The notes under the pieces are model-generated. The model saw nothing but the letters and a program-made list of their open reading frames with translations, had not been told where the DNA came from and did not search any database. From a bacterium (GTDB taxonomy: Bacteria; Gemmatimonadota; Gemmatimonadetes; Longimicrobiales; RSA9): 64,000 nucleotides of DNA. The position numbers and the translations under genes were made by a program. Positions 1 to 64,000 of this stretch are shown in pieces (within the stretch, counting starts at the first letter, position 1; the number at the start of each line of letters is the position of its first letter). The stretch lies in NCBI GenBank assembly GCA_003242735.2, contig QGVH02000009.1, positions 7,660 through 71,659 of the forward strand, read 5' to 3'.

Positions 1-2465
1 TCGTACGTCACGTTGCTCCGGACGCTCGACGTGATCGAGAAGGGCCCCGGGAACGTGCTCCCCGAGAACCCGGACCGGATGCCGTACGTGTAGCCGCGTT
101 GCTCCCGCAGCACCTGCGTCAGGTCGGACGCGAAGCCGCCGCCGCCGAGACGGAAGTTCATGACGGTCGCGGGATAGTAGTCGGGATCGGTGGCGGCCAG
201 CGCGAGATACCCGATGGCCAGTACCGACTGCTTCGCGTCCGGCACATCGAGGAAGTAGAGCCCCGCACGCTCATCGGACCACGTCGGCGGGTCGGGGAAC
301 GACACCTGCTTCGCCGCCCACCGGGTGGCGAGGCCCTCCAGTGAAGCCAGCACCTCCTGCGGGCTCACCGCCCCCGCCACGTGGAACGCGGCCTCGCCGG
401 GAGCCAGCGCCTCCGCATGGTAGCGCTTCAGGTCGTCCAGCGTGATCGCCTGGACGCTCTCCTCGCTGCCCCGCGGATTCCTGCCCATGATGTGGTCGCC
501 GTAGAGCAGGCGGGCGAACACGTCCTGCGCCAGCGCGGCCGGGTTGGCGGACCTCTGACGCAGCTCGTTCAGCACCCGCTGCTTGGCGAGGGCGAACCGC
601 TCGGCATCCCAGCGGGGCTCCAGCAGGATCTCCTCCACCAGGTCCATCGTGGCCCGGTAGTTCCGCGCCAGCGTGCTGCCACGGATGTCGAAGCTCTCCC
701 GGCCCGCGCTCACGCTGATCGAGGCGCCGAGCTTGTCGATGGCCAGCTCCAGCTCTTCGGGCGTCTTCGTGGCGGTGCCCTCGGTCAGCATCTCCGCGAG
801 CAAGTTGGCCACGCCGACCCGTGCCTCGTCCTCGAGCAGGAGGCCGCCGCGGATCCGCAGGTGGAACTGCACGAGCGGCGTCTCGCGGTCCTCGATGACC
901 AGCACGCGCAGGCCGTTGGCGAGCGTGTCCTGGAAGACCTCCGGCGGCCGGACCGAGGGCGGAGCGCCGAACGGCGGCTCGATGCTCCGGTCGAAGGACG
1001 ACGGCGTGCGCGGGATCTCGCCCCGGTCCACGAGGACGATCTCCGGCTCGGCGCCCTGGATGATCGGCTCCTCGACCACGTCGGCCTTCTGCGACCCCTC
1101 CACCGCCAGCTCGAGCCGGCCGCGGGGCACGAAGCTCGCAGCGACGTACGGCCGACCCTTGATGTACTTCTCGTACACGGCCATCACGTCGTCGGCCGTG
1201 ACGGCGAGCAGGCGCGCGAGGTCTTCCTTCACGTAACCGGGGGACGGCGCGAAGATGTTGTAATCCGCCAGCCGGATCGCCTTGCCGAGCACGCTCGAGA
1301 GCCCGCTGTAGAACTCCGCCTCGTACCGCGCCTTCACCCGTTCCAGCTCACCAGCGCTCACCCCCTCGGCCTCGAAGCGCGCGAACGCGGCCTCCACCGC
1401 CGCCAGCACGTCATCCAGGTCCTTGTCCGCGTACGCCCGGATCTGGATGGTGAACCGGCCCGCCAGCTCCTGCGACCCGTTCGCCGCGAACACGTTGGGC
1501 GCGAGCTCCTTCTCCTTCACGATGACCTTGTAGAAGGGCGTGCTCTTCCCGTCCGCCAGCACAGCGGCGAGCACGTCCAGCGCGTAGGAGTCCTCGTGGA
1601 AGAGCGGCACCGTGGGCCACGCCAGCGTGAGCTGCGGCAACCGCGCGAAGTTGTCCTCGTGGTAGAGCTTCTTGGTCGAGTCGAGCACGACGGGCGGTGG
1701 AGCGGGCACCTGGGGCAGCGGCCGCGCGGGGATCTCGCCGAAGTACTTCTCGATCCACGCCTTGGTCTGCTCGACATCGATGTCTCCCGCCACGACCAGC
1801 GTCGCGTTGTTCGGGCCGTACCACCGCGCGTGGAACTCCTTCACGTCCTCGAGCGTCGCCGCGTCCAGATCCTCCAGCGACCCGATGACCTGCCACCGGT
1901 ACGGGTGCCCCTCGGGGTACAACGCCCGGTCGATCACGTAGCTGGTGTGCCCGTACGGCTGGTTGTCCACGCCCTGCCGCTTCTCGTTCTTGACGACCTG
2001 CTTCTCCTTCGCCAGCACGGCCTCCGTGACCGTGTTGATGAAGAAGCCGAGTTTGTCCGATTCCGCCCAGAGCACCTTCTCGAGGGCGTCCTTCGGAACA
2101 ACCTCGAAATAGTTCGTCCGGTCACGGCTGGTCGAGCCGTTCGTCGAGCTCCCCACGCGCGTCATCAGACGATCGAGGCCGCCCGGACCCAGGTTCTCCG
2201 AATCCAGGAAGAACAGGTGCTCGAAGAGGTGGGCGAACCCGGTGCGCCCCTCGACCTCACGCGCCGAGCCGACGTGGAACGCCATCGCCACTGCGACGAT
2301 AGGGTCCGAGCGGTCCACGTGCAGCACCACGTCCAGGCCGTTCGGCAGCTCGTACTTCTCGTAGGCGATGTCGAGGGTGGGGCCCGAACCGCCCGGCGTG
2401 GACGTGCCGCAGGCGGCGACGAGCAGGCATGTGAAGACGGGGACGAGGCGTGCGCCGTACCGCAT
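1..2465 (-). CDS. M16 (insulinase/pitrilysin) family zinc peptidase, two-repeat type. The 3' end runs off the left edge.
   Basis: The reverse-strand ATG at 2465 opens a frame that stays open to position 1, so the gene is absent from the ORF track. The translation starts MRYGARLVPVFTCLLVAACG (lipoprotein-like signal) and contains the inverted zinc motif HLFEH in GFAHLFEHLFF. A second M16-like repeat is visible around 700-950 (LANGLRVLVIEDRETPLVQFHLRIRGG). Confidence 0.85.
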   Translation of the reverse strand, partial: MRYGARLVPVFTCLLVAACGTSTPGGSGPTLDIAYEKYELPNGLDVVLHVDRSDPIVAVAMAFHVGSAREVEGRTGFAHLFEHLFFLDSENLGPGGLDRLMTRVGSSTNGSTSRDRTNYFEVVPKDALEKVLWAESDKLGFFINTVTEAVLAKEKQVVKNEKRQGVDNQPYGHTSYVIDRALYPEGHPYRWQVIGSLEDLDAATLEDVKEFHARWYGPNNATLVVAGDIDVEQTKAWIEKYFGEIPARPLPQVPAPPPVVLDSTKKLYHEDNFARLPQLTLAWPTVPLFHEDSYALDVLAAVLADGKSTPFYKVIVKEKELAPNVFAANGSQELAGRFTIQIRAYADKDLDDVLAAVEAAFARFEAEGVSAGELERVKARYEAEFYSGLSSVLGKAIRLADYNIFAPSPGYVKEDLARLLAVTADDVMAVYEKYIKGRPYVAASFVPRGRLELAVEGSQKADVVEEPIIQGAEPEIVLVDRGEIPRTPSSFDRSIEPPFGAPPSVRPPEVFQDTLANGLRVLVIEDRETPLVQFHLRIRGGLLLEDEARVGVANLLAEMLTEGTATKTPEELELAIDKLGASISVSAGRESFDIRGSTLARNYRATMDLVEEILLEPRWDAERFALAKQRVLNELRQRSANPAALAQDVFARLLYGDHIMGRNPRGSEESVQAITLDDLKRYHAEALAPGEAAFHVAGAVSPQEVLASLEGLATRWAAKQVSFPDPPTWSDERAGLYFLDVPDAKQSVLAIGYLALAATDPDYYPATVMNFRLGGGGFASDLTQVLREQRGYTYGIRSGFSGSTFPGPFSITSSVRSNVTY

Positions 2466-2775
2466 GGGTTCGCTCCGATGTGGGTCTGACGAGACGCGGC
2501 GGCCGGGGCCGGCCGCCAGGAGGGGATGATCGCCCGGTGGAGCCCGCGCGGCAAGCGGGCGTCGGGCACCCGGCGCGCCGCTGCGCGGCGTTCGGGTCAC
2601 GAGCGAGGGGCGCTGTGGCCGCGGCGGTTGCCACCTCGGGCCGGCGGGCACTACCTTCGCGGTGCCGGCCCCGTCAGTGGCCCCGGCCGGCGCGGCCGTG
2701 GGTACGCCGGAGCGCCGGCGCGAGGAGGCCGGCCGGCGAAGCGAACGCAACGGACGATGCACCGGGAGACACCCC

Positions 2776-3336
2776 ATGAGCATCAGCCGCTCCATCCTCA
2801 TCGGCGTAGCGACGACGGCCCTGTTCGCCGCGGCGGCTGCGCGGCCTGCGGCCGCCCAGCAGCAGGCCGACGAGACGGCGCAGCACGTCGCACGCGCACA
2901 GCTCGTCGACGCGGAGGGGAACGTCGTCGCGACCGCGACCCTGCGCGAGACCGCCGGGCACGGCGTGCTGATCCGCCTCGAGGCCGAACGACTGCCGGCG
3001 GGCGAGCACGCGTTCCACATCCACCAGACGGGCCGCTGCGAGCCGCCCGGCTTCGAGTCGGCGGGGGGGCACTACGCGCCGCGCGGCCGGCAGCACGGGT
3101 TCCTGGTGCCGGCCGGCCCGCACGCGGGCGACCTGCCGAACATCCATGTCCCGGCAGACGGCCGGCTCGTGATCGAGGTCGTCGCCCCGGACGTCACGCT
3201 CCGCCCCGGCGCGCCGAACACGCTGTTCGATGAGGACGGCTCCGCGCTCGTCATCCACGCCGGCCGCGACGACTACACGAGCCAGCCGGCGGGGGACGCG
3301 GGCGGACGCATCGCTTGCGGCGTGATCCGGCGCTGA
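2776..3336 (+). CDS. sodC: Periplasmic Cu/Zn superoxide dismutase
   Basis: An internal ATG at 2776 gives the signal peptide MSISRSILIGVATTALFAAAAARPAAAQ. SodC-like motifs are present: HAFHIHQTGRC, GGHYAP, HAGDLPN, ALVIHAGRDDY and GGRIACGVI. Confidence 0.9.
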   Translation: MSISRSILIGVATTALFAAAAARPAAAQQQADETAQHVARAQLVDAEGNVVATATLRETAGHGVLIRLEAERLPAGEHAFHIHQTGRCEPPGFESAGGHYAPRGRQHGFLVPAGPHAGDLPNIHVPADGRLVIEVVAPDVTLRPGAPNTLFDEDGSALVIHAGRDDYTSQPAGDAGGRIACGVIRR

Positions 3337-3353
3337 CGCCCACCGGCGCGGGC

Positions 3354-3392
3354 CCCGCGGCCGCCCCGCCAGCAACGCCGGGCGGCCGCGGG
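3354..3392. terminator. GC-rich stem-loop between convergent genes (possible bidirectional terminator)
   Basis: A perfect 13-bp stem pairs CCCGCGGCCGCCC (3354-3366) with GGGCGGCCGCGGG (3380-3392) around a 13-nt loop. It lies between the sodC stop and the stop of the small minus-strand ORF. There is no clear U tract. Confidence 0.4.
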
Positions 3393-3463
3393 CTCCGGCT
3401 CCAACCGTCCAGAGGGAGGGCCGGCGCTCCGGGCCTCCAAGCGGGGGCTGGCGCTCCTCCCGC

Positions 3464-3685
3464 CTAATCCGCCTGCATCGCCTCCGGCGCAGGCTCGAAC
3501 CCCGCGCACCCGGAGATCGGCGTGACGACGAGGTGCAGCGCCGCGTGCTGCGGGTGCCCGCACTCCTCCGTCAGGTCCTCCGGCGCGCGGTGGGTCCTGC
3601 GGATCTGCACGAGTTCGGGCCGGTAGCCCTGGTGTTCGCCGAAATGGACGCAGAGACCACACTGACCTTCGTTCACCAGCTTCAT
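3464..3685 (-). CDS. Small Cys/His-rich hypothetical protein (73 aa)
   Basis: A GGGAGG Shine-Dalgarno sequence lies about 6 nt upstream of the ATG. The composition is not Arg/Pro-shadow-like. It has four Cys (CGLC, C42, C60) and several His. I recognise no family. Confidence 0.55.
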   Translation of the reverse strand: MKLVNEGQCGLCVHFGEHQGYRPELVQIRRTHRAPEDLTEECGHPQHAALHLVVTPISGCAGFEPAPEAMQAD

Positions 3686-3790
3686 CGTCGCCTCCCGCTG
3701 CGGGGCTGCCCGGGGTCGTGTGTGGGGCGAGTGGGCATGGCTCGTGCCAGAGGCGTGCGCGCGCCGCTTTTACTTGTCAGTGCAAAGTAC

Positions 3791-3819
3791 TTGACAGGAG
3801 ATGGGGTGCGACGTAGCTT
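3791..3819 (+). promoter_or_regulatory. Sigma70-type promoter for the 3829 gene, implying a leaderless or near-leaderless mRNA
   Basis: TTGACA (3791-3796), a 17-nt spacer, then TAGCTT (3814-3819). Only 9 nt separate the -10 from the ATG at 3829 and there is no SD. It sits in a local AT-rich island with direct repeats ACTTGTCAG (3772-3780) and ACTTGACAG (3789-3797). Confidence 0.45.
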
Positions 3820-3828
3820 GCGCACACC

Positions 3829-4449
3829 ATGAACCGCGACACCGCTCCGGACCTCACCAGACGAGTCGCGCCGGCCGTCGCCCTGCACGATCGCGCCGCC
3901 GCCGACCTGCGCTACAGCCGCCGCACCATGGAGCAGGCCGGCTCCTTCACGGCGGTCCCCGGGCTGGGCGGCATCCTCATGGGCGTCTCCGCGCTCGCGG
4001 CCGCGGCGCTGGCCGCGAGTCGGCCCACCTTCGAGCAGTGGCTGGCCGTCTGGCTCGGGGAGGCGGCGGTCGCGGCGGCCATCGCGGCATGGGCCGTGGC
4101 GCACAAGGCGCGGAGCGTGGGGATCCCGCTGCTCTCGGCACCGGGGCGCAAGTTCCTGCTGAGCTTCTTCCCGCCCGTGGCGGCGGGCGCCGTGCTGACG
4201 TTCGCGTTGCACCGCGCCGGCGCGATGGAGGCGATCCCCGGCACCTGGCTCCTGCTCTACGGCTCGGCGATCGTGGCCGCGGGCACGTTCTCCGTCCGGA
4301 TCGTTCCGATCATGGGGCTCTGCTTCATGCTGGCGGGAGGCGCGGCGCTGCTCTCGCCGCCCCACTGGGGGAACGCGTACCTCGCCGCGGGCTTCGGCGG
4401 CCTCCATGTGCTGTTCGGCGCGCTCATCGCGAGGAGGCACGGTGGCTGA
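3829..4449 (+). CDS. Polytopic inner-membrane protein of unknown function
   Basis: The 206-aa product has about five or six hydrophobic segments (GGILMGVSALAAAALAA, AVWLGEAAVAAAIAAWAV, FLLSFFPPVAAGAVLTFAL, WLLLYGSAIVAAGTF, IMGLCFMLAGGAALL). It is translationally coupled to the downstream regulator. Confidence 0.75.
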   Translation: MNRDTAPDLTRRVAPAVALHDRAAADLRYSRRTMEQAGSFTAVPGLGGILMGVSALAAAALAASRPTFEQWLAVWLGEAAVAAAIAAWAVAHKARSVGIPLLSAPGRKFLLSFFPPVAAGAVLTFALHRAGAMEAIPGTWLLLYGSAIVAAGTFSVRIVPIMGLCFMLAGGAALLSPPHWGNAYLAAGFGGLHVLFGALIARRHGG

Positions 4450-4843
4450 CGGTAGCGTGGCGCGACGGCGGCGCGAGGACCCGGCTCGCGCGACGGAGGA
4501 GGCCCGGCCGGCGGCTGCGCCGCGCGGGTCCGGCGCCAGGCGCAGGAGCGCCGTCGAGCTGGACCGGGTCATCCACGAGCGCGTGCGCCTCGGCATCGTG
4601 AGCGCCCTCGCGGTCAACGACAAGCTCAGCTTCAACGACCTCAAGCGCCTGCTCGACACCTCGGACGGCAACCTCAGCGTGCACGCGCGCCGCCTGGAGG
4701 AGGCCGGCTACATCGAGTGCATCAAGTCCTTCCGGGGGCGGGTCCCGCGCACCGAGTACCGGCTGACGGCGGAAGGGCGCCGCGCGCTGGAGCGTTATCT
4801 GGACCACATGGAGGCGCTGATTCGGCACGTGCGGTCGCAGTGA
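4442..4843 (+). CDS. Winged-helix (ArsR/MarR-like) transcriptional regulator
   Basis: The C-terminal 95 aa (VIHERVRLGIVSALAVNDKLSFNDLKRLLDTSDGNLSVHARRLEEAGYIECIKSFRGRVPRTEYRLTAEGRRALERYLDHMEALI) are a typical wHTH. The start is uncertain. I chose GTG 4442, which overlaps the upstream stop (GTGGCTGA). Confidence 0.7.
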   Translation: MADGSVARRRREDPARATEEARPAAAPRGSGARRRSAVELDRVIHERVRLGIVSALAVNDKLSFNDLKRLLDTSDGNLSVHARRLEEAGYIECIKSFRGRVPRTEYRLTAEGRRALERYLDHMEALIRHVRSQ

Positions 4844-5010
4844 GGGAGGGCAACGGGGTCGTGACGTCTTGGTGCGCGCGTTCGGCGCGTATTTTTCGAG
4901 GCCGGCACTTGGCGATGCAAAGGACTTTGTTCGACGCTTCGGCGCGGGCCTGCGCATGGCGGCGATCGCCGTGACGCACCACGGCATGGACCCCAGAGAC
5001 GAGCACACCG

Positions 5011-6561
5011 ATGAACGATCCGCGCAATCGGCCCGGCGCCGTACTGGGCACAGGCCTCGTGCTCGGCCTCCTCGCGGATGCGCTGTTCCGTGCCGACGGC
5101 GAGCCGGCCCTGAACCTCTTCCTGTGGGCGGCGGCGCTGGGCACCGCCGTCGTACTGCTCCGCCGCGCACGGGGTGCACCGACCAGCCGCGAGGCGGTGG
5201 CCCTGCTGGCCACCGGCCTCGTCATCGCCGCGAGTCTGGCATGGCGGGACTCACCCACACTGAAGCTGCTGACGCTCGCCGCCACGGCCGGCGTGTTCGC
5301 GTTGGCGGCGCTCGATGCAGGCAAGGCCTGGGTGAGGCACGCGAGCGTGACCCGGTACGGGCTCGCGGTGGTGGTGGCTGCCGCCCGCGCCGGGTTCGGC
5401 GTGCTGGTGCCGCTCGCAGACGTGGACGGGGCGGCGCTGCGCGCGCATTCGGCCAGCGGTTCGCGGCGGAGGCGCGTGGGCGCCATCGTCCGCGGCATCC
5501 TCATCGCACTGCCGCTGCTGGTGGTGTTCGGCGGCCTGTTCATGGCGGCGGACGCGGTGTTCGAACGCCTGGTGGTGAACGCGTTCCGGATCGATCTGGA
5601 GGACCTGGCGAGCCACGTGGCGCTCACCGGCTTCTTCGGATGGGTCGCCACCGGCTACGTGTACGGCTTCCTCACCGGCATGCGGCTGCCCGCCCGGCGG
5701 GCGCACTCGCCGCGCGACGCGATCCAGGATGCACCGCTCCGCGTCCTCGCCCGGCGCCCGTCGCTGGGCATCACCGAGAGTGGTGTCGCGCTCGGCCTGC
5801 TCGCAGCGCTCTTCGCCATGTTCGTCGTGGTCCAGTTCCGGTACCTGTTCGGCGGCGCGGAGCTGGTGGAGGTCACGCCGGGGCTGACCTATGCGGAGTA
5901 CGCGCGGCGCGGCTTCTTCGAGCTGGTCGCGGTGGTGGCGCTGATGGTGCCGGTGCTGCTGGCGGCGGACTGGCTGCTGCGGCGCGAGCGGCCGCGGGAC
6001 GAGCGCGTCTTCCGCGCCATCGCGGGCGTGCACGTCGTCCTGCTGGCGGCGGTGATGACGTCGGCGCTCCAGAGAATGCGGCTCTACCTGGAGGCGTACG
6101 GCCTGACGGAGGCGCGGTTCTACGCGACGTCGTTCCTGATCTGGCTCGCCGTGGTCCTGCTCTGGTTCGTGGCGACGGTCTTGCGCGGGCGACGCGACCG
6201 GTTCGCGTTCGGCGCGCTCGTGTCCGCCGTCGTCGTCGTGACGGCGCTCCATGGGATCAACCCGGACGCGGTCATCGCGCGCACGAACCTCGCCCGCGAG
6301 CGTGCGGGCAAGGAGCTCGACGCGGCGTACATCGCGTACCTGAGCGGCGACGCGGTCCCCGTGCTGGTCCCGGCGCTGCCCGCGCTGCCCACGGAGGCAC
6401 GCTGCCGCATAGCGGAACGGCTGCTACGGCTCTGGGGTGGGGAGCGAGGGCTGGACTGGCGGAGCTGGAACCGGAGCGCGGCGCGTGCGCGCGCCATCGT
6501 CCGCGGGCGTGCGGCGGACCTGGGCCGCTTCGCGGACGAATGCCCGCGGCCCGGCCGCTAA
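5011..6561 (+). CDS. Large polytopic membrane protein, DUF4153/DUF4173-like
   Basis: The 516-aa product has more than 10 predicted TM segments and a soluble C-terminal tail. The overall pattern resembles DUF4153-family proteins, from memory of the family and not searched. Confidence 0.75.
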   Translation: MNDPRNRPGAVLGTGLVLGLLADALFRADGEPALNLFLWAAALGTAVVLLRRARGAPTSREAVALLATGLVIAASLAWRDSPTLKLLTLAATAGVFALAALDAGKAWVRHASVTRYGLAVVVAAARAGFGVLVPLADVDGAALRAHSASGSRRRRVGAIVRGILIALPLLVVFGGLFMAADAVFERLVVNAFRIDLEDLASHVALTGFFGWVATGYVYGFLTGMRLPARRAHSPRDAIQDAPLRVLARRPSLGITESGVALGLLAALFAMFVVVQFRYLFGGAELVEVTPGLTYAEYARRGFFELVAVVALMVPVLLAADWLLRRERPRDERVFRAIAGVHVVLLAAVMTSALQRMRLYLEAYGLTEARFYATSFLIWLAVVLLWFVATVLRGRRDRFAFGALVSAVVVVTALHGINPDAVIARTNLARERAGKELDAAYIAYLSGDAVPVLVPALPALPTEARCRIAERLLRLWGGERGLDWRSWNRSAARARAIVRGRAADLGRFADECPRPGR

Positions 6562-7037
6562 GCCGGGTGGTGCCGCAGGTCCGGCGCCAGCGGCGGCGTG
6601 TCCTCCTCCCGCGGCGGCTCGGGCGCCGGCGGGGCCTTGCCGGCGATGCGCGCCATGTTGTCGAGGAAGATGCGCTCGTCGGGACGGAGCGCGTCCACAC
6701 CGAGAGCCTCGACCTTCGCGAGCAGGCGAACGACCTCCTCGCGGTTGATCTCGTGGAGCTTGTCCAGGTCGATGCTCTGCCACCGCTGGCGAGCTTCGGC
6801 GGCCCGGGCGAGCTGGGAGGCGTAGAACGAGTTGGGCATCTCGACGACGCGGCGCCTCCCCTGGCGCCGGGCGCGAACGCCCCGGGCGATGGCGACGCCC
6901 AGCGCGGCGCCTGCAACGACCGCCAGCATGCCGAGCGACATGAAAAAGAGAGGATCGAACGCGCGCATCGTCGTCACCTGCTGCTGGGGCGCGGCCACGG
7001 CTTCGGCCGCGTCCTCCGACATCGCCGACTGTGGCAC
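6558..7037 (-). CDS. Single-pass membrane-anchored hypothetical protein
   Basis: One TM segment (FFMSLGMLAVVAGAALGVAIA) is followed by a helical soluble part (IDLDKLHEINREEVVRLLAKVEALGVDALRPDERIFLDNMARI). The start is GTG 7037 or ATG 7022. The 3' end overlaps the convergent 5011 gene by 4 nt. Confidence 0.55.
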   Translation of the reverse strand: MPQSAMSEDAAEAVAAPQQQVTTMRAFDPLFFMSLGMLAVVAGAALGVAIARGVRARRQGRRRVVEMPNSFYASQLARAAEARQRWQSIDLDKLHEINREEVVRLLAKVEALGVDALRPDERIFLDNMARIAGKAPPAPEPPREEDTPPLAPDLRHHPA

Positions 7038-7183
7038 CCGTACGTTCGCCAGGATGCCGCGTCAGCGCAAGGGGTTGCCGCCCGCGGGGCCGGCGCGCCG
7101 GTGGGGCTCACGGCCCGAGGGCGGACCCACCGGAGCACACGGACCGGCGATCCTCCACGGCCGGCCGCCGGCCGCGACGGCCC

Positions 7184-8470
7184 TCAAGGGTGGGCGGCCG
7201 ACGCGTCGTCCGCCTCGCACGCCGAAGCGCGCCGCAGCAGCAGCGCGCGTTCGCGTTCGTTGCGGGTGAGCGACGCCGCGCGCCGGAACTCGGCGCGCGC
7301 CTCCTCGAGCCGTCCGAGCTTTGCCAGCAGGTCGCCGCGCACGGCGGGCAGGAGGTGATACGCCCTCATGGACGGCTCGTCGAGGAGCCGGTCGGCGATC
7401 TCGAGGCCGGCGGCGGGGCCGAACGCCTGCCCGACGGCCACGGCGCGGTTGAGTTCCACGACAGGCGAAGGGGTGAGCCGGGCGAGCGCGTCGTAGAGCG
7501 CCGCGATGCGTTCCCAGTCCGTCTCCGCGGCCGTGGGGGCCTGTGCGTGGCACGCGGCGATCGCGGCCTGGAGCGTGTACGGCCCGGGGGCGCCGCCGAG
7601 CGCCAGCGCCCGATCGAGCGCGGCGAGCCCACGGCGAATGAGGAGCGGGTCCCAGCGGGTGCGGTCCTGGTCGAGCAGCAGGACCGGCTCGCCATCCGGT
7701 CCGATCCGCGCGCGCAGCCGGGACGCCTGGAGCTCCATCAGTGCGACGAGCCCGTGCGCCTCCGGTTCGTTCGGCGCGAGCGCGGCCAGAATCCGGCCGA
7801 GCCGGAGCGCATCCTCGCAGAGCGCGGGCCGAACCCAATCATCGCCGGCCGTCGCCGCATAGCCCTCGTTGAAGATCAGGTAGATCACCTCGAGCACGGA
7901 GCCGAGGCGAGCAGCGAGATCGGGGCCCCGGGGCACCTCGAACGGAACGCGTGCCTCGCGTAGCGTACGCTTGGCGCGGACGATTCGTTGCGCGAGCGTG
8001 GGCACGGGCACGAGGAACGCGCGCGCGATCTCCTCGGTGGTGAGGCCGCCGACCAGCCGGAGGGTGAGCGCGACGCGCGCCTCCTTCGGGAGCACGGGGT
8101 GGCAGCAGATGAAGATGAGGCGGAGCAGGTCGTCGCCGATGGGGTCGTCGAGCGCCTCGTCGAGATCGGGGCCGGCCATCTCCTGCTCCACCTCCAGCTC
8201 GCGGCCGAGCTCGTCGTGCTTGCGATCCAAGAGGTGGCCGCGGCGCAGGTGATCGATAGCGCGGCGCCTGGCGGTGGTCATGAGCCAGGCGCCCGGGTTG
8301 TCCGGCACGCCCGTCTCCGGCCAGCGTTCCAGTGCGGCGACGAGCGCATCCTGCGCCAGGTCCTCTGCCAGGCCGACGTCGCCGACCAGCCGCGTGAGCC
8401 CGGCGATGATGCGGGCGGACTCGATCCGCCAGACCGCCTCGATCGCGCGGTGCGTGTCTTCTGCCGTCAT
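7184..8470 (-). CDS. ECF sigma factor with a long C-terminal helical/TPR-like extension (ECF42-like)
   Basis: Sigma2/sigma4 regions are present (DLAQDALVAALERWPETGVPDNPGAWLMTTARRRAIDHLRR; LTLRLVGGLTTEEIARAFLVPVPTLAQRIVRAKRTL), followed by an extension of about 250 aa. I chose the start at ATG 8470 (MTAEDTHRAIE). It is flanked by YCII/DGPF genes. Confidence 0.85.
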   Translation of the reverse strand: MTAEDTHRAIEAVWRIESARIIAGLTRLVGDVGLAEDLAQDALVAALERWPETGVPDNPGAWLMTTARRRAIDHLRRGHLLDRKHDELGRELEVEQEMAGPDLDEALDDPIGDDLLRLIFICCHPVLPKEARVALTLRLVGGLTTEEIARAFLVPVPTLAQRIVRAKRTLREARVPFEVPRGPDLAARLGSVLEVIYLIFNEGYAATAGDDWVRPALCEDALRLGRILAALAPNEPEAHGLVALMELQASRLRARIGPDGEPVLLLDQDRTRWDPLLIRRGLAALDRALALGGAPGPYTLQAAIAACHAQAPTAAETDWERIAALYDALARLTPSPVVELNRAVAVGQAFGPAAGLEIADRLLDEPSMRAYHLLPAVRGDLLAKLGRLEEARAEFRRAASLTRNERERALLLRRASACEADDASAAHP

Positions 8471-8710
8471 GGCTCCTGGGCGATGCCCATCGGACGTTCC
8501 TCGCGCGGCGGCATCGTCGCCGCCACGCCGCACGCCGGCCGGCTGCCGCCACGCTCCGCCGTGGCGAGTCGGGCCGCCGCGGGAAGCTGGGCCGCAGCCC
8601 TCATCGTGTCAAACGATCCCGCCGCGACGAGCCCGTCCTCTTGTGGGATGTCGCAGCGTCCCCCACCATACCGGCGGCGCGGGACTCGTCAGTACACCCC
8701 CACGGAGCGC

Positions 8711-9130
8711 ATGTCCATGGCAGCCGAGACCTCCACCTACCTCCTCATCTTCCGCGAGACCACGCCGGAACGCTACGAGGCGCTCTCCCGCGAGGAACGC
8801 ATGCAGGCCCTCGCGCGCTGGAACGCCTGGTGCGACGAGCTGGTGGCGCAGGGCAAGCTCAGGAGCGGCAACACGCTGCAGCCCGAGGGCCGCGTCGTCA
8901 CCAGGCAGGGCACCACCGACGGCCCGTTCGCCGAGGCCAAGGAGGTCGTCGGCGGCTATTTCCTCCTCGAGGCCGCGAGTCTGGACGAGGCCACCGCGAT
9001 TGCCGAGCAGTGCCCCAACCTGCCGTACGGCATGGCCGTGGAGGTCCGGCCCATCGGCCAGGCCTGCCACCTCGCCCGCTCGCTGGGCTGGACGACGATG
9101 CGCGGGCCCGGAGACGGCCAGCCGGCCTGA
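8711..9130 (+). CDS. YCII-related (DGPF) domain protein
   Basis: The internal ATG at 8711 is in frame with ORF 7988..9130. The sequence TDGPFAEAKEVVGGYFLLEAASLDEATAIAEQCP is typical of the YCII/DGPF family. It is divergent from the sigma factor gene. Confidence 0.85.
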   Translation: MSMAAETSTYLLIFRETTPERYEALSREERMQALARWNAWCDELVAQGKLRSGNTLQPEGRVVTRQGTTDGPFAEAKEVVGGYFLLEAASLDEATAIAEQCPNLPYGMAVEVRPIGQACHLARSLGWTTMRGPGDGQPA

Positions 9131-9278
9131 TGACGGCCGGCCGGCGCGGGCAATGCTGCGGCCTGTCACAGCTCGCTCACACGATGCGCAAGGCGGGGCC
9201 GCGTGCGCTGGGCGGCGGCGGGCCGTGACCAGCACGGCCTCGCGCCGCCGCTCTGCGCTACCGCGCTCCGCCCGCCGA

Positions 9279-9686
9279 TCAGACCTGCGGGCCGTTGACC
9301 ATCCACGGCACGCCGAACCGGTCCACCAGCATGCCGAACCGCTGTGCCCAGAAGGACGGCTGGAGCGGCATCGTGACCTGGCCACCCTCGGCGAGGGCGT
9401 TGAAGACGCGCTCCGCCTCCTCGACGCTGTCCACCTGAACGTTGGCGCAGAAGCCCGCGGGCCTGGCGTAGAGGCCGGGCGGAGCATCGCCGCCCATGAT
9501 GGCGCCGCCGTCCACGGCGAGATACGCGTGGAGCACCCGGTCCTGCCAGTCGGGCCCGACCTGGTCCGCCATGGGAGAGTCGGCGAAGGTCATCAGCGTC
9601 TCGAGCTTGCCGCCCAGTGCCTTCTCGTAGAAGCGGAACGCCTCCGCGCAGTCGCCGTCGAAGCTGAGGTAGGTGAAGAGCTTCAT
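9279..9686 (-). CDS. VOC (glyoxalase/PhnB-like) family protein
   Basis: The 135-aa product begins MKLFTYLSFDGDCAEAFRFYEKALGG and ends FWAQRFGMLVDRFGVPWMVN, a typical PhnB/YjdN-like pattern. A GGAAGGAG SD lies upstream. Confidence 0.85.
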   Translation of the reverse strand: MKLFTYLSFDGDCAEAFRFYEKALGGKLETLMTFADSPMADQVGPDWQDRVLHAYLAVDGGAIMGGDAPPGLYARPAGFCANVQVDSVEEAERVFNALAEGGQVTMPLQPSFWAQRFGMLVDRFGVPWMVNGPQV

Positions 9687-9735
9687 CGTTCGCTCCTTCC
9701 AGGGGTGAGAAGTGGGTGGGTGTGCGGCCCGCGGC

Positions 9736-10158
9736 TCACGGGCGCTGCCGTGCGGCCGTCTGCTCGCGCAGACGCGCCTCGCGCTCCCGGATCCCGGCCG
9801 TGGCTGCCTCGCCGAAGTCCTCGATCTCGAACACCTGCCGGATCTCGATCTCGCCGTCGCGGAAGGGGACGCGCTTGACCCACTCGATCGCCTCTTCCAT
9901 GGACCTGGTTTGGATGAGCCAGAACCCGGCGATCAGCTCGTTCGACTCGGAGAACGGACCGTCGATGACCGTCCGGTCCTGGCCATCGAACCGCACCCGC
10001 GCGCCCCGGGAGCTGGGGTGCAGGCCCTCACCCGCGAGCAGCACGCCGGCCCGGACCAGCTCCTCGTTGTAGCGGCCCATCGCTTCGAGCTGTTCGGTGG
10101 TCGGCATGACGCCGGCCTCGGTCTCCTCGTTCGCCTTGACCAGGAGCATGAAACGCAT
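9736..10158 (-). CDS. YCII-related domain protein
   Basis: The start is ATG 10158 with a GGGAGG SD. The product begins MRFMLLVKANEETEAGVMPT and continues IDGPFSESNELIAGFWLIQTRSMEEAIEWVKRVP. The upstream 49 codons of the track ORF were discarded. Confidence 0.85.
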   Translation of the reverse strand: MRFMLLVKANEETEAGVMPTTEQLEAMGRYNEELVRAGVLLAGEGLHPSSRGARVRFDGQDRTVIDGPFSESNELIAGFWLIQTRSMEEAIEWVKRVPFRDGEIEIRQVFEIEDFGEAATAGIREREARLREQTAARQRP

Positions 10159-10244
10159 GGTCGTACCTCCCTCTGGTGGTCTCGTGGGGCGGAGCCCGGC
10201 CGGCTTCTCGCACGGGCCGTGGAACCGTGGCCGCCCGATGGTGC

Positions 10245-10271
10245 GACGAACGGGAGGCGGCCGGATCGACA
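10245..10271 (-). promoter_or_regulatory. Candidate ECF-type promoter (TGTCGA-N17-CGTC) upstream of the YCII-VOC operon
   Basis: On the minus strand, TGTCGA lies at 10271-10266 and CGTC at 10248-10245, about 87 nt upstream of ATG 10158. This resembles the promoter motif I recall for ECF42-group sigma factors. Confidence 0.35.
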
Positions 10272-10440
10272 AGCCGCACCGGCGGGTGGCGCCGTGGGGC
10301 CGCAACGGCAGGCGCGGGGCGGGGCGCGGCCTCGAGCCGTTGCAGCAGGAGCAGCGCCGCGAGAGCGCCGCAAGGACGCGAAAGGGCCGCCGGGACCTGC
10401 CCGGCGGCCCTCCGCTCCGCTCACTCGGCGCCGTTCGCCG

Positions 10441-11094
10441 TCAGAACGACAGCCGCAGCCCCGCGCTCAGCGCGACGTTGTGCATGCGGTCGCCGTCGAT
10501 GGGGAGGAAGGCGGCCTCCTCGACGTCGAACTCGCCCATGTAGTCCTTGGCCATGAGGCGCAGGCCCACGTTGGACGAGAACGCGATGTCGAGCCCGGCG
10601 CCGACGTTGAACATGAAATCGTCGGCGGAGGTGCTCACGCCCTGGACGTCGAGTTTGCGGTGGACGCCGCCGGCGCCGACCTGGATGAACGGCCGCGCGA
10701 CGCCCGGCAGCGGCAGCGCGACCTCCACGCCGCCGTCGTACAGCCACGTGGTGCTCTCGCCGAAGTTCACGCCGCCCACGACCGGCGCGCTCGCGCGCAG
10801 GTCCGCGGTCGAGTAGGCGCCGTTCGCGAACAGGGACACGCCGAAGGCGAGCGGGAAGCTGACCTGCGCGCCGAAGACCGGCGCGTTGGCGGGGCCGACG
10901 GCCGTGCCGAACGGGCCCCGGAGCAGGTCATCGGAGATCAGGACGCCAGCGTAGGGCGCGATCTCGACGGCGGGCGCGGGCGCCGGGGCCGCGCGTGGCG
11001 ACCACTGTGCGGCGGCGGGCGCCGCGAACGCGAGCATCAGGAGCGGAAGCACGACCAGCGTGCGGACATCGCTTCGGACAACAAGTCTGGCCAT
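10441..11094 (-). CDS. Outer-membrane beta-barrel (OmpW/porin-like) protein
   Basis: The start is ATG 11094. The signal peptide is [30 protein letters not shown]. The sequence has alternating beta-strand patterns and ends in ...LSAGLRLSF (terminal Phe). Confidence 0.75.
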
Positions 11095-11276
11095 GGGACC
11101 TCCCGGAACGGACGACAGGTCTGCGCCGCGCGGAGAGGCACGGGTGGTGCCAGCCGCGGCCCGGGCCGGAAACCGAGGCACGGAGCGGTTTTTCCGAGGA
11201 ATGCGGCTGCCGGCGCAGCCGCCGACTGTCACCGCAAAGGGACGTTCGCCCGTCTATCTTTCGCGCCGCCGCGAGG

Positions 11277-11306
11277 TTGACAGGCAGCGTGGCCGCGCCG
11301 TACCGT
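11277..11306 (+). promoter_or_regulatory. Candidate sigma70-type promoter of nadA
   Basis: TTGACA (11277-11282), an 18-nt spacer, then TACCGT (11301-11306). Confidence 0.3.
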
Positions 11307-11317
11307 CCACAACCGGC

Positions 11318-11348
11318 GACGGCCGGAACTCGGGCCGTCTTTGTGTTT
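11318..11348 (+). terminator. Intrinsic-terminator-like hairpin plus U tract inside the nadA 5' leader (attenuator candidate)
   Basis: GACGGCC (11318-11324) pairs with GGCCGTC (11333-11339) around an 8-nt loop, followed directly by TTTGTGTTT (11340-11348). It lies 38 nt before the nadA ATG, and no plus-strand gene lies upstream. Confidence 0.4.
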
Positions 11349-11386
11349 CATCCGCCAGTCTTGCCCATGCCGTGCAGGAGTGCTGC

Positions 11387-12517
11387 ATGACCTCTTCCGT
11401 GCATCACGCCTCGGCCGCCGGCGCCGCGACGCGCGACGCCGCACTCGCCTATACGCCCGAGGTCGCTGAAGCGACCGCGCCGATCTACGAGCGGGTGCGC
11501 CATGTGATCCCCGAAGTCGAGTGGCCGGTGCACGCACCCTACATCCACGAGATCAACCGGCTCAAACGCGAGCGCAACGCCGTCATCCTGGCGCACAACT
11601 ACCAGACGCCCGAGATCTTCCACGGGATCGCCGACATCAAGGGCGACTCCCTGGAACTCGCGCGGGCCGCGGCCCGGACGGATGCGGATGTGATCGTGCT
11701 TTGCGGCGTGCACTTCATGGCGGAGACCGCCAAGCTCCTCAACCCGGAGAAGACGGTCCTCATCCCGGACCTCGGGGCGGGCTGCTCGCTGGCCGACGCG
11801 ATCACGGCGGAGGACGTCCGCGCGTTGCGGGAGCGTTACCCGGGCGTACCCGTGGTCACGTACGTCAACACGTCCGCCGCGGTGAAGGCCGAGTCGGACA
11901 TCTGCTGCACCTCCGGCAACGCGGTGGAGGTGGTCCGTTCGCTCGGCGCCGAGCGCATCATCTTCCTTCCGGACGAGTACCTGGGTCGGCACGTCGCGGC
12001 GCAGACGGGCGTCGAGGTGATCCTGTGGCAGGGCCACTGCGTGGTGCACGAGCGGTTCACGGCCGCGGAGCTGCGCTCCTTCCGCCAGGCGTATCCCGGC
12101 CTGCGGATCCTCGCCCACCCCGAGTGCCCGCCGGACGTGCTGGCCGAGGCGGACTACGTCGGCTCGACGGCGGGGATGATCCGGCACGTGGGCGAGACCC
12201 GGCCCGCGCGGGTCATGCTGGTGACGGAGTGCTCGATGAGCGACAACGTCGCGGTCGCGTACCCGGAGATCGAGTTCGTGCGGCCGTGCAACCTCTGTCC
12301 CCACATGAAGCGCATTACGCTCGCCGGCGTGCTCGAGTCGCTGCGCACCCTGACGCATCGGGTCGAGATCCCGGAGGACGTGGCGGCACGGGCGCGGGTG
12401 GCCGTCGAGCGCATGCTCGAGGTCGGACGCGGGAAGGGGGCGCACGGCGGGAACGGCGCGCGGGCCGCGGCGGGCGCCGGCGCTCGGGGGCCGCGGTCCG
12501 CCCTGGCCGCGGACTGA
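11387..12517 (+). CDS. nadA: Quinolinate synthase A
   Basis: The start is ATG 11387 with an AGGAG SD. Matching segments include [53 protein letters not shown] and MLVTECSM. Confidence 0.95.
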
Positions 12518-12552
12518 GCCGGTCGCCACCGAAACGGACCGGGTCGGGACTC

Positions 12553-13413
12553 ATGCCTGGACTGCTGCCGCCCCTGCCGCCGCTGCTCTACGAGCCGCTG
12601 GTCCGCCGCGCGTTGCGCGAGGACCTCGGGCGCACAGGCGATCTCACCACCGACGCCGTCGTGCCGCCGGACGCCCGCGTCTCCGCCAGGATCGTCGCGC
12701 GCGCGGCCGGCCGCGTCGCGGGGCTGGACGTGGCCGCCGCCGCGTTCCGGCTGCTGGATCCCGCCGTGGAGGTGGAGGCGCACGCGCGGGATGGGGACGA
12801 CGTCGTCGCAGGGACGACGCTCGCGCGCGTCACGGGCCCGGCGCGTGCGATCCTCACCGCGGAGCGGGTCTCGCTCAACTTCCTCGGCCGGCTGAGCGGG
12901 ATCGCGACGGCGACGCGCGAGGCCGTGGCCGCGGCCGAGCCCTACGGCGCGCGCATCGTGTGCACGCGCAAGACGACGCCCGGGCTGCGGGCGCTCGAGA
13001 AATACGCCGTTCGTGCGGGCGGTGGGCGCAACCACCGCTTCGGCCTGGATGACGGCATCCTGATCAAGGACAACCACCGCGTACTCGCGGGGGGACTCGC
13101 CGCCGCGGTCGAGCGCGCCAGGGCCGCTGCGGGTCACATGGTCCGCATCGAGGTCGAGGTCGATTCCCTCGAGGAACTGGACGAGGCGCTCGCCCTGGGC
13201 GTGGACGCCGTGCTGCTCGACAACTTCGGGCTGGATGCGTTGCGGCAGGCGGTGCGGCGGGCGAAGGGCCGGGCGGTGACGGAGGCGTCCGGCGGCATCG
13301 CACCGGGCGACGTCGCGGCCGTCGCCGCCACCGGCGTAGACCTCATCTCGCTGGGCTGGCTCACGCACAGCGCGCCGGCGCTGGACGTGGCGCTGGACGT
13401 GGAGGCGGGCTGA
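12553..13413 (+). CDS. nadC: Nicotinate-nucleotide pyrophosphorylase (carboxylating)
   Basis: The start is ATG 12553. Matching segments include RALREDLGRTGDLTT, AERVSLNFLGRLSGIAT, TRKTTPGLRALEKYAVRAGGGRNHRFGLDD, ILIKDNH and ASGGI. Confidence 0.95.
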   Translation: MPGLLPPLPPLLYEPLVRRALREDLGRTGDLTTDAVVPPDARVSARIVARAAGRVAGLDVAAAAFRLLDPAVEVEAHARDGDDVVAGTTLARVTGPARAILTAERVSLNFLGRLSGIATATREAVAAAEPYGARIVCTRKTTPGLRALEKYAVRAGGGRNHRFGLDDGILIKDNHRVLAGGLAAAVERARAAAGHMVRIEVEVDSLEELDEALALGVDAVLLDNFGLDALRQAVRRAKGRAVTEASGGIAPGDVAAVAATGVDLISLGWLTHSAPALDVALDVEAG

Positions 13414-13487
13414 GGGAGACGGCCGGCGCTGGATCGCGCGAAGCGACCCTCCGCGCCCCCGCCCCCGCCCAGCTCTCTCACGCGATC

Positions 13488-14684
13488 CTACCGCTCGCTC
13501 GTCATGATGAACAGCGGCCGGCCCTGGAAGGTCTCGTACTTCGGCCGCAGGCGGTCGATGTTGTAGTACTCCTCGACGTTGACCACCTTCTTGTGCTCGG
13601 TCACGAGCGAGAGCGGCACGCTGCCGTAACGGCCATCGTTGATGGCGACCAGCAGGCCGGACTTGCCGGCGAGCACCAGGTCGAGCGCCAGGTTGCCGAA
13701 CGCCATCGGCACGATCGAGTCAATGGCGTCCGGGTCGCCGGAGCGCACCAGGTAGCCGAGCCGCTGGTTGACGACCTCGATGCGCTTGCCGTTGTTGTAC
13801 TGCGGCGAGAGCTCCTTCAGCAGCGCAGCGATGCGGTCCCCGATGCCGCCCAGCTTGCGGTGGCCGTACTGGTCCGTCTCCTCGCTCTCGAACATGTAGT
13901 CTTCCTGGTGCACGAGACGCGCCCCCTCCGAGACGAGGACGACCGCGTAGCGGCTCGGGTTGCGGTTGCGGTCGTACACGAGCAGCTCCGTCAGGCGCTC
14001 GATGTCGAACGGGTGCTCCGGGATCACGCACCGGTGAGCCGCGCCCGCCATGGTCGGCAGCAGGGCGGTGAAGCCGGCGTAGCGGCCGAAGACCTCGACC
14101 ACGAGGAACCGCTCGTGTGAGCCCGCGCTGGTCCGCAGTCGGTTGGTCAGCTCGATCGTGCGCGTCACGCACGTGCTGAACCCGATGCAGTAGTCCGTGC
14201 CGGGCACGTCGTTGTCCATGGTCTTTGGCACGGCGACGATGCGGACGCCCTCCTGGTGCAGCCGCTGGGCGTAGCTGAGCGTATCGTCCCCGCCGATCGG
14301 GATGAGCGTGTCGATGCCGAGCCACTCGAGGTTCTTCAGCACCTCGGGCGTGAGGTCGTTGACGTCGTCGTCGTACTTGTCCTTGAGGTGCTCGGGCACG
14401 GCCGAACGCGGGAGGAAGCTCGGGCGCGTGCGGGACGTGTGCAGGAACGTGCCGCCGGTGCGCGCCGCGCGGTTGACGACGTCCTCGGTCAACACCTGAA
14501 CGTTGTTGCTGTTGTCCGCGTCCGGGTCCCGCACGAGGTCGACCAGGCCGGCCCAGCCGCGCCGGATGCCCAGCACGCGATAGCCCTCGCGCAACGCGCG
14601 GATCGTGATGGCGCGGATCGCCGGATTCAGCCCCGGCACGTCGCCACCGCCCGTCAGGATCCCGATCGTGCCTTTCGTCGCCAT
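13488..14684 (-). CDS. pfp: 6-phosphofructokinase, probably pyrophosphate-dependent
   Basis: Matching segments are MATKGTIGILTGGGDVPGLN, IGGDDTLSYA and VPKTMDNDV. Asp in GGDD and Lys in PKTxDND are the residues classically associated with PPi rather than ATP use, so the PPi assignment is an inference. Confidence 0.88.
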   Translation of the reverse strand: MATKGTIGILTGGGDVPGLNPAIRAITIRALREGYRVLGIRRGWAGLVDLVRDPDADNSNNVQVLTEDVVNRAARTGGTFLHTSRTRPSFLPRSAVPEHLKDKYDDDVNDLTPEVLKNLEWLGIDTLIPIGGDDTLSYAQRLHQEGVRIVAVPKTMDNDVPGTDYCIGFSTCVTRTIELTNRLRTSAGSHERFLVVEVFGRYAGFTALLPTMAGAAHRCVIPEHPFDIERLTELLVYDRNRNPSRYAVVLVSEGARLVHQEDYMFESEETDQYGHRKLGGIGDRIAALLKELSPQYNNGKRIEVVNQRLGYLVRSGDPDAIDSIVPMAFGNLALDLVLAGKSGLLVAINDGRYGSVPLSLVTEHKKVVNVEEYYNIDRLRPKYETFQGRPLFIMTSER

Positions 14685-14975
14685 GCGTCTCCTTTGCTGC
14701 TCGTGTGGTGCACGTGGTCTATGTACGAATCGAGGCCGGAGCGGGATCGGTGGCCATGCCGGTCACGACCCGCTTGCGGCCGACGGAACCTGCTCGTTAT
14801 CCATCATACTACCGAAGCGCCGGGGTGGGGATCCGCGGCCGGCGGGGGCAGCGGGCGGTCGGGGGAGGCCAGGGGAGCGTCTCTCGGCCCGGGTGGGCCG
14901 GGGGAACAATTCCGCGCCGTCCGGCGGTATTCACGGATATCGCACGACACGGCGAGCGTCTTCCGGGAGGTCCTC

Positions 14976-15785
14976 ATGCTTCGCCTCCGTGTTCGCAGCG
15001 CCGTCCCGGCCGCCGTCCTCCTTGGCGGCCTGACCGTGGTTGCGCCGCCGCTCGAGGCGCATCCGGCCGCCGAACCCGACCCGCCGTCGGCACCTGCCCC
15101 GATGCTCCGCGCTCCGACGGGCCCGGACTTCCTCTTCGGCGCCCCGCACGGCTCGCTCTCGCTCCGCATCGGCCGGCTGTTCGCCCGCACGGAGGGCGGT
15201 GTCTTCGAGCGCACGTTCGCCAACCTCTCGGCGGAGCCGGACGACTTCGATGGGCTCACCCTCGGCGCGGACCTCGCGCTCCGCGTGGTCGACCGCGCGG
15301 ACCTGGTCGTCGGCGTGGGGTTCGCGCGAGCGACGGTCGACTCGGAGTTCAATGATTGGCTGGACGAGAACGGCCAGCCCATCCGCCAGACGACGCGGTT
15401 CCGCCAGATCCCGGTCACCCTCGGCGCCCGGCTGTACCTCACGCCCCGGGGCCGCGAGATCAGCCGGTTCGCGTGGGTCCCCGCGCGTACGACGTTCTAT
15501 GTCGGCGGCGGCGCCGGCCTGATCCACCACCTCTACGAGCAGGAAGGCGAGTTCGTCGACGAGACGTCTCTCGACATCTTCGCCGATCATCTGAGCTCGA
15601 GCGGCTGGTCGTCGCTGGTGTACGTCGGCGCCGGCGCCGAGCTGCGGGTGACGACGAGCGTCGCGCTCGTCGCGGATGTCCGCTACACGCGCGGCTCGGC
15701 CCGCGCCACCGGCGACTTCAGGGAATGGGAGGACATCGGCCTGGGCGGGCTCGCCACGTCGGTCGGCGTGGCCCTGACCTTCTGA
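14976..15785 (+). CDS. Outer-membrane beta-barrel protein (hypothetical)
   Basis: The start is ATG 14976 after GGGAGG. The signal peptide is MLRLRVRSAVPAAVLLGGLTVVAPPLEA. The C-terminus ...SVGVALTF is typical of a barrel. It forms an operon with the next gene (14-nt gap). Confidence 0.7.
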   Translation: MLRLRVRSAVPAAVLLGGLTVVAPPLEAHPAAEPDPPSAPAPMLRAPTGPDFLFGAPHGSLSLRIGRLFARTEGGVFERTFANLSAEPDDFDGLTLGADLALRVVDRADLVVGVGFARATVDSEFNDWLDENGQPIRQTTRFRQIPVTLGARLYLTPRGREISRFAWVPARTTFYVGGGAGLIHHLYEQEGEFVDETSLDIFADHLSSSGWSSLVYVGAGAELRVTTSVALVADVRYTRGSARATGDFREWEDIGLGGLATSVGVALTF

Positions 15786-15799
15786 CCGAGGAGGTCCGC

Positions 15800-17170
15800 A
15801 TGATGACGCAGCGTTCCGCCCGACTCCTCGCGCTCGCGTCCGTGCTCGCGTGCGTCGCCCCGCGCGCAGCCGGAGCGCAGGGCCTCACGGACACGCGCTG
15901 GGCGCCCTGGCTCGGTTGCTGGGCCCCGGTCGCCGTGCAGCCGACCCAGTCCACGGACGAGCCCACGGCGCTGCCGCCGGCGGCGGCGCCGGAGGCGACC
16001 GCGTTGCTGTGCGTCAGCCCCGCGCCGGATGGCGCAGGCGTCGTCGTGACGACGGTGCGCAAGGGCGAAGAGCTCGCGCAGCGCACCCTCGTCGCGGACG
16101 GCGTGGAGCGCGAGGTGGAGGTCGAGGGGTGCCGCGGCGTGGAGAGCGCGCGCTGGTCCCAGGACAACGGCCGTGTGTACTACCGGACCGCGTACACGTG
16201 CGAGGGCGGAATCGGGCGGCGCTCCTCGGGCGCGACGATGATGCTGTCGAACGGCCACTGGCTGGACGCCGAGCTCGTTCAGGCCGGCGACTCGCGCGAG
16301 CTGGAGGTGCGGCGCTATCGGGCGGCGACGGACGCCGAGTACCGGGCGCACGGCCTCGAGCCGCCCGCGGGCAACGCCCTGGCGCTCGAGACCGCGCGGA
16401 AGGCGGCAGCAGCCACGATCTCCATCAGCGACGTCATCGAGGCCGTGGAGGCGGTGGACGAGGAGGTCGTCCAGGCGGTGCTGGTGGATTACGGCCGCCG
16501 TTTCCCCGTCGATGCCGAGGCGCTGGTGCGCCTCGCGGATGCCGGCGTGTCCGGGGAGACCATCGATCTGATCATCGCGCTCTCGTACCCGGAGCGGTTC
16601 GTCGTGGACCGGGGCGCGCTCGCGGTGGCGTTCCGCCCGCCCGAGGCGCAGGCGGCCGCACCCGGCGTGCGCGCCGGTGACGCGTACGGCGACGCGGCGT
16701 GGAGCTACGGCTATCCGGGCTTCTGGTCCTCGTCACGGATCTGGCGCTTCGGCTACCCGTGGGGTTTCGACGACTACCGCTACGGGTATCCAGGCTTCGA
16801 TGGTCTGTACTACTGGCCGTACTCGCGGCGCTGGATCGACCCGGGCTACGGCGGGCCGATCATTGTCGTCGAGCGGAAGGAGGACGCGGGCGGCCGCGCG
16901 GTCGCCGGCGGCGGCTACACGCGCACCGACAAGACCAACTCGCGGGGCAAGGCCGTGCCCCGCGCCGGAGCCCCGCAGCCGGACATGGGCCGCAGCAGCG
17001 CCGTCGTGCCCGCCAGCGGCAGCCGGGCCACGAGCACCAGCGGCCGCGCCACCAGCAGCGGCGGCCGCGCTTCGAGCAACGGCGGCTACCGGGCGGGGGA
17101 CGACAGGGCCTCCACGGGTGACACCGGCACGCGGAAGGCGCAGCCGAGGTCGGCGGCCGGGTCGCAGTAG
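15800..17170 (+). CDS. Secreted hypothetical protein with an aromatic/Gly-rich block and a Ser/Gly/Arg-rich tail
   Basis: The start is ATG 15800 after GAGGAGG. The signal peptide is MMTQRSARLLALASVLACVAPRAAGAQG. The C-terminal part contains YGYPGFWSSSRIWRFGYPWGFDDYRYGYPGFDGLYYWPY and then a low-complexity tail. Confidence 0.7.
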   Translation: MMTQRSARLLALASVLACVAPRAAGAQGLTDTRWAPWLGCWAPVAVQPTQSTDEPTALPPAAAPEATALLCVSPAPDGAGVVVTTVRKGEELAQRTLVADGVEREVEVEGCRGVESARWSQDNGRVYYRTAYTCEGGIGRRSSGATMMLSNGHWLDAELVQAGDSRELEVRRYRAATDAEYRAHGLEPPAGNALALETARKAAAATISISDVIEAVEAVDEEVVQAVLVDYGRRFPVDAEALVRLADAGVSGETIDLIIALSYPERFVVDRGALAVAFRPPEAQAAAPGVRAGDAYGDAAWSYGYPGFWSSSRIWRFGYPWGFDDYRYGYPGFDGLYYWPYSRRWIDPGYGGPIIVVERKEDAGGRAVAGGGYTRTDKTNSRGKAVPRAGAPQPDMGRSSAVVPASGSRATSTSGRATSSGGRASSNGGYRAGDDRASTGDTGTRKAQPRSAAGSQ

Positions 17171-17199
17171 AGAAGGCCGCAGAGAGACAGATGGGCGGG

Positions 17200-17231
17200 G
17201 CCGGCTGCGGGCGCATCAAGCCGCGGCCGGC
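17200..17231. terminator. Stem-loop between convergent genes, overlapping the stop of the GHKL gene
   Basis: GCCGGCTGCGG (17200-17210) pairs with CCGCGGCCGGC (17221-17231), giving 11 bp with one mismatch and a 10-nt loop. Confidence 0.3.
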
Positions 17232-19081
17232 CTCAGCTTTCCCAGCCGCTGCGCGACCGCCGCACGGAGGCGCATCTCGGTCAAATAGCACGGCAGCGAG
17301 ACAGCGGTCAGCGCCTCATCCGACAGCAGCGCGCGGATGTGCTCGTCCGACCAGCCGGGGGTGCCGCGCAGGAAGTGCGAGCGGATGACCAGCTCGCGCA
17401 GCGGCTGCTCCAGCCACTCCCGCACCAGGTCCTCCACCTCTCGCTGCGCCGCGGGGTTGCCCGCGTACTTCGCGCGCCAGCGCTCGATGTAGCCGGCGAA
17501 GACGCGGAAGTCCCGGTTGATGAGCAGGGTGTTGGTCTCCGGGATGTAGCGCGCTGCGCGCTCGACCACACCGCATTCCGCCTCGCTCACCCACACCACC
17601 TCCAGCTCGAGCAACCGGTCCAGGTCCAGCTCGGGCAGCGGCGTGTCACGGTCGCTGTCGTCGCGCTTCGGCCCCTCGCGCGGCGGCGTGGCCCGCGCCT
17701 CGTCGGGCTCCGCCCCACTCCCCGGCGCGCTGCTCCGCGTCGTGGCGGCGTTCCGCTCTCGGGCGGTGGCAGGGACGTCGTCGCCATCCTGCTTGCCGTT
17801 CCGTGAACGGGGATCTGCCTCGAGCGCGAACAGCCGCCGCAGGTTCTCGGCGCTGTTCCCGCCGATGAACAGCAGGTTGGCCAGCCCCTTCATCCGCTGC
17901 TTGAACGCCTCGGTCCGGTCCCGCGCCGAGCGCCCATCCGCCACCTCCTCCATCAGCGCCAGGATCTCCGGCGGAAGGTTCTCGCGGAACCGCTCGGCCC
18001 ACTCGTCCCAAGGCAGCGGCCGGCCGTTCACCAGCAACGCCGTGCGCGCGGTGTTGGGGACGACGCGGCACCTCCGCGTCACGCGCGGCTCCACATACAG
18101 CACCACGCGCTGGTGTCCGACCGCGATGCCGAAGCTCTGGAGCTTCGCCGTGCCCGCACGGCCCGTGTACAGCTCGTAGAGCTCACCCTGGAACAGCGCG
18201 CCCACGTGCCCGCTGGACGGGTACCGGTCCGCCAGCTCCTGCGGCACCTCCTCCGGCAGGATCCACCAGTGGGCGGTCGCATCCGGAAGGCGCACGCGCC
18301 CGCTCGCGCGGCTCACCAGGTCCAGGAAGTGCTTCATCCCGCGCACCGGCCGCACCCGCGACCGCGGCGTGCCCCAGTGCTCGCGCGCCTTCAGCTCCAC
18401 CCCTTCGGGGAGCTCGAAGAAGCGACTGTTCAGATAGCGCGTCAGCCAGAGCGAACGATTCGAATCATCTGCTGCGCCGTCGGGCGGCAGCGTCGTGTCC
18501 TCCGACTCGCTCGCGCCCAGCAGCACCACCACCGTGCCGTGCTCCCGGATCAGCGCCGGCTTGAGCGATGGGGGCGCCGGCGCCCAGTAGGCCTCCTCGC
18601 CCGGGCCGCGGCCGAGCCGCTTCAGCCCGTACTGGCCCGTCTCCGGGTTGCGCCAGAGCCAGACCATCGCGCCTTCGCCCCGCTTCCACGAGAGGTACAC
18701 GATCCCCGCCGGGTTGCGCGTCGCCGCGGCGATCTTTGCGCCCACGCCGAAGTTGCCGTCATCGGCCTGCGTTCCGGCGCTGGAGGCCAGGTGGTTGATG
18801 TACTCGACCATCTCGGGGCCGGTCATCCCCACCCCCGTGTCCACGATGCACAGCTTCGCCGCGCCGAACCGGCGGGAGTACACAGGGTCGTGATCCCACG
18901 CGACGACGCCGTTGCCGCCGGCCCGCTGCACCGCCTGGATCGCGTTGACCGTCAGTTCGCGGACGAACTGGTCCGGCGCGCAGTCCCGCCCCAGCCGTTC
19001 GAGGAGGAACGACATGTTGCGGACTCTCAGTTCGAGGGTGGGCGCGGCGTGGGTCGGGCGGGTTTTCGCACCAGCCGGCAT
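17216..19081 (-). CDS. Stand-alone GHKL (Bergerat-fold, MORC/HATPase_c_3-like) ATPase
   Basis: I chose the start at ATG 19081, which has an AGGAG SD. The upstream 177 codons of the track ORF are Arg/Pro junk. Bergerat motifs are RELTVNAIQA (motif I, with Q where D is usual), IVDTGVGM (motif II) and GNFGVGAKIAAA (motif III). These are followed by a middle domain, an acidic/basic disordered linker and a C-terminal helical domain. Confidence 0.8.
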   Translation of the reverse strand: MPAGAKTRPTHAAPTLELRVRNMSFLLERLGRDCAPDQFVRELTVNAIQAVQRAGGNGVVAWDHDPVYSRRFGAAKLCIVDTGVGMTGPEMVEYINHLASSAGTQADDGNFGVGAKIAAATRNPAGIVYLSWKRGEGAMVWLWRNPETGQYGLKRLGRGPGEEAYWAPAPPSLKPALIREHGTVVVLLGASESEDTTLPPDGAADDSNRSLWLTRYLNSRFFELPEGVELKAREHWGTPRSRVRPVRGMKHFLDLVSRASGRVRLPDATAHWWILPEEVPQELADRYPSSGHVGALFQGELYELYTGRAGTAKLQSFGIAVGHQRVVLYVEPRVTRRCRVVPNTARTALLVNGRPLPWDEWAERFRENLPPEILALMEEVADGRSARDRTEAFKQRMKGLANLLFIGGNSAENLRRLFALEADPRSRNGKQDGDDVPATARERNAATTRSSAPGSGAEPDEARATPPREGPKRDDSDRDTPLPELDLDRLLELEVVWVSEAECGVVERAARYIPETNTLLINRDFRVFAGYIERWRAKYAGNPAAQREVEDLVREWLEQPLRELVIRSHFLRGTPGWSDEHIRALLSDEALTAVSLPCYLTEMRLRAAVAQRLGKLRPAAA

Positions 19082-19433
19082 GGCGACTCCTGCGACTGTG
19101 TTCGGTGTTTCTTCGGCTCGTTGTTCTACACCCGAACGCCGCGCGGGTGCGCGTCCGGCCGCCCTCGAGCAGCCGCCAAGTGCAAGGCGCTGGCGGGCTT
19201 GACGAGTCCCGGGGCCGTTTCTACCGTTTGTTCCGGTTCCGAAACGACGGTTGCGCTCGACGCGTCGGATTCGCAGTACCGACTCATCGGGTGAGCAGGC
19301 CGCGTCGGGCGGTGCGACGCTCGGGGCGGCTTTTCTACGCCCCGTGGCCGGAGACACGCCAGTTCCACGACCCCGCCCTCGCCCCCGCCCGTTCCCTTGC
19401 CCGGGGGCGCCGGGCCGGGGAGGAGGCAAGGGA

Positions 19434-20474
19434 ATGATTTCGGTCGAGTCCGTCACGAAACGCTTTGGCGCGTTGACGGCGGTGGACGGCGTCAGCTTCG
19501 AGGTGCGGCGCGGCGAAGTCGTCGGGTTCCTGGGCCCGAACGGGGCGGGGAAGACGACGACGATGCGGATGCTGGCCGGCACGCTCCAGCCGGACGCGGG
19601 CGCGGTGCTCATGGATGGCCGCCCGATTTCGGAGGACCTGACCGCAGCGCGCCGGCGGATCGGCTACATGCCGGAGAGCAACGCGCTGTACACCGAGATG
19701 CTGGTCAGCGAGTACCTGGACTTCGTGGCGGAGCTGCGTGGGCTGCGGGGCCCGGACCGGCGCAGCGCGCTGCGGGACGCCGTCGAGCAGACCGGCATCG
19801 GCGACGTCTACTACCGTCCGATCGGCCAGCTCTCCAAGGGGTACCGCCAGCGGGTGGGGCTCGCCGCGGCGATCCTGCACCGTCCGGAGGTGCTGATCCT
19901 CGACGAGCCGACGGAGGGGCTGGACCCCAACCAGCGCGTCGAGATCCGGCGGCTGATCCGTGAGCTGGGGAAGGACCGCACGGTCATCCTGAGCACACAC
20001 GTGCTGGGCGAGGTGGAAGCGACGTGCAGCCGGCTGCTGATCATCAGCCGTGGCCGCGTCGCCGCGGACGGCGGCGTGGCGGAGCTGCTGGACCGCGGGC
20101 GTGCGGGTGCACGCTACGTGGTCGAGGCCGAGGGCGACGACGTCGTCACCGCCCTCGCCGCGCTGCCCGGCGTCACGCGGCACAGCAGCGTGCGCGTGGA
20201 CGGCCGCATGCGCGTGGAGCTGGTGGCGAGCGGCGACACGGATCTGAGGCCGCTGATCTTCCGCAGCGCGCTGGAGCGCGGCTGGACGCTCTGGGAGCTG
20301 CACCGAGAGCGGCAGAGTCTCGAGGAGCTGTTCCGGGAGTTGACAGGCTCCGCAGAGCCGGGCTCCCAGGCTTCGCGCCGGGACGGGGCATCCAGCCCAG
20401 CGCAGCCTAGCGGGCGCGGAGCGCCCGTGGAGCCCGGTGTGGCGGCGTCCGCCGGAAAGGAGGCCCTGCGATGA
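19434..20474 (+). CDS. ABC transporter ATP-binding protein (GldA-like)
   Basis: The start is ATG 19434 after AGGAGG. It has Walker A GPNGAGKTT, signature LSKGYRQR and Walker B ILDEPTEGLD. Confidence 0.9.
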   Translation: MISVESVTKRFGALTAVDGVSFEVRRGEVVGFLGPNGAGKTTTMRMLAGTLQPDAGAVLMDGRPISEDLTAARRRIGYMPESNALYTEMLVSEYLDFVAELRGLRGPDRRSALRDAVEQTGIGDVYYRPIGQLSKGYRQRVGLAAAILHRPEVLILDEPTEGLDPNQRVEIRRLIRELGKDRTVILSTHVLGEVEATCSRLLIISRGRVAADGGVAELLDRGRAGARYVVEAEGDDVVTALAALPGVTRHSSVRVDGRMRVELVASGDTDLRPLIFRSALERGWTLWELHRERQSLEELFRELTGSAEPGSQASRRDGASSPAQPSGRGAPVEPGVAASAGKEALR

Positions 20475-22726
20475 ACCGCACGTGGATCCTGGCCCGCCGC
20501 GAGTTCCGGAGCTACTTCGACCACCCCACCGCATACGTGCTGGTGGTGGCGTTCCTCGCGCTGGCGCTCTTCTTCGCCTTCCGCGCGCTGTACGCGGGCG
20601 GCGTGGCGACGCTGCGCGGGATGTTCTCGCTGCTGCCCTGGCTGCTCGCGGTTTTCATTCCTGCGATCACGATGCGCTCGCTCGCCGAGGAGCGTCGCAG
20701 CGGCACGCTCGAATGGCTGGTCGCGCAGCCGATCACCGAGCTGGACGTCGTGCTGGGCAAGTTCCTCGGCAACTGGCTGTTCGCCCTGACCGCCCTCGCC
20801 GGCACGCTGCCCGCTGCGCTGGGCGTGTGGCTGGTGTCCGAGGCGGACCCGGGCATCATGGTGGCGCAGTACGTGGGTGCGGCGCTGATGACGGCGCAAC
20901 TCGTGGCGATCGGGCTGTTCGCATCCAGCGCCACGCGCAACCAGATCACGGCGTTCATCCTCGCGCTCGCGATCAACTTCGCGCTGGTGCTGATGGGGCT
21001 GCCGATCGTGACCCTCGGCCTGCCCGGTCTGCTCGCGGAGGCGGCGCAGCGGCTGGCGTTGCTGGATCACTTCGACGCGGTGGCGCGGGGCGTGATCGAC
21101 CTGCGCGACGTCCTGTACTTCGTCTCGATGGCGGGGCTGTTCGTCGCCCTGACCTACCTGCTCGTCGCGGGGGAGAGGCTGAGCCCCGCCCGCGGCGCGC
21201 TTCGTCGGCTGCGCATCGGGACCGCCGCGCTCGCCGTCGCCGTGCTCGCGTCGAACCTGCTGGGCGCGCGCATCCACGGCCGGATCGACCTCACGCGCGG
21301 CAACCTGTACACGCTGTCCTCGGGCACGAAGCGGGTGCTCAAAGGGCTCGACGACGTCGTCACGATCAAGCTCGTGGTCTCGCAGGAGCTGCCGCCGGAG
21401 GTCATGCTCACCCTGCGCGACGTGCGCGACCTGTTGGCGGACTATCGGCGCGCGGCGGACGGGCGGCTGCGCATCGAGGAGCTGCACCCGGACCGCGACA
21501 CGACGGCGGCGTCGGAGGCGAGCGGTCTCGGCATCCAGCCGATCCAGTTCAACGTGCTGCGCGGCGACGAGTTCCAGGTCAAGCGCGGGTGGCTCGGCCT
21601 GGCCGTGCTGTACGCGGACAAGCGCGAGGTCATCCCGCTGATCGACCGGACGGACGACCTCGAGTACCGGCTCACGTCCATGATCGCCGCCCTGACCACG
21701 GACCGGAAGCCGCGGCTCGCGTTCCTGTCCGGCTTCGGCGCGCGCTCGATCTGGGAGTTCGGCGCGTTCCGCGAGGTCGTGCAGCGGCAGTACGACGTGC
21801 GCTCCGTCGACATCGAGAACGATACGACGATCGTGCTCTCGCCGGATTCGTTCGAGGTGGCGGTGCTGGCCGCCCCGCAGCGGCCGCTGGACGCCGCCGC
21901 GCTGGACCGGCTCCGCTCGTACCTCGATGCCGGCGGCGCCGCGCTGCTGCTCCTGGACGGCACGCGGCTCAACCCGCAGATGCCGATGTCCGATCCGGTG
22001 TTCACCGGCCTCGATCCGCTGCTGGAGGAGTACGGCGTCCGCCTCGTTTCGTCGCTGGCGTACGACCTGCGTTCGAACGAGCAGGTCTCGCTCGGCCGGC
22101 AGGGGTTCTTCAACGTCATCACGTCGTACCCCTACTGGCCGATCGTCCTGCCCGCGAGTGACGACCATACGTTGACGCGCGGGCTCAGCGCCCTCAGCCT
22201 CGCGTGGGCGTCGCCGCTCGAGATCACGGACAGCGCGCGGGTCCGGCCGCTCTTCACGACCACCGAGTACGGCGGCCGGCAGCCGGCCGGCACCATCATC
22301 GCGCCGGACGTGCCGCCCAACCCGGATCCGTCGGAGCTCGGGCCGCAGATCATGGCGGTCGCGGTCGAGCCGCGTGCGGCGGAGGCGGATGGCGAGGTCG
22401 CGGGCGCCAGCGAGCGCCGCGGTCGCCTCGTCGTCATCGGCGACGTGGACTTCCTGCAGGACCGCTTCGTCCAGTCCAATCCGCAGAACCTCGCCTTCGC
22501 CGCCAACGCGGTGGACTGGCTCGCGCAGGACGAGGCGCTGATCGCGATCCGCGCCAAGAACCGCACCCCGCCGCCGCTCGTCTTCGAGACGGACTTCACG
22601 CGGGCCGCGCTCAAGTGGGGGAACCTGGTGGGCGTGCCTCTGCTGTTCGTCGCCTGGGGCACGTCCCGTGTGCTGCGTCGCCGGCGCCTCGCCTCGCGGC
22701 GCTGGCAGGAGGAGCTGGCCGCATGA
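20471..22726 (+). CDS. Fusion of an ABC-2 permease (GldF-like) and a GldG-like auxiliary domain
   Basis: The start overlaps the upstream stop (ATGA). The N-terminal 240 aa hold six TM segments of ABC-2 type. The remainder resembles the ABC-type uncharacterized transport system auxiliary component and ends in a C-terminal TM anchor. Confidence 0.85.
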   Translation: MNRTWILARREFRSYFDHPTAYVLVVAFLALALFFAFRALYAGGVATLRGMFSLLPWLLAVFIPAITMRSLAEERRSGTLEWLVAQPITELDVVLGKFLGNWLFALTALAGTLPAALGVWLVSEADPGIMVAQYVGAALMTAQLVAIGLFASSATRNQITAFILALAINFALVLMGLPIVTLGLPGLLAEAAQRLALLDHFDAVARGVIDLRDVLYFVSMAGLFVALTYLLVAGERLSPARGALRRLRIGTAALAVAVLASNLLGARIHGRIDLTRGNLYTLSSGTKRVLKGLDDVVTIKLVVSQELPPEVMLTLRDVRDLLADYRRAADGRLRIEELHPDRDTTAASEASGLGIQPIQFNVLRGDEFQVKRGWLGLAVLYADKREVIPLIDRTDDLEYRLTSMIAALTTDRKPRLAFLSGFGARSIWEFGAFREVVQRQYDVRSVDIENDTTIVLSPDSFEVAVLAAPQRPLDAAALDRLRSYLDAGGAALLLLDGTRLNPQMPMSDPVFTGLDPLLEEYGVRLVSSLAYDLRSNEQVSLGRQGFFNVITSYPYWPIVLPASDDHTLTRGLSALSLAWASPLEITDSARVRPLFTTTEYGGRQPAGTIIAPDVPPNPDPSELGPQIMAVAVEPRAAEADGEVAGASERRGRLVVIGDVDFLQDRFVQSNPQNLAFAANAVDWLAQDEALIAIRAKNRTPPPLVFETDFTRAALKWGNLVGVPLLFVAWGTSRVLRRRRLASRRWQEELAA

Positions 22727-23673
22727 GTGAGAAGACGCTTCGCATCATCGTCGGCGTCGCGGTGCTGCTCGTCGCTGCCTACGCGCTCACCGCCATGGTC
22801 GGCGGCAGCACCTCCGCCGACCGCGACGGCACGGCGCGCACGCTGGTCCGCGCCCTCGCCGGCGCGAGCAAGGGCCTCTCGCTCGTCCGCATCGTCGGCC
22901 CCGAGCCCGGCGACAGCGTCGAGCTCGTGCGCGGGGACGACGGCACCTGGACCGTGAACGGCAGGCCGGCGGACTCCGCGGCCGTGGCGCGCCTCGAGGA
23001 GGCGCTCGAGGGCGCCCGGGTCGGTCATCTCGCCGCGACGAACCCGGACAACCACAAGCGCCTGGGCGTCGCGGCGGACAGCACCTGGCGCCTCGAGCTG
23101 CACCGTGCGAGCCGCGGCGATCCGGTCCGGCTGCTGGTCGGCAACAACGGGCCCAGCTACCCGAGCGCCTACGTCCGCCTGCCGGACTCCGACGAAGTGT
23201 ACGTCCTGCTGGGCAACCTCGTGAGCGCGGTGCGCCGTCCCGCGGCGGAGTGGCGCGACCGTATCGTGGTGCGCGTGGACACCGCGGCGGTGCGGCGCGT
23301 CGTCGTCATGCGCGACGAGGAGACGTACGAGCTGCAGCGCGACTCTGCGCGCTGGGTGGTGGGCGACGCACCGGCCGACTCGGTGACGGTCGGCGACCTG
23401 CTGGCGGAGCTCGCGCGGCTCGAGGCGCAGGCGTTCGTGGAGGACACGGTCGCCCTGGGCGACGGCGTCACGCGCTCCGTCGTCGCGCTGGGCGAGGCCG
23501 GCGACACGCTGGCGCTGGTTCGCATCGCCCCGACGGAGCAGAGCTGGACGTGGCGCGCCACCGCCGCCGGCAAGGCCGCCGCGAAGGGGTTGGGCGAGGA
23601 CGCGTTCGAGCTGTCGAGCTGGCGGGTGGACCGCATCACGCCGGAGAAGGGGAAGGTGGCGGGCGGCCAGTGA
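22723..23673 (+). CDS. DUF4340-like protein (third gene of the GldA/F/G-type operon)
   Basis: ATG 22723 overlaps the upstream stop (ATGA). It has an N-terminal anchor IIVGVAVLLVAAYALTAMV. The family call rests on position and architecture only. Confidence 0.7.
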   Translation: MSEKTLRIIVGVAVLLVAAYALTAMVGGSTSADRDGTARTLVRALAGASKGLSLVRIVGPEPGDSVELVRGDDGTWTVNGRPADSAAVARLEEALEGARVGHLAATNPDNHKRLGVAADSTWRLELHRASRGDPVRLLVGNNGPSYPSAYVRLPDSDEVYVLLGNLVSAVRRPAAEWRDRIVVRVDTAAVRRVVVMRDEETYELQRDSARWVVGDAPADSVTVGDLLAELARLEAQAFVEDTVALGDGVTRSVVALGEAGDTLALVRIAPTEQSWTWRATAAGKAAAKGLGEDAFELSSWRVDRITPEKGKVAGGQ

Positions 23674-24135
23674 CGGGGCCGGGCAGCCAGGACCAGCAGT
23701 CCTGGACTGCCGCATGAAACGAAAGGCGGTTGCTACCGGCCGCAGCGGGCGTGAGTCTCGCGATCGTTGCCGGGTCCGGTCCGCGCCGCCTGAATTGTTT
23801 GATCATGGGGGCGGCACTGCGTGGATCCCCGACGTGGAGCTGGTCGGTCGCCCTCGCCCTCCCGTATCAGTCTTGACAGAGGGTCTCCCGAAGTACACCC
23901 CTGGAGCGAGCGCCCTTCCGAGGGACGCCCTCGCCGCTGGCCGATTCGTCTGTACGGGCGACGGTCAACATTGCGCGTGACCCGCCGGGGGAGACGGTCG
24001 CTGGAGCCCGCCGTGCGGCATGGGCGAGGGCCGGGGCCGTGCAGGTAAGCGTGTGACGGATGTCAGGAGCTGGCTCGTGCGGGCATTGAGTCAGGCGGCA
24101 TCGCGGCGTCGACGCTCACGATCTCGGCTCGAGGT

Positions 24136-25200
24136 GTGGACGGACAGGTGCGCGGGACGGGCATCGACGTCCGGGACAGCAGCGGGATCCGAATCGTCGA
24201 CAACCGCCTCCAAGACGTTCCCCTCGCAAACCGGCGGGTGTCGGACCGGCCCGTCACCCGGATCGGCGTCGTTGAGGGCGCTCCTGCCTGTACGACGCCA
24301 GCGGCACGCACATCGTGACGGTCGGACGGACAGGTGAGGGGCCGGGCGAGTTCCGGACCCTCATGGGAATCGGGGCGTTGCCTGCCGACTCGATCCTGGC
24401 CTTCGATTGGAACCTCAGACGCGCGTCCGTGTTCGGGCCGGCCGGGGAGTTCGTCCGCTCTTTCCAGCTGGAGCCCGGCGATGACGGTTTGCCTCGACCG
24501 ATCGGCGTGATGGGAGGGTCCCTGCTGGTATCTTCTGCCCTGATTTTCGATCCTTCCAGCCCGGATGGCGTGCATCGAATCACGGCCACCTTGTATCGCT
24601 ACGATCTCGAGGGTCATCGCCTGGCTACACTGGGTGAGATCCTCGATGCGGAACGGTACGTCCGCTCGGACGAGAACGCACCGAGTGTTCGGTTCACGCT
24701 CCCCCCTTCGGGAGGAGTACGCGGGTCGCGACCGCTGGCGACCATTTCTTCCTTGCCCGCCAGTCGACCTACCAGATCGAGCGGTACACGAGCGAGGGGA
24801 AGCTCGATCGGCTCGTGCGGAGATCGTTTACGCCGCGGCGCGTCAACCGCGGGCACATCGATGCGTTCAAGAGAAAGCGACTCGCGAGCCCGGGGGAGCC
24901 GCGGAGATCCATCGACGCCCGCCTGCTCGCGGAGGTTCCGTTCCCGGAGACGTTCCCTCCGCACGGACAGATCCGAGTCGACTCCGAGGGCTACATCTGG
25001 GTGCAGGATGATCCGATCCCGGGGGCAGTGAGGAATCGCAGTGGACCGTGTTCACGCCCACGGGGCGCCTGCTCGGCACGTTGCGCCTCCCACGAAACTT
25101 CGAGGTCTTCGAGATCGGTGCGGACTACGTTCTGGGGCTCGCCAGGGACGACAACGACGTGGAGACCGTCGAGCTCTATCGGCTGGAACGTTCGAAGTGA
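24136..25200 (+). pseudogene. Decayed 6-bladed beta-propeller (NHL-like) protein gene
   Basis: Family-like segments lie in three different frames: VRDSSGIRIVDN...RIGVVEG (frame of 24136), LYDASGTHIVTVGRTGEGPGEF...VRFTLPP (frame of 24315), FGRSTRVATAGDHFFLARQSTYQIERYTSEGKLDRLVRRSF...YIWVQDDPIPG (frame of 24815), then SEESQWTVFTPTGRLLGTLRLPRNFEVFEIGADYVLGLARDDNDVETVELYRLERSK ending at 25200. Two of the shifts sit at C6 and G5 homopolymers, and an internal deletion lies near 24270-24290. The signal-peptide region is missing. Confidence 0.7.
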
Positions 25201-25365
25201 GAGAGGAGCGTCCGTTGCGCGCCTCTCCCCCCAGCGTCCCCTCGATCACGCGTCCCTCGTGGTTCGAACTCTCCCGCCGCCGCACCGGTGGTCTCCGGTG
25301 AGCCGGGCCGGCGCGTCCCCGGAACCCTGTCCAACCATTCCTTCCCTCGGGAGGGAGGTTCTTGC

Positions 25366-26232
25366 ATGTCGACCCGTCGCGCCCTCATGCGCACTGCCGG
25401 GCCGTACGTCGCTGCCGTGCTCGTCGTGGCGGCCGCGGCCCTGGCCATCGACACGCTGGGCGGCGGCAGCCGGCCGCTGGCTCCGAGCCGGATCACCATC
25501 ACGGCCGACGAATACGTCTTCCTCATGCCCGACACCGTTCCCGCCGGCACCGCGACGCTGGAGCTGGTCAACCGCGGCGAAGAGCTGCACCACGCCATGC
25601 TGATCCGGCTGGACGAGGACAGGACACTCGAGGAGTTGCGGGAGGAGTTGCAGGCGGCGCTCCAGGCCGGCAGTGAGCCGCGTCCGTGGGTCGTCTTCGC
25701 CGGCGGGCCGAACGCGGTGGATCCGGGTGTGAGCGCCAGCGTGACGGTCGCGCTGGAGCCCGGCCGCTATGCGCTGGTCTGCCTCATCGCTTCGCCGGAC
25801 GGCGACCTGCACGCGGCGAAGGGGATGATCCGTGAGCTGATCGTGGTCCCCGCGCACGCCGCGACGGAGACGCCCCCCGCCGATGCCGCCATCGTGCTCT
25901 CGGATTACGACTTCGAGTTCTCCACGCAGCTCGCGGCGGGCAGGCACACGCTGCACGTCCGCAACGATGCGGCGCAGTGGCACGAGATCCAGCTCTTCCG
26001 GCTCCATCCCGGCAAGACGGTCGAGGACCTCGAGCGGTGGCTCGCGGCCGGAGACGGGCCGCCGCCGGGCGCGAGCATCGGCGGCGTGGCCGCGCTCTCG
26101 CAGGGCCATGCCAACAACCTCGAGCTGAACCTGCCCCCTGGCGAGTACGCACTCGTCTGCTTCCTGCCGGACGCGCGGGACGGCAAGCCCCACTTCGTGC
26201 ACGGGATGATCGAGGGGTTCACGGTGCAGTAG
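25366..26232 (+). CDS. Secreted or anchored protein with two cupredoxin-like repeats (hypothetical)
   Basis: The start is ATG 25366 after GGGAGG, with an N-terminal TM/signal segment. There are two internal repeats, each with a His...Cys-x(9-10)-His-x4-Met pattern (HHAM...LVCLIASPDGDLHAAKGM and HEIQ...LVCFLPDARDGKPHFVHGM) like type-1 copper ligands. Confidence 0.6.
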   Translation: MSTRRALMRTAGPYVAAVLVVAAAALAIDTLGGGSRPLAPSRITITADEYVFLMPDTVPAGTATLELVNRGEELHHAMLIRLDEDRTLEELREELQAALQAGSEPRPWVVFAGGPNAVDPGVSASVTVALEPGRYALVCLIASPDGDLHAAKGMIRELIVVPAHAATETPPADAAIVLSDYDFEFSTQLAAGRHTLHVRNDAAQWHEIQLFRLHPGKTVEDLERWLAAGDGPPPGASIGGVAALSQGHANNLELNLPPGEYALVCFLPDARDGKPHFVHGMIEGFTVQ

Positions 26233-26525
26233 CCGCGGACGGGCGCGCGGCCTTCCCTCGCCGCCACCCCTCCCGGGCCGGGGCGTGGGCGGCGGCGGCA
26301 AGGGACGAGGCGCCGCCCAGTCCATGGCGCGGCCGCACGGCAAACGTCCCCGCCCGCGGTTACACCCGCAGGTCCCCCGCCCGGGGTGACGGCGCGGATG
26401 CAGGGCGGTCTCCTGGGTGGAAGGGCGCAGCGGGAGGGGCGCCTCCTCCCCCGGCCGCGGCTCAGGGGAGGAGCCGGGGTGGAAGGGGCGACCCGGCCTC
26501 GCCCGCAGCCGATGGGGCCGCGCGG

Positions 26526-26554
26526 TTGACTCGCCCGCCCACCCGCCTTACATC
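26526..26554 (+). promoter_or_regulatory. Candidate sigma70-type promoter of the metalloprotease gene
   Basis: TTGACT (26526-26531), a 17-nt spacer, then TACATC (26549-26554), about 55 nt upstream of ATG 26610. Confidence 0.3.
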
Positions 26555-26609
26555 CCTGCGCGGCTGGCGTTTGCCAGCAGGCAGTTCCCGCCCGATACGG
26601 AGTGTGTTC

Positions 26610-29267
26610 ATGCGACGGACGACCCTCATCCTCGCCATCCTCGCCGCGACGGCCGTGTCCGGCTGTTCCCTGCGCGCGAGCCGATCCTCCCCCGCGCTCC
26701 GGGCGCAGCAGGCCGCCGGGCAGGCGGAGGGCGGCCAGGCCCGCGCCCAGGACGGACTCAAGCCGTTCGCCGAGCTGACCCGCGGCGCCACCTATCGCGC
26801 CGGTTTCTTCGACACCTACCAGAAGGGAGACAACCTCTACCTCGTCGTGCCGAAGGACCGGCTCGGGCAGGACTTCCTGCTCACCTTCGAGATCAGCCAG
26901 GGCGTCGGCGCGGCCGGGCTGTTCGGCGGCACGATGCTCGGCATCTTCGAGGGCGCGATCGTGGCGCTGGAGCGCCACGGCGACCGGGTCTTCCTCGTGC
27001 GACGGCCGCACCGCTACGTGGCGCCCGAGGGCTCCGCGGTCGCGCGCGCGGTGGAGCTCTCGTACACGCCGTCGGTGCTGGAGTCGGCGAAGATCGAGTC
27101 CATCCGCGAGGACTCGGCGGTCGTGATCAACATCAGCGACTGGATCCTCTCCGACCTGTCCGCGGTCGGCGAGCTGGTCAACAACGCGGTCTCGCGGCCG
27201 GGCCAGCAGGGGCGCGCCAACTTCGATCGGCAGCGCAGCTACATCGAGTCGGTCAAGGCGTTCCCCGACAACCTGAACCTGCGGGCGCGGCTGACGTTCC
27301 GGCCGCCGTCGCCGGCGCAACTCCGCACCGTCCCGGATTCGCGCTACATCTCGCTCGGCATCCACTACTCGTTCGCGCGGCTGCCCGAGCGGCCGATGAA
27401 GCCGCGGCTCGCCGATGACCGCGTCGGCTACTTCATCACGGCGCACAAGGACTTCTCGAAGGACGACGGCGACTCGTTCTTCGTCCGCTACATCAACCGC
27501 TGGCGGCTCGAGCCGAAGCCCGGCGTCGTCGCGTCCGATGGGCTCATCGAGCCGGCGAAGCCGATCGTCTACTACCTCGACCACAACATCCCGGAGGAGT
27601 ACCGGCCTTACGTGAAGGCGGGCGTCGAGGCGTGGAACCGCGCGTTCGAGGCTGCGGGCTGGAAGAACGCGATCCGCGCGGAGATGCTGCCCGAGGGCGC
27701 GGACCCCGAGGACCTGCGCTACGCCACGATCCGCTGGAACACGTCCGACCAGCCCGGCTACAGCGCCATCGGCCCGTCCATCGTGGACCCGCGCACCGGC
27801 GAGATCCTGGACGCGGACATCCTGCTCGAGGCCAACATGGTGATGGGCTTCAAGCGGGACTGGCGGACCAAGGTCAGCCCCGCCCAGGCGATCCAGGAGA
27901 TGCTGGCCGCATCGCCCGAGGAGCTCGCGTGGGCCGAGGCGGGCGGCGAGGTCGCCTCGCTGGGCGCGGCGCTGAGCGCGCAGGGCGCGCTCCTGCGGGT
28001 GCTGCTCGCGGCGAGCGGCGACATCGGGCCCAACGACCCCGTGCCCATGGAGTACGTCGGCCAGGCGATCAAGTGGGTCACCATGCACGAGGTCGGGCAC
28101 ACGCTCGGTCTGCGCCACAACTTCCGGTCTTCGTTCGATACGCCGCTGGAGAAGCTCACGGATCCCGAGTGGGCCGAGGAGCGCGGCGTGTTCAGCTCCG
28201 TCATGGAGTACCCGAGCGTCAACCTCGACGCCCGCGGCGGCAAGGGCTACTTCTACAACCCCGGCCTCGGATCGTACGACCTCTGGGCGATCACCTACGG
28301 CTACACGCCGGATGACGAGCGCGCCGCGGCGGTCGCCCGCGAAGCGGCGAAGCCCGGTCACGCCTACGGCACGGATGGCGATGCCCGCGGGCCCGGCGCG
28401 CTGGACCCGAGCGTGAACGTCTACGACCTGAGCAGCGACCCGCTCGAGTGGGGCAAGCGCCGCGCCGAGCTGATCGCCAGTCTCTGGCCGACGCTGCCCG
28501 AGCACGTCCTCACGGACAACTCGCGTTACGCAGACCTGACGGACGCGTACCGTACGCTGCTCACCGAGTACGCCCGCGCGCTGGCCGTCGCCGTCAAGTA
28601 CATCGGCGGGCAGTACCAGTACCGGGACCACGTGGGCGACCCGGACGGCCGCATGCCGTTCGTCAACGTCGAGAAGGCGCGACAGCAAGAGGCGCTGGCG
28701 TTCCTGCGCAAGTACGCGTTCGACGAACAGGCCTTCACCCTGCCGCGGGAGGTGCTGGCGCGCTTCGGCGCGAACCGCTGGGACCACTGGGGCGAGAACA
28801 CCACCATCAACGGCCGGATCGATTACCCGTTCATCGACCAGGTGCTGGAGCTCCAGACCACGCTGCTCGATCAGCTCATCCAGCCGCTGCTCTTCGCGCG
28901 CATTCGTGATGCGGAGCTGAAGTACGGCGCCTCGCAGGTTCTCACGGTGCCGGAGCTGCTGGCGGGGCTCACGGAGTCGGTGTGGAGCGAGGTGTGGAGC
29001 GGCGGCGCGCGCAACATCCCGGTCCTACGCCGGGATCTCCAGCGCGCCTACCTGGATCGGATGACGACGCTGCTGGTCAACCCGCCCGCGCAGATGCCGG
29101 CGGACGCGCGCGCCGTCGCGCGCATGCGGCTCCAGGACCTGGACCGCCGCATCGCCGCGCGGATCAACGCGCCGGCGCTGGACGACTACACCCGGGCGCA
29201 CCTGCTCGAGGCGCGCGCCCGCATCGCCAAGGCGCTGGACGCAGGGCTGGAGGCGGAGCGGCGGTAG
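26610..29267 (+). CDS. Large zinc-dependent metalloprotease lipoprotein (DUF5117/DUF4953-type zincin)
   Basis: The start is ATG 26610. The lipobox is LAILAATAVSGC. The zinc motif is TMHEVGHTLGLRHNF with downstream SVMEYP. The first 211 codons of the track ORF were discarded. Confidence 0.9.
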   Translation: MRRTTLILAILAATAVSGCSLRASRSSPALRAQQAAGQAEGGQARAQDGLKPFAELTRGATYRAGFFDTYQKGDNLYLVVPKDRLGQDFLLTFEISQGVGAAGLFGGTMLGIFEGAIVALERHGDRVFLVRRPHRYVAPEGSAVARAVELSYTPSVLESAKIESIREDSAVVINISDWILSDLSAVGELVNNAVSRPGQQGRANFDRQRSYIESVKAFPDNLNLRARLTFRPPSPAQLRTVPDSRYISLGIHYSFARLPERPMKPRLADDRVGYFITAHKDFSKDDGDSFFVRYINRWRLEPKPGVVASDGLIEPAKPIVYYLDHNIPEEYRPYVKAGVEAWNRAFEAAGWKNAIRAEMLPEGADPEDLRYATIRWNTSDQPGYSAIGPSIVDPRTGEILDADILLEANMVMGFKRDWRTKVSPAQAIQEMLAASPEELAWAEAGGEVASLGAALSAQGALLRVLLAASGDIGPNDPVPMEYVGQAIKWVTMHEVGHTLGLRHNFRSSFDTPLEKLTDPEWAEERGVFSSVMEYPSVNLDARGGKGYFYNPGLGSYDLWAITYGYTPDDERAAAVAREAAKPGHAYGTDGDARGPGALDPSVNVYDLSSDPLEWGKRRAELIASLWPTLPEHVLTDNSRYADLTDAYRTLLTEYARALAVAVKYIGGQYQYRDHVGDPDGRMPFVNVEKARQQEALAFLRKYAFDEQAFTLPREVLARFGANRWDHWGENTTINGRIDYPFIDQVLELQTTLLDQLIQPLLFARIRDAELKYGASQVLTVPELLAGLTESVWSEVWSGGARNIPVLRRDLQRAYLDRMTTLLVNPPAQMPADARAVARMRLQDLDRRIAARINAPALDDYTRAHLLEARARIAKALDAGLEAERR

Positions 29268-29667
29268 CCGAGGACCGCGGTCCGCCCTTGTTCGTTCGAA
29301 ACAGCGGTTCTGCGTCGGGGGCTCCCCCACGCCCGCACGAAGGGGCGCGCGTGGTCGCGTTCGCTGCCGCCGCCGGATCGGCTTACGGATCGGCGGCTCG
29401 CGGCTCACCGCGCCCGCCAGACCGCGGAGCCGCCGGGGATCGCGGCCGGCGGCGCCCTCGGGACGCGCCTCTGGCGGGCTTCGTGCCTCCCCTCTATCAT
29501 CCCCGGCCGGCGGCGGTCCACGCCCAACCTCTTCGGCCCCACCCCGGCTGGGGCCCTCGTGAGGCAAAGGGGGGCATACTCCCGGACCGGCATCGACGGA
29601 ACCCTGCTCGTCGCGGAGCGCCTCGCCGGGGGAGGCGAGTCGTGGCGTGTGCAGAGGAGAACCGGAG

Positions 29668-30438
29668 ATGCCGAAGGACAAGGACCTCAAGCGCCTGGTC
29701 CGGGCGCGCATGGCGAAGACGGGCGAGTCGTACACCACCGCCCGCGCCCGCATCATCGCGAGGAAGCACGAGCAGATCCCAGAGTCTGCAGCCGCCCAGC
29801 CCGTTGCAGCAGCGGTGAACGCCGGGGAGACACTCGCCGTGCCGGCCGCTGCGCCCGCGACCGCTGCACCGCTCTCGCTTCCCGACGATTACGAGAAGAT
29901 CGCCGGCAAGAGCGATGCGGCGGTGAAGAAAGCATCGGGTCGGACGTGGCCCGAGTGGGTCGCGCTGCTCGACGGCCACGGCGCGGCGGGCATGGAGCAC
30001 CGCGCGATCGCGAAGCTCGTGCACGAGGAGTACGGCGTGGGCGAGTGGTGGGCGCAGATGATCACCGTCGGCTACGAGCGTCTGCGCGGGCTGCGCGATG
30101 TCGGCCAGCGGCGCGGCGGCGCCTACGAGACGAGCAAGAGCGTGACGGTCGCCGCGCCGGTCGAGGCGCTGTGGCGCGTCGTCTACGACCGGGCGCAGCG
30201 CGAGCGCTGGTTGCCGAGCGTGGATCTCGAGGTCCGCACGGCCACGGAGCCCAAGTCGCTGCGCGCCCGGCTCGCCAACGGGATCAAGCTGGAAGCGTAC
30301 TTCACCGCGAAGGGGCCGGCGAAGAGCACGCTCGCGGTCCAGCTCAAGGGCCTCCCGGACAGGGAGGCGGCGCGGGCCGCAAAGGAGTTCTGGGGCGAGC
30401 GGCTGGCCACGCTGAAGGCGCTGGTCGAGCGGGAGTGA
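29668..30438 (+). CDS. DUF4287-like domain protein with an SRPBCC-like C-terminal half
   Basis: The start is ATG 29668 after GAGGAG. The central segment SGRTWPEWVALLDGHGAAGMEHRAIAKLVHEEYGVGEWWAQMITVGYERLRGLR is typical of DUF4287, recalled from memory. Confidence 0.7.
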   Translation: MPKDKDLKRLVRARMAKTGESYTTARARIIARKHEQIPESAAAQPVAAAVNAGETLAVPAAAPATAAPLSLPDDYEKIAGKSDAAVKKASGRTWPEWVALLDGHGAAGMEHRAIAKLVHEEYGVGEWWAQMITVGYERLRGLRDVGQRRGGAYETSKSVTVAAPVEALWRVVYDRAQRERWLPSVDLEVRTATEPKSLRARLANGIKLEAYFTAKGPAKSTLAVQLKGLPDREAARAAKEFWGERLATLKALVERE

Positions 30439-30569
30439 GGGCGAGCACGCTCGGAGGACGTGGATGAAGAACGGGGTGGCCCGCTGCGGCGGGGGCCACC
30501 CCGTTCGCCGTCGGCGGCGGCGACGCCGATGCATCCCACGGCAGCGCGCCTTTCGCATCGCCCGCAGGG

Positions 30570-31868
30570 TCACCCGTGCGCCGGGGCGAGCAACGCGCGC
30601 AGATACCCGGTCCACCGGGCGGCCCGCGCAGAGCTGTCGGCGGGCTGGTCACCCCCGGATTGCGGCTCGCGGTTGCGCTGGACCGCCTCCCACGCCTCTT
30701 CGCTCTCCCACGGCCGGTGAGCGCCGTGCCCCGACCACCTCGGCGCCATGCCCGCGGTCCAGAGGAGGCGGCGCAAGCGCACGGACGGACACGGCCCGGG
30801 ATTGCGCGGGTACAGCGAGGCGATGTAATGCCGCTCGAGGAGGTCCAGCACCAAACGCGGCCGCGGGGGACGGAGCCGCTCGAGGACAGGCGGGGGCACG
30901 GTCACGTGAGCGAGTGACCGCGCGAGACGGAACGTCCAGTAGCACGCGGTCGTTGCACGCGCGGCCCGAGCGGCGTCCACGACTGCATCCCAGTCCACCG
31001 GGGTGCGTCCGAGGATCTGGTGCAGGTCACGGAACGTGCGCCACGACGCATGCGCGAGGCCGTGCGACCACGCGAAGTGCACGGCCAGGTGCAGCACCTG
31101 ATGTTCAGTGGCAGGGACGAGCGCACGCCGGCCGTGGATCTCTATGGCACGCGCGCTACGCCAGATCGTCTCCGCAGGAAGATGGATGGCGTCCGTCTGA
31201 CTGAGCGCCGCGTGCAGCTCCAGCGCGATGCCCGTCCCCAGCGGGTCGAGTAGAGGCGGCAGGTGGTGGTGCGCCTCGTAGATCTCGGATGGGTACGCTT
31301 CGGCGTCGTGTACCCAGCCGGCGGCGCGCAGCGCCTCCCACGCGGCGGCGACGTGCTCCTGCCTGACCAGCAGATCCACGTCGTACATCGGCCGCGCTGC
31401 GAAGGAGCCGTACGCCGTCGCCGCGACACCCGCCCCCTTCAGCAAGACGACGTCGATGCCTCGTTCCGCGAGCGCGTCCAGCGCGCCGATGAGGAGCTGC
31501 TGGAGCCGGAGCATGCGGAACTGCGTGGCGCGCACGAGCGCGGCGAGGCGAGTGCGCGAGGTCGGCGGGATGCTGTCTTCGGGCGCGCGGTCCGTGAGCC
31601 CTGCGAGGGCACCAACGGCTTTCTCTTGCCACGCGAGTGTGAGCAACGCGTCCCAATCCAGCGACGGATCCTGCAGCGCCGCTGCGGCTCCCGCCGGATC
31701 GAGATCGGGCTGGATTGCGGCGAAGAGGACGCGCGCCTCGGGGCAGAGGAGCCGGCGGCTCACGCTGTTCAGCGCGTCAGCCACGGGACGACGGCAGGAC
31801 CGACAGGGACGGGAGAGGCAGCATGGCAGCAATCGGTCCCCGGGGGGCCGCGGCCCCCCGGGACGCAT
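30570..31868 (-). CDS. Nucleotidyltransferase-fold protein (NTP_transf_5-like), lasso-cluster tailoring candidate
   Basis: The 432-aa product contains ERGIDVVLLKGAGVAATAYGSFAARPMYDVDLLV and LHLAVHFAWSH, typical of the uncharacterised nucleotidyltransferase family seen in RiPP/lasso clusters. Its start lies 5 nt after the stop of precursor A1. Confidence 0.8.
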   Translation of the reverse strand: MRPGGPRPPGDRLLPCCLSRPCRSCRRPVADALNSVSRRLLCPEARVLFAAIQPDLDPAGAAAALQDPSLDWDALLTLAWQEKAVGALAGLTDRAPEDSIPPTSRTRLAALVRATQFRMLRLQQLLIGALDALAERGIDVVLLKGAGVAATAYGSFAARPMYDVDLLVRQEHVAAAWEALRAAGWVHDAEAYPSEIYEAHHHLPPLLDPLGTGIALELHAALSQTDAIHLPAETIWRSARAIEIHGRRALVPATEHQVLHLAVHFAWSHGLAHASWRTFRDLHQILGRTPVDWDAVVDAARAARATTACYWTFRLARSLAHVTVPPPVLERLRPPRPRLVLDLLERHYIASLYPRNPGPCPSVRLRRLLWTAGMAPRWSGHGAHRPWESEEAWEAVQRNREPQSGGDQPADSSARAARWTGYLRALLAPAHG

Positions 31869-31873
31869 CAGCG

Positions 31874-32014
31874 TTACGAGCGATCCTTGTCCTTGCAGAA
31901 GAGCTCGTCGCCGTCGCCGATGCCGAAGATGCCGCCGTCGCAGTCCGGGTTCGTCCCGAGCCGTGTCAGTTCACGCACCGACCCGAACCGCTCGAGCTTG
32001 GGCTTGATGTACAT
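31874..32014 (-). CDS. Lasso peptide precursor A1 (46 aa): MYIKPKLERFGSVRELTRLGTNPDCDGGIFGIGDGDELFCKDKDRS
   Basis: These are the last 46 codons of the spurious track ORF 31874..33268. ATG 32014 is preceded by AGGAGGGAGT. The leader KPxLE...ELT-x resembles known lasso leaders. It lies immediately downstream of the cyclase and is a paralog of A2. Confidence 0.8.
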   Translation of the reverse strand: MYIKPKLERFGSVRELTRLGTNPDCDGGIFGIGDGDELFCKDKDRS

Positions 32015-32034
32015 ACTCCCTCCTTTGGGATGAT

Positions 32035-32082
32035 GGGTTGCGGGCGACTGGCCCGCGCAGCCTGTCGCACCCGCGACAGGAT
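32035..32082 (-). repeat. Copy 1 of the 48-nt double-hairpin element upstream of a precursor gene
   Basis: It matches 38487-38534 at 47 of 48 positions. The minus-strand RNA reads AUCCUGUCGCGGGUGCGACAGGCUGCGCGGGCCAGUCGCCCGCAACCC. Hairpin 1 is CCUGUCGC/GCGACAGG and hairpin 2 is GCGGGC/GCCCGC. Confidence 0.75.
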
Positions 32083-32085
32083 CGG

Positions 32086-34053
32086 TCAGATCGCAACGGT
32101 TGCCGCCGCAACGACCGTAGCGTTCGTCGGTTTCTCCAGACTTCCGGACGCGTTGCCTCGCCGGGCACGCAGCCAGAGCTCCGTCTGGAGCGTGTAGTAG
32201 AGGCCGACCCGGGTGGCGGCGTCTCGGCGGCGCGGGTACTCCGCGCACGCGCGGCGCAGCTCTTCGGCTCGAACGATGCCCAGCTCCTCCAGCACGAGCG
32301 GCTCGCGCATCGTCCGTTCGAGCAGACCGGGGAACACCTCCACCATCCAGCGGTGCGAGTAACCACCGGTGATCCCGGTCCGGTACGGCCGCGGGGCGAG
32401 AACCTCCTCCGGCAGCAGACCGTGCATGGCCCGCCGGAGCAGACGCTTGGTCTCCTTGCCGGACGATCGCTCCCACCAGGGGCGCGACACGGCGAATTCG
32501 ATAACACGCCGGTCTGACAACGGCGAGCGGACCTCGACGCCCTCGCGCAGCGCGAACCCCGTGATCAGGGCGAACGCGCGGGAGACGAAGAGCGAGGTGA
32601 AATGCCAGTCGATCTCCCGGCCCGCGTGCGTGGCGGGGATCTCCCGCGTGAGGAACTCGCGGTCGCGCGCCTCCAGCTCGTGGCGCGCGACGAACTCCGG
32701 GTTCAGCCAGGACGGGATCGGGCGCTCGAGATAATGCTTCAGCCGCCGTCCGCCCCGGAGCCACGCGGCGAGGCGGAGCGCTGGCTCCGGCAGGTTGGGC
32801 TGGATCACCCACTTGAAAAACGGCCGGAACCCGCCGCGCGGCCGGGCCCGCCACTCGCGCGCCACCGTCCACCAGCGCCCTGCCCGGAACAGGTCGGCCA
32901 GGAAGACGTCCGAGTTCTGGAAGAGCTGGTCGCCGCCGTTGCCGTCCATGGCGACGCGTGCGCCCAGGGCCCGGGCCCCGGCTGCGAGCGCGCCGTTCCA
33001 CCGCTCGTAGAGGTGCGCGTACGGCTCGTCCCGGGCCGCCGCCCGCTCCTCCTCGCGCTCCAAGAACGGGATGTCCGCGATGTCGATCCAGTGGACGGCC
33101 CCCCCCCACCGGTCCGCGATCGCCTGGATCCACTCGTCCTCGCGCCCCGGGTCGCCTTCGGGGTAGCTGATCGAGACCGGCCGCACGGCCGCGTCCAGGC
33201 CGTCCCGGCGGATCACGTGGCACGCCGCGCCGAACACCGCGGTCGAATCCCACCCGCCGCTCATCCACACGGCGTTCACCGCGCCCGGCTGCAGCCGCTC
33301 CCGCACCGCCGTCGCCAGCAGCTCACGCAGGTGCACGGCCGCATCCTCGTGCGAGAGCCGGCTGGGCTCAGCGTTCACCGGCACCTCCCAGTACCGGACC
33401 GGGCCGTGGAGACGGCCGTCCGACCAGCTCATGCGGTGCGCGTTGGGGAGCACGCGCACCGCCGTGTAGCAGGTCTCCGGGCCCGCGGAGAAGTGCAGGC
33501 CGGCGATCGTCGCCCCGAGGATCGGCAGGTTCAGGTCGTCCGGGCAGCGCGGGTGCGCGACGACCCCGCCGATCGTGGACGCCACGACCAGCTCGCCGCC
33601 GAGCTCCGCGTAGTGGAGCGGACGTTTCCCGCCGAGATCCCGCGCGCACAGGACCCGCCGCCTCGCCCGGTCCCAGAGGATGAAGGCGAAGTCACCCTCG
33701 ATGTGCGACACGCAGTCGTCGCCCCAGGCGCGATAAGCGGCGAGGATCAGGTGCGCCGGCGAGTCGCCGGCCGGGCTCACGCCACGCTCGCGCAACGCCC
33801 GCCGCAGGTCTTCGCGGTAATAGACGGACGCGTCCGCCGCGACCACCACAGCGCCGTCCTCGACGACCAGCACCGGGCCGCTGAACGTCGGGTCGAGCTC
33901 CCATTCGTGGCGCGCGACCGCGAGCACGGCATCGCCGCCCCGCCAGATCTGCAGACGATCCCCGCCCCGGGCCGACATGCGGCCCAGCATCGCGCGGATC
34001 TGCGCATCCGTCACAGACGGCGCGTCACCGAACACCCCGACAATTGCGCTCAC
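32086..34053 (-). CDS. Lasso peptide cyclase (asparagine synthetase B-like, McjC-type)
   Basis: The 655-aa product starts at GTG. It has an N-terminal Ntn-like domain without the catalytic Cys (MSAIVGVFG), the PP-loop WMSGGWDSTAVF and a C-terminal Asn-synthase fold. A precursor gene lies 71 nt downstream. Confidence 0.92.
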   Translation of the reverse strand: MSAIVGVFGDAPSVTDAQIRAMLGRMSARGGDRLQIWRGGDAVLAVARHEWELDPTFSGPVLVVEDGAVVVAADASVYYREDLRRALRERGVSPAGDSPAHLILAAYRAWGDDCVSHIEGDFAFILWDRARRRVLCARDLGGKRPLHYAELGGELVVASTIGGVVAHPRCPDDLNLPILGATIAGLHFSAGPETCYTAVRVLPNAHRMSWSDGRLHGPVRYWEVPVNAEPSRLSHEDAAVHLRELLATAVRERLQPGAVNAVWMSGGWDSTAVFGAACHVIRRDGLDAAVRPVSISYPEGDPGREDEWIQAIADRWGGAVHWIDIADIPFLEREEERAAARDEPYAHLYERWNGALAAGARALGARVAMDGNGGDQLFQNSDVFLADLFRAGRWWTVAREWRARPRGGFRPFFKWVIQPNLPEPALRLAAWLRGGRRLKHYLERPIPSWLNPEFVARHELEARDREFLTREIPATHAGREIDWHFTSLFVSRAFALITGFALREGVEVRSPLSDRRVIEFAVSRPWWERSSGKETKRLLRRAMHGLLPEEVLAPRPYRTGITGGYSHRWMVEVFPGLLERTMREPLVLEELGIVRAEELRRACAEYPRRRDAATRVGLYYTLQTELWLRARRGNASGSLEKPTNATVVAAATVAI

Positions 34054-34266
34054 AGCACGATACCCGAATTGCGCGGTCCCAACGCGCTACCACGAAGTGG
34101 AGTTGGCCGACGCTCGCGGCGACGGATCACATTCGATACCCCGGGCCGATGTGGCCGCGCGCGCCAGCGGCCGGTTTGCAAGGGGAGTGCCATTCGGGGT
34201 GGCCACTCATCTCGTAATATGACAACATGTTACGGTTTTTTGGCGCGACGTGTCGGCGGTTCGGCC

Positions 34267-34315
34267 TGTTGCAGGCGATCATCATCTTGGCGCCCAGAAA
34301 AGTCACCATTTTGTC
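34267..34315 (-). repeat. Copy 1 of a conserved upstream non-coding block (candidate promoter/operator of the cyclase unit)
   Basis: It matches 39057-39106 at 38 of 50 positions with one 1-nt gap. Shared blocks are TGTTGCAGGCGA, CATCA, TGGCGCC, GTCACC and TTTTGTC. It lies in the 299-nt gap between the permease stop and the cyclase start. Confidence 0.5.
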
Positions 34316-34352
34316 GCAGTGAGATCGCCGCACGGCAAGCGGGTCCGTCCCA

Positions 34353-35153
34353 TCAATAATGTGAGAGAGACCCGACGCGCCGCGCGTACGCGAGCGCGAC
34401 CCGCAACGCGATCATCCCGACGGACAGCAAGCCGACCACGAAAAGGGCGAGGATCGCGAGGTCCGGCAGCACCGCCCGGAGCGGCTCACCTTCCAGCAGG
34501 GTCCGGCGCAGCGCCCGAAGGCCGTAGGTCAGGGGAATCATCCCGGAGACAGACTCGAGCCAGGACGGAATGACGTGCGTCGGGTAGTAGACGCCTCCGA
34601 GGAGCGCGGAGAGGGTCGTGACGGCCTGCGGCAGTGGGCCCGTCGTGCGGAAAGCGATGACCAGCGCCGCCGCCATCATCCCGAACGGAACGTAGGCGAG
34701 GACAATGAGCAGCACGATGAGGAGGGCGAGCCCGACCCGCGACCAGAGGATCGTCGCGCCCAAGAGCCATGCGCCGACGAGCATGGTGGCGGCGCGCAAA
34801 CCCGCCCATAGCAGGCTGAAGCCGATCAGCCCGGCCAGGACCTCGGACAGGCGGGTTCGGGTGCCGAGCAGGGCCTCGAGCACGCCGGTATTGATGCCGG
34901 AGCCGATCTCGCCCGCGAGCGCGTTGACGCTCACGGGGAGGAGCAGGAACGTCATCGTGCCGACGGCGAGGAATGCGAAGTATTGATCGCCCTCCGCAGC
35001 GATCTTGTCGGCCATGATTGGCTGGAGCGCGTTGGCGACGAAGAACAGCGGCACGACGGTCGCGAGCAACGAGAGGGTGGAGAAGACCATGCGGACGCGA
35101 TAGCTCCGTGCCGCGAGCCAGCGCGCGCGGATCAATGCGACGGCGCCTCGCAT
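34353..35153 (-). CDS. ABC-2 type transporter permease (lasso export/immunity candidate)
   Basis: ATG 35153 overlaps the ATPase stop (ATGA). The 266-aa product has about six TM segments. The upstream 54 Arg-rich codons of the track ORF were discarded. Confidence 0.85.
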   Translation of the reverse strand: MRGAVALIRARWLAARSYRVRMVFSTLSLLATVVPLFFVANALQPIMADKIAAEGDQYFAFLAVGTMTFLLLPVSVNALAGEIGSGINTGVLEALLGTRTRLSEVLAGLIGFSLLWAGLRAATMLVGAWLLGATILWSRVGLALLIVLLIVLAYVPFGMMAAALVIAFRTTGPLPQAVTTLSALLGGVYYPTHVIPSWLESVSGMIPLTYGLRALRRTLLEGEPLRAVLPDLAILALFVVGLLSVGMIALRVALAYARRVGSLSHY

Positions 35154-36235
35154 CAGTCCTCCGCCTTCAGGCGGACCATGCGCTCGAGCAGGTCCGCGAG
35201 GGTGACCGGTCTGTGCTCGACCCCGCAGACGGCGACTCCGTGCCGGACCAGATGGCCCACCATGTCGGCGACGCCGTCGGGGCCGCCGGGAATGGGAGCC
35301 TCGACGACGGCCCAACGGGCGGTGCCGCGACCGTCGTCGAGCGTCGCGCCAATGTGTCCGGCGCGGGCGAGTGCGCGGAGCGCGTCGTCGACGTGGTCGG
35401 CGCGGACCGTCAAGCGGTACATGTCGTCCCGGACCTCGCCCATCAGTTCGTCGAGCCGGCCGACGGCGAGCAACCGCCCGCGATCGAGGACCGCGACGCG
35501 CTCACAGAGCTCGAACGCCTCCTCCGCATTGTGGGTCGCCAGGAGGATCGTGCACTGCTGGCGGCCGACGATCTCGTCGCGGAGGAAACGGCGGAACTGG
35601 CGCGCGGCGACGGGGTCGAGGCTCCGGGTCGGCTCGTCGAGCAGGAGCACCTTCGGCCGCGCCAGCAGCGCTCGCGCGATGAGGAGCCGCTGCTTCATGC
35701 CGGAGGAGAAGGTGCCGACCAACTTGCTGCCGGTGTGCTGGAGCCCGACCGCCTCGAGCAGTTCCCCGACGCGCGTCGACACGTCCCGGCGAGGAACGCG
35801 GTAGAGGGCCGCGAAGAGCTCGAGGTTCTCGCGCGCCGTGAGTCGCCAATCGAGGCTGCGCTCGTCCGGCACCACGAGCGCGAGCGCGCTCCGCACGGCG
35901 TGCGGCTCGCGAAGGATGTCGTGGCCTGCGATGCGCGCCGTGCCGGCGTCGGGGAGCAGCAGTGTGCTCAGCATCCGGAATAGGGTGGTCTTGCCTGCGC
36001 CGTTCGCGCCGAGCAGGCCGAAGAACTCGTTGCGGCGGATGTCGAAGCTGACGCCGTCGACGGCGGTGATGCGCCGCGCCCGGCGCCAGGGAGCGCGCAG
36101 GATCTCACCCCAGGTGCGCCGCTCGGGAAACGCCTTGGTGAGCCCCTGGACGGAGACGATGGGCTCGCCGTCGGCCGGGCGGGCGGCGGACGCACTGGCG
36201 TGTTGCGACGATGCAGTGAGCGGCGCGGTGGTCAT
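35153..36235 (-). CDS. ABC transporter ATP-binding protein (lasso export/immunity candidate)
   Basis: ATG 36235 overlaps the kinase stop (ATGA). It has Walker A GANGAGKTT, signature FSSGMKQR and Walker B LLLDEPTRSLD. It is part of the 751-aa track ORF 35153..37408, whose 5' part is spurious. Confidence 0.9.
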   Translation of the reverse strand: MTTAPLTASSQHASASAARPADGEPIVSVQGLTKAFPERRTWGEILRAPWRRARRITAVDGVSFDIRRNEFFGLLGANGAGKTTLFRMLSTLLLPDAGTARIAGHDILREPHAVRSALALVVPDERSLDWRLTARENLELFAALYRVPRRDVSTRVGELLEAVGLQHTGSKLVGTFSSGMKQRLLIARALLARPKVLLLDEPTRSLDPVAARQFRRFLRDEIVGRQQCTILLATHNAEEAFELCERVAVLDRGRLLAVGRLDELMGEVRDDMYRLTVRADHVDDALRALARAGHIGATLDDGRGTARWAVVEAPIPGGPDGVADMVGHLVRHGVAVCGVEHRPVTLADLLERMVRLKAED

Positions 36236-37203
36236 GGCGTCGTGCCGGCGAGAGACTGCGCGTGCCAGTCGCGGATGGTGGCGACGGCCTCCTCGAGCCG
36301 ATCGAAGTCGCGCACGATTTCCAGCCGGTAGACGGGGACGCAGGCTGCGAGCGCCGTCGCGTGCCGGAACAGGTTCGGCGCCTCGGGGCCCGTGAGCAGC
36401 GGCGCCAGCTTGGCGTGGCCGAGGATCACCAGGGCCGCCTCCATGCCGGAGAGCCGCGTGCGGCGGACGGCTGCGCCGTCGGGTGCCTCCCGGACCGGGG
36501 CGAGCAGGTACAGCGCCGCGAGCGGGTGCGTGCAGTGAGAAACGCGCTCCTCGGGCAGGGCGCGGAACACGGTCTTCGGCCCCACGGCAGCGGGCGCCGC
36601 CTGGCCGATGCCGACGACCCTGGCCGAGTCGGCCCAGAGACGGGCGGCGTGGAGGCCGGGGCCTGCGAGCGGCGGCGAGCCGGCAAGGACCGGCATGGTG
36701 TCGTCGGTGAGGAGCTTCCCGCCGGACCTCACCAGCGCGAGCGCCAACGTTGACTTCCCGTGCCGCTTCGGCGCGACGAACCCGACGGCCTGCCCGTCCA
36801 GCACCACCGCGCTCCCATGGAGACAGACGGTGCCGGCGGCGTACAGCGCGGTGGCGAGCACGCGGCTGGTGATGTCGGCCCGCGCGTCGGCGGCCGAGAC
36901 GTCCTCTGCATGGGTCCACGTGATGGTCCGGCCATCTGCGGCGATGTCGAAGCAGCCGGTATCGTCGAAGACCAGGCGGAACCCGTGGCTCGTGCGGTAA
37001 AGACGGGTCTCGACGCCCGCCGTCACCGTGTCGCTCCCGAGCGGGACGCATTCCGCCTCCGGCGGCTCGCCGACCCGCGAGCGGAGGACCCACGTCACGT
37101 CCTCCGCGGGATCCGCCGCCTCGAGCTCCGGGATCGCCAGATCGCTCTCGAGGACGCCGCCGAAGAGCCGATAGCGATGCCTGATGGAGGGCTCGTTCGT
37201 CAT
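36232..37203 (-). CDS. HPr kinase/phosphorylase-related kinase (lasso precursor Ser kinase candidate)
   Basis: The 323-aa product has P-loop-like VAPKRHGKSTLALAL and LHGSAVVLDGQAVGF, typical of HprK-related kinases in kinase-type lasso clusters. Its start codon directly abuts the B2 stop codon (37203/37204, no overlap). Confidence 0.8.
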   Translation of the reverse strand: MTNEPSIRHRYRLFGGVLESDLAIPELEAADPAEDVTWVLRSRVGEPPEAECVPLGSDTVTAGVETRLYRTSHGFRLVFDDTGCFDIAADGRTITWTHAEDVSAADARADITSRVLATALYAAGTVCLHGSAVVLDGQAVGFVAPKRHGKSTLALALVRSGGKLLTDDTMPVLAGSPPLAGPGLHAARLWADSARVVGIGQAAPAAVGPKTVFRALPEERVSHCTHPLAALYLLAPVREAPDGAAVRRTRLSGMEAALVILGHAKLAPLLTGPEAPNLFRHATALAACVPVYRLEIVRDFDRLEEAVATIRDWHAQSLAGTTP

Positions 37204-37662
37204 TCAGAACTCGACCAGCCGGAGATCCGGCAACCGGGTGAACGTCTGCACGTGCTGCCGCGAGTCGCCGATCACGACACCGTCCAGCTCGATCCACGCG
37301 TGCGCCTCGAACTCGCCGTTGCGCCTGCGCACGCCGACGTTGATCCTGCTCGCCGTGATCCCCCGCCGTCGCAGCATCCGCTGGATCGCCATCGATCGGA
37401 CCAGGCATTGCGGCCGGAAGACACCGTACCTCGCTGCCCGTGTCACCGCCCAGGCGACCGCCTCCGCAATGCGTCGATCCTCACGGCTCGGTGCTCGTCG
37501 CTCGGGCTCGGGCTCTGCCCTCCCGAGGAGCTCACCGACGGGGCGCCGCCAGCGTTCGTACTGGCACGCGAGCAGCACCACCTGGGCCTCTGCGAGCAAC
37601 CGCACCTCTCGCAGAGTGAGCCCGCGGAGTCGGCGGAGCCACACGGCCGCGGTCCGGGTCAT
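37204..37662 (-). CDS. Lasso peptide B2 leader peptidase (transglutaminase-like cysteine protease)
   Basis: The 152-aa product has a Cys...His...Asp context (RPQCLVRSMAIQRML, EFEAHAWIELDGVVIGD), typical of the McjB C-terminal domain family. Confidence 0.85.
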   Translation of the reverse strand: MTRTAAVWLRRLRGLTLREVRLLAEAQVVLLACQYERWRRPVGELLGRAEPEPERRAPSREDRRIAEAVAWAVTRAARYGVFRPQCLVRSMAIQRMLRRRGITASRINVGVRRRNGEFEAHAWIELDGVVIGDSRQHVQTFTRLPDLRLVEF

Positions 37663-37666
37663 GGGG

Positions 37667-37942
37667 TCACCGTTCGTCGGCCGGGATCACCAGGCCGTGA
37701 CGCGCCAGGTCATCGAGGAGCTCGACCACGTCGCTCCGGAGTTGCTCGGCGGGCACATCCGGATAGCGCCGCCCGAGCTCCGCGCACACCTGGTCGAGGT
37801 CCTGGCACGTGGGGGGCAGGAGTTGCCACACCTCGACACCGACGGGGTTGAGACCGAAGTAGACTTCCTGTTCCATGTGCAGGAGGATCGCGCCCTCCGG
37901 CACGGGCTGGAACAGCACGGCAGGGTGAGGTTTCGGCAGCAT
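37667..37942 (-). CDS. Lasso peptide B1 protein (PqqD-like RiPP recognition element)
   Basis: I chose the start at ATG 37942. The product begins MLPKPHPAVLFQPVPEGAILLHMEQEVYFGLNPVGVEVWQLL, a typical PqqD-family pattern. The stop lies 4 nt before the B2 start. No obvious SD is present, so the start is uncertain. Confidence 0.78.
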   Translation of the reverse strand: MLPKPHPAVLFQPVPEGAILLHMEQEVYFGLNPVGVEVWQLLPPTCQDLDQVCAELGRRYPDVPAEQLRSDVVELLDDLARHGLVIPADER

Positions 37943-38282
37943 TCGTTCAGAATCGAAACGACACTCTGGTTGAAAGCGGGTCCATGACGCCGGTGGCCGG
38001 ACGGGCAAGTCAGGGGCCGATGGGGGCCATGGCGGCCAAATCGTGAATCCGTAATGACCTGGGAGACGTCCGGCGCCGACACGGGCGCCTCGAAGCTGTT
38101 GCGTTTGCGCAACCCTGTCAGGGAGGCGGCGCGGCGGCGGTGCGACACTGCCGGCCGGGAGGGCGGCGAGCAGGCCACGGCCTCGAGGCAGCGGAGCCCG
38201 CGCCTCCCTCGTCCACCGCGTCGACCGCGGGGGACGAGGGGAGGGGGCGGAGCGTCCGGTCAGGATCGGCGCAGGGAAGGGC

Positions 38283-38304
38283 CCGGGGGGCCACGGCCCC
38301 CCGG
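38283..38304 (-). terminator. GC hairpin 10 nt after the A2 stop (attenuator or mRNA-stabiliser candidate)
   Basis: The minus-strand RNA is CCGGGGGG-CCGUGG-CCCCCCGG, an 8-bp all-GC stem with a 6-nt loop and no U tract. A gap of about 340 nt follows before B1. Confidence 0.4.
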
Positions 38305-38314
38305 CGGGTTGGTG

Positions 38315-38464
38315 CTACGAGCGGTTTCCGGTGTTGGTGCACCCTACCCAATGGCCGCGGGCGGCGTCGACGCCGAAGATGCCGCCGTCGCAATCGGTGC
38401 TGAGACCGTATTGGGTCAGCTCGCGCACCGAGCCGAACCGCTCCAGTCTCGGTTTGACATACAT
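38315..38464 (-). CDS. Lasso peptide precursor A2 (49 aa): MYVKPRLERFGSVRELTQYGLSTDCDGGIFGVDAARGHWVGCTNTGNRS
   Basis: These are the last 49 codons of the spurious track ORF 38315..38983. ATG 38464 is preceded by GAGAGGAG. It matches A1 at 24 of the first 31 residues, with many synonymous codon differences. Confidence 0.8.
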   Translation of the reverse strand: MYVKPRLERFGSVRELTQYGLSTDCDGGIFGVDAARGHWVGCTNTGNRS

Positions 38465-38486
38465 TCGATCACTCCTCTCGGGAGAC

Positions 38487-38534
38487 GGGTTGCGGGCGAC
38501 TGGCCCGCGCAGCCTGTCGCACCCACGACAGGAT
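38487..38534 (-). repeat. Copy 2 of the 48-nt double-hairpin element upstream of a precursor gene
   Basis: It matches 32035-32082 at 47 of 48 positions. The single difference (plus-strand A at 38524 versus G at 32072) turns a C-G pair of hairpin 1 into a U-G wobble on the minus-strand RNA only. Confidence 0.75.
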
Positions 38535-39056
38535 AGCACAGATGGCACCGGTAGCGCCACCCTTCGATTCGAACGGCACCTCGCCCCTCCCGCGCGGGCG
38601 AGCCGCGCGTCGGCATCGCGAGCATGCCCCGGGAACGCCTCGACCGCCCCGTGTCGGGCGGCGGGGCGCTCCCCCGAACAGGACGAGCCGGACCACCGCC
38701 CCGGAAGACGGCCGGAAAGCGCTGTGCGGTTCCGCCTCCTCCGATCAACGGGGCGCCGTGCCCGGCGGACAGCGCCCCAGCTGCGCGGGTGTGGAAGTCG
38801 GCCGCTGCGTGTGCCCAACCGAAACCGCCGACGACGGCGCGCACCGGCGCTTTCCCGCACGGATCCGGTCTGAGGGTACCACCACAGCGGGCGCTGGCCG
38901 CCGCACCCGGCGGCGCAGGAGAGACGGCCACAGCGGCTGCCGCAGCCGTTCGCTGCGCGGGGGGCCCGCAAACACGATACCAAACAGGGGGATGCCGTCT
39001 ATCTCGTGTGGCTACGAGAGTTTCGAGACGGCACGCCGTGCGGTGCGGCGCAGTCT

Positions 39057-39106
39057 TGTTGCAGGCGAGCATCAGACCTGGCGCCTGCATTGGTCACCGT
39101 TTTGTC
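39057..39106 (-). repeat. Copy 2 of the conserved upstream non-coding block
   Basis: See 34267-34315. A further shared ATCTCGT word lies 56-58 nt away in both copies (34209-34215 and 39001-39007). Confidence 0.5.
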
Positions 39107-39202
39107 CCACGGCGGCGGGCCACCGGCTCGTCGTACGATACGAGAAGGCGCCGACGAACCATGCATGGCGAAGCGTGACGCGGCCGCGCGCCGCGCGCCT
39201 GC

Positions 39203-39661
39203 TCACCCCTCCTGCTCCGCCGCCGTCGCGATCTTCGGCTCGACGGCGACGTCAATGGCGATCCCCTGGCGTACGCTCTGGGTGACGGTGCAGAAGTCCT
39301 CGAAGAGGCCGATGCAGCGCGTGAGGCGCGCGGCGTCGGCCTCGTCCAGCTCCGGGGCGAGCCGGACCGCGATGCGGCTGACGCGGAGGCGGCCCGCGTC
39401 GTTGCGTTCGATGGTGCCGCTCACCTCGGTCTCCATGCCCGTCACGGGCACATGCGCCTTCTGGAGGCAGAAGAGCAGACTCGCGGCGAGGCAGCTCCCC
39501 ACCGCGGCGCCGAGCAGCGCGGTCGGGTTCGGCCCCGCGCCCCCGCCCAGCGGCGGCGGCTCGTCGACGGTCAGTTCTCCGGTGGTCCCGGAATCGAAGC
39601 GGACCGCGAACTCGTAGCCGTCGCGCCGCGTCAGCGTGACTCTGAAGGTGTTGTCTTTCAT
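39203..39661 (-). CDS. OsmC/Ohr family peroxiredoxin-like protein
   Basis: The start is ATG 39661 after GGGGAG. The sequence GGGAGPNPTALLGAAVGSCLAASLLFCLQKAHV...CIGLFEDFCTVTQSV has the typical OsmC pattern with conserved Cys. Confidence 0.85.
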   Translation of the reverse strand: MKDNTFRVTLTRRDGYEFAVRFDSGTTGELTVDEPPPLGGGAGPNPTALLGAAVGSCLAASLLFCLQKAHVPVTGMETEVSGTIERNDAGRLRVSRIAVRLAPELDEADAARLTRCIGLFEDFCTVTQSVRQGIAIDVAVEPKIATAAEQEG

Positions 39662-40038
39662 TGCGCTCCCCTCGTCATCGAGGTCGTGATCCGGCCGGAG
39701 TCTCGGCCGCCGGCGTGCCACTCCCGACCGTGGCCCGTGGGCCATCGACCCCTCCGCCGGCCGCACGGAAACATGCGTCGTCCATGCGAGGCGGTCTATC
39801 GGGGAATGCCGGACGGCCCGTGGGGCGGAGTCGGCGGCGGGCCGCAGGGCCGGGCTTGCCCGCGGGCGGCCGCACAGCGGTGTGGATGCCCGGGCGGCCC
39901 GCCCCGCCTTTGCCGCCCGTGCGAGGTGGGGAGCGGGCGCATCCGCGCGGCGCAGCGGATGCTCGAGGGGCCCGCCGCGCCGGGACCTCGGGCGCCGCGC
40001 GGGGTACACGTGGATGCCCCCCTGCGAAAGGAAGGCGC

Positions 40039-40275
40039 ATGTCCGACTGGGTGAAGCTCCGGAACTACGCGAGCCGCGCGGAGGCGGACTTCCACGCCGG
40101 TCTGCTGCGGGGCGAGGGGATCCCCGTGTTGCTCCAGGGCCCGGACATCGGGATCTTCGGCGGCGGGTTCGGCGGCATGTCCGTCCAGGGCGTGACCCTC
40201 CTCGTGCCCGCGGCCGACCTCGACCACGCGCTCGAGGTGCTGGGGCTCGACGAGCCGGAGGACGAGCCGGCGTGA
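40039..40275 (+). CDS. DUF2007-like small protein (putative signal-transducing fold)
   Basis: The start is ATG 40039 after AAGGAAGG. The 78-aa product begins MSDWVKLRNYASRAEADFHAGLLRGEGIPVLLQGPD. Confidence 0.65.
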   Translation: MSDWVKLRNYASRAEADFHAGLLRGEGIPVLLQGPDIGIFGGGFGGMSVQGVTLLVPAADLDHALEVLGLDEPEDEPA

Positions 40276-40289
40276 GCGGCACGGCGGCG

Positions 40290-41120
40290 ATGCTCTGCGC
40301 TTGCCCCGGGGCGGCGACGGGTGGCGGCGCGCGCGGCGACGCCGGGTTGGCTGCGCACGTGAACGCCGCGCGAGGCGCTGCGGGCCCGGCGCCGATCGCG
40401 GCGAACGGCGGCAGGACCGCGGTGGAGCCCGCCTTGCCGCGGGCGGCGGTCGGGTGGAGCGGCGGCAAGGACTCGGCGCTGGCGCTGGATGCAGTGCTGC
40501 GCGAGGGGCGGCTCGCCGTGCACGCGCTGGTCACGACCGTGACGGACGCGTACGACCGCATCAGCATGCACGGCGTGCGGCGCGCGCTGCTGCGTGAGCA
40601 GTGCGCCGCGCTCGGGCTGCCGCTGGTCGAGGTCGAGATCCCGCCGGGCTGCACCAACGAGGTCTACGAGGCGCGGACGGCGGAGGCGTTCGAGGCGTTG
40701 AAGCGCCAGGGCGTCGAGCGTCTCGTGTTCGGCGACCTGTTCCTCGAGGACGTGCGTCAGTACCGCGAGAACCTCGCCGCCCGCCTCGATCTCGCGTGCG
40801 AGTTCCCGCTGTGGGGCCGTGACACGGCGGAGCTCGCTCGCGCGTTCATTGAGGCGGGGTTCCGCGCCATCGTCGTGTGCGTGGACCCCGGGCAGCTCGA
40901 CCCGTCGTTCTGCGGCCGCGCGTACGATGCTTCGTTCCTCGCCGATCTCCCCGCCACGTGCGATCCGTGTGGCGAGCGCGGCGAGTTCCACACGTTCGTC
41001 TACGACGGCCCGATCTTCGGCCGGCCGGTGGCGGTAGAGAGGGGCCAGGTGGTGGAGCGGGAGGGGTTCTGGTTCGCGGATCTGCTGCCGGCGAACGGGT
41101 CGGCGGGCGCCACGGGCTGA
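40290..41120 (+). CDS. Adenine-nucleotide alpha-hydrolase (Dph6/MJ0570-related ATP pyrophosphatase-like)
   Basis: It has the PP-loop context VGWSGGKDSALAL and C-terminal CDPCGERGEFHTFVYDGPIF. The start is uncertain: ATG 40290, GTG 40272 or GTG 40422. Confidence 0.72.
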   Translation: MLCACPGAATGGGARGDAGLAAHVNAARGAAGPAPIAANGGRTAVEPALPRAAVGWSGGKDSALALDAVLREGRLAVHALVTTVTDAYDRISMHGVRRALLREQCAALGLPLVEVEIPPGCTNEVYEARTAEAFEALKRQGVERLVFGDLFLEDVRQYRENLAARLDLACEFPLWGRDTAELARAFIEAGFRAIVVCVDPGQLDPSFCGRAYDASFLADLPATCDPCGERGEFHTFVYDGPIFGRPVAVERGQVVEREGFWFADLLPANGSAGATG

Positions 41121-41309
41121 GGCGACCGGCCTCTCACAGCGGCCCGTTCCCCGACACCCCGGCGCGCTGACCACCGGGATGTTCCGGGCGCACGGGGAGT
41201 GCAGCGAACCGGAGGCTCTGCCGTGCCCTGCCGTGAAGCGTGGTTCGCGCGCGGGGCGTGCAGCCCGGGCGCAGGCGGCGTCAGGCGCCCGCGACTCACG
41301 CGCCGCTCC

Positions 41310-41867
41310 TCACTCCGTGATCTCGCGGATCACGCGGCACGGGTTGCCCGCGGCGAACACCCCCTCCGGGATGTCCCGCGTCACGACGCTGCCCGCGCCG
41401 ATCACCGAGCGCGACCCGATCCGCACGCCGGGGAGGATGATCGCGCCGCCGCCCACCCACACATCGTCGCCGATCTCCACCGGCTTCCCGTACTCGGCTC
41501 GCCTGCGGAGCTCCGCGTTGAACGGGTGCAAGGGCGTGTAGATCTGCACCGCGGGGCCGAAGAGCGTGAAGCTCCCGATGCGCACGGGGCAGACGTCCAG
41601 CACGACGCAGTTGAAGTTGAAGAACACCCGCTCGCCGAGCTCGATGTTCGTGCCGTAGTCGCAGTAGAACGGCGGCTCGACCCACGCCGACTCGCCGCCC
41701 TTGCCGAACAGCTCGCGCAGGATGCGGCGGCGCTCCTCCACGTCCCCTGCCCGTGTCGCGTTCAGCGCTCGGCAGAGGTCCCGCGCCCGCTCGCGGGCCG
41801 CGAGCAGCTCCGGGTCCAGCGGGTCGTAGAATTCCCCGGCGATCATCTTCTCCCGTTCGGTCTTCAT
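41310..41867 (-). CDS. Sugar O-acetyltransferase (maltose/galactoside acetyltransferase family, hexapeptide repeat)
   Basis: The start is ATG 41867 after GAGGAGG. The product begins MKTEREKMIAGEFYDPLDPELLAARERARDLCRALN and carries hexapeptide repeats (VWVGGGAIILPGVRIGSRSVIGAGSVV). Confidence 0.85.
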   Translation of the reverse strand: MKTEREKMIAGEFYDPLDPELLAARERARDLCRALNATRAGDVEERRRILRELFGKGGESAWVEPPFYCDYGTNIELGERVFFNFNCVVLDVCPVRIGSFTLFGPAVQIYTPLHPFNAELRRRAEYGKPVEIGDDVWVGGGAIILPGVRIGSRSVIGAGSVVTRDIPEGVFAAGNPCRVIREITE

Positions 41868-42025
41868 TGACGCCTCCTCGGTTCGGCGCAGCGCTCCGGC
41901 GCGCGCACCGGGTGGCGCCCGATCCGGCGCGGCCCCGCCCACGCACGAAAGCGCCTGCGCCCGGACCCAGGGCCTCGGGCGCAGGCGCCCTCTCCCGCCG
42001 CGTCAACCCGCCGTGCGGCTGCGGC

Positions 42026-42865
42026 TCAGCCCGCGTTCACCCACGGGTCGTTCCGCATCCAGTCTGCGTCGAGCGGGGAGAAATGGAAGACCACGCCGCC
42101 GTTGGCGAGCAGGGGCAGCAGCCGCCGGGCGCGGTCCATCTCGATGGCGGGGCAGCCCTCGCTGCGGCCCGCGTCCCGCGCAGTCACGTAGGGCGCGCCG
42201 TGGGCGACGATGCGGCGGCGGCGCGCTGCGTTGTTGAAGCGGCCGGACTGGCCGTCGAGCCGCAGGCCGACGGAGGTGTACGCGCGGCCGCCGGCCCTGC
42301 CGTGGAAGGTGTACGTCTCCTGGGCGAGGTACAGCCCCAGGGAGGTGGCCTTGCTGCCGGGCCGGTTCGAGAACCGGGTCGGCACGCCGTTGCGGGTGCT
42401 GGACGAGCCGCTGCCGTGGGCGACGGTGAACGGGCCCTCCACGAGCTTCAGCCGGTCCATGTCGAAGACGTAGCCGCGCGGCGTCCGGTTGTCCAACCCG
42501 AAGTCCACGAAGAAGAGGTACGGCTTGCGGACACGGCCGGGGTTCGCCGCCCGGTAGTTGTAGTAGGCGCGGAACGCCATGCGGAGGGCTTCCGGATGGC
42601 TCATCCGGCGGACGTGGGGCGAGAGCGCGCGGAGCGCGGCCGCCACGCGGCGGTCGACGACGTCGAGCGCATCGTCCGCCTCGAGCGGCGCGGGCGTGGC
42701 CGCGGGCGGGACCACGACCTCCTCGGCTCGAGGGGGCTGTTCGGCCGCGGCGGCGCCCGGGCCGGGCACGGCGCTGGCGCTGGTCGGCGGCGCGGCCCCG
42801 AGGACCAGCACGGCGAACGCGAGCAGCAAGGGGGTCGGGATGCGCGGTGATGCTTGCGCGATCAT
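42026..42865 (-). CDS. Secreted L,D-transpeptidase catalytic-domain family (YkuD_2-like) protein
   Basis: It has a signal peptide and the segments YLFFVDFGLDNRTPRGYVFDM, HGSGS and RSEGCPAI (catalytic Cys context). Confidence 0.78.
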   Translation of the reverse strand: MIAQASPRIPTPLLLAFAVLVLGAAPPTSASAVPGPGAAAAEQPPRAEEVVVPPAATPAPLEADDALDVVDRRVAAALRALSPHVRRMSHPEALRMAFRAYYNYRAANPGRVRKPYLFFVDFGLDNRTPRGYVFDMDRLKLVEGPFTVAHGSGSSSTRNGVPTRFSNRPGSKATSLGLYLAQETYTFHGRAGGRAYTSVGLRLDGQSGRFNNAARRRRIVAHGAPYVTARDAGRSEGCPAIEMDRARRLLPLLANGGVVFHFSPLDADWMRNDPWVNAG

Positions 42866-43103
42866 TGGACCTCGCGATGCTGTGAGCGTCTTCGCTCGGA
42901 CTCGATCTGTGGACCGGAATCGAGGCGGGCACGACGCTATGTCAACGGACTGCGCGGCCGCACCGTTGTCCGACTACACGCCCGGGGGGCTGAGGTTTCA
43001 CGCGGCTCTGCGTTTTCGGGAGGCGGGGCCGACGGGCGGCGGTGGGCCCGGGCCGGGCTGACCCGACGCCGGCCCGCACGCCCCGGGCTGCCGGGCGCGC
43101 GGC

Positions 43104-46100
43104 CTAGCCCCGGGGCGGCACCGGCCCCCGCCGCCGGAACGGCTCCCTCACCCGCTCCGGCACCCGCTGCCACTGCTCGGGTGTGAGGATCTTCTGGACG
43201 GCCGCCAGCGCCTCGGTGACCTCCCGGCGGGCGGCCTCGATCTCCGGCTGGAGCTCGGCGAACGCGCGCATCTGCTCCTGGCCGCTCATGCCGTCCAGCC
43301 GCTTGCCCAGCGCCTCCCGGCGTTCGTTCAGCTTCTCCTGGAGCCGGGCCGAAACCTCCTCGACCGCCGCGACCTGCTCGGGGGACAGCCCGAGCGTGTC
43401 CTTCAGCTCGAGCAGCACGGGGATCGGGTTCGCGAGCATGCGGTCCAGCAGGCCGACGACGTTGAAGCTCCGGCCCGCGCCGCCCTCGCCGCGCCCGCGC
43501 GGCCCGTCCGGCCCGCCGCCGAAGCCGCCCGGGCCCCCGAAACCGCGCATGCCGCCGAAGCCGCCCGGCCCTCCGCGCATCGGGCCGAACCCGCGGTCGT
43601 TCAGGGCCGGGATGCCGCCCACGGCGAGGCGGGCGGAAAGGGTGAGGGAGAAGGCGTTGCGGAAGGCGCCCGGGCCGCGCCGCACCTGGCCGAAGCCCTC
43701 GTTGACCTCGTAGACGAACGCGTTGGTCGCCGGGTCGAAGCCGCGCACTTCCAGCAGCGTCGCATCCGCCCGCCGACCCTCGCCCCAGCCCCGCATGCCG
43801 TTGCGCCCGTGGAGCAATTGGTCGAGCCCCGTCAGCACGTTCTGCGCGTCCACCGTGATCGTCAGCCGCCGGCCGATGGTGGGCAGGTTCGGCCGCAGCC
43901 CCAGACGCATGCTCAGCGACTGGGTCCAGCCGTCGCGGCAGCTGTTGCGGTCCGCGATCCTGCCGATCTGGGAGGTGAGGCACTCGCGGACGCGGTCCGG
44001 CACGTTCGCGAGCAGCCGCGCCATGCCGTTCGCGATCGCCGTGTCCGGCGCGTTGTTCGGATCGAAGATGAACGCGCGGTCGTTGTACGCGCCGTCGCCG
44101 TTGACATCGCCCCGGACCATCGGCGTGAACGGCGAGCCGGAAGAGAGGCCCGCGACCGCCGCGAGCTCGATCTCGGGAGTGAACGGGTACGCCACGATGA
44201 GGTTCAGCGTGTGGCGACGGTCGTTGCTGCTCGTCGCCCACTCGGGGACGTTGGGGTTGCCGGCCGTCGGCGTGCCCGCGAACGAGCCGGAGCCCTGGTC
44301 CCGCGCGAAGCCGAGGGTGTAGTTGACACCAAGCCGGAGCTTCTCGCCCACCAGCCCGTTGACGCTCGCCGTGACCTGGTGCGCGACCGAGCGGCGATCG
44401 GACACCAGCTCGAGCACGTGCCCGAATTCCGGGAACCGGCGCGACGTCGCCATCCCGACCGCGCCCGTGCCCGGCACGATCGCCGCCGGGTCGCCGAAGA
44501 ACGGGCGCCCCTCGTGCGCGAGGGTGACCGCCTTCGACTCATCCAGGTTGAGGTCGCGGTAGCCCCACAGCCCGCTCCCGCGCGCATACCGGTACCGGAT
44601 GTCGCCGGTCAGCCCGAACGGCAGCGGCGTGCGGTAGCCGAGCTCGAAGCGAATCGACTTGGGCACCGACTGCGCCGGGTCGAGGAGCAACACGTTCGGC
44701 GCCCGCTGCGCCTGCCCGGGCGGCTCACCCGGGCCGCCGTCCGCGCACGTGTCCGGCACCGCGTCCGGGTCGGCGAGGTAGAGCTCCCAATCCGGCACGG
44801 GCACGGCCGACCCGATGCAGACGAGCCGCTGCTCGGCGTCCGGCAGACCCGTCTGGCGCGTGGCCGACGCGTACGTGCTCGTGGGCGCACGGCCCGCGAA
44901 CACGCCGATCCCGCCGCTCAGCTCCTTCAGCGGCGAACCCGCCTCGCTCAGCCGGTAGCTGAACCCGATCCGCGGGCTCAGCGCGGAAGCGTGCGGCGCG
45001 ATGTCCGTGCGCCGGCCGAACGCCTGCTCCACCGCCGGGTTGTACGCGGGCCGCTGGTCCAGCGACCAGCGGTCCCAGCGCAGGCCGAATGTGAGCTCGA
45101 GCGGCATGCTGACCCGCCACGTGTCGCCGATGTAGAGCCCCGCATTGAGCGTCCCCATCCGCGCCTCGCGGGCAGCGAGCGCCCGCTCGTACCGCTCCGG
45201 CCGGTTCGCCTCCAGGTCCGCCAGCGACGCGAACGTGAACACGCCCAGCAGGTCGGCCGTGGAGCGCTGCACATCGGTCGAGCGCTCCAGCGATCCGCCG
45301 AGCTTCAGCCGATGGATCTGGTAGCCGATGGGCAGGAGGAACGAGACGTCGTTGGCGATCTGGAAGTCGCGGCTGCGCGCCTCTGACGGCATGCTGCGGT
45401 TGCCGCCGAACACCAGGCTGCGCGTGCCGCGCGTGCCGTCCTCGAACTCCGAGGTGACGCGCACCCGCCCTTCCGGAACCTGGAGGTACGGCAGCGCCTC
45501 GGACCAGCGGTCGGCGAACGAGACGCGCAGAGTGTTCGTCCAGTTCGTGCCGAGCCGCGAGTTGATCGAGAGGGCGGCCATCCGCTGATTCCGCTCCGTG
45601 TCGCCGCCGTGCTGCGCCAGCTCGAGCACGCTGATGCGCGTGCTGTCGTCCGAGCTCACGTTCGCGTTCAGCCGCAGCGACACGGTGTGCGACTGGCTGC
45701 GTCGCTGCATCACGTTCCAGTCGAACCGCGCCTGGAGCCGCACGTCGTCACGCAACTGGTCGTAGGGGCCGGTCTGGCCCTCCACGGGCAAGCCCTGGCT
45801 GCTGAGGATCGAGAGAAAGCGCGCGATGGAATCCACGCTCACGCCCGATCGTTGCACCGCCAGCGGGTCGTCCGCCGCCAATGCGAACCGGTGGTTCACG
45901 TTGCGCGTGAGTTGGAACGAGACGTTGTAGAACAGCCGGTTGCGCACGATCGGCCCGCCCCACGAGCCACCCAGGGAGTGGCGCGTGAACGCGTTGACCG
46001 TGGGTGCGCTGTTGAACTGCAACGCGTCGTCGGCGAGGCGGTAGGAGAACAAGCCGGCCGGACGGTTGGCGCCCCGCGCCGTCGTCATCGAGACCAGGCC

Positions 46101-46781
46101 GCCGGCGAAGCCGCCGCGGGACACGTCGAACGTGCTGGTCGTGACCTGCGTCAGCCGAACGCCCTCCTCCGGCACGCCCATCTCGCCGCCCCGCAGCACC
46201 GTGCCGTCCAGGGTGATCTGGTTCAGCAGGTCGCTCATCCCCGCGACGGAAAAGCCCATGCGCCCCGACAGCGAATCCAGCTCCGTGGCAATGACGCCTT
46301 CCGCGAGCAGCGCGATCGTGTTCGGATCGAGGTCGGGCAGCGGCAGCCGGTTGAGCAGCTCCTGCGGCAGGACCGTGGACTCCTCACCCGTGCGCCCCGC
46401 GGTCGGCGGCGGCAGCGGCGCGCGTACCGTCAGCCCCTCGAGCTGGATCGCCTCCGGCTGCATGGTCACGTTGGTGATCAGCAGCTCCTGCTGGCCCTCC
46501 CGGACCACCGTGCGCACCACGTCGGCCATCCCGATGAACGTGATGCGCAGCACGTACCGGCCGCCGCCGTCCGGGAAGAGGATGAGGTAGCGGCCATCGG
46601 CGTTCGTGATCGTGGACCGGCTGATCTCCGTCTCGACCGAGATCGCCTCGACCCGCGCGCCGGCGATCGGGTTGCCCGCGGCGTCCACGACGCGCCCGGT
46701 CAGCACATCCGCTTCCTGCGCGGCGGCGCGGCCCGCGGACAGCAGGAGCACGACTGCGACGAACAGCAGACGACACGGCAT
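43104..46781 (-). CDS. Oar-like TonB-dependent outer-membrane receptor (carboxypeptidase-regulatory domain, plug, barrel) with a Gly-rich linker and a C-terminal Spy/CpxP-like LTxxQ domain
   Basis: The start is ATG 46781, giving signal peptide MPCRLLFVAVVLLLSAGRAAAQ. The N-terminal GRVVDAAGNPIAGARVEA...ADGRYLI is a CarboxypepD_reg-like domain. A long barrel follows, then GFGPMRGGPGGFGGMRGFGGPGGFGGGPDGP, then helices carrying LSPEQVAAV and LTPEQWQRV. Confidence 0.85.
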   Translation of the reverse strand: MPCRLLFVAVVLLLSAGRAAAQEADVLTGRVVDAAGNPIAGARVEAISVETEISRSTITNADGRYLILFPDGGGRYVLRITFIGMADVVRTVVREGQQELLITNVTMQPEAIQLEGLTVRAPLPPPTAGRTGEESTVLPQELLNRLPLPDLDPNTIALLAEGVIATELDSLSGRMGFSVAGMSDLLNQITLDGTVLRGGEMGVPEEGVRLTQVTTSTFDVSRGGFAGGLVSMTTARGANRPAGLFSYRLADDALQFNSAPTVNAFTRHSLGGSWGGPIVRNRLFYNVSFQLTRNVNHRFALAADDPLAVQRSGVSVDSIARFLSILSSQGLPVEGQTGPYDQLRDDVRLQARFDWNVMQRRSQSHTVSLRLNANVSSDDSTRISVLELAQHGGDTERNQRMAALSINSRLGTNWTNTLRVSFADRWSEALPYLQVPEGRVRVTSEFEDGTRGTRSLVFGGNRSMPSEARSRDFQIANDVSFLLPIGYQIHRLKLGGSLERSTDVQRSTADLLGVFTFASLADLEANRPERYERALAAREARMGTLNAGLYIGDTWRVSMPLELTFGLRWDRWSLDQRPAYNPAVEQAFGRRTDIAPHASALSPRIGFSYRLSEAGSPLKELSGGIGVFAGRAPTSTYASATRQTGLPDAEQRLVCIGSAVPVPDWELYLADPDAVPDTCADGGPGEPPGQAQRAPNVLLLDPAQSVPKSIRFELGYRTPLPFGLTGDIRYRYARGSGLWGYRDLNLDESKAVTLAHEGRPFFGDPAAIVPGTGAVGMATSRRFPEFGHVLELVSDRRSVAHQVTASVNGLVGEKLRLGVNYTLGFARDQGSGSFAGTPTAGNPNVPEWATSSNDRRHTLNLIVAYPFTPEIELAAVAGLSSGSPFTPMVRGDVNGDGAYNDRAFIFDPNNAPDTAIANGMARLLANVPDRVRECLTSQIGRIADRNSCRDGWTQSLSMRLGLRPNLPTIGRRLTITVDAQNVLTGLDQLLHGRNGMRGWGEGRRADATLLEVRGFDPATNAFVYEVNEGFGQVRRGPGAFRNAFSLTLSARLAVGGIPALNDRGFGPMRGGPGGFGGMRGFGGPGGFGGGPDGPRGRGEGGAGRSFNVVGLLDRMLANPIPVLLELKDTLGLSPEQVAAVEEVSARLQEKLNERREALGKRLDGMSGQEQMRAFAELQPEIEAARREVTEALAAVQKILTPEQWQRVPERVREPFRRRGPVPPRG

Positions 46782-47019
46782 AGCGGTCCTATCCTTCCTG
46801 ATGGAGCTCCGCACCCCCACACCGGCGACGGCGGCTGCGGGCGCGCTCGACCCGTCTTCTCTATTGACGCCTGGCGGCGGAAGTTCGTTGACCGACCCTT
46901 GTCGCTCTCGCCGGGGCGGCGGGGATCCCAGCGGCACAGGGCGCGTCTCCGGCGCCACGCACCCTCTGCCCATGCGGCGGTGTACAGGAACCGGCGCATC
47001 ATTGAGACCCCTGAACCCC

Positions 47020-48570
47020 ATGTCGGCCCTGATGCGACGTCGCTCCGCCGCCTCCACGCTTCTCGTCTGCGCCCTTGCCTTCGCCGGGTGCGGCGGGCCG
47101 CCACGGCCAGGCCAGCCGCGCGTCGGCGGCGCGGGATGCGACCTCGTCCCCGGCATGGATCCGGCCGGCGGCACGGCCACGGCCGGCGACGCACAGCCCG
47201 TCGTCGTCGGGATGCCGGAGGCGGTGAGGCCGGCGAACGCGCCGGTGCCGCGCAACGCGGCGGAGCGGCTGGTCTTCGCCCAGCTCTACGAGGCGCTGGT
47301 CCGCGTGGGCTGCGACGGCCGCATCGAGCCCGGCCTCGCGGCGCAGTGGCGGGCGGAAGACGGCGGCCGGTCCTGGGTCTTCACCCTGCGCGCCGACGCC
47401 CGCGACTGGACCGGCGCGCCCGTGACCGCCCGCGATGTGGCGGAGAGCTGGCTCGCATCGCCCGTCGCGCCGGCGCAGGGCTCACGCGCGGCGGAGGCGC
47501 CGCGCCTCAGCGCCGTCACCGTCCTGGACGGCCGGACCGTGCGGGCGCAGGTGACCGTTCCGGTCCCGCTCCACTGGTTCGCGCGGCCGGAGCTGGCCGT
47601 GCGGACGGCGGCCGAGGTCGGCGGCTGGCCGGCGGGCACGGGCCCGCTCCGCCCGGAGACCCGCTTCCCCGGCAGGGGCGTCCTGGACCGCGTCGTGCTC
47701 CGCTCCGCCGGCACAGGCGCCGTGGAGTTCAGGGCGCTTCCTCCCGACCCGCGCAACGCCGTGGATGGGGGTGTCGACCTGCTCATCACGCGCGACCCCG
47801 CGGTCGTGGACTACGCCGCCGCATCCGGCGCGTTCGAGGCCGTGCCGCTCCCGTGGGACCGGGCCTACGTGCTCGTGTCGCCGGGCACGGCGGCGGGCGA
47901 GCCCCGGGTCGTGCTCCCGCCGGACAGCGCGCTCCGCGCACTGGCGCGGGACGCGGTGCGGGCGGAGGCGCGACCGGCGCGGGAGCTGTTCGCCGGCGCG
48001 GAGGCGTGCGGCGAGGCGAGGGTGGGGCCGGGAGCCACGGCCGGTGCAGGCGCGCGGCGGCAGCCGGAGCGGGTGGTCCTGCTCTACCCGCCGGGCGATG
48101 CGGTGGCCCAGGGGCTCGCGGAGCGGCTGGTGGCGCTGGCGCCGGAGGCGGGGCGGGCGGCGGCGTGGCTGGCGGATGCGGCGCCGCAACTGGCCGCGGC
48201 GGGCGCCCGGGCCCGGGCCGGGACGGCCGCGCGGGACGACGACTTCGCAGCCATGCTGCGCCGCGGGGCCGGCCCGGCCGTGGTGCCCGTGGAGCGGGCG
48301 GCGGGGATGGACGCGTGTGGAGCGCTGGACGCGCTGCGGGGCGCGGTGCCGTGGTTGACCAACGCCCAGGCGCACGGAGCGCCGACCGGGGAAACGATCG
48401 GCGGGCAGGAGGGCGCACCTGCGCCCGGCGCTGACGGCCCCCGCGTCGTCCCGCTGATCGAGACCCGGCCCGTGCTGCTCGTGCGGCGCGGGGTCGCTGG
48501 CGTCGCCGTGGACGGCCAGGGCACGCTGCTGCTGGGCCGGCTGCACCGAACGCGCGGAGGTGCGCCGTGA
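47020..48570 (+). CDS. Lipoprotein resembling a family-5 solute-binding protein (degenerate)
   Basis: The start is ATG 47020. The lipobox is LLVCALAFAGC. The segment FAQLYEALVRVGCDGRIEPGLAAQWRAEDGGRSWVFTLRADARDWTGAPVTARDV matches the SBP_bac_5 N-terminal pattern. Confidence 0.65.
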   Translation: MSALMRRRSAASTLLVCALAFAGCGGPPRPGQPRVGGAGCDLVPGMDPAGGTATAGDAQPVVVGMPEAVRPANAPVPRNAAERLVFAQLYEALVRVGCDGRIEPGLAAQWRAEDGGRSWVFTLRADARDWTGAPVTARDVAESWLASPVAPAQGSRAAEAPRLSAVTVLDGRTVRAQVTVPVPLHWFARPELAVRTAAEVGGWPAGTGPLRPETRFPGRGVLDRVVLRSAGTGAVEFRALPPDPRNAVDGGVDLLITRDPAVVDYAAASGAFEAVPLPWDRAYVLVSPGTAAGEPRVVLPPDSALRALARDAVRAEARPARELFAGAEACGEARVGPGATAGAGARRQPERVVLLYPPGDAVAQGLAERLVALAPEAGRAAAWLADAAPQLAAAGARARAGTAARDDDFAAMLRRGAGPAVVPVERAAGMDACGALDALRGAVPWLTNAQAHGAPTGETIGGQEGAPAPGADGPRVVPLIETRPVLLVRRGVAGVAVDGQGTLLLGRLHRTRGGAP

Positions 48571-50285
48571 CGTTCCGCTCGAAGCTCCTCGTGGCGTGCG
48601 TGCCGCTCGCCCTGGCGCCGCTGGCGTTCTTCGGCCTCCGGGTACGCGACGAGGTGGTGGGGCGGCTCGAGGCGCAGTACCGCGAACGGGTGGCGGCGCT
48701 CGCCGACGTGGTCCAGGCCGACGTTGCCCGCGAGGCCGCGGCGGTAGGGGCGAGGCTAGACCGGGTGGCGGAGGCGATCAAGGCGGACAACCGCCTGCGG
48801 CGCGCGCTCCTGGACGGCGCGCACACGGACCGGACGTACGTGCTGGACTACGCGGGCCACGCCATGGGGCTCGTCGGGCTCGACGTGCTGCGGATCCAGG
48901 ACGCCGAGGGACGCGTGCTCAGCTCGGGCCATTTCCGCAACGAGTACGACGTGGTGGACGCCGCGCTGCCGGCGGCGGTCGCGCGCGCGGGCGACTCTGG
49001 GGCGCTCGCGGCGGTCCGTACGCCCGGCGGCGAGGTGCTCGCGCTCGCACGCGTCCGTGAGCTGCGGCTCGGTCCGCGCGTGTTCACGCTGCTCGGCGGA
49101 ACGGCGGTGGACACGGCGTTCCTGGACCGGCTCGCCCGCGGAACCGGCCTCGGCGTGCGGCTCGAAGCGCCGGCGCCGCACAGCGTCGCGGAGCAAACGC
49201 CGTCCGCCGCGCCCGCCGGTAGCGCGTACGCGCGCGCGGTGACACTCCGCTTCGCAGGCGCGGGGCCCGACACCGTCGCGCGCTTCGTGGTGCACGCGTC
49301 GCTCGAGCCACTGGCGGCGCTGCGGGCGCAGATGGACCGCTGGTTGCTCGTCGCCGCCGCAGCGGCCGCTGCGCTCGCGCTGGCGCTCGCGTCCGTCATC
49401 GCGGCGCGGCTCAGCCGACCGCTGGCCGAGCTGGCGCGGCACGCCGCACGCGTGGACCTGGACGACCCGGACGCATCCTTCGCGACGCGCCGCCGCGACG
49501 AGATCGGCGCCCTCGCCCGCGTGCTCGACGCGATGATGCAGCGGCTGCGGGCGAGCGCGGCGCGGCTGCGCGAGGCGGAGCGGCGTGCGACGGTCGGCGA
49601 GATCGCGCGGCAGGTCAACCACGACGTCCGCAACGGCCTCATCCCCATCCGCAACGTCGTGGCCCACCTCGCCGAGCTCGCGCGCGAGCGGCCGGACGAG
49701 CTGCCGCGCGTCTTCCTCGAACGGCAGCGCACGCTGGACGCGGGCATCGAATACCTGCACTCGCTCGCCGCGAATTACGCGCGTCTCTCCCCCGAGCCGG
49801 TGCGCAAGCCGTGCGACGTGAACGCCGTTGCGCGCGCGGTCGCCAGCGACGCTGCGGCGCGGGCCATGGGAGCGAGCGGTGCGCGGGCCGTCGTCGCCAC
49901 GGACCTCGCGCCCTCGGTCCCGCCCGTGCTCGGCGACCCCGTCGCGCTCCGGCGCATCCTCGAGAACCTGGTCGTGAACGCGCTCGAGAGTCTGGACGAC
50001 GACGGCGGCCGCGTGCTCGTCGCGACGCGCGTCGAGCGAGGCGAGGACGGCCCGCGCGTGGTGATCGAGGTCGCGGACACCGGCCGCGGCATGGACGAGG
50101 CGCAACGGGCGCGCATCTTCGAGGACTTCTACACCACGAAGCCGGGCGGCACGGGCCTAGGCCTCTCCATCGTCCGCCGGCTGGTCAGCGACCTGGGCGG
50201 CCGCATCGAGGTGGAGAGCGCGGTGGGGCAGGGGACGCGCTTCAGGATCGAGCTGCCGGGGGGCGTGAGCGCGGGCAGAGAATGA
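48567..50285 (+). CDS. Membrane sensor histidine kinase (periplasmic domain, HAMP, HisKA-like, HATPase_c)
   Basis: GTG 48567 overlaps the upstream stop (GTGA) and GGAGG lies upstream. It has two TM segments, HAMP (RLSRPLAELARHAARV), H-box EIARQVNHDVRNGL, the N box LVVNALES, and the G boxes DTGRGM and GGTGLGLSIV. Confidence 0.88.
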   Translation: MTFRSKLLVACVPLALAPLAFFGLRVRDEVVGRLEAQYRERVAALADVVQADVAREAAAVGARLDRVAEAIKADNRLRRALLDGAHTDRTYVLDYAGHAMGLVGLDVLRIQDAEGRVLSSGHFRNEYDVVDAALPAAVARAGDSGALAAVRTPGGEVLALARVRELRLGPRVFTLLGGTAVDTAFLDRLARGTGLGVRLEAPAPHSVAEQTPSAAPAGSAYARAVTLRFAGAGPDTVARFVVHASLEPLAALRAQMDRWLLVAAAAAAALALALASVIAARLSRPLAELARHAARVDLDDPDASFATRRRDEIGALARVLDAMMQRLRASAARLREAERRATVGEIARQVNHDVRNGLIPIRNVVAHLAELARERPDELPRVFLERQRTLDAGIEYLHSLAANYARLSPEPVRKPCDVNAVARAVASDAAARAMGASGARAVVATDLAPSVPPVLGDPVALRRILENLVVNALESLDDDGGRVLVATRVERGEDGPRVVIEVADTGRGMDEAQRARIFEDFYTTKPGGTGLGLSIVRRLVSDLGGRIEVESAVGQGTRFRIELPGGVSAGRE

Positions 50286-50303
50286 GCGCAGCGCTCGGTC
50301 GCC

Positions 50304-51392
50304 TCACCTCAACCGGACCACGGTCACCCGCCCCCGCACCTCCACGTCCGCATCACGGAAGCTTCCCGAGAACCCGGATGCACGCAGGCTGGTGCGCGCG
50401 CCGTCGCGCTGCACATCCGGCCGATCGGCGATCCCCGCGACGGTCACGCGCCCGACGCCGTTGAAGAGCGGGTGTGCGCCGGCGGCCTCGGTCAGAGCCT
50501 CGACGTCCGCACCCGCTTCAGCGATCAAGCTCAGCTCCGCCGCCTCGTTGCCGAGGCGCAGGAACCGCGTGTGCAGCAGGCCGCCTTCCACGTGCTCGAC
50601 GTTGAGGGGGGCGAAGCCCTGCGGCCAGAGCCGCCGGCCGCTCGCCGCCTCGATGACGATGCGCCAGCCCTCGCGCGCGTCGAACGCCCGCCGGCGCTCC
50701 GCGCGCCGCGCGACCACCGCGGCCGCGTCGTCCTTCGCGGCGCGTTCCAACACCGCCGCCTCGTCGGCTCCGAAGCCGCAGCGCCCGGCGTCGCTCGTGC
50801 GTCCGTCGAGAGCGGCCTCGAGCAGCGCGTCGAGATGTTGCGCGTCGTCTTCCTCGAGCGCTGCATGCCAGCCCGGGCGGAACCGGTCGAGCAGGAACGC
50901 GAGCGCCGGGCCGATGGCGTAGCTGCGGTTACGCGCGGCAGCGGGCGGAAATTCCGTCTCGGGAATATCGACCGTCGTGCGACCCGCGGCGCGGCGCTGG
51001 ACGTACGTGGCGAGCCCCTCGTTCAGCTCGGTGAGCCGCTCGTAGGCAGAGAACGCGGAGTCCATCGCGGCGAAGCGCTCGCGGCGGGCTTCCAGTGCCA
51101 CCCGCGCCCAGCACGCCGCGTCGGCTTCATCCGCCGCCGCGAGCGCGCGACGCAGAGCGGCGGACTCGCGCCGCCGCAGCCCGAGCAGCCCGGCATCGGT
51201 CACCGGGTAGAGCAGCAGGTCGGCCTCGTTGCCCACCCAGCCCGGGCGCCTCGCACGCTGGAAGACGTGGAACGCCTCGTGGAGCGCCACAGCGGCCAGC
51301 TCCCGCACGCCGGACGGCCCGCCGGGGCCGCCGTCCGCGAGCAGCGCGGCCGTCGTCACGCCGCCGATCTCGATGCTGGTGTCGGCCACCAT
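50304..51392 (-). CDS. Hypothetical protein with an HExxH motif (putative metallopeptidase-like), possibly 5'-truncated
   Basis: It contains ALHEAFHVF. The frame stays open and looks coding for 65 codons upstream of ATG 51392, but contains no ATG, GTG or TTG. Confidence 0.55.
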   Translation of the reverse strand: MVADTSIEIGGVTTAALLADGGPGGPSGVRELAAVALHEAFHVFQRARRPGWVGNEADLLLYPVTDAGLLGLRRRESAALRRALAAADEADAACWARVALEARRERFAAMDSAFSAYERLTELNEGLATYVQRRAAGRTTVDIPETEFPPAAARNRSYAIGPALAFLLDRFRPGWHAALEEDDAQHLDALLEAALDGRTSDAGRCGFGADEAAVLERAAKDDAAAVVARRAERRRAFDAREGWRIVIEAASGRRLWPQGFAPLNVEHVEGGLLHTRFLRLGNEAAELSLIAEAGADVEALTEAAGAHPLFNGVGRVTVAGIADRPDVQRDGARTSLRASGFSGSFRDADVEVRGRVTVVRLR

Positions 51393-51782
51393 GGCTGGAT
51401 GACGGCCCTCGAACGCCAGGACGTGCGGCGCCGCCCCCGCGACCGGAGTGAACCCCTCCGGCGGCGATGGGTGGCGGAACAGGTACGTGCGACCCTCGGC
51501 GAAGATGGCGAGTGGGATGGAAAGCGGAACCCGTCGCGCTTCGGTGCTCAGGCGCCGCCGTCCAGCGCGGGAAGGGGTCCAGTTCCGTTACAGCGCACGG
51601 GCCTGTGCCGCAGGACCAGCCTTCCTCGAGCCGTCGTGAGGCCGGTGTGCGCGCGGTAATGCATTGAGATGCAACGGCTTGGATGGTATTGATCGGTCTG
51701 CGCCCGGCACCCTTGCCCGTTCCCTGCGGCCAGCCCCAGTGTGGCATCGCCTCTCCCCAGGACCGCGCAGGAGGGTCTCGAC

Positions 51783-52667
51783 ATGGATGCGTACCGTCGG
51801 CGTCGGGCGGCCGCGTGGGTCGTGCTGTCGTTGTTCGCGGCCGCGGCGTGCTCGGACTCGACCGGGGTGGAGGACCGCATCGAGGGCAACCTGCGGCTCT
51901 CGGTCCGTGTTCCCGCGCCGGGCGAGTCGGGAGCGGCGTTCTCCGTCGTGCCCGTCACGGATGATGCGGGCCGGACGCTGGACATCCAGCAGGTGCAGCT
52001 CGTGTTCGAGGAGATCGAGCTGGAGGCCGTGCGCGGGAAGGGCAGGAGTGGTGGGAACGGTGAACACGGTGGCGCGTCCGCCCTCGTGTGGTGCTGGAGC
52101 GATGACGACGACGATTGCTCCCGTCACCGGGAGAGGCAGCGCGGCCGTAAGGGTCGGGTGTTCGAGGCGGGGCCGGTCCTCGTGGACCTGCCGCTGGATG
52201 GCGGCTCGATCCGTTTGCTGGAGGGCGAGGCGCCGGCGGGGAGCTACCGGAAGCTGGGGCTGGAGATCGACCGGCCCAACGACCGCACGCCCGCGCATCG
52301 GGCGTTCCGGGAGGAGCACCCGGATTGGCCGCGCAACGCGAGCATCCGTGTGCGCGGCACGTATGACCCGGGCACGGGCCCGCAGGCGTTCGACGTCTTC
52401 CTGAACATCGAGCTGGACCTCGAGCTGGAGTTCGACGAGCCGCTCGTGATCGAGGAAGACGAGAACGGCGTCACCGGGCCGGTGGAGGTGACGCTCTCCG
52501 TTGACGTGAACCGGTGGTTCGTGGGGCGCGACGGGCTCTTCTTCGACCCGCGCGCGCTGTCCGCAGACCCGGCGCTCCGTGAGCGGGTGGCGCGCAACAT
52601 AGGCCTCTCGTTCAAGGCGTATTGGGACCGGGATCGCGGCCGGCCCTGGCCGAAGCGCCGGCGTTGA
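51783..52667 (+). CDS. Lipoprotein, DUF4382-like (tentative)
   Basis: The start is ATG 51783 after GGAGGG. The lipobox is VVLSLFAAAAC. The family call is tentative. Confidence 0.6.
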   Translation: MDAYRRRRAAAWVVLSLFAAAACSDSTGVEDRIEGNLRLSVRVPAPGESGAAFSVVPVTDDAGRTLDIQQVQLVFEEIELEAVRGKGRSGGNGEHGGASALVWCWSDDDDDCSRHRERQRGRKGRVFEAGPVLVDLPLDGGSIRLLEGEAPAGSYRKLGLEIDRPNDRTPAHRAFREEHPDWPRNASIRVRGTYDPGTGPQAFDVFLNIELDLELEFDEPLVIEEDENGVTGPVEVTLSVDVNRWFVGRDGLFFDPRALSADPALRERVARNIGLSFKAYWDRDRGRPWPKRRR

Positions 52668-53007
52668 GCCGTGTTCCGGGGCGCCGTGCGGGAATCGTCG
52701 CACGGCGCCCCCGGGCCCATCGACGCTCGCGTGGCCGCGCGGCTTGACGCCAGCGGCGGCGCCCGCTATGTAGGGCCGGGGTCCAGAGCTCGAACGAGCG
52801 CGCCGCGTGGCGTGGTTCCGGCCCATGACCTCGGGGGCCGGGGCACGGCTCGGCCCGACCGACGGGCTGCCGCGCGTTCGTCCCCGTGCCGCGCAGCCGG
52901 CGCCGCGGCTGGGGAGGGGAGATCGGGCGCGCGTCTTGCCGACCGGATTCCGGGGCCGTGGCCTTCCCGACGCCACGCCGGCACGCGAAACGTACGGGGC
53001 GAGTGAC

Positions 53008-53454
53008 TTGGAGCTTCCGGGATCCTTCCGCCGCTTCTTTCGGCTGCTTCTTCCCACGCTCGTGCTCCTGGTCGCCATGTCCATCGCGTCCGAGGTGCGG
53101 CGACAACGGCCGCCGGCTCTCAGCGTGCAACTGCGCAACGACCTGATCCGGGCACGCGCGCTCGCCGACTCCTGTACGGCGGCCCTCGCCGAGGCCGAGG
53201 CGAGTTTCCGCGCATACAACGCCCACGTGGACTCGTTGCACGATGCCGTTCGCGGCTACGAATCACTCCACCCTGCCGGTGTCCCCGCGGACAGTTACTC
53301 GAGCTACCTGGCCGCGTTCGACAGCTACAACGTGGCCGCCGCGGGCTGGCAGGCGCGTGCCGACTCGCTCCGGGCGAGCTGGGCCGCGTGCAAGGAGGTG
53401 ATCGAGCGGCACAACGCGCTGGCGGATTCGGCGCGGCGGATGATGGAGCAATAG
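53008..53454 (+). CDS. Membrane-anchored helical hypothetical protein
   Basis: One TM segment (FRLLLPTLVLLVAMSIA) is followed by Ala-rich helices. The start is very uncertain: TTG 53008 was chosen, but the track ORF begins at 52807 with an Arg/Pro/Gly-rich extension. Confidence 0.4.
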   Translation: MELPGSFRRFFRLLLPTLVLLVAMSIASEVRRQRPPALSVQLRNDLIRARALADSCTAALAEAEASFRAYNAHVDSLHDAVRGYESLHPAGVPADSYSSYLAAFDSYNVAAAGWQARADSLRASWAACKEVIERHNALADSARRMMEQ

Positions 53455-53607
53455 CAGGGACACGAGCGCACGCACGAGGCGTGCGCGGGGCTCGCCCCTC
53501 ACCCCGATCGGAACCCGGAACGGCCGCCGAGCGTACCGCCCAGGCGGGGGGAGGCGGCATGCTCCGTGCGTGCCGCGCTCCCGATTCCGCAGACCAGGGT
53601 GGGGCGC

Positions 53608-54675
53608 ATGGCACGGTACGCGAGCATCGTCGACGCGATCGGCAACACACCGGTGGTCCGGATCAATCGGCTCGCTCCGCCGGGGATCGAGCTGTACGTC
53701 AAGGTCGAGGCGTTCAACCCGGGCGGCTCGGTGAAGGACCGTCTGGCGCTCGGCGTGATCGAGGACGCTGAACGGTCGGGCCGGTTGAAGCCGGGACAGA
53801 CCGTCGTCGAAGCGACGAGCGGCAACACCGGCATCGGCCTGGCCGTGGTGTGCGCGGCGAAGGGCTACCCGCTCGTCGTCACCATGACGGAGACGTTCAG
53901 CGTGGAGCGGCGCCGGCTGATGCGGTTCCTGGGCGCCAAGGTCGTGCTCACCCCGGCGGCGGCGGGCGGGACGGGAATGGTGAAGAAGGCGGTCGAGCTC
54001 GCGGAGGTGCACGGCTGGTTCCTGCCGCGGCAGTTCGAGAACGAAGCGAACGCGGACATCCACTCACGCACCACCGCTCGAGAGATCCTGGCGGATTTCG
54101 CGGGGCAGCGGCTCGACTACTTCGTCACCGGCTTCGGCACGGGCGGAACGCTGAAAGGCGTGGCGCGGGTGCTCGCCGCCGAGCGGCCGGAGACGAAGGT
54201 CGTGCTCGCCGAGCCCGCGGATGCCCCGCTGGTCTCGAGCGGCGTGCCGCAGGAGCGGAACCCGGATGGCTCGCCGGCCGCGCGCCATCCGGCGTGGAAG
54301 CCGCACCCGATCCAGGGATGGAGCCCGGACTTCATCCCGAAGCTCGCGGGCGATGCGGTGGAGGCCGGCCTGGTGGACCGTGTGGTCACGGTCCCGTCTG
54401 TGGCTGCGATGGAGTGGAGCCGGCGCCTGGCCCGCGAGGAAGGGATCCTCGTCGGCATCTCGGCCGGCGCGACCTTCGCTGCGGCCATGCAGGTCGCCGA
54501 GGAGGCGCCGGCGGGATCCACCATCCTCTGCATGCTGCCCGACACGGGCGAGCGCTACCTCTCGACGCCGCTCTTCGAGAACACGCAGGTGGACATGACG
54601 GAGGAGGAGCTGGCGATCCTGCGGTCCACGCCGACGTTCGCGGACGCGTTCGGCCCGGCGGCCAGCCTGCCGTGA
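53608..54675 (+). CDS. cysK: Cysteine synthase A (O-acetylserine sulfhydrylase), with a C-terminal extension
   Basis: The start is ATG 53608. Matching segments are NTPVVRINRL, KVEAFNPGGSVKDR, TSGNTGIGLA, GFGTGGTL and GISAGA. Confidence 0.92.
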   Translation: MARYASIVDAIGNTPVVRINRLAPPGIELYVKVEAFNPGGSVKDRLALGVIEDAERSGRLKPGQTVVEATSGNTGIGLAVVCAAKGYPLVVTMTETFSVERRRLMRFLGAKVVLTPAAAGGTGMVKKAVELAEVHGWFLPRQFENEANADIHSRTTAREILADFAGQRLDYFVTGFGTGGTLKGVARVLAAERPETKVVLAEPADAPLVSSGVPQERNPDGSPAARHPAWKPHPIQGWSPDFIPKLAGDAVEAGLVDRVVTVPSVAAMEWSRRLAREEGILVGISAGATFAAAMQVAEEAPAGSTILCMLPDTGERYLSTPLFENTQVDMTEEELAILRSTPTFADAFGPAASLP

Positions 54676-54740
54676 GGCGCCCCCGGCGCTTGCGTGGCGC
54701 GGTGCGGCGCGCCGGGATTGGGTCAACGTCCCCGTCCACA

Positions 54741-56213
54741 ATGGAGTCGAAGCCAATGTTGGGTCGCCGAGTGCGTACCGCGCTCCTGCTGCTGAGCATC
54801 GCGGCGCCGTGCGCCGCGCAGATCCCCGCGTCCGAGTACGCCGCGCGCCGTGCAGCGCTGGCGGAGCGGATCGGCACCGGCGTGGTCCTCGCGTTCGGCG
54901 CGACGCAGCCGATGAACGACGCGGCCAGCTACCGTCAGCTCCCGGCGTTCAACTACCTGACCGGCTTCCAGGAGCCCGACGCCGCGTTCCTCATGGTCGC
55001 CCGTGACGGGCGGCCGTCGTACGCAATGCTGTACGTGCCGGCGCGGGACCCGCGCATGCAGCTCTACGACGGCTTCCCGCCGGACTCGGCCGAGACGCTC
55101 GCGCGGCTGGGGCTGGGCGTCCGCACGCTGGACGCACTGCGCCCGACGCTGGATACCCTCGTCGCCGCCGGGCTGCCGGTCTACTCGGTATGGGACTTCG
55201 CTTCGCGGGACTACGCGCGCACCGACTCGCTGACGCGCGGACGCAGGTTCATCGAGCTCCTGCGCGAGGCGCACCCCAACGTGGAGGTCCGGGACGCCCA
55301 CCCACACATCGACGCGTTGCGCGTGGTGAAGAGCCCGGCGGAGATCGCGTTGCTCCGCAAGGCGGTGGACATCACGGTGGCCGCGCTGGAGGAGGCAATG
55401 CGATCGGTGCGGCCGGGAATGAACGAGGCGGAGCTGCAGACGATCATCGAGTTCACCTTCCGGCGCGGCGGCGCGGAAGGTCCCTCGTTCCACTCGATCA
55501 TCGGCTCCGGCCCCAACTCGACGAGCTACCACTACCGCGCGAACAACCGCGAGATGCAGGCGGGCGACGTCGTCGTCATGGATGTCGGCGCGCTGTACCA
55601 GGGATACGCGGCGGACGTCACGCGCACGATCCCGGTGAGCGGCACGTTCACGCCGGAGCAGCGCACGATCTACCAGATCGTGCGGGAGGCGCAGGCGGCC
55701 GCGGAGCGCGAGGTCCGGGCCGGGGCACCGGTCGCCAACAGCAACAGGGTGGTCCGCGAGATCCTCGCCAGGCGGCTCGCGGAGCTCGGCCTGATCGAGT
55801 CGCCGGACGCCACGTTCGATCCCCCGTGGGGCGGCGACTGCTCGCGTCCGAATCTCCGCTGCACGCAGGCGTTCCTCTACATGGCGCACGGCCTGGGTCA
55901 CGGCATCGGGCTCGAGGTGCACGACGTGGGCGGCCATTCGTACTCCCCGACGGGGGTGTTCCAGGAAGGCGAGGTCATCACGATCGAGCCGGGCCTGTAC
56001 ATCGGCACCCACCTGCTCGACATGCTGCCGGACACGCCGAAGAACCGCGCGTTCATCGCCGCCGTGCGCCCCGCGGTCGAGCGTTACGCGAACATCGGCG
56101 TCCGCATCGAGGACGACTACATCGTCACCGCGACGGGCGTTGAGTGGATCTCGCGGGCGCCGCGGGAGATCGAGGAGATCGAGGCGGTGATGCGCCAGCG
56201 GCCGGGGACCTGA
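54741..56213 (+). CDS. pepP: Secreted Xaa-Pro aminopeptidase (M24B family)
   Basis: The start is ATG 54741 (or 54756) with a signal peptide. Matching segments are FHSIIGSGPNSTSYHY, VVMDVGALYQGYAADVTRT, HGLGHGIGLEVHD, VITIEPGLY and VRIEDDY. Confidence 0.9.
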   Translation: MESKPMLGRRVRTALLLLSIAAPCAAQIPASEYAARRAALAERIGTGVVLAFGATQPMNDAASYRQLPAFNYLTGFQEPDAAFLMVARDGRPSYAMLYVPARDPRMQLYDGFPPDSAETLARLGLGVRTLDALRPTLDTLVAAGLPVYSVWDFASRDYARTDSLTRGRRFIELLREAHPNVEVRDAHPHIDALRVVKSPAEIALLRKAVDITVAALEEAMRSVRPGMNEAELQTIIEFTFRRGGAEGPSFHSIIGSGPNSTSYHYRANNREMQAGDVVVMDVGALYQGYAADVTRTIPVSGTFTPEQRTIYQIVREAQAAAEREVRAGAPVANSNRVVREILARRLAELGLIESPDATFDPPWGGDCSRPNLRCTQAFLYMAHGLGHGIGLEVHDVGGHSYSPTGVFQEGEVITIEPGLYIGTHLLDMLPDTPKNRAFIAAVRPAVERYANIGVRIEDDYIVTATGVEWISRAPREIEEIEAVMRQRPGT

Positions 56214-56309
56214 CGGGGCCCGAGGCGAGCCGGAATCCGCCCCGAACCTCCCGGGCCGACCGGCGCCTGGCACACGCGGGGCACCGGCGTTTGGGCTGGG
56301 GGACCACGG

Positions 56310-56330
56310 GGCGGGGGAGAATCCCCCGCC
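56310..56330 (+). terminator. Perfect 9-bp hairpin downstream of pepP (possible terminator)
   Basis: GGCGGGGGA-GAA-TCCCCCGCC, about 100 nt after the pepP stop. There is no U tract. Confidence 0.3.
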
Positions 56331-56346
56331 ACGAGCGAGCCCGCGG

Positions 56347-56376
56347 TTGACAGGGCCGTCCCGCGGGCTTTAGCAT
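56347..56376 (+). promoter_or_regulatory. Near-consensus sigma70-type promoter with a flanking inverted repeat, upstream of the TonB-dependent receptor
   Basis: TTGACA (56347-56352), an 18-nt spacer, then TAGCAT (56371-56376). The inverted-repeat arms GCCCGCGG (56339-46) and CCGCGGGC (56361-68) bracket the -35 region. The implied leader before ATG 56668 is about 285 nt. Confidence 0.45.
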
Positions 56377-56667
56377 GCGGTACCGCGGTGGAAGAGAGTT
56401 CGGAAGGCCCAGGCAGCATGCAGGGATCCTCCCCGGATCTCCCCGGAAGGACGCATCCACGCCGGCAGTGCCGCCCCAGCACAAGCCACGTCACGTCACG
56501 CGCCACAGGTGTCCCCGGCGCATGGCTGTCTTGCGGGCGTTGCGCGCGGGATCCCCGGAGCCGTTGAGGCGACCGTTGGCGCCGGAATGATGGCCGCCGT
56601 CCGCCGCCACCGGGTGCTCCAGACTCGTTTCGCTGGGACAATACGTTCCGGCCGAGGCGCTGATGCC

Positions 56668-59037
56668 ATGGAGAGCAGGATCGGGCATCGTCGTGCCTGC
56701 ATTCGCGCGGCTGCCCTGATCGCGTGGTCGCTCGCGCGTGCCGCGGCGCCTGGCGACGCCGCCGCGCAGGAACGGCCGAACGTCTACGGAACCGTGCGCA
56801 CCGCCGAGGGCAGGCCGGTGGCCGCCGCGTTCGTGGTGTTGAGAGCGCCGGCCGGGAAGCACGTGGGAACGGAGTTCACGGATGAGGGCGGGCGGTTCAG
56901 CCTCGGCCCGGTGCCGCCCGGGCAGTACGTCCTCACCGTCTCGAGCATCGGCTACTCCACGGCCGTGGAGAGCGTGGAGGTTCTGGCGGGGGAGCTCGCG
57001 AGGGTCGACGTCGTCCTCGTCCCGGAAGCGGTTCAGGTCCAGCCGTTGCGCGCGGATCTCGCGGCGGCCCGTCGCGCGGCGCTTCGTGAAGAGGCCGGCA
57101 TCACGGCCCACCAGCTCACGCAGCCCGAACTGAAGCTCATCCCCGGCCTGGCCGAGCCGGATCCCATGCGCGCCGTCGCGACGCTCCCCGGCGTGGTATC
57201 GAGCTCCGACGTCACCTCCTCGTTCAACGTCCGCGGCGCATCGGCAGACCAGAACCTCATCCTGCTGGACGGCATCCCTGTCTTCAGCCCCCAGCACCTG
57301 GGAGGCGTCTTCTCGATCTTCAACACGGACATCATTGATCGCGCCGAGCTGTATTCGGGCGGATTCCCTCCGGAGTTCGGCGGTCGCGTCTCATCGGTGT
57401 TGAGCATCGAGAGCGACGTCGGCGACGGCGACTTCGGCGTGAGCGGCGGCCTCTCGCTCCTCGCCGGCCGCGTGGCGGTGGGGGGCGGCCTCGAGTCCGG
57501 GCTCGGCTTCCGCGACCTGCGCTGGCGGTTCTCCGTCCGCCGTTCCCACCTGGACCGGCTGCTGCGCCCGGCCATGGAGTTCCCGTACCACCTGACGGAT
57601 GCGCAGGGCGTCGTGGAGGCGTGGGCGCCCGGCGGGGACAGGGTCCTGCTCACCGGGTACTGGGGGAGGGATGTGCTGGATTTCCGCGACTCGGGGCCGT
57701 CGGAGTTCCCGCTCCGGTTCTACTGGGACTGGGGCAACGCCCTCGGCGGACTGCGGTGGACCCGGCCCCGCAGCGGCGGCGGCACGCTCGACGCTCGCGC
57801 CGGCATCTCGACCTTCGACACGCGACTCCGCTTCATCGACTACGACGACACGGACCTCCGCAGCGAGATCCGCCAGGCGTTGCTCACGCTGGATCTCGAG
57901 CAGCCGCTCTCGTCCACGTGGACGCTGAAGTCGGGGATCGAGGCCAACGCGCTGGAGCACCACAACCGGATCCTGGTGGGCGGTACGGAGTTCAGCGCCT
58001 CCGCCGGGCGGGCGTGGCTCGCCTCGGGCTACGCCCAGCTCTCCTGGCGTGCGTGGGACCGCTGGTCCGTGGAAGGCGGGATCCGCGTGGACGCGTTCCG
58101 CCCGGACGACGGCGCGGAAAGCATCGAGGTGGCACCCCGCCTCTCGGTGAAGCGCTTCATCGCGGGTGAGGTGGCTGCGGTGAAGCTCTCCGTGGGCCGT
58201 TACACCCAGTACCTCCACTCCGTGCGGGACGAGGAGCTGCCGCTGGGACTGGACACGTGGGTCGTCGCGGGCGCGCACGTGCCGTACGTCGTCTCGGACC
58301 AGGCCCAGCTCGGTTTCGAGCTGCGCCCGGCGTCCGGCTGGTTCGTCTCGACAGAGGTCTACGAGCGCCGGTTCGAAGGCGTCGTGACCACCAATCCGGG
58401 CGAGGATCCGAACGACCCGGGGGACGACCTGCTCCCGGGCAACGGCCTCTCGCGCGGCGCGGACCTGATGATCCGGCGCGCGCACGGAAGGACCCGCGGC
58501 TGGCTCAGCGTTTCCTGGCTCAAGGCGACGCGCACGTTCCCCGATTTCACATCGAGCCGTCAGCCACTGCCGGAGATCACGTACCCGCCGTCGTTCGACC
58601 GGCGGCTGGACGTCAACGTCGTCGTGCAACGGGATCTGCCGGGCGGCATCGAGGGCGGGCTGCGGTGGCACTTCGGCACGGGCACCCCCTACACGCGGCC
58701 GGTGGCGGGACACGCGCTGTACGCAACACGGTTCTCCCTCGGCGCGCGCCGCCGCTGGCAGGGGCCCAGCAGTCCGGAGGATTCCGGCGGCTTCGGCGTC
58801 GTCATGGGTAGGCGCAACGCGGAGCGCTATCCCGACTACCACCGCCTGGACCTGAGCTTCCGCCGCCCAATGGATCTCTCGTGGGGGCGCGTCGTCCCGT
58901 ATCTGGACATCCTCAACGTCTACAACCGGAAGAACGTTCTCATCTACTTCTACGAGTTCGACCGCGATGTGCCCATCCGGAGCGGACTCTCGATGTTCCC
59001 TCTCCTGCCCGCTCTCGGCGTAGAGGTCCGCTTCTGA
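56668..59037 (+). CDS. TonB-dependent receptor with an N-terminal carboxypeptidase-regulatory-like domain
   Basis: The start is ATG 56668. It has a signal peptide, a CarboxypepD_reg-like domain (YGTVRTAEGRPVAAAFVVL...DEGGRFSL), a plug (FNVRGASADQNLILLDGIPVFSPQHLGGVFSIFN) and a barrel ending LPALGVEVRF. Confidence 0.88.
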   Translation: MESRIGHRRACIRAAALIAWSLARAAAPGDAAAQERPNVYGTVRTAEGRPVAAAFVVLRAPAGKHVGTEFTDEGGRFSLGPVPPGQYVLTVSSIGYSTAVESVEVLAGELARVDVVLVPEAVQVQPLRADLAAARRAALREEAGITAHQLTQPELKLIPGLAEPDPMRAVATLPGVVSSSDVTSSFNVRGASADQNLILLDGIPVFSPQHLGGVFSIFNTDIIDRAELYSGGFPPEFGGRVSSVLSIESDVGDGDFGVSGGLSLLAGRVAVGGGLESGLGFRDLRWRFSVRRSHLDRLLRPAMEFPYHLTDAQGVVEAWAPGGDRVLLTGYWGRDVLDFRDSGPSEFPLRFYWDWGNALGGLRWTRPRSGGGTLDARAGISTFDTRLRFIDYDDTDLRSEIRQALLTLDLEQPLSSTWTLKSGIEANALEHHNRILVGGTEFSASAGRAWLASGYAQLSWRAWDRWSVEGGIRVDAFRPDDGAESIEVAPRLSVKRFIAGEVAAVKLSVGRYTQYLHSVRDEELPLGLDTWVVAGAHVPYVVSDQAQLGFELRPASGWFVSTEVYERRFEGVVTTNPGEDPNDPGDDLLPGNGLSRGADLMIRRAHGRTRGWLSVSWLKATRTFPDFTSSRQPLPEITYPPSFDRRLDVNVVVQRDLPGGIEGGLRWHFGTGTPYTRPVAGHALYATRFSLGARRRWQGPSSPEDSGGFGVVMGRRNAERYPDYHRLDLSFRRPMDLSWGRVVPYLDILNVYNRKNVLIYFYEFDRDVPIRSGLSMFPLLPALGVEVRF

Positions 59038-60029
59038 TGATGGACGGCCCCGGGATGCAGTTCCTTGGATTCCCGCGTCGCTGCGTGTCGGGCGTCACAC
59101 GGTCCGCGCTCGCGTGGGCGCTCGCGCTCGCCGTGGCCGGCTGCGAGCTGACCGAGGTCACCCTCGCCGAACCCAGCGACCTGGTCGTGGCCGAGGTGTT
59201 GATCCAGCACTCCGACACCGGTGTCCACGCGTCTGCCCTGCTGTACACGACCCAGGGCAGCAAGGACCCGGACCGGGTACGGAGCGCGCGGGTCGTGCTG
59301 ACGCCCGAGGGCGGGAAGCCCGTACACCTCCCGCGCGTGAGGCACACGGTGTGTCTGGAGTCGATGCCGCGCGAGCCCGTCACCGAACCGGCGTGCTACG
59401 CGAGCAACACTGCGCTCGCCCACGTGCGGCCGGGCCAGTACGTGGACCTCACGATCACCCTTCCCGACGGCGCGGAGATCCGCGGTTCCACACGGACGAT
59501 CGGCGACTTCGAGGTGGCGGCCAAGGAGCGGATGGCCAAGGGACCACGTGGGCTGCCGATCTGCTACCTCCCTCCGCAGACGACGCTCGCGCTCGCCTGG
59601 ACGCGAGCCGCGGGGGCCTGGGGCTACGTCATCGAGAGCTGGATCTACGGGCTGCCGGACGCCCTGGCCCCGGAAGGGATCGCGATAGACCAGGATCCCC
59701 TGTTCCTGACCGGGGTCTCGCTCTCCGCCGCGGACACCACGATCGTCTTCCCGTCCCAGGTCGGGCTGGCGGAACGGCTCGACGAGGACGCCGAGGTCCT
59801 GCTGGCGCTCCAGGATGGACTGCCGGAAGGGTCCAGCGCGATCATCTACGTCGTGGCCGCGGATCGAAACTTCGTTCGATGGTTCCGCGGCGCGTCCTTC
59901 AACCCGGCGGGCACCGAGCGGATCTCCAGTCTCACGGGCGACGGGTTCGGGTACTTCGGAGCAACGGCCATCCGGGGCCTTTCGGTGACGACGGTTGCGT
60001 CCCCCGGCGTCCCGTCGTGCATCGAGTGA
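59037..60029 (+). CDS. Lipoprotein partner of the receptor (DUF4249-like, tentative)
   Basis: ATG 59037 overlaps the receptor stop (TGATG). The lipobox is LALAVAGC. The family call rests on position downstream of a TonB-dependent receptor and on size. Confidence 0.6.
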   Translation: MMDGPGMQFLGFPRRCVSGVTRSALAWALALAVAGCELTEVTLAEPSDLVVAEVLIQHSDTGVHASALLYTTQGSKDPDRVRSARVVLTPEGGKPVHLPRVRHTVCLESMPREPVTEPACYASNTALAHVRPGQYVDLTITLPDGAEIRGSTRTIGDFEVAAKERMAKGPRGLPICYLPPQTTLALAWTRAAGAWGYVIESWIYGLPDALAPEGIAIDQDPLFLTGVSLSAADTTIVFPSQVGLAERLDEDAEVLLALQDGLPEGSSAIIYVVAADRNFVRWFRGASFNPAGTERISSLTGDGFGYFGATAIRGLSVTTVASPGVPSCIE

Positions 60030-60176
60030 GCGGCGCGCGCCACGGCCGCGAGTGAACGGCGTGCACAAGACCGCGGCCGGCCACGCGGGGATATCCGTTG
60101 GCCCGCGCGCCGGCCGCCGCTGCTCCCGACAGACCGCGTCCCTGGCCTCGCTCGGCCCACGACCGGATGCGCCCGC

Positions 60177-61340
60177 CTACTGCGTGAACGGCTCCCGCGG
60201 GATGGAGGGCAGGAGCTCCAGCGCGTTGCCGTGATACAGCTTGCGCAGTACCTCGTCCGGCAGGCCCATGCCGTACAGCTTCCAGAACGCGTGGTAGTCG
60301 CGGTAGTAATCGAAGTACTCGTCCTCCGTCTCGAGCACGCGCCAGTAGTACGGGTACTCGTCCGGTTGGAACGAGTCCTTGCCGAACAGCAGCCGGTCCT
60401 GGTACTTCACGAAGAACTTGTGCGCCGTCCGCGGCTGGCGGCCCAGGTCGTAGAGGATCGCCCCGATCTCAGCGTACACGTTGGGCATCGCATCGAAGAT
60501 GCGGCCGAGGCGGGCGAGGTCGTTGGCGTGCCAGCCGAGGTGCGCGAGCACCCACTTGACGTTCGGGTGTCGCGCCAGCAGCCGGTCCCGCTCCTCCATC
60601 AGCTCCTCGAACGACGGGTAGCGCGAGCGGTCGAAGAACCGGCGGTTGGGGAACAGCGCCATCTCCAGCCACCGCTCGTTGTTGTAGTCCAGCGGCTGGA
60701 AGAACTCGGCCGGGTCGCCGACGTGGATGAACACCGGGATGCCGAGGCGCGCGGCGGTCTCCCAGACCGGATCGAGCTCGGGGTCATCCAGCCGCAGGCG
60801 CGTGCCGTCCGTCTTGCGGTACGTGAGCCCGAAGCTCTTGTTGATCTCGCCCACGCCGACCGCGCCGGCGCGCACGTCCTCCTCGAGCTGCGCGGCGAGC
60901 TTCTCGCCCGAGCCCGGGCCGACCTGGCTCAGGTCCAGCGTGGTGAAGAACACGAACCGGTCCTCGTAGCCCGCCTCGCGCACCGCCTGGATCTGCCGCC
61001 TCAACTGCTCGCCCGACGTCCCGCGCGCCTGCACCATCACCTGGATGTTCAGCGAATCCATCGCAGCGACGACCCGCTCGATCACGTCCTTCGAGACGAG
61101 CAGCGGCGGGTGCCCGTGGAAGTCGACCACGGGGAACTTCGCCCGCGGCACCTCGTGCGCGGGCACGACCAGCGTCGACCGCGGCTTGTACTCGAGGATC
61201 GTCGGCGGCGGGAACTCCGGCCGCCGGCCCTCGCCCGGGCGCCCGCGCTGCCCCTGCTGCGCGAGGACCGGGTCGGCCGCGGCCAGCACGGTCAGGCCGA
61301 GGGCGAAGAGGGAGACCGAGCCAGTACGTCGACGATGCAC
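60177..61340 (-). CDS. Secreted amidohydrolase-family (TIM-barrel metal-dependent hydrolase) protein
   Basis: The start is GTG 61340 after GGGGAG, followed by a signal peptide. Matching segments are VDFHGHP, PVFIHVGDP, HLGWH and LFGKDSF. The upstream 292 codons of the track ORF were discarded. Confidence 0.82.
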   Translation of the reverse strand: MHRRRTGSVSLFALGLTVLAAADPVLAQQGQRGRPGEGRRPEFPPPTILEYKPRSTLVVPAHEVPRAKFPVVDFHGHPPLLVSKDVIERVVAAMDSLNIQVMVQARGTSGEQLRRQIQAVREAGYEDRFVFFTTLDLSQVGPGSGEKLAAQLEEDVRAGAVGVGEINKSFGLTYRKTDGTRLRLDDPELDPVWETAARLGIPVFIHVGDPAEFFQPLDYNNERWLEMALFPNRRFFDRSRYPSFEELMEERDRLLARHPNVKWVLAHLGWHANDLARLGRIFDAMPNVYAEIGAILYDLGRQPRTAHKFFVKYQDRLLFGKDSFQPDEYPYYWRVLETEDEYFDYYRDYHAFWKLYGMGLPDEVLRKLYHGNALELLPSIPREPFTQ

Positions 61341-61378
61341 GATGCACTCCCCGGATCGAGCGGGTTCACCTGCCGGGC

Positions 61379-62317
61379 CTACCGCGCGCACGCCCGTACG
61401 GGGCCCGCCGTCGGATCGGCGGCTCGCGGCGTAGCAGCGACGCGCCGGCCGGTCCCGGCCGCCGCCCGCCGCAGCACCAGCTCCGCGACGACGGGGAAGT
61501 GGTCGGACGCGACCGTCTCCTCCACGACGTCCACCGCCACCACCCTCCAGCGGTCCTTGCCCGACACGAACACGTAATCGATCTCGCGGTTCGGGTCGTC
61601 CGCGCTGAACGTGAAGCGCTGCTCGCCCGTCTTCGCCGCTTCCCTCGCCCGTTCGCGGAAGAGGGAGAGCGTGCGCGTGTGCGGGCGGTCGTTGAAGTCT
61701 CCGGCGAGGATGTAGGGCGTGGAGAGGGAGTCCAGGAAGCGCGCGACCCGCTGCGCCTGAGCGAAGCGGTACCCATCGCCGGCGACCCAGTCGAAGTGCA
61801 CGTTGACCACGGTCACCGGGCCGCCCGGCGCATCGAGCTCGACCGCGAGGGCGACCCGCGGCTCGTTGCCGTCCGGCAGACGCACCGGGTTCGCCCGGCG
61901 GATCGCGCAACGGGAGAGGATCGCCATGCCGTAGCGCCCGCCCTGGTAGTCCATGAACGCGCCGAACGCGTGCTCCATCCCGAGCAGCTCGGCCAGCCGC
62001 TTCGCCTGGTCCTCGCCGCCGCTGCGCGTCACGACGCTGTCCACCTCCTGGAGCGCGATCACATCGGCATCGAGCGAACGCAGCACCCGCGCGATCCGCT
62101 CGAGGTCGACGCGCCGGTCCAGCCCCTCGCCGTGGTGGATGTTGTAGGTGACGACGCGCCACGTCTCCGCCGCCGGCGCGGGCGTCGGCTCGCCGGGCGG
62201 CGCAGGCCTGGCGCACGCGGCGAGGAGCAGGAGAGCGAGCACGCGTGCGGCCCGGGCTCGGGACGCGGCGGCGCGGCGCAGTCGGGGCGCCGGATCGGAA
62301 AACGCGGTACGGAGCAT
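61379..62317 (-). CDS. Endonuclease/exonuclease/phosphatase (EEP) family protein, lipoprotein-like
   Basis: The start is ATG 62317 after GAGGA. Matching segments are VVTYNIHHG, DVIALQEVD, VNVHFD, LAGDFN and SDHFPVVAEL. Confidence 0.85.
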   Translation of the reverse strand: MLRTAFSDPAPRLRRAAASRARAARVLALLLLAACARPAPPGEPTPAPAAETWRVVTYNIHHGEGLDRRVDLERIARVLRSLDADVIALQEVDSVVTRSGGEDQAKRLAELLGMEHAFGAFMDYQGGRYGMAILSRCAIRRANPVRLPDGNEPRVALAVELDAPGGPVTVVNVHFDWVAGDGYRFAQAQRVARFLDSLSTPYILAGDFNDRPHTRTLSLFRERAREAAKTGEQRFTFSADDPNREIDYVFVSGKDRWRVVAVDVVEETVASDHFPVVAELVLRRAAAGTGRRVAATPRAADPTAGPVRACAR

Positions 62318-62410
62318 GGCGTCATCCTCGAAGCAAATGGCGGAATGGATGCGGAACGCAGCGCGGATCTGCAACCTGCACGGCCCGCAGTGTGAGGACG
62401 TCGAACACCG

Positions 62411-63070
62411 TCAGCGCGGCGATCTCTTGCCGTACAGCCGCAGGAACGCGCGCACGCCGCTCGCCACGAGCGCCTCCACCTCGGCCTGCTCGAGCGGGAT
62501 CGCGCCGAACAGCGAGCGCAGACTCGCCGGGCTGGTGACCAGCGCGGCGAAGTGGCGGGCCGCCTCGTCGGCGTCATCGATGTCCAGCAGACCTTCTTCC
62601 GCGAGTCGCGCGAGGTGCGCCGCCAGCGCCCGGTGCACCGCCTCCGGCCCCAGCTCGCGCCACGTCTGCACGATCGCCGGGAAGTGCCGCGCCTCGGAGA
62701 CGATCAGCAACACCAGCGACTGGTGCTCGCGCGACTCCGCGTCCGTGGACGCCCACGCCCGGCCGAACGCGTTCAGCCGCTGCTCCAGGTCGCCCGTGCC
62801 GCCCAGGTGCCGATCGGCCATGGCGATGAGCTGCCGCGTCGCCTCCGCCGTGCTCTCCTCGACCACGGCGCGGAAGAGCTGGTCCTTGTCCGCGAAGTGG
62901 CTGTACAGCGTGCGCTTGGAGACGCCCGCCTGGGCCGCGATGGCGTCCATGCTCGTGCGCACGTAGCCCTCGCGCAGGAAGAGCGTCCGCGCCGCCTCCA
63001 GGATCGCGCTCCGTTTGGCCTCCGACCGCCGCCGACCCGGGGGCCGGGTCGCTGGATCTCCTGCCGCCAT
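62411..63070 (-). CDS. TetR/AcrR family transcriptional regulator
   Basis: It has the N-terminal HTH ILEAARTLFLREGYVRTSMDAIAAQAGVSKRTLYSHFADKDQLF and is divergent from an MFS gene. Confidence 0.9.
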   Translation of the reverse strand: MAAGDPATRPPGRRRSEAKRSAILEAARTLFLREGYVRTSMDAIAAQAGVSKRTLYSHFADKDQLFRAVVEESTAEATRQLIAMADRHLGGTGDLEQRLNAFGRAWASTDAESREHQSLVLLIVSEARHFPAIVQTWRELGPEAVHRALAAHLARLAEEGLLDIDDADEAARHFAALVTSPASLRSLFGAIPLEQAEVEALVASGVRAFLRLYGKRSPR

Positions 63071-63161
63071 CGCACCTCTCGTCGAGCCGTGTTCCGGACA
63101 TTACGACGCCGGGCCGCGGCCCGCCACGCCGCGGTCCACATCCTCCCGCCCCGCACTGCCC

Positions 63162-63189
63162 TTGACAATACTAAACGGTATAGTTTACT
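63162..63189 (+). promoter_or_regulatory. Promoter plus imperfect palindromic operator of the MFS gene, implying a leaderless mRNA
   Basis: TTGACA (63162-67), a 16-nt spacer, then TTTACT (63184-89). Only 6 nt separate the -10 from ATG 63196 and there is no SD. The inverted repeat ACTAAAC (63170-76) / GTTTACT (63183-89) has a 6-nt spacer and one mismatch. The region is an AT-rich island in a 70% GC context. Confidence 0.5.
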
Positions 63190-63195
63190 TAGGCC

Positions 63196-64000
63196 ATGGA
63201 CAGGATCGACCGCCGGCTCGCCGCCCTCGCCGCCGTCCTGCTGTGCGGCGCGGTCCCGGCGCTCATGGACGCGACGATGGTGAACGTCGCGGTCGAGGCG
63301 CTGGCCGCCGACCTGGACGGGACCCTGACCGACGCGCAGTGGGTGGTGACCGGCTACCTCCTCGCCACCACGGTCGGGATCCCGCTGGTCGGCTGGGGGC
63401 TGGACCGCTTCGGCGCCCGGGCGCTGTGGACCTTCGCCCTGGCGCTGTTCGCCGCCGGCTCGGCGCTCTGCGGGGTGGCGTGGTCGCTCAGGAGTCTCGT
63501 CGTGTTCCGCATCGCCGCAGGTCTCGGCGGCGGCCTGGTCCTGCCGCTCGTCCAGGCGATCATCGCGGCCGCCGCGGGGCCGCTGCGCGTGGGGCGCGCG
63601 ATGCTCCTGCTCACCGTGCCGGGGCAGTTCGTGATGATCCTGGGCCCGGTGTTCGGCGGTCTGATCATCGAGTCTCTGGGCTGGCGCTGGACGTTCTTCT
63701 CGCAGGCCCCTCTGTGCGCCGCCGCGGCGGTGCTCGGATGGTGGCGGGTGCCGAGCGGGCGACGGAACGGGAGCTCCCGGCTCGACGTCGTCGGGTTCGC
63801 ACTGCTGCTGCCTGCGCTGGTGATGCTGGTCCACGGCCTCTCGAGCCTCCGGCCGGAAGGTGTGCGGGAGGTGAGCACCGGAGCGGTCGCAGCCACCGCG
63901 TGGGGAGCACCCGCGACCGCCCTCCCGCCCTCCACCTGGGTTCTCGCCGGGGGTGTGCTCCTCGTCGGCTTCGTCGCTCACGCGCTCCGTGGCCGGGCCA
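63196..64000 (+). CDS. MFS transporter (DHA2/EmrB-like). The 3' end runs off the right edge.
   Basis: It is not in the ORF track because no stop lies in the window. Manual translation from ATG 63196 gives MDRIDRRLAALAAVLLCGAVPALMDATMVNVAVEALAADLDGTLTDAQWVVTGYLLATTVGIPLVGWGLDRFGAR..., a typical drug:H+ antiporter N-terminus. Confidence 0.85.
   Translation, partial: MDRIDRRLAALAAVLLCGAVPALMDATMVNVAVEALAADLDGTLTDAQWVVTGYLLATTVGIPLVGWGLDRFGARALWTFALALFAAGSALCGVAWSLRSLVVFRIAAGLGGGLVLPLVQAIIAAAAGPLRVGRAMLLLTVPGQFVMILGPVFGGLIIESLGWRWTFFSQAPLCAAAAVLGWWRVPSGRRNGSSRLDVVGFALLLPALVMLVHGLSSLRPEGVREVSTGAVAATAWGAPATALPPSTWVLAGGVLLVGFVAHALRGRA

Follow-up and report, generated by a model that had tools for sequence, protein, structure and literature searches.

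A minus-strand block at 30570-39106 of the window (the whole 64-kb stretch of DNA analysed) carries nine open reading frames, which translate at their given coordinates with no internal stops; all features described below lie on that strand, save one palindrome to which no strand is assigned. Judged from its sequence, the block is in all likelihood a split-B lasso RiPP cluster of the kinase and nucleotidyltransferase type, with two precursors and an arrangement in two units. The first-pass annotation had proposed such a cluster, with an HprK-like kinase, an NTP_transf_5 enzyme and two precursors, and profile, fold, motif and comparative evidence now bears this out. Its reading frames and junctions also stood, including the overlaps and a 299-nt gap between the permease and cyclase genes; the exception is the junction between precursor A1 and the nucleotidyltransferase. 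B1 and B2 are separated by 4 nt, B2 abuts the kinase gene (TGAATG), the kinase and ATPase genes overlap by 4 nt (ATGA), and the ATPase and permease genes overlap by 1 nt (TGATG).

B1 (37667..37942) encodes a PqqD-like RiPP recognition element that matches PF05402 at 7.7e-18 (65 bits, against a cutoff of 23.4) and NF033530 at 2.7e-11. B2 (37204..37662) encodes a transglutaminase-like leader peptidase, with matches to PF13471 Transglut_core3 (3.5e-25) and to the lasso B2 model NF033537 (82 bits, cutoff 33); its catalytic Cys/His residues, Cys86 and His121, are kept in at least 95% of 43 homologues. The Asn-synthetase-like lasso cyclase (32086..34053) matches PF00733 Asn_synthase at 1.5e-28 (101 bits, cutoff 21) and GATase_7 at 5e-22. 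Its best NCBIfam match is the lasso cyclase model NF033535 (5.9e-69), at 233 bits, which lies below the curated cutoff of 525. The cyclase PP-loop, S265-G-G-x-D269-S270 (SGGxDS), is kept in at least 95% of 53 homologues.

Precursor A2 (38315..38464) has 49 residues, with a predicted leader MYVKPRLERFGSVRELTQ and core YGLSTDCDGGIFGVDAARGHWVGCTNTGNRS; precursor A1 (31874..32014) has 46, with leader MYIKPKLERFGSVRELTR and core LGTNPDCDGGIFGIGDGDELFCKDKDRS. Both score above the cutoff of 19 for NF033521 lasso_leader_L3 (25.5 bits for A2, 23.4 bits for A1), so this leader family has already been recognised by curators; the model covers the leader only and is silent on the core, the tailoring steps and the RNA context. 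The earlier expectation that automated ORF calling would miss the precursors did not hold, for A2 is called in JGI contigs and A1 in JGI and ENA contigs. Each leader comprises 18 residues, with YxxPxL at −17 to −12 and Thr at −2. Each core contains Asp8, Cys7, one tail Cys and a C-terminal Arg-Ser, the final Ser being Ser46 in A1 and Ser49 in A2. The core Cys positions, 7 and 22 in A1 and 7 and 24 in A2, are compatible with a single ring-tail disulfide. An alignment of 61 distinct family precursors has T(−2) in 59 and shows no variation at Y(−17), P(−14), G(−8) or R(−5). The core Asp/Glu stands at position 8 in 46 of them and at position 9 in 11. In lasso leaders YxxPxL always spans −17 to −12 (PMC10368454). 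We place the cut after residue 18 because of this YxxPxL/T(−2) register and because of aligned subfamilies of the form LTQ/G...D8, where the slash marks the cut (PMC10368454). A cut one residue later, which would give Gly1, a 7-residue ring and Thr at −3, was rejected on the same register.

By sequence and modelled fold, the product of 36232..37203 is HprK/PEPCK-like even though it misses the Pfam threshold, and we annotate it as a peptide kinase on its family profile, predicted fold and invariant motif. Among the profile searches that the first-pass annotation had suggested, those for B1, B2, the cyclase and the nucleotidyltransferase all gave matches, whereas the single kinase sequence had no Pfam match at threshold (Hpr_kinase_C, E = 0.027) and reached TIGR04352 at 1.2e-5, under the curated threshold. 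The family profile matches the HPr kinase structure 1ko7 at 3.8e-6, and an AlphaFold2 model (pLDDT 94.5) has PEPCK and HprK/P as its top Foldseek matches. H129, K150, S151, D167 and D168 are invariant in the family alignment. Of these, H129, K150, D167 and D168 match the His-Lys-Asp-Asp motif reported to be essential in lasso kinases (PMC9266682, PMC10368454). The Walker A sequence, APKRHGKS, has an Ala in place of a Gly that is important for function in BsfK.

The nucleotidyltransferase gene required a revised start. It had been placed at ATG 31868, which sits within a perfect GC hairpin that is found again after the A2 stop codon. Homologues begin approximately 12 residues ahead of an LLxPEAR motif in the N-terminal alignment, and public gene calls give a product of 404 residues; therefore, the start is most likely GTG 31784. 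On this sequence evidence the gene most likely spans 30570..31784 and follows A1 after 89 nt rather than 5 nt, which puts the original junction off by 84 nt. The 404-residue protein matches PF14907 (NTP_transf_5) at 7.1e-44 (151 bits), and K116-G-A and D135-x-D137 are kept in at least 95% of 36 homologues. The exporter is encoded by a DrrA-like ABC transporter ATPase gene (35153..36235; PF00005 ABC_tran 1.3e-31, TIGR01188 7.6e-73) and a DrrB-like ABC-2 permease gene (34353..35153; PF01061 ABC2_membrane 1.7e-16).

The searches turned up 76 loci with related clusters, in 76 species-level genomes that nearly all belong to Gemmatimonadota; the nearest relatives of the window cluster belong to Longimicrobiales MAGs. 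Two features that had been singled out as unusual turn out to be shared. L001 and L023, the closest relatives, have the gene order of the window, and at a third locus, L006, a precursor likewise lies ahead of B1. Likewise, the split exporter of an ATPase and an ABC-2 permease is the family norm, present at 57 of the 76 loci. Thus, by sequence comparison the cluster is an ordinary representative of a family widespread in Gemmatimonadota, and not an oddity.

The proposed division into two units draws on repeated noncoding DNA. A 52-nt motif occurs as Box 1 (39055..39106), which heads the A2 unit and is a candidate promoter/operator, and as Box 2 (34265..34315), which heads the cyclase unit from inside the 299-nt gap. 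The pattern GACAAAAYGGTGAC..GGCGCCARG has two matches in 64 kb against none expected in shuffles, and TCGCCTGCAACARG is present in both boxes. The boxes differ by a 1-nt indel, so their conservation is not coding. The end coordinate of the block, 39106, coincides with Box 1. A palindrome, GTTGCG-N4-CGCAAC (38098..38113), lies 156 nt upstream of B1 and is a candidate operator/promoter of the B1 operon; it has one match against 0.03 expected in the window and is kept at the same place in L001. A scan for terminators gave hits no more numerous than in shuffles.

The block could instead be a single operon without an internal promoter, the gap and boxes being leftovers of rearrangement or duplication; we regard this as the less probable arrangement, although it has considerable weight. 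In most relatives all genes are contiguous and run in one direction, only ~30 nt separate permease and cyclase in L006, and a sigma-70 promoter scan of the window found nothing. Further, neither exact pattern search nor blastn found the 52-nt box in the 76 related loci, and a metagenome scan for it returned only two unrelated contigs of ~60% GC. However, the boxes are ~80% conserved while the surrounding DNA has diverged to ~60% or been deleted, the corresponding gap in L001 retains a related GATGATG..GCAACA motif, and the 299-nt gap of this 72%-GC genome holds an AT-rich inverted repeat. We therefore retain the two-unit arrangement.

Both precursor genes are enclosed by predicted RNA structures. 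A two-hairpin 5′ element with a Shine-Dalgarno sequence precedes A2 (38467..38538; covariance model 47.7 bits, E = 1.3e-6; fold −24.9 kcal/mol) and A1 (32015..32086; 49.3 bits, E = 6e-7; fold −27 kcal/mol, z = −2.6). Over 48 nt the two copies are identical at 47, the lone change turning a C-G pair into U-G. A GC-rich perfect hairpin stands right after each stop codon, at 38282..38304 for A2 and at 31840..31862 for A1 (−27.1 kcal/mol, z = −3.0), where it falls inside the originally proposed N-terminus of the nucleotidyltransferase. Most loci have a 3′ hairpin, with a median z of −4.1. We took the consensus pairs of the 5′ element from single-sequence folds and then used a covariance model to realign the sequences. 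In that alignment, 82.7% of cells are paired, against 27-52% in slid controls, and the covariation score is 0.341 versus 0.154, a level reached by 0 of 500 shuffles. RNAalifold had returned no structure from a MAFFT alignment, which put the hairpins of the 5′ regions out of register. Of 57 covariance-model hits, 52 immediately precede a leader ORF, and tblastn had missed 7 of these 52 ORFs. Rfam covariance models gave no match at E ≤ 1 over 29000-40000. A promoter hidden in the two hairpins, with TACTTY as its −10, was considered and dropped, as no consistent −35 lay at a workable spacing.

Across the phylum, then, precursor genes sit in a cassette with a covarying two-hairpin element upstream and a GC-rich hairpin downstream. 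The most likely role of the flanking hairpins would be to stabilise the short precursor mRNA or to attenuate read-through; that this would yield more precursor than enzyme is speculative. An alternative that we consider doubtful is that the two upstream hairpins are terminators of the preceding gene, or DNA-level palindromes bound by protein, and not functional RNA. They do usually lie just past the cyclase stop codon, both are GC-rich stem-loops, and the second is conserved in sequence within the subfamily of the window (GCTGYGCGGGCCAG), as expected of a protein site. On the other hand, the hairpins also accompany precursors with no preceding cyclase, both at A2 in the window and in L006 (9722-9788), and the two upstream hairpins have no U-tract. 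A terminator amid the common B1-B2-C-A-K order would also cut off the downstream genes. Finally, changes in the hairpins are compensatory, the single A1/A2 difference keeps a pair (C-G to U-G), and G-U pairs outnumber A-C pairs, if only by 54 to 26.

These observations lead us to put forward, as a tentative proposal that may well prove wrong, that the precursor cassette of Gemmatimonadota (5′ element, Shine-Dalgarno, ORF and 3′ GC hairpin) represents a previously undescribed family of cis-regulatory RNA dedicated to RiPP precursors. Such a cassette would govern how much precursor is made relative to enzyme, by way of segmental mRNA stability or translational control, and would be duplicated as one piece. 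No lasso peptide before these products would have had both a class III ring-tail disulfide and a C-terminal phospho(glyco)serine.

The window itself records one duplication. The segment 38152..39109 is a decayed collinear duplicate of 34318-31706, which spans box, gap, cyclase, A1 and the 5′ end of the nucleotidyltransferase gene. Collinear HSPs pair 39109-38756 with 34318-33962, 38804-38660 with 32912-32772, 38645-38545 with 32344-32245, and 38555-38152 with 32103-31706. The HSPs upstream of 38555 score 69.7, 48.3 and 42.5 bits, where the highest score among 200 Markov simulations was 46.8. At the protein level, no significant remnant of the cyclase was found upstream of A2; only the DNA-level HSPs were significant against the Markov null. 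Apart from A2 and its flanking elements, nothing in the duplicate is intact. By sequence comparison, the second precursor gene traces back to an old internal duplication.

This history raises the question of whether A2 is itself a relic in a decaying copy of the cyclase unit, with A1 the source of a single product. We consider this improbable. The reduction of the surrounding cyclase and nucleotidyltransferase copies to fragments is in its favor, as are the single precursors of L001 and L023 and the Tyr with which the A2 core starts, unique among the 61 family precursors. However, the A2 ORF is intact, and comparison of its leader with that of A1 gives pN/pS = 0.10 at pS = 0.73, which indicates purifying selection with 73% divergence at synonymous sites. 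A2 also retains its Shine-Dalgarno, its nearly identical 5′ element and its 3′ hairpin, together with Asp8, Cys7, the tail Cys and the C-terminal Arg-Ser. Moreover, L006 independently keeps three precursors, and identical A2 copies recur in many metagenome contigs. We therefore treat both precursors as probably functional.

By analogy with characterised relatives, maturation would proceed as follows. B1 would bind the leader of the precursor, by analogy with BsfB1. The kinase would phosphorylate the C-terminal Ser of the linear precursor, as do PadeK, ThcoK, SyanK and PsmK, with BsfK as a further relative, and the nucleotidyltransferase, on the model of PsmN, would add a hexose or a nucleotidyl group to the Ser phosphate. 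B2 would cut after residue 18, and the cyclase would close an 8-residue ring between Asp8 and the amine of the first core residue, which is Leu in A1 and Tyr in A2. Cys7 would then form a class III-like ring-tail disulfide with Cys22 in A1 or Cys24 in A2. The DrrAB-like ABC-2 pump would export the product and may also give immunity. With ring and disulfide, the A2 product has a predicted monoisotopic M of 3165.378, with +79.966 per phosphate.

It is useful to compare this scheme with known systems. The pseudomycoidin cluster of Bacillus pseudomycoides, psmCAKB1B2ND, likewise has a split B1/B2, a cyclase, an HprK-like kinase, a Ser-ended precursor and an enzyme of the uncharacterised-nucleotidyltransferase family with an essential DxD, although the likeness of our enzyme to PsmN is drawn from the family name (PMC6993621). 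D134 and D136 of PsmN are essential, its chemistry may be glycosyl or nucleotidyl transfer, and the product carries phosphate and hexose on its C-terminal Ser (PMC6993621). The psm cluster differs in its Firmicute host, in a single fused ABC exporter, PsmD, in place of the ATPase and ABC-2 permease, and in having one precursor, an Ala1-Glu9 ring, no Cys and another gene order (PMC6993621). Clusters of the paeninodin, ThcoK and SyanK types also use an HprK-related kinase with His-Lys-Asp-Asp, which places a phosphate on the C-terminal Ser of the precursor while it is linear, and they occur in Firmicutes and Proteobacteria (PMC9266682, PMC8498205). The paeninodin cluster, as described, differs from ours in having no nucleotidyltransferase, and the precursors of these systems are unrelated in sequence to A1 and A2, with no disulfide predicted.

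Kinase-containing clusters had been described in the first-pass annotation as mostly from Firmicutes; they are known there but also in Proteobacteria, including a Bradymonas with both K and N genes (PMC8498205, PMC10368454). That bsf cluster of Bradymonas sediminis (A, B1, B2, C, D, K and N) shares with ours a diderm host, a kinase and a nucleotidyltransferase, and has YxxPxL at −17 to −12 and a ring from residue 1 to Asp8, as predicted here; its B1 accelerates phosphorylation (PMC10368454). It differs in that BsfK phosphorylates Ser3, in a precursor that ends in Asp and has Ile at −2, and in its single D-type transporter, and BsfK is <21% identical to other lasso kinases (PMC10368454). The class III peptides BI-32169 and 9401-LP1 have one disulfide, from a Cys in the ring to one in the tail, as predicted here for Cys7, but neither as described carries a C-terminal phosphate or sugar (PMC6784204, PMC9266682).

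By these analogies, the last Ser of each lasso peptide probably carries a phosphate and a sugar. That the kinase and nucleotidyltransferase act on another residue, or in self-protection rather than maturation, is the least probable of the alternatives: the BsfK precedent at Ser3 (PMC10368454), the possible nonterminal targets Thr3 in A1 and Ser4 and Thr5 in A2, and the 13 of 61 family precursors without a terminal Ser speak for it, but the other 48 end in Ser, usually as Arg-Ser, behind an otherwise hypervariable tail, and apart from BsfK every characterised lasso kinase has the C-terminal Ser as its target (PMC9266682, PMC8498205).

Gemmatimonadota are an abundant, little-studied soil phylum whose members are rarely cultured. 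To our knowledge, no lasso peptide has been characterised from this phylum, and all the characterised kinase and nucleotidyltransferase lasso pathways that we know of come from Firmicutes and a few Proteobacteria. The cluster described here does not overturn current understanding; it would extend these pathways to Gemmatimonadota. It offers two concrete core peptides with predicted masses, ring and disulfide, and a family with at least 61 related members that could be mined or engineered. The cluster also provides a clear case of how a second precursor originates, through duplication of a sub-operon followed by decay of all but the precursor and its regulatory flanks. Finally, the precursor-linked RNA motif is a useful handle for mining, having located precursors that similarity searches missed, and could be a new regulatory RNA.

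The nine minus-strand reading frames that the first-pass annotation had grouped into a lasso peptide cluster (precursor A2, 38315-38464; the PqqD/RRE protein B1; the transglutaminase-like protease B2; a kinase; an ABC ATPase and ABC-2 permease; a cyclase; precursor A1, 31874-32014; and a nucleotidyltransferase) all translate cleanly, in a window of ~72% GC throughout. Their junctions are as it described: B1 and B2 lie 4 nt apart, the kinase follows B2 with no nucleotide between, the kinase overlaps the ATPase at ATGA and the ATPase overlaps the permease by a single base (TGATG), and the cyclase comes after a gap of 299 nt behind the permease. Profile searches bore out the assignment of every gene but the kinase, which was sub-threshold as a single sequence. 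B1 best matched PqqD (7.7e-18). B2 matched Transglut_core3 (3.5e-25) and the lasso B2 model NF033537 (82 bits against a cutoff of 33), and the cyclase matched Asn_synthase (1.5e-28), GATase_7 (5e-22) and the lasso cyclase model NF033535 (5.9e-69, below its cutoff). The ATPase matched ABC_tran (1.3e-31) and a DrrA-like model (7.6e-73), the permease ABC2_membrane (1.7e-16), and the nucleotidyltransferase NTP_transf_5 (7.1e-44). Precursors of the A1/A2 type are already recognised by a curated NCBI leader model (NF033521, lasso_leader_L3; A2 25.5 bits, A1 23.4 bits, cutoff 19). At least 95% of homologues conserve B2 Cys86 and His121, the cyclase PP-loop S265-G-G-x-D-S270, and K116-G-A...D135-x-D137 of the nucleotidyltransferase; in PsmN, D134 and D136 are essential (PMC6993621).

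One boundary had to be moved. The proposed nucleotidyltransferase start, ATG 31868, falls inside a perfect GC hairpin (31840-31862) that has a copy after the A2 stop codon. Homologues start 5-12 residues ahead of an LLxPEAR motif, the N-terminus MAEALNS of a Longimicrobiales relative (L002) aligns with VADALNS of the window, and identical public sequence is called as a 404-aa protein starting 89 nt past A1. Thus, the start is most likely GTG 31784. Because no clear Shine-Dalgarno sequence precedes that codon, 31763 is a possible alternative.

Public calls on two contigs with the window's own sequence (L081 and L082, 155-2429; about 32086-34360 here) break up the cyclase: an ORF of 426 aa is called antisense, and of the cyclase itself only a C-terminal piece of 325 aa. 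The calls for the two short precursors are correct. The permease-cyclase gap holds an inverted repeat at 34212-34235, CGTAACATGTTGTCATATTACG, with an A-run behind it on the gene strand. The repeat is AT-rich, in a 72% GC genome, and may act as promoter or operator for the cyclase unit. Four flanking genes have no obvious link to the cluster: a plus-strand DUF4953 Met-zincin with DUF5117 and DUF5118 domains (25977-29267), a plus-strand ORF with no Pfam match and a faint DUF4287 in public calls (29559-30467), a minus-strand OsmC-like protein (39203 to about 39640) and a plus-strand Diphthami_syn_2-like protein (about 40440-41120). L002 shows synteny across the Met-zincin flank.

We place the kinase in the HprK family because of family-profile matches, predicted fold and an invariant His-Lys-Asp-Asp motif. 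Searched alone, it reached only 1.2e-5 with TIGR04352 (HprK_rel_A) and E = 0.027 with Hpr_kinase_C, both sub-threshold. A profile of 28 homologues matches the solved HPr kinases 1ko7, 1jb1, 2qmh and 3tqf (3.8e-6 to 2.4e-5). The best PDB matches of the kinase's AlphaFold2 model (pLDDT 94.5, pTM 0.91) are PEP carboxykinases and HprK/P, all with probability 1.0 and with TM-scores, normalised to the HprK catalytic domain, of 0.5-0.6. H129, K150, S151, D167 and D168 are invariant across the family; they give the His-Lys-Asp-Asp motif, which mutagenesis of PadeK/ThcoK and BsfK has shown to be essential (PMC9266682, PMC10368454). Many of the homologues P0027-P0094 carry the precomputed Pfam accession PF27840; this family may already be defined in a newer Pfam release.

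Ninety-four relatives of the kinase were detected, and all the named ones are from Gemmatimonadota. A scan of species-representative genomes yielded 76 loci, nearly all in MAGs of Gemmatimonadaceae, Gemmatimonadales or Longimicrobiales; one locus carries a proteobacterium label and two a Sumerlaeota label. The closest loci are from Longimicrobiales (79% identity), and proteins identical to those of the window are encoded on metagenome contigs from JGI and ENA, the longest 229 kb. By tblastn with the nine window proteins, most loci carry the same gene set, the nucleotidyltransferase in 46 of 76. The commonest complete order, B1-B2-C-A-kinase-ABC-permease-NTase, occurs in 20 loci, besides truncated versions. 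The first-pass annotation had called the layout unusual and pointed out the split exporter. The window order, B1-B2-K-ABC-perm-[gap]-C-A-N, recurs in two loci (L001 and L023), one of the three precursors of another (L006) lies upstream of B1, and the ABC/ABC-2 pair is found in 57/76 loci; therefore both are family traits. In the close relative L002 (Longimicrobiales MAG DASVDH010000018.1, 13140-14950), the cyclase is lost save for a 72-nt relic, and a precursor with a Trp-rich core, LAYWWWWWCEDEEGGPPDNDPQHDRS, follows the nucleotidyltransferase.

Sixty-one distinct precursor sequences share a highly constrained leader, [M/V]-Y-x-x-P-x-[L/V]-E-R-F-G-[S/T]-x-R-[E/D]-L-T-x, with no variation at Y(-17), P(-14), G(-8) and R(-5) and with T(-2) in 59. 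Since lasso leaders always hold YxxPxL at -17 to -12 (PMC10368454; see also PMC6784204), this register sets the leader cut after residue 18. The resulting cores are LGTNPDCDGGIFGIGDGDELFCKDKDRS (A1) and YGLSTDCDGGIFGVDAARGHWVGCTNTGNRS (A2). Asp or Glu stands at core position 8 in 46 precursors and at position 9 in 11; Asp8 is the family-wide acceptor position, and Asp6 lacks conservation. The usual residue 1 is Ile, Val, Leu, Ala or Gly, Tyr being confined to A2, and the C-terminus is Ser in 48/61, mostly as Arg-Ser. Cores contain two Cys in 32 precursors and three in 15. The cores of A1 and A2 have a class III-like arrangement, with Cys7 inside the predicted ring and a second Cys in the tail. 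Precursors of two other loci (L062, 559-732; L063, 2080-2253) have Val or Ile at -2 rather than Thr, lack Asp or Glu at core positions 7-10, and are similar to a rare Ile/Val(-2) class of Bradymonadales and Acidobacteriaceae (PMC10368454).

The second precursor arose by duplication. The stretch 38555-38152 aligns with 32103-31706 at 71% identity, spanning the last cyclase codons, intergenic region, precursor, hairpin and ~130 nt of the nucleotidyltransferase 5' end. Weaker collinear matches extend further upstream: 39109-38756 with 34318-33962 (a 52-nt box, the entire 299-nt gap and the cyclase start), 38804-38660 with 32912-32772, and 38645-38545 with 32344-32245. These score 69.7, 48.3 and 42.5 bits, against a mean of 29 and a maximum of 46.8 bits in 200 first-order Markov simulations. 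From these collinear matches, the entire head of the cyclase unit was copied upstream of B1, with later decay of the cyclase and nucleotidyltransferase copies. The box (39106-39055 and 34315-34265; two matches, zero expected), the element 5' of the precursor, A2 and the 3' hairpin are intact in the duplicate. No further copy of the box was found in the 76 related loci or a metagenome scan. The duplication is old, since synonymous sites of the A1 and A2 leaders are 73% diverged. Leader pN/pS is nevertheless 0.10, and the 5' elements are identical at 47/48 nt, differing only by a C-G pair changed to U-G, which argues that A2 is functional and its flanking elements are under selection. The ancestral region directly upstream of B1 keeps a palindrome, GTTGCG-N4-CGCAAC (38098-38113), common to L001. 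Elsewhere, L006 (8712-15024) has three precursor cassettes and L010 (2779-3122) a second precursor truncated straight after the leader (MYERPRVRRFGTFRELTQAGT, then stop); therefore, cassette duplication and decay recur in the family.

Most precursors in the phylum are preceded by two successive stem-loops (stems of 6-9 and 6-7 bp, loops of ~5 nt, a short spacer between), with a Shine-Dalgarno sequence 20-25 nt beyond the second. A covariance model built from 32 precursor-upstream regions gave 57 matches in 1.16 Mb. Fifty-two lie directly upstream of a leader-type ORF, including seven ORFs overlooked by tblastn (L022, L024, L031, L041, L043, L046 and L054), and the only strong matches in the 64-kb window are the A1 and A2 sites. 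Pairing and covariation support a conserved structure. With the alignment fitted to the model, pairing holds in 82.7% of cells, compared with 27-52% when the partners are shifted along; double changes occur in 12 of 13 pairs, and the covariation score is 0.341 versus 0.154 in shuffles, 0/500 of which reach it. An unfitted MAFFT alignment points the same way (77.4% paired; 0.283 versus 0.137). G-U pairs exceed A-C pairs (54 versus 26), which mildly favours structure in the sense-strand RNA. The element has no Rfam match. Past the precursor stop, most loci form a strong GC hairpin (median z = -4.1; z < -2 in 76%).

In other RiPP operons, stem-loops beside precursor genes have been proposed to provide precursor in excess over the enzymes. 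The main rival reading is that these hairpins are a terminator or operator. We prefer that they would shield a processed or attenuated precursor mRNA segment, keeping precursor in excess over the enzymes. Inside the kinase 3' end, a 34-nt plus-strand stretch (36239-36272) is identical to the sense sequence of the 5' element at 28/34 positions (GTCGTG..AGACTGCGCGTGCCAGTCGC); not reported by the covariance model, it may be a relic in antisense or a coincidence. A weak match to the model (38927-38995, plus strand; 25.1 bits, E = 0.053) lies on the opposite strand of the decayed duplicate, with no leader-type ORF after it. Precursors of L051 (about 9700-9778), L057 (about 5340-5415) and L072 (about 9700-9780) lack the two hairpins; directly upstream is an AT-rich TTGACA...GATTTT resembling a sigma-70 promoter.

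The sequence itself shows the gene set, its motifs, the features of the precursors, the duplication and the conserved structures; the pathway steps we infer from characterised relatives. B1 would bind the YxxPxL leader and may also assist the kinase, which would phosphorylate the linear precursor at its C-terminal Ser (PMC9266682, PMC8498205, PMC10368454). The NTP_transf_5 enzyme would decorate the phosphate in the manner of PsmN, which attaches hexose(s) (PMC6993621). B2 would remove the leader, the cyclase would form the isopeptide bond from residue 1 to Asp8, Cys7 would bond with the tail Cys, and the DrrAB-like pump would export the product. With ring and disulfide closed, the predicted monoisotopic masses are 2923.275 for the A1 product and 3165.378 for that of A2; one phosphate would raise them to 3003.242 and 3245.344, and phosphate together with hexose to 3165.294 and 3407.397.

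Lasso clusters with a kinase, or with a kinase and a nucleotidyltransferase, are already well documented: from Firmicutes, with paeninodin and pseudomycoidin, and from Proteobacteria, with SyanK of Sphingobium and the bsf cluster of Bradymonas. In the literature found, those of Gemmatimonadota appear only as antiSMASH counts (PMC11316326). The phylum is new for this cluster type. Also new are the predicted co-occurrence of a disulfide between ring and tail with a phospho(glyco)serine at the C-terminus, the bulky first core residues, the duplication history of A2 and the precursor-linked RNA motif.

Follow-up and report, generated by a model that had tools for sequence, protein, structure and literature searches.

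Among the described lasso peptides, those closest to the locus reported here have a dedicated precursor kinase. In the paeninodin and pseudomycoidin systems, this enzyme modifies the precursor while it is still linear, placing a phosphate on its C-terminal Ser (PMC9266682, PMC6993621), and His-Lys-Asp-Asp is the catalytic motif of lasso kinases (PMC9266682). The residue modified by BsfK is Ser3, not the C-terminal Ser (PMC10368454), so site specificity varies within the enzyme family. In the pseudomycoidin cluster of Bacillus pseudomycoides (psmCAKB1B2ND), the terminal Ser is (poly)phosphorylated by PsmK, after which PsmN, an NTP transferase that is itself uncharacterised and has a metal site at D134/D136, is needed for the addition of one or two hexoses to the phosphate (PMC6993621). 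Class III lasso peptides are defined by a single disulfide that links a Cys of the ring to a Cys of the tail (PMC9266682). The known class III peptides are actinobacterial, and the cluster for one of them, 9401-LP1, consists of genes A-D only. A genome-mining study has counted the lasso clusters of Gemmatimonadota (PMC11316326), and our literature search found no characterised lasso peptide from this phylum.

Here we describe a lasso cluster on the minus strand of the 64-kb stretch of DNA that was analysed (the window, 72% GC). Its genes run A2-B1-B2-K-D1-D2-C-A1-N, where A1 and A2 are precursors, K is a kinase, D1 and D2 are ABC transporter components, C is the cyclase and N is a nucleotidyltransferase (Table 1). 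The gene set matches that of the pseudomycoidin cluster in its precursor, split B1/B2, cyclase, HprK-family kinase and ABC exporter, and probably also in a nucleotidyltransferase of the PsmN kind, and the precursors of both systems end in Ser. Whereas pseudomycoidin comes from Firmicutes and its cluster has another gene order, the family in the window belongs to Gemmatimonadota-type MAGs. The window cluster also differs in that its precursor gene is present twice and is preceded by a structured 5' leader RNA. The cyclase scored 233 bits against the NCBIfam lasso cyclase model NF033535, which is under the 525-bit equivalog cutoff, and we therefore regard it as a distant subfamily. By homology, A1 belongs, as an uncharacterised member, to the pseudomycoidin-like lasso precursors, whose clusters encode a kinase and a nucleotidyltransferase.

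Table 1. Features of the lasso cluster, in window coordinates
Feature	Coordinates	Strand	Evidence or remarks
Tailoring enzyme N, PF14907 NTP_transf_5	30570..31784	minus	E 7e-44; probable start GTG 31784
3' GC hairpin, CCCGGGGGGC-CGCG-GCCCCCCGGG, 10 bp	31839..31862	minus	directly past A1 stop, without U-tract
Precursor gene A1	31874..32014	minus	46 codons + TAA; leader 32014..31961, core 31960..31877
A1 ribosome-binding site, AAAGGAGGGAGT	32015..32026	minus	GGAGG at 32023..32019
Two-hairpin 5' leader RNA before A1	32034..32084	minus	covariance model R1, 68.7 bits, E 1.5e-13
Lasso cyclase C, asparagine-synthase-like, 655 aa	32086..34053	minus	Pfam Asn_synthase + GATase_7
Sigma-54-type promoter consensus, TGGCACTCCCCTTGCA	34177..34192	minus	124 nt upstream of cyclase start
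ABC-2 permease D2	34353..35135, start approximate	minus	homology, synteny
ABC transporter ATPase D1, 360 aa	35153..36235	minus	start codon overlaps the stop of K (ATGA)
HprK-related lasso precursor kinase K, 323 aa	36232..37203	minus	His129, Lys150, Asp167-Asp168
Leader peptidase B2, transglutaminase-like	37204..37662	minus	Pfam PF13471; NF033537 82 bits (cutoff 33)
Leader-binding protein B1, PqqD-like RRE, 91 aa	37667..37942	minus	NCBIfam, synteny
3' GC hairpin after A2	38283..38304	minus	like that of A1
Precursor A2, paralogue of A1, 49 aa, core YGLSTDCDGGIFGVDAARGHWVGCTNTGNRS	38315..38464	minus	NF033521
Second leader RNA copy, before A2	38486..38536	minus	R1, 68.5 bits

The first-pass annotation had claimed that the last 46 codons of a 464-aa Arg/Pro-rich ORF form a separate gene, hidden behind the cyclase, and that the long ORF itself is junk over the cyclase gene. 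The ATG (32014-32012), the ribosome-binding site before it, the 71-nt gap that separates it from the cyclase stop codon (TGA, 32088-32086) and the quoted 46-residue peptide (MYIKPKLERFGSVRELTRLGTNPDCDGGIFGIGDGDELFCKDKDRS, stop codon TAA at 31876-31874) were all confirmed in the sequence. The 464-aa ORF (31874..33268, minus strand) starts with GTG and overlaps the cyclase gene on the same strand in a different frame. Its 418 codons upstream of ATG 32014 contain 21% Arg and 13% Pro, and their GC content at the three codon positions (GC1/2/3) is 0.90/0.72/0.53. Because of this pattern and the Arg/Pro excess, we read them as an off-frame translation of a real gene, which bears out the dismissal of the long ORF. 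The 46 codons of A1 show coding-type values (0.59/0.41/0.91, compared with 0.74/0.52/0.91 for the cyclase). Against the NCBIfam model lasso_leader_L3 (NF033521; curated cutoff 19 bits), which covers the leader only, A1 scored 23.4 bits and A2 (MYVKPRLERFGSVRELTQYGLSTDCDGGIFGVDAARGHWVGCTNTGNRS) scored 25.5 bits. The word hidden is half right. A1 is masked in the longest-ORF track, but GenBank lists the identical peptide as MFO7260507.1, named "lasso RiPP family leader peptide-containing protein", so it was hidden only from that track. A2 is in GenBank as well (MFO7260514.1 / PZN91088.1), likewise named after this leader family and with a number 7 away from that of A1, as the gene order predicts. 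The A1 gene was thus already annotated by NCBI and, as a gene call, is ordinary and of a known kind.

Long spurious ORFs are frequent at 72% GC, and a Pfam search found no model matching the A1 or A2 peptide. A1 could accordingly be read as a chance open frame, with the 464-aa ORF, or nothing, as the real feature. If so, A1 should have no coding signature of its own. Instead, the off-frame statistics fall on the long ORF, and the coding statistics and the ribosome-binding site fall on the 46-codon part. The comparative data also speak against chance. Pattern and tblastn scans recovered 4 loci in reference genomes (the window's own genome not among them) and 30 in metagenomes, which gave 33 distinct peptides of the A1 family from 34 distinct DNA sequences of Gemmatimonadota-type MAGs and metagenomes. 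The reference-genome loci come from MAGs labelled Gemmatimonadales, Gemmatimonas sp., Longimicrobiales and, in one case, "uncultured bacterium"; the first three labels are the basis of the Gemmatimonadota-type assignment. Close relatives of A1 were also found by protein search, and near-identical variants, one or two residues different, lie on many contigs. Two proteins of 416 aa that had been clustered with A1 (P0009 and P0012) are capsid-like and unrelated to it, and they were set aside as a clustering artefact. Differences among the homologues concentrate at the third codon position (mean pairwise differences of 7.3/4.9/13.1 at positions 1/2/3), and the first 31 codons of A1 and A2 differ at 10 synonymous and 7 non-synonymous codons. 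NF033521 scored above its cutoff in 30/30 family peptides scanned. With 33 distinct homologues that vary at synonymous sites, a gene neighbourhood that is kept among them and an NCBIfam score above the cutoff, the chance reading appears already refuted by sequence comparison, and we give it practically no chance. We put the probability that A1 is a genuine, translated lasso-peptide precursor gene at about 0.9.

One check set beforehand by the first-pass annotation was whether small homologous ORFs occur next to cyclase genes in related genomes. They do: wherever a related locus contains a cyclase, it is immediately followed by one or more precursors (the window, L001, L008, L011-L017, L020, L024, L026, L027, L031, L033, L034, L036 and L038). 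Synteny with the cyclase, B1 and B2 is kept in more than 20 loci, and two gene orders occur, B1-B2-K-D1-D2-C-A(n)-N, as in the window, and B1-B2-C-A-K-D1-D2-N. Tandem precursors are frequent, with three copies each in L014-L016 and two each in L024 and L033. Among the related loci, a precursor copy before B1 is found only in the window and in L021.

This arrangement bears on which of the two precursors is matured. Their leader motifs are identical, and A2 heads the B1-B2-K-D genes, apparently with an upstream region of its own, which would fit a model in which A2 is the precursor actually matured and A1 is a redundant or silent duplicate. However, the site behind the cyclase is ancestral, being occupied in every cyclase-containing locus, whereas the A2-type copy occurs only here and in L021. 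A1 is also intact and under purifying selection, with its own ribosome-binding site, 5' leader RNA and 3' hairpin. Close A1 variants lie on many contigs, and multi-precursor cassettes are common in the family. We consider it very unlikely that A1 is the silent copy.

The B1-binding motif of lasso leaders consists of Tyr, Pro and Leu at -17, -14 and -12 (PMC10368454). In A1 these are Tyr2, Pro5 and Leu7 if the core begins at residue 19, and Thr17 is then at -2. Because of the Tyr/Pro/Leu spacing, with which Thr-2 agrees, we place the start of the core at this Leu. The leader is then residues 1-18 (MYIKPKLERFGSVRELTR) and the core comprises 28 residues (LGTNPDCDGGIFGIGDGDELFCKDKDRS), among them Asp8, an acceptor within positions 7-9, Cys7, Cys22 and the C-terminal Ser28. 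The likeness to known lasso leaders with a conserved Thr at -2, which had been proposed for A1, holds across the family: YxxPxL stands at -17 to -12, and Tyr-17, Pro-14, Thr-2 and the C-terminal Ser are each present in 33/33 peptides. Gly2 and Asp8 are each found in 32/33. Core residue 1 is Leu (20 peptides), Ile (8), Val (4) or Tyr (1 peptide, A2). Exactly two Cys are present in 31/33 peptides, 28/33 have Cys7 together with one tail Cys, and the three peptides that lack Cys7 have two Cys elsewhere. By comparison of the peptides, the pattern DCDGG(I/V)xG...C...RS marks a lasso subfamily so far undescribed. Multi-precursor cassettes in the family carry hypervariable tails.

From this core we predict an 8-residue Leu1-Asp8 lariat with a ring-to-tail disulfide. 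The conserved even number of Cys, kept even where Cys7 is missing, argues for the disulfide, and class III topology is predicted since Cys7 lies inside the Leu1-Asp8 ring and Cys22 lies in the tail. The computed product mass is 2925.29 Da for the lactam and 2923.28 Da with the disulfide, with shifts of +79.97 per phosphate and +162.05 per hexose; this gives 3003.242 Da with one phosphate and 3165.294 or 3327.347 Da once one or two hexoses are added. For A2 the computed masses are 3167.394 Da (lactam), 3165.378 Da (with disulfide) and 3245.344 Da (with phosphate). A1 would thus have one ring Cys and one tail Cys, as in the class III peptides BI-32169 and 9401-LP1. In contrast to these two, its predicted disulfide would coexist with a modified C-terminal Ser. 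Pseudomycoidin has an Ala1-Glu9 ring and no disulfide. Paeninodin, ThcoA, SyanA and BsfA (PMC9266682; PMC10368454) share with the A1 system the YxxPxL leader motif at -17 to -12 and an HprK-like His-Lys-Asp-Asp kinase, predicted for A1 too to act on the linear precursor, but they are class II peptides without Cys, whereas the A1 family has two. The C-terminal Ser is conserved in the paeninodin group, as it is in the A1 family. BsfA has Ile at -2 and phospho-Ser3 where the A1 family has Thr-2 and an invariant terminal Ser.

Residue 1 of the predicted core is Leu (Tyr in A2) while Gly2 is nearly invariant, which gives some weight to an alternative cleavage site. The usual first residue of a lasso peptide is Gly, Ala, Ser or Cys, with Gly the commonest among known lasso peptides. 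If the leader were cut one residue later, Gly would become core residue 1, Thr would fall at -3 and the product would be a 7-residue Gly1-Asp7 lactam with a computed mass of 2812.21 Da. Gly at the second core position in 32/33 peptides, preceded by a variable residue (L/I/V/Y), fits this cut. So does the outlier peptide of L010 (LAYWWWWWCEDEE...), which has an acidic residue at position 9 only with an Ala start; however, the L010 cluster has lost its cyclase and is weak evidence. Bulky first residues are found elsewhere, as in citrulassin (Leu1) and fusilassin (Trp1). Moreover, Thr-2 and the Tyr-17/Pro-14/Leu-12 spacing independently put the cut before Leu19 in 33/33 peptides. These data make the later cut improbable, and we retain the Leu1-Asp8 ring.

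The tailoring enzymes were compared with their characterised relatives. The catalytic motif His-Lys-Asp-Asp is present in K as LHG (128-130), GKS (149-151) and DD (167-168). Over the catalytic core, K is 33% identical to the validated kinase BsfK (147 residues, E 9e-12; BsfK sequence from PMC10368454). Its match to NCBIfam HprK_rel_A is weak, and a PDB sequence search with K returned only a marginal HprK/P match, useful just to locate the motif. N carries a YDVDLL motif, and a PDB sequence search with it gave only meaningless weak matches (cytochrome bo3, Dps). PsmN appears to belong to PF14907, like N, which we liken to PsmN by description.

The nucleotidyltransferase gene had been placed 5 nt past the A1 stop. 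An in-frame ATG does exist there, at 31868, and the ORF is open up to it, but the real start is probably GTG 31784, about 90 nt past the A1 stop and beyond the GC hairpin. The 28 codons from ATG 31868 are Arg/Pro-rich, have non-coding statistics (GC1/2/3 of 0.71/0.82/0.75) and overlap the 10-bp GC hairpin at 31862-31839. Homology with other N proteins begins at residue 29-37, counted from ATG 31868, and on contig L007 the gene call for the identical N protein starts at codon 29 (404 aa). Codon statistics, hairpin overlap, the onset of homology and the L007 call together make GTG 31784 the likelier start.

By analogy with paeninodin, pseudomycoidin and BsfA, B1 would bind the A1 leader and B2 would cut after Arg18. 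The cyclase would then join the Leu1 amine to the Asp8 side chain, with the tail threaded through the 8-residue ring, and Cys7 and Cys22 would form the class III disulfide. If K behaves like its characterised relatives, it would phosphorylate the invariant C-terminal Ser on the linear A1 precursor, and N may then add a hexose or a nucleotidyl group to the phosphate. As the terminal Ser is invariant and the cluster encodes both K and N, a pseudomycoidin-like phosphate-then-hexose/nucleotide pathway at this Ser is, by analogy, the most likely one. The ABC pump would export the matured product.

A1 and A2 are almost identical over the ~50 nt directly 5' of their ribosome-binding sites, and this segment is conserved across organisms. 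It folds into two hairpins. Before A1, the element starts 2 nt past the cyclase stop, and hairpin 1 (32080-32073 / 32068-32061) is joined by a CUGC linker to hairpin 2 (GCGGGC-CAGUC-GCCCGC, 32056-32040). Across the family, hairpin 1 has 7-8 bp and a sequence that varies by locus, the linker is CUG and hairpin 2 is a nearly invariant GCGGGC-CAGYN-GCCCGY. We built a covariance model, R1, from 11 sequences and searched 154 kb with it. All 21 significant matches lie on the sense strand directly 5' of the ribosome-binding site of a precursor, and the only two within the window are those before A1 and A2. In the resulting alignment, pairing is kept in 98% of cells and 7/13 pairs show double-sided changes, figures that are somewhat inflated because the alignment was fitted to R1; the raw MAFFT alignment already has 6 covarying pairs. 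None of 500 shuffles reached the observed covariation score, and sliding the pairing partners cut pairing to 31-58%. An Rfam scan of 30000-39500, with E up to 10, had nothing at 32034-32084 or 38486-38536 and gave only chance microRNA/sRNA matches inside genes. The leader RNA is previously undescribed and is more novel than the A1 gene.

If the two-hairpin element acted as DNA, as an operator palindrome or an unusual promoter, then its features should be those of a protein-binding site. Some are. Hairpin 1 is a perfect palindrome whose changes are all Watson-Crick to Watson-Crick, hairpin 2 is conserved in sequence and contains a readable GG-N10-GC spacing, and a distant subfamily (L031, L036) has a promoter-like TTGACA...TATAT at the equivalent place. 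However, hairpin 1 varies in sequence while its pairing is kept (5/7 pairs covary), which is unusual for a DNA-binding site. In about half of the sequences, GT replaces GC at the would-be -12. G-U pairs, which occur on the sense strand only, are found at the base of hairpin 2 in 10/21 sequences and inside it in two more, and the significant R1 matches (21/21) are all sense-strand and immediately 5' of a ribosome-binding site. Because of the sense-only G-U pairs, we favour an RNA structure and consider a DNA element unlikely. Two specific promoter readings were rejected. A sigma-54 promoter in hairpin 2 (GG-N10-GC) conflicts with the GT at -12, where the changes are compensatory. The "GATCCT"/"TATCCT" before hairpin 1 lacks a -35 at workable spacing as a -10 box, and transcription would start inside the covarying stem.

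In the predicted fold of the A1 leader, the ribosome-binding site is partly paired in a weak third hairpin (UCCC with GGGA; CAU with AUG). Folding energies for this hairpin were -5 to -10 kcal/mol, compared with about -3 to -6.5 for shuffles, in 12/19 sequences; these are per-sequence energies rather than column-wise covariation, since the pairing register shifts between subgroups. The modelled energies are suggestive of a weak Shine-Dalgarno-occluding hairpin in most family members. A compact pseudoknot could arise by pairing of the invariant CUG with the CAG of the loop. We tentatively propose, as a reading that is more doubtful than probable, that the leader belongs to a new cis-regulatory RNA class specific to RiPP precursor genes and that the peptide family is the first class III/phospho-glycosylated lasso. 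Such a leader would gate translation of the precursor by binding a protein or a small ligand. Alternatively, it may be a processing or stabilising module that sets the precursor-to-enzyme ratio.

The A1 segment is bounded on its other side by the 3' GC hairpin, and a hairpin of this kind, also without a U-tract, is found past A2 and past most homologues. It is likely a partial terminator or a 3' stabiliser. A terminator scan of 30400-39300 missed these GC hairpins, as they have no T-run, and a sigma-70 promoter scan of the same region found no sites. Upstream of the cyclase, TGGCACTCCCCTTGCA matches the sigma-54 consensus TGGCAC-N5-TTGCW (GG/GC at -24/-12) exactly, and no other site in the window matches, even if one mismatch is tolerated. 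The orthologous intergenic regions of L001 and L016 have the core GGCAC-N5-TTGC in the same position. We consider this site a candidate promoter for a C-A1-N transcript. Immediately upstream of the site is an AT-rich inverted repeat.

Together, these elements suggest a model for A1 expression. The C-A1-N message would start at the sigma-54-type promoter, and the hairpin-bracketed A1 segment, cut out of or attenuated from this message, may accumulate as a stable small transcript. An abundant small A1 transcript would supply the precursor in excess over the enzymes, and the weak Shine-Dalgarno-occluding hairpin may modulate A1 translation.

A reading of raw sequence can recover a RiPP precursor that is masked by a longest-ORF track, but A1 as a gene is no new find, since NCBI's pipeline already names the peptide. 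Of more practical value is its family, a lasso subfamily of Gemmatimonadota type that is still uncharacterised and has a predicted combination not seen before: a Leu/Ile/Val/Tyr1-Asp8 ring, a ring-to-tail disulfide and a phospho-/hexosyl- or nucleotidyl-Ser terminus. Exact mass predictions for the A1 product are available for testing. To our knowledge, little is known about the control of precursor supply in RiPP clusters, and the leader RNA together with the sigma-54-type promoter offers a testable handle on it. If both the new RNA class and the predicted chemistry are true, no earlier lasso type would have combined a class III ring-to-tail disulfide with phospho-glycosylation at the C-terminus.

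Every precursor gene of the subfamily to which the lasso precursors A1 and A2 belong carries a conserved two-hairpin RNA element that adjoins the 5' side of its ribosome-binding site (RBS). We find covariation in 7 of the 13 base pairs of this element, and its G-U pairs are restricted to the sense strand. Comparison with Rfam gave no match. The linker between the two hairpins is an invariant CUG that is complementary to a loop CAG, and a compact pseudoknot is therefore possible. We also predict a third, weak hairpin in which a pyrimidine stretch pairs with the Shine-Dalgarno sequence and, in some cases, also with the AUG. From locus to locus this stretch reads UCCC, GCGCC or CACCC, and the register of the pairing shifts as well. 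Despite these differing sequences, the predicted pairing is retained.

The other end of the precursor genes is marked by a GC hairpin, CC(C)GGGGGGC-loop-GCCCCCCGG(G), which lacks a U-tract. It is near-identical after A1 and A2 and is also found behind most precursor homologues. In the mechanical call of the nucleotidyltransferase ORF, codons 1 to 28 overlap the copy behind A1. The real start of this gene is probably GTG 31784.

Features of the window and of related loci (B1, PqqD-like leader-binding protein; B2, leader peptidase; K, HprK-related kinase; D1/D2, ABC ATPase/permease; N, nucleotidyltransferase; A, precursor)
Feature	Location	Strand	Remark
Two-hairpin RNA element, A1	window 32034-32084	-	directly upstream of RBS
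Two-hairpin RNA element, A2	window 38486-38536	-	directly upstream of RBS
Two-hairpin RNA element, relatives	L001 9933-9982; L008 9933-9984; L011 5037-5090		also in further loci
Two-hairpin RNA element, L014	3693-3742; 4213-4262; 4738-4787		three copies
Weak third hairpin, A1	window 32015-32060	-	equivalent regions in related loci
GC hairpin 3' of A1	window 31839-31862	-	
GC hairpin 3' of A2	window 38283-38304	-	
Perfect sigma-54 promoter consensus TGGCACTCCCCTTGCA	window 34177-34192	-	124 nt upstream of cyclase start
AT-rich near-perfect inverted repeat CGTAACATG-TTGT-CATATTACG	window 34213-34234	-	
Related cluster B1-B2-K-D1-D2-N-A	L010 8322-10135		Longimicrobiales MAG DASVDH010000018.1
Distant precursor subfamily	L031 ~4340-4410; L036 ~5370-5440		
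Tandem precursor cassettes	L014 3761-4955; L016 5481-6675; L024 547-1189; L033 ~515-1017		two or three
Mosaic relative	L021 3870-5520		
Strain-level A1 variants	L007 3-149		JGI 3300000208; cluster members P0007, P0008, P0010, P0011

Within the 300-nt gap between D2 and the cyclase gene lies the sole match to the sigma-54 consensus in the window, and the core of this site is kept in the related loci L001 and L016. About 20 nt upstream of it, the inverted repeat follows an A-run and is surrounded by DNA of 72% GC. An activator or an IHF-type protein might bind this repeat. When it was compared with L001 and L016, no obvious conservation was seen.

A more distant subfamily (L031 and L036; leader ...LVCFGRLRDLT...) lacks the RNA element between cyclase and precursor. 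This gap instead holds a sigma-70-like promoter sequence, TTGACA...TATAT. The L010 cluster retains only a 25-residue remnant of the cyclase, its RNA motif is degenerate, and its unusual precursor core, LAYWWWWWCEDEEGGPPDNDPQHDRS, has five consecutive Trp and one Cys and is without Asp8. This cluster is probably decaying.

Four related loci encode precursors in tandem, every cassette having its own leader RNA and its own 3' hairpin. Tails diverge between these cassettes, whereas leaders are conserved; in L014 an entire 520-nt cassette is duplicated. Identity between L021 and the window is mosaic (kinase 99%, B2 87%, B1 63%), which suggests that the A2 end of the cluster has recombined or is turning over rapidly. 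The L021 precursor in the A2 position has a different core, IGLYADCDGGVFGTDNGGVGGCGGSGGGDFTDGGRS.

The 90% identity cluster of the 46-aa A1 peptide also lists two unrelated 416-aa phage-capsid-like proteins (P0009 and P0012), evidently a clustering artefact of the protein collection. The strain-level variants depart from A1 in the tail alone, by an insertion of GI and by the replacement of Leu with His, Glu with Lys or Gln, and Ile with Leu or Val. The nucleotidyltransferase beside the L007 variant is 100% identical. Together, these observations suggest micro-diversification of the A1 core peptide.

Follow-up and report, generated by a model that had tools for sequence, protein, structure and literature searches.

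The window, as we call the whole 64,000-nucleotide stretch of DNA analysed here, contains a lasso-peptide cluster of a Longimicrobiales-like Gemmatimonadota genome, with two precursor genes, each preceded by a copy of the same 48-nt sequence, and this arrangement raises the question of what the repeated element is and what it may do for the genes that follow it. Both small ORFs (A1 and A2) match the lasso leader model NF033521 (lasso_leader_L3), and the main genes of the cluster are located as follows:

38315..38464, minus strand: lasso precursor A2 (49 aa; NF033521, E 8.9e-6)
37667-38008, minus strand: B1, a PqqD/RRE protein, downstream of A2
37204-37662, minus strand: B2, a transglutaminase-like protease, downstream of A2 (B1 and B2 assigned on the basis of PF05402, PF13471 and NF033537)
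36235-37203, minus strand: kinase-like protein of 323 aa, weakly HprK-related (TIGR04352, E 1e-5, below the cut-off; PDB 1ko7, E 0.43)
32086..34053, minus strand: lasso cyclase C, asparagine-synthase-like (PF00733, NF033535), immediately 5' of element copy 1
31874..32014, minus strand: lasso precursor A1 (46 aa, MYIKPKLERFGSVRELTRLGTNPDCDGGIFGIGDGDELFCKDKDRS; NF033521, E 4e-5)
30570-31868, minus strand: NTP_transf_5 protein (NTase)

Along the minus strand, approximately 670 nt of non-coding DNA and element copy 2 are followed by A2, a 3' hairpin, B1, B2, the kinase-like gene, genes of an ABC ATPase and an ABC permease, the cyclase gene, element copy 1, A1, another 3' hairpin and the NTP_transf_5 gene. 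The cyclase relatives identified in species-representative genomes are all encoded by MAGs; the closest of those with a phylum label belong to Gemmatimonadota, the nearest coming from a Longimicrobiales MAG (89% identity). Throughout the family, the precursors almost always end with Ser (...DRS, ...NRS, ...GS or ...TS). The combination of Ser-ending precursors with weakly HprK-related and NTP_transf_5 proteins resembles the clusters of C-terminally phosphorylated lasso peptides, e.g., paeninodin.

The earlier note had described the element as conserved at 47 of 48 positions upstream of both precursors. A pattern search of the 64-kb window bore this out, giving two matches only, at 32035-32082 (0 mismatches) and 38487-38534 (1 mismatch), with no third match at up to three mismatches and none expected by chance (0 in 100 shuffles). 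The two copies, and the spacers between them and the start codons, are composed as follows:

32035..32082, minus strand: element copy 1 (72.8 bits with covariance model R1, introduced below), with hairpin 1 (32061-32080), a CUGC linker (32057-32060), hairpin 2 (32040-32056) and an AACCC tail (32035-32039)
32015..32034, minus strand: spacer and ribosome-binding site of A1, with GGAGGG at 32018-32023, which can pair with an upstream UCCC
38487..38534, minus strand: element copy 2 (also matched by R1), with hairpin 1 (38513-38532) and hairpin 2 (38492-38508)
38465..38486, minus strand: spacer and ribosome-binding site of A2, with GGAG at 38472-38475, predicted to pair with CUCC at 38481-38484

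The sense (minus) strand reads AUCCUGUCGC-GGGU-GCGACAGG-CUGC-GCGGGC-CAGUC-GCCCGC-AACCC and, as had been proposed, both copies fold into two consecutive hairpins, the first of 8 bp with a 4-nt loop and the second of 6 bp with a 5-nt loop (folding energies of -27.0 and -24.9 kcal/mol; z-scores of -2.65 and -2.37, respectively). Since the plus strand folds as well or better (-29.2 kcal/mol), folding energy alone cannot name the strand. The sole substitution replaces the loop-closing C-G pair of hairpin 1 with U.G on the sense strand of copy 2, just as the earlier note had read it; taken alone, this single G-to-A change between the window copies is thin evidence, and it is the related loci that supply support. 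Copy 1 starts 4 nt past the cyclase stop codon, and copy 2 forms the 3' end of the ~670-nt region at the head of the A2-B1-B2 operon, a region that is non-coding, with no codon periodicity across 38470-39100. The distance from the end of the element to the precursor ATG, previously put at about 20 nt, is 20 nt for copy 1 (ATG at 32014) and 22 nt for copy 2 (ATG at 38464).

Just 5' of hairpin 1, a further G.U-rich hairpin of 10 pairs may form in both copies (32085-32107 and 38540-38562, minus strand). Its sequence differs between the copies and it is limited to the closest relatives; the copy 1 version overlaps the last codons of the cyclase gene, and the bases of the copy 2 version resemble a weak sigma-54 motif. 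A pseudoknot between the GGGU loop of hairpin 1 and the ACCC of the tail (32069-32072 with 32035-32038; 38521-38524 with 38487-38490) was considered and not adopted: the pairing is kept in loci L001, L034 and L043 and lost in L002, L036, L042 and L046, i.e., it is confined to the closest relatives.

The coding leader that follows the element is less conserved than the element itself, in agreement with the earlier description. Over the first 18 codons, A1 and A2 share 41 of 54 nucleotides (76%), eight codons differ synonymously and 10 of the 18 third positions are changed (~56% divergence). Because the leader diverges so much more, one difference in 48 nt lies far under the neutral expectation (the probability of at most one difference is 3e-5 at the overall divergence of the leader). 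Upstream of the element, the similarity between the two copies persists weakly for ~30 nt (17/30). An island of this kind had been thought to be either selected or gene-converted. In orthologues from other genomes, the flanking codons drift and the element is retained with hardly a change, which argues for selection and not only for intragenomic conversion; the conservation of the element is far above that of synonymous sites.

For the wider comparison, 113 related loci were collected, 33 via the cyclase and 80 via precursor alignment in metagenomes; all of them are MAGs or metagenome contigs, and their sequences are phylogenetically related, so that the counts given here are not independent. 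The two-hairpin architecture (hairpin 2 ending at -19 to -31 relative to the start codon, with hairpin 1 located 2-10 nt upstream of hairpin 2) was found in 49 of 79 distinct upstream regions, compared with 1.1 +/- 1.1 (maximum 5) in 200 dinucleotide shuffles. Wherever the element or a diverged version of it is present, hairpin 2 ends 19-31 nt from the start codon, mostly 23-28 nt. By sequence, the element is recognisable in a clade of approximately 13 distinct loci, and the core motif of hairpin 2 occurs 21 times in 1.0 Mb of related loci, each time on the sense strand and at a distance of 23-28 nt from the precursor start that follows. With R1, a covariance model derived from 14 sequences, 21 matches exceeded 60 bits, all of them directly upstream of precursors, and elsewhere there was noise only. 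Model R2, built from the wider family only, gave 37 matches at E <= 0.014, again all directly upstream of precursor genes and on the sense strand; it recovers the non-seed members L003, L051 and L068, and it matches the elements of the window clade weakly but exactly in place. The element is absent from the precursor-first clusters of a sister clade.

In the window clade, hairpin 1 keeps its CCUG/CAGG base, and its top and loop change compensatorily: the stem is CCUGUCGC/GCGACAGG in the window, CCUGCCGC/GCGGCAGG in L042, CCUGUCC/GGACAGG in L046 and CCUGCC/GGCAGG, with a 7-nt loop, in L036. Distant precursors are preceded by two hairpins of other sequence in the same place, typically ACGGCC-N5-GGCCGU and CCGGGC-AAGCG-GCCCGG. 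Over all variants, hairpin 1 has a loop of 3-8 nt and a stem of 5-10 bp, and the loop of hairpin 2 consists of 5 nt in nearly all of them, most often CAGUY or AAGCG, closed by GGGC/GCCC. Judged from these comparisons, a two-hairpin leader is common to the family, and the 48-mer of the window is its version in one clade.

Covariation was assessed on MAFFT alignments built without structural information. In alignment A8, 91.5% of the cells are paired, compared with 22-48% in slid controls; 7 of the 13 pairs are changed on both sides, and none of 500 shuffles reached the observed values. Alignment A4 gave a similar picture (90.5% paired; 6 pairs changed on both sides), and pair 48-64 of hairpin 2 in alignment A7 occurs as CG in 18 sequences, GC in 7 and GU in 7. 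MAFFT brings the window clade and the wider family into register at hairpin 2, and RNAalifold recovers both hairpins unaided. The earlier note, which held that the structure is kept as sense-strand RNA, had named covariation in homologous clusters and RNAalifold folding as ways of checking this, and both bear it out: the element is present in related clusters and its stems covary. The strand was addressed with a hairpin search in which G.T and A.C mismatches were scored symmetrically. On the sense strand, mismatches of hairpin 2 comprise seven G.U and one A.C; those of hairpin 1 comprise six G.U, distributed over six lineages, and six A.C, all from one lineage. Together with the variable loop length, the unlikeness of the two palindromes and the replacement of stems between subfamilies, this mismatch bias favours a structure of the sense-strand RNA. 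Compensatory base pairs, and a consistent position and strand relative to the precursor family, are what is found in structured cis-acting RNAs.

The gene arrangement seen most frequently in the clusters is B1-B2-C-[element]-A-kinase-like-ABC-ABC-NTase. Further settings of the element are (i) the head of an operon (window A2 and L042), (ii) tandem arrays, and (iii) orphan precursor genes. Tandem arrays of two or three precursor genes were observed in L036-L038 (three units with a period of ~520 nt), L046, L066, L069-L075 and L101, and in L036-L038 and L046 each unit of the array carries both a 5' element and a 3' hairpin. Orphan precursor-like genes, in loci that lack lasso biosynthetic genes, were observed in L048, L052-L055, L059, L096, L098, L099 and L104-L112. 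Orphan genes carrying the element have no lasso enzyme within 5 kb; in L112, for example, the neighbours are peptidases, DcuC, a lipid kinase and OmpA. These orphan units end in U-rich terminators, and the loci look like monocistronic units of promoter, two-hairpin leader, ORF and terminator. The distance from the element to the upstream stop codon ranges from 4 to ~110 nt, some copies having no upstream gene at all, while the distance to the start codon is fixed. By its position, the element is thus tied to the precursor gene and not to the neighbouring gene, and in the loci searched its association is shown to be exclusive to predicted precursor genes.

In two subfamilies, promoter-like motifs were found upstream of the hairpins. 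In the orphan group, a conserved 15-nt block, TGGCATTATCCTCGC, shows the -24/-12 pattern typical of sigma-54 promoters and precedes hairpin 1 by 16-19 nt, at about position -98 relative to the start codon in L048, L099, L104, L106, L108, L110 and L112; the stretch between this block and hairpin 1 varies, and the hairpins and the Shine-Dalgarno sequence are invariant. The L056 group has a conserved TGG(A/T)AC-N5-CTGCA in the interval from the cyclase stop codon to hairpin 1, ~95 nt before the hairpin and at about position -165 relative to the start codon (L056, L057, L060 and L064). Because these sigma-54-like motifs lie upstream of hairpin 1, we infer that in both subfamilies the hairpins are transcribed as part of the 5' UTR; the predicted start site would leave an estimated ~3-7 unpaired nucleotides before hairpin 1 in the L048 group and ~85 nt in the L056 group. 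The motifs also suggest enhancer-dependent transcription of lasso precursors. No activator gene was found within 5 kb in L112.

For the copies of the window clade no convincing promoter was identified, and a sigma-70 consensus scan of 31600-39400 returned no sites. TATCCT or GATCCT directly before hairpin 1, noticed by eye as a potential sigma-70 site, was dropped, since transcription would then start inside the stem. Near window copy 2, TGGCGCTACCGGTGCC (38544-38559) shows the GG-N10-GC spacing expected of a sigma-54 site but matches the consensus at only 8 of 12 positions; L042 lacks it, the copy 1 equivalent is 1 nt too long, and we regard it as unsupported as a promoter in the window, even though sigma-54 motifs of other subfamilies are convincing. 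A tRNA-like sequence in the spacers of the tandem arrays, GGTTCGAGCCC, is not recognised as a tRNA by ARAGORN.

Compared with known families and classes, the element is new as an RNA motif but familiar in kind. A search of the whole window against Rfam 15 gave no match at gathering score and none at E <= 1 in 31700-38900, and in twelve related loci there were only two chance-level matches, both to eukaryotic families. Full-text literature searches did not turn up any account of a 5' element belonging to lasso precursors or of a link between such genes and sigma-54. Three other classes were considered and rejected. The element is not an intrinsic (Rho-independent) terminator, a class that the earlier note had likewise set aside for want of a U tract: the tails AACCCAUCAUCC and AACCCGUCUCCC contain none, a terminator scan was empty at both elements, and it is the distance to the upstream stop codon that varies, that to the start codon being mostly 23-28 nt. 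It is not a dispersed REP/MITE-like repeat, being present in only two copies in the 64-kb window and, in ~1 Mb of related loci, always upstream of a precursor. Nor is it a palindromic operator of fixed spacing, the loop of hairpin 1 ranging from 3 to 8 nt and the half-sites being replaced between subfamilies with their complementarity kept.

The 5' element is not the only conserved structure of these genes. Directly 3' of the stop codon, a GC hairpin is conserved at both A1 and A2:

31838..31863, minus strand: 3' GC hairpin after A1 (11-bp stem, 4-nt loop, no U tract)
38283..38304, minus strand: 3' GC hairpin after A2 (9-bp stem, 4-nt loop, no U tract)

Because this hairpin and the weak 5' similarity are conserved as well, the duplicated unit, as far as it can be read from the two copies, is not an isolated island; it is a whole cassette comprising the weakly similar 5' stretch, the element, the ribosome-binding site, the gene and the 3' hairpin. 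A strong hairpin follows every precursor located inside a cluster, with further cluster genes beyond it. The two structures differ in the way they vary. When five orthologues of copy 1 are compared, two positions are variable in the 44 nt that span hairpins 1 and 2, and both belong to loop 2, whereas the 4-nt loop of the 3' hairpin shows six variants among seven sequences (the same five, window A2 and L042). Since the 3' loop varies freely and the loops and linker of the 5' element are near-invariant, comparison indicates that the 3' hairpin behaves as a purely structural element, and that the unpaired bases of the 5' element are under sequence constraint.

Among possible functions, those listed in the earlier note (RNA stability or processing, translational control and protein binding) are still the ones to be considered. 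We consider that the structured 5' leader and the 3' hairpin could well form an mRNA stability and expression cassette for the lasso precursor, a reading to which we give about an even chance of being right. It draws on the position of the element, the cassette-like behaviour of the unit and two precedents (the nifH1 stem-loops and the lasso inverted repeat described below). Both hairpins would be transcribed on the sense strand, with the second ending ~25 nt before the start codon, just 5' of the ribosome-binding site, and the leader and the 3' GC hairpin would bracket the small precursor gene to make a self-contained expression cassette. Most likely, the 5' hairpins would shield the precursor message, be it a primary transcript or a segment cut from the cluster transcript, from 5'-end-dependent decay, and the 3' hairpin would stop 3' exonucleases and reduce read-through. 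The precursor mRNA would then outlast the enzyme mRNAs, providing the substrate peptide in excess. Against a 5'-end stabiliser, the sigma-54-like motif of the L056 group lies ~95 nt upstream, and the hairpin there would not be 5'-terminal unless the transcript is processed.

Several known systems show parts of this arrangement. The 5' UTR of E. coli ompA contains two stem-loops and acts as a 5' stabiliser. The likeness lies in two stable stem-loops in the leader before the ribosome-binding site of a highly expressed small gene, with a longer mRNA life to be expected; there is no sequence relationship, and the conservation of loops and linker observed here would be needless for a pure stabiliser. 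In the Rhodobacter puf operon, the pufBA segment is differentially stable and flanking hairpins set the protein stoichiometry; hairpins again surround small, abundantly needed genes inside an operon, but genes, organisms and sequences are unrelated and the comparison is an analogy only. In Anabaena (A. variabilis), nifH1, vnfH and fdxH1 are preceded by stem-loops at processing sites, and the nifH1 mRNA is stabilised (PMC4284476). There, too, a conserved stem-loop lies just 5' of an abundantly expressed structural gene within a long cluster, and the half-life exceeds that of the neighbours; however, phylum and sequence are different, and a single hairpin with experimentally mapped processing stands against two hairpins in tandem whose distance is fixed. 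Lasso clusters are known to carry an inverted repeat behind the A gene, which is considered to control transcription into the genes that follow (PMC5974421). This motif concerns the same gene family and has the same presumed purpose, namely the precursor:enzyme ratio, and it corresponds to the 3' hairpin described here; it lies 3' of the precursor, whereas the present element lies 5'.

A pure stabiliser should tolerate changes in its loops, and because the loops and the linker are near-invariant, sequence-specific recognition beyond protection is suggested. A second reading, possible but clearly less probable than the stability cassette, is therefore that the leader is a translational operator or protein-binding RNA, in which the hairpins (mainly hairpin 2, conserved in sequence, and the linker) bind a trans-acting factor, e.g., a regulatory RNA-binding protein; our estimate also covers the variant in which the hairpins organise a ribosome standby or entry site. 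In both variants, they would switch or tune precursor translation jointly with a small hairpin covering the Shine-Dalgarno sequence or start codon. The reading is kept alive mainly by the constraint on the unpaired bases, i.e., the GGGU loop, the CUGC linker and the CAGUC loop, which are near-invariant in orthologues where the loop of the 3' hairpin is randomised; these conserved bases hint at a sequence-specific partner. The constant 5-nt loop of hairpin 2, with CAGUY and AAGCG as its commonest versions, and the fixed position of its end (-19 to -31), close 5' of the ribosome-binding region, point in the same direction. In most variants, a third hairpin is predicted around the Shine-Dalgarno sequence or start codon; it is common though not uniform, and it points to translational effects as well. 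The Shine-Dalgarno sequence of A2 has a predicted unpaired probability of 0.16, but over the family some subfamilies are predicted to bury this sequence and others to expose it in a loop, with a mean unpaired probability of 0.48 versus 0.46 in shuffles, so that uniform sequestration by the third hairpin is not supported. In addition, no candidate RNA-binding protein was found in the clusters, and the loop sequences differ among subfamilies. A translational component of the leader is possible, and this reading is compatible with the stability model and not exclusive of it.

A bolder form of the same idea, which we put forward tentatively and regard as rather improbable, is that the leader is a sequence-specific RNA operator whose pentaloop hairpin and linker are read by a dedicated factor that switches precursor translation or decay. 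Such a factor could be either a protein linked to the cluster or a global RNA-binding regulator that answers to the sigma-54 signal. If this were true, the leader would represent a new riboregulatory class dedicated to RiPP precursor supply and spread as a mobile promoter-leader-ORF-terminator cassette.

Two further explanations are both very unlikely. One is processive antitermination, in which the nascent hairpins would modify RNA polymerase and permit read-through into the kinase-like, ABC and NTase genes. Antitermination dependent on leader RNA is known for antibiotic gene clusters (LoaP) and for the two-hairpin put RNAs of phage HK022, and the likeness is evident in the presence of two hairpins, or a leader hairpin, near an operon promoter, sometimes that of a natural-product operon. 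Here, the two hairpins lie close downstream of putative promoters, and the strong hairpin after each in-cluster precursor, with cluster genes behind it, would offer a site to read through. What makes antitermination unlikely is that orphan units keep the element with nothing downstream to read into and end in U-rich terminators; moreover, such a system gives no reason to expect a constant distance to the start codon, the element has no Rfam match, and no NusG paralogue was seen in the loci examined.

The other is a DNA-level operator, with palindromes that bind a dimeric transcription factor repressing or activating precursor transcription. Both hairpins are near-perfect palindromes as DNA, folding is just as good on the plus strand, hairpin 2 is strongly conserved in sequence, and palindrome-preserving changes could also come from co-evolution with a dimeric factor. 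Such an operator would, however, have half-sites of varying spacing (hairpin 1 loops of 3-8 nt, stems of 5-10 bp), two palindromes unlike each other, and half-sites fully changed between subfamilies with complementarity kept; where its symmetry is broken, the sense strand mostly has G.U, and it would lie downstream of the promoter-like motifs.

Least probable of all is a terminator or attenuator of the cyclase gene passively carried along in a duplication of the C-A junction, which would suit the location of the element directly after the cyclase in most clusters, the traces of the cyclase 3' end retained upstream of hairpin 1 in copy 2 and the U-less terminators proposed for GC-rich bacteria, but which is contradicted by the missing U tract, by elements that have no preceding gene (window copy 2, L042, orphans and the inner units of tandem arrays), by a distance that varies to the upstream stop codon and is fixed to the start codon, by the position downstream of conserved promoter-like motifs, and by the 47/48 identity of copy 2 against ~56% third-position divergence.

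The stability and expression cassette, the reading we prefer, bears on a general feature of RiPP pathways, which need much more substrate peptide than enzyme, and how this is achieved is known for few systems; for lasso peptides, only a hairpin 3' of the precursor gene had been noted before. The element adds an RNA structure supported by covariation 5' of the precursor, in dozens of clusters of uncultured Gemmatimonadota and at orphan genes. It offers (i) a concrete target for tests of stability and translational control, (ii) a marker of genuine precursor genes, including orphan and tandem ones missed by gene callers, and (iii) a part to keep or re-engineer when clusters are expressed heterologously.

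Some minor observations were made on the remaining sequence of the cluster. In the core-peptide region, a run of 22 nt is identical in A1 and A2 (31924-31945 and 38374-38395; TGCGACGGCGGCATCTTCGGC plus the next base, encoding CDGGIFG), with neighbouring codons that differ, and a DCDGG(I/V)(F/W/H)G motif is common to the closest precursors. The ~300-nt gap between the ABC permease and cyclase genes (34054-34352) contains, on the opposite strand, an AT-rich hairpin (34212-34235, plus strand) followed by a T run, and might act as an internal regulatory region or else terminate antisense transcription. Finally, the L042 locus shows a mosaic relationship to window region 36235-38534, with 99% identity in the kinase-like protein, 87% in B2 and 74% in B1 and a different precursor core, which suggests recombination inside the cluster.
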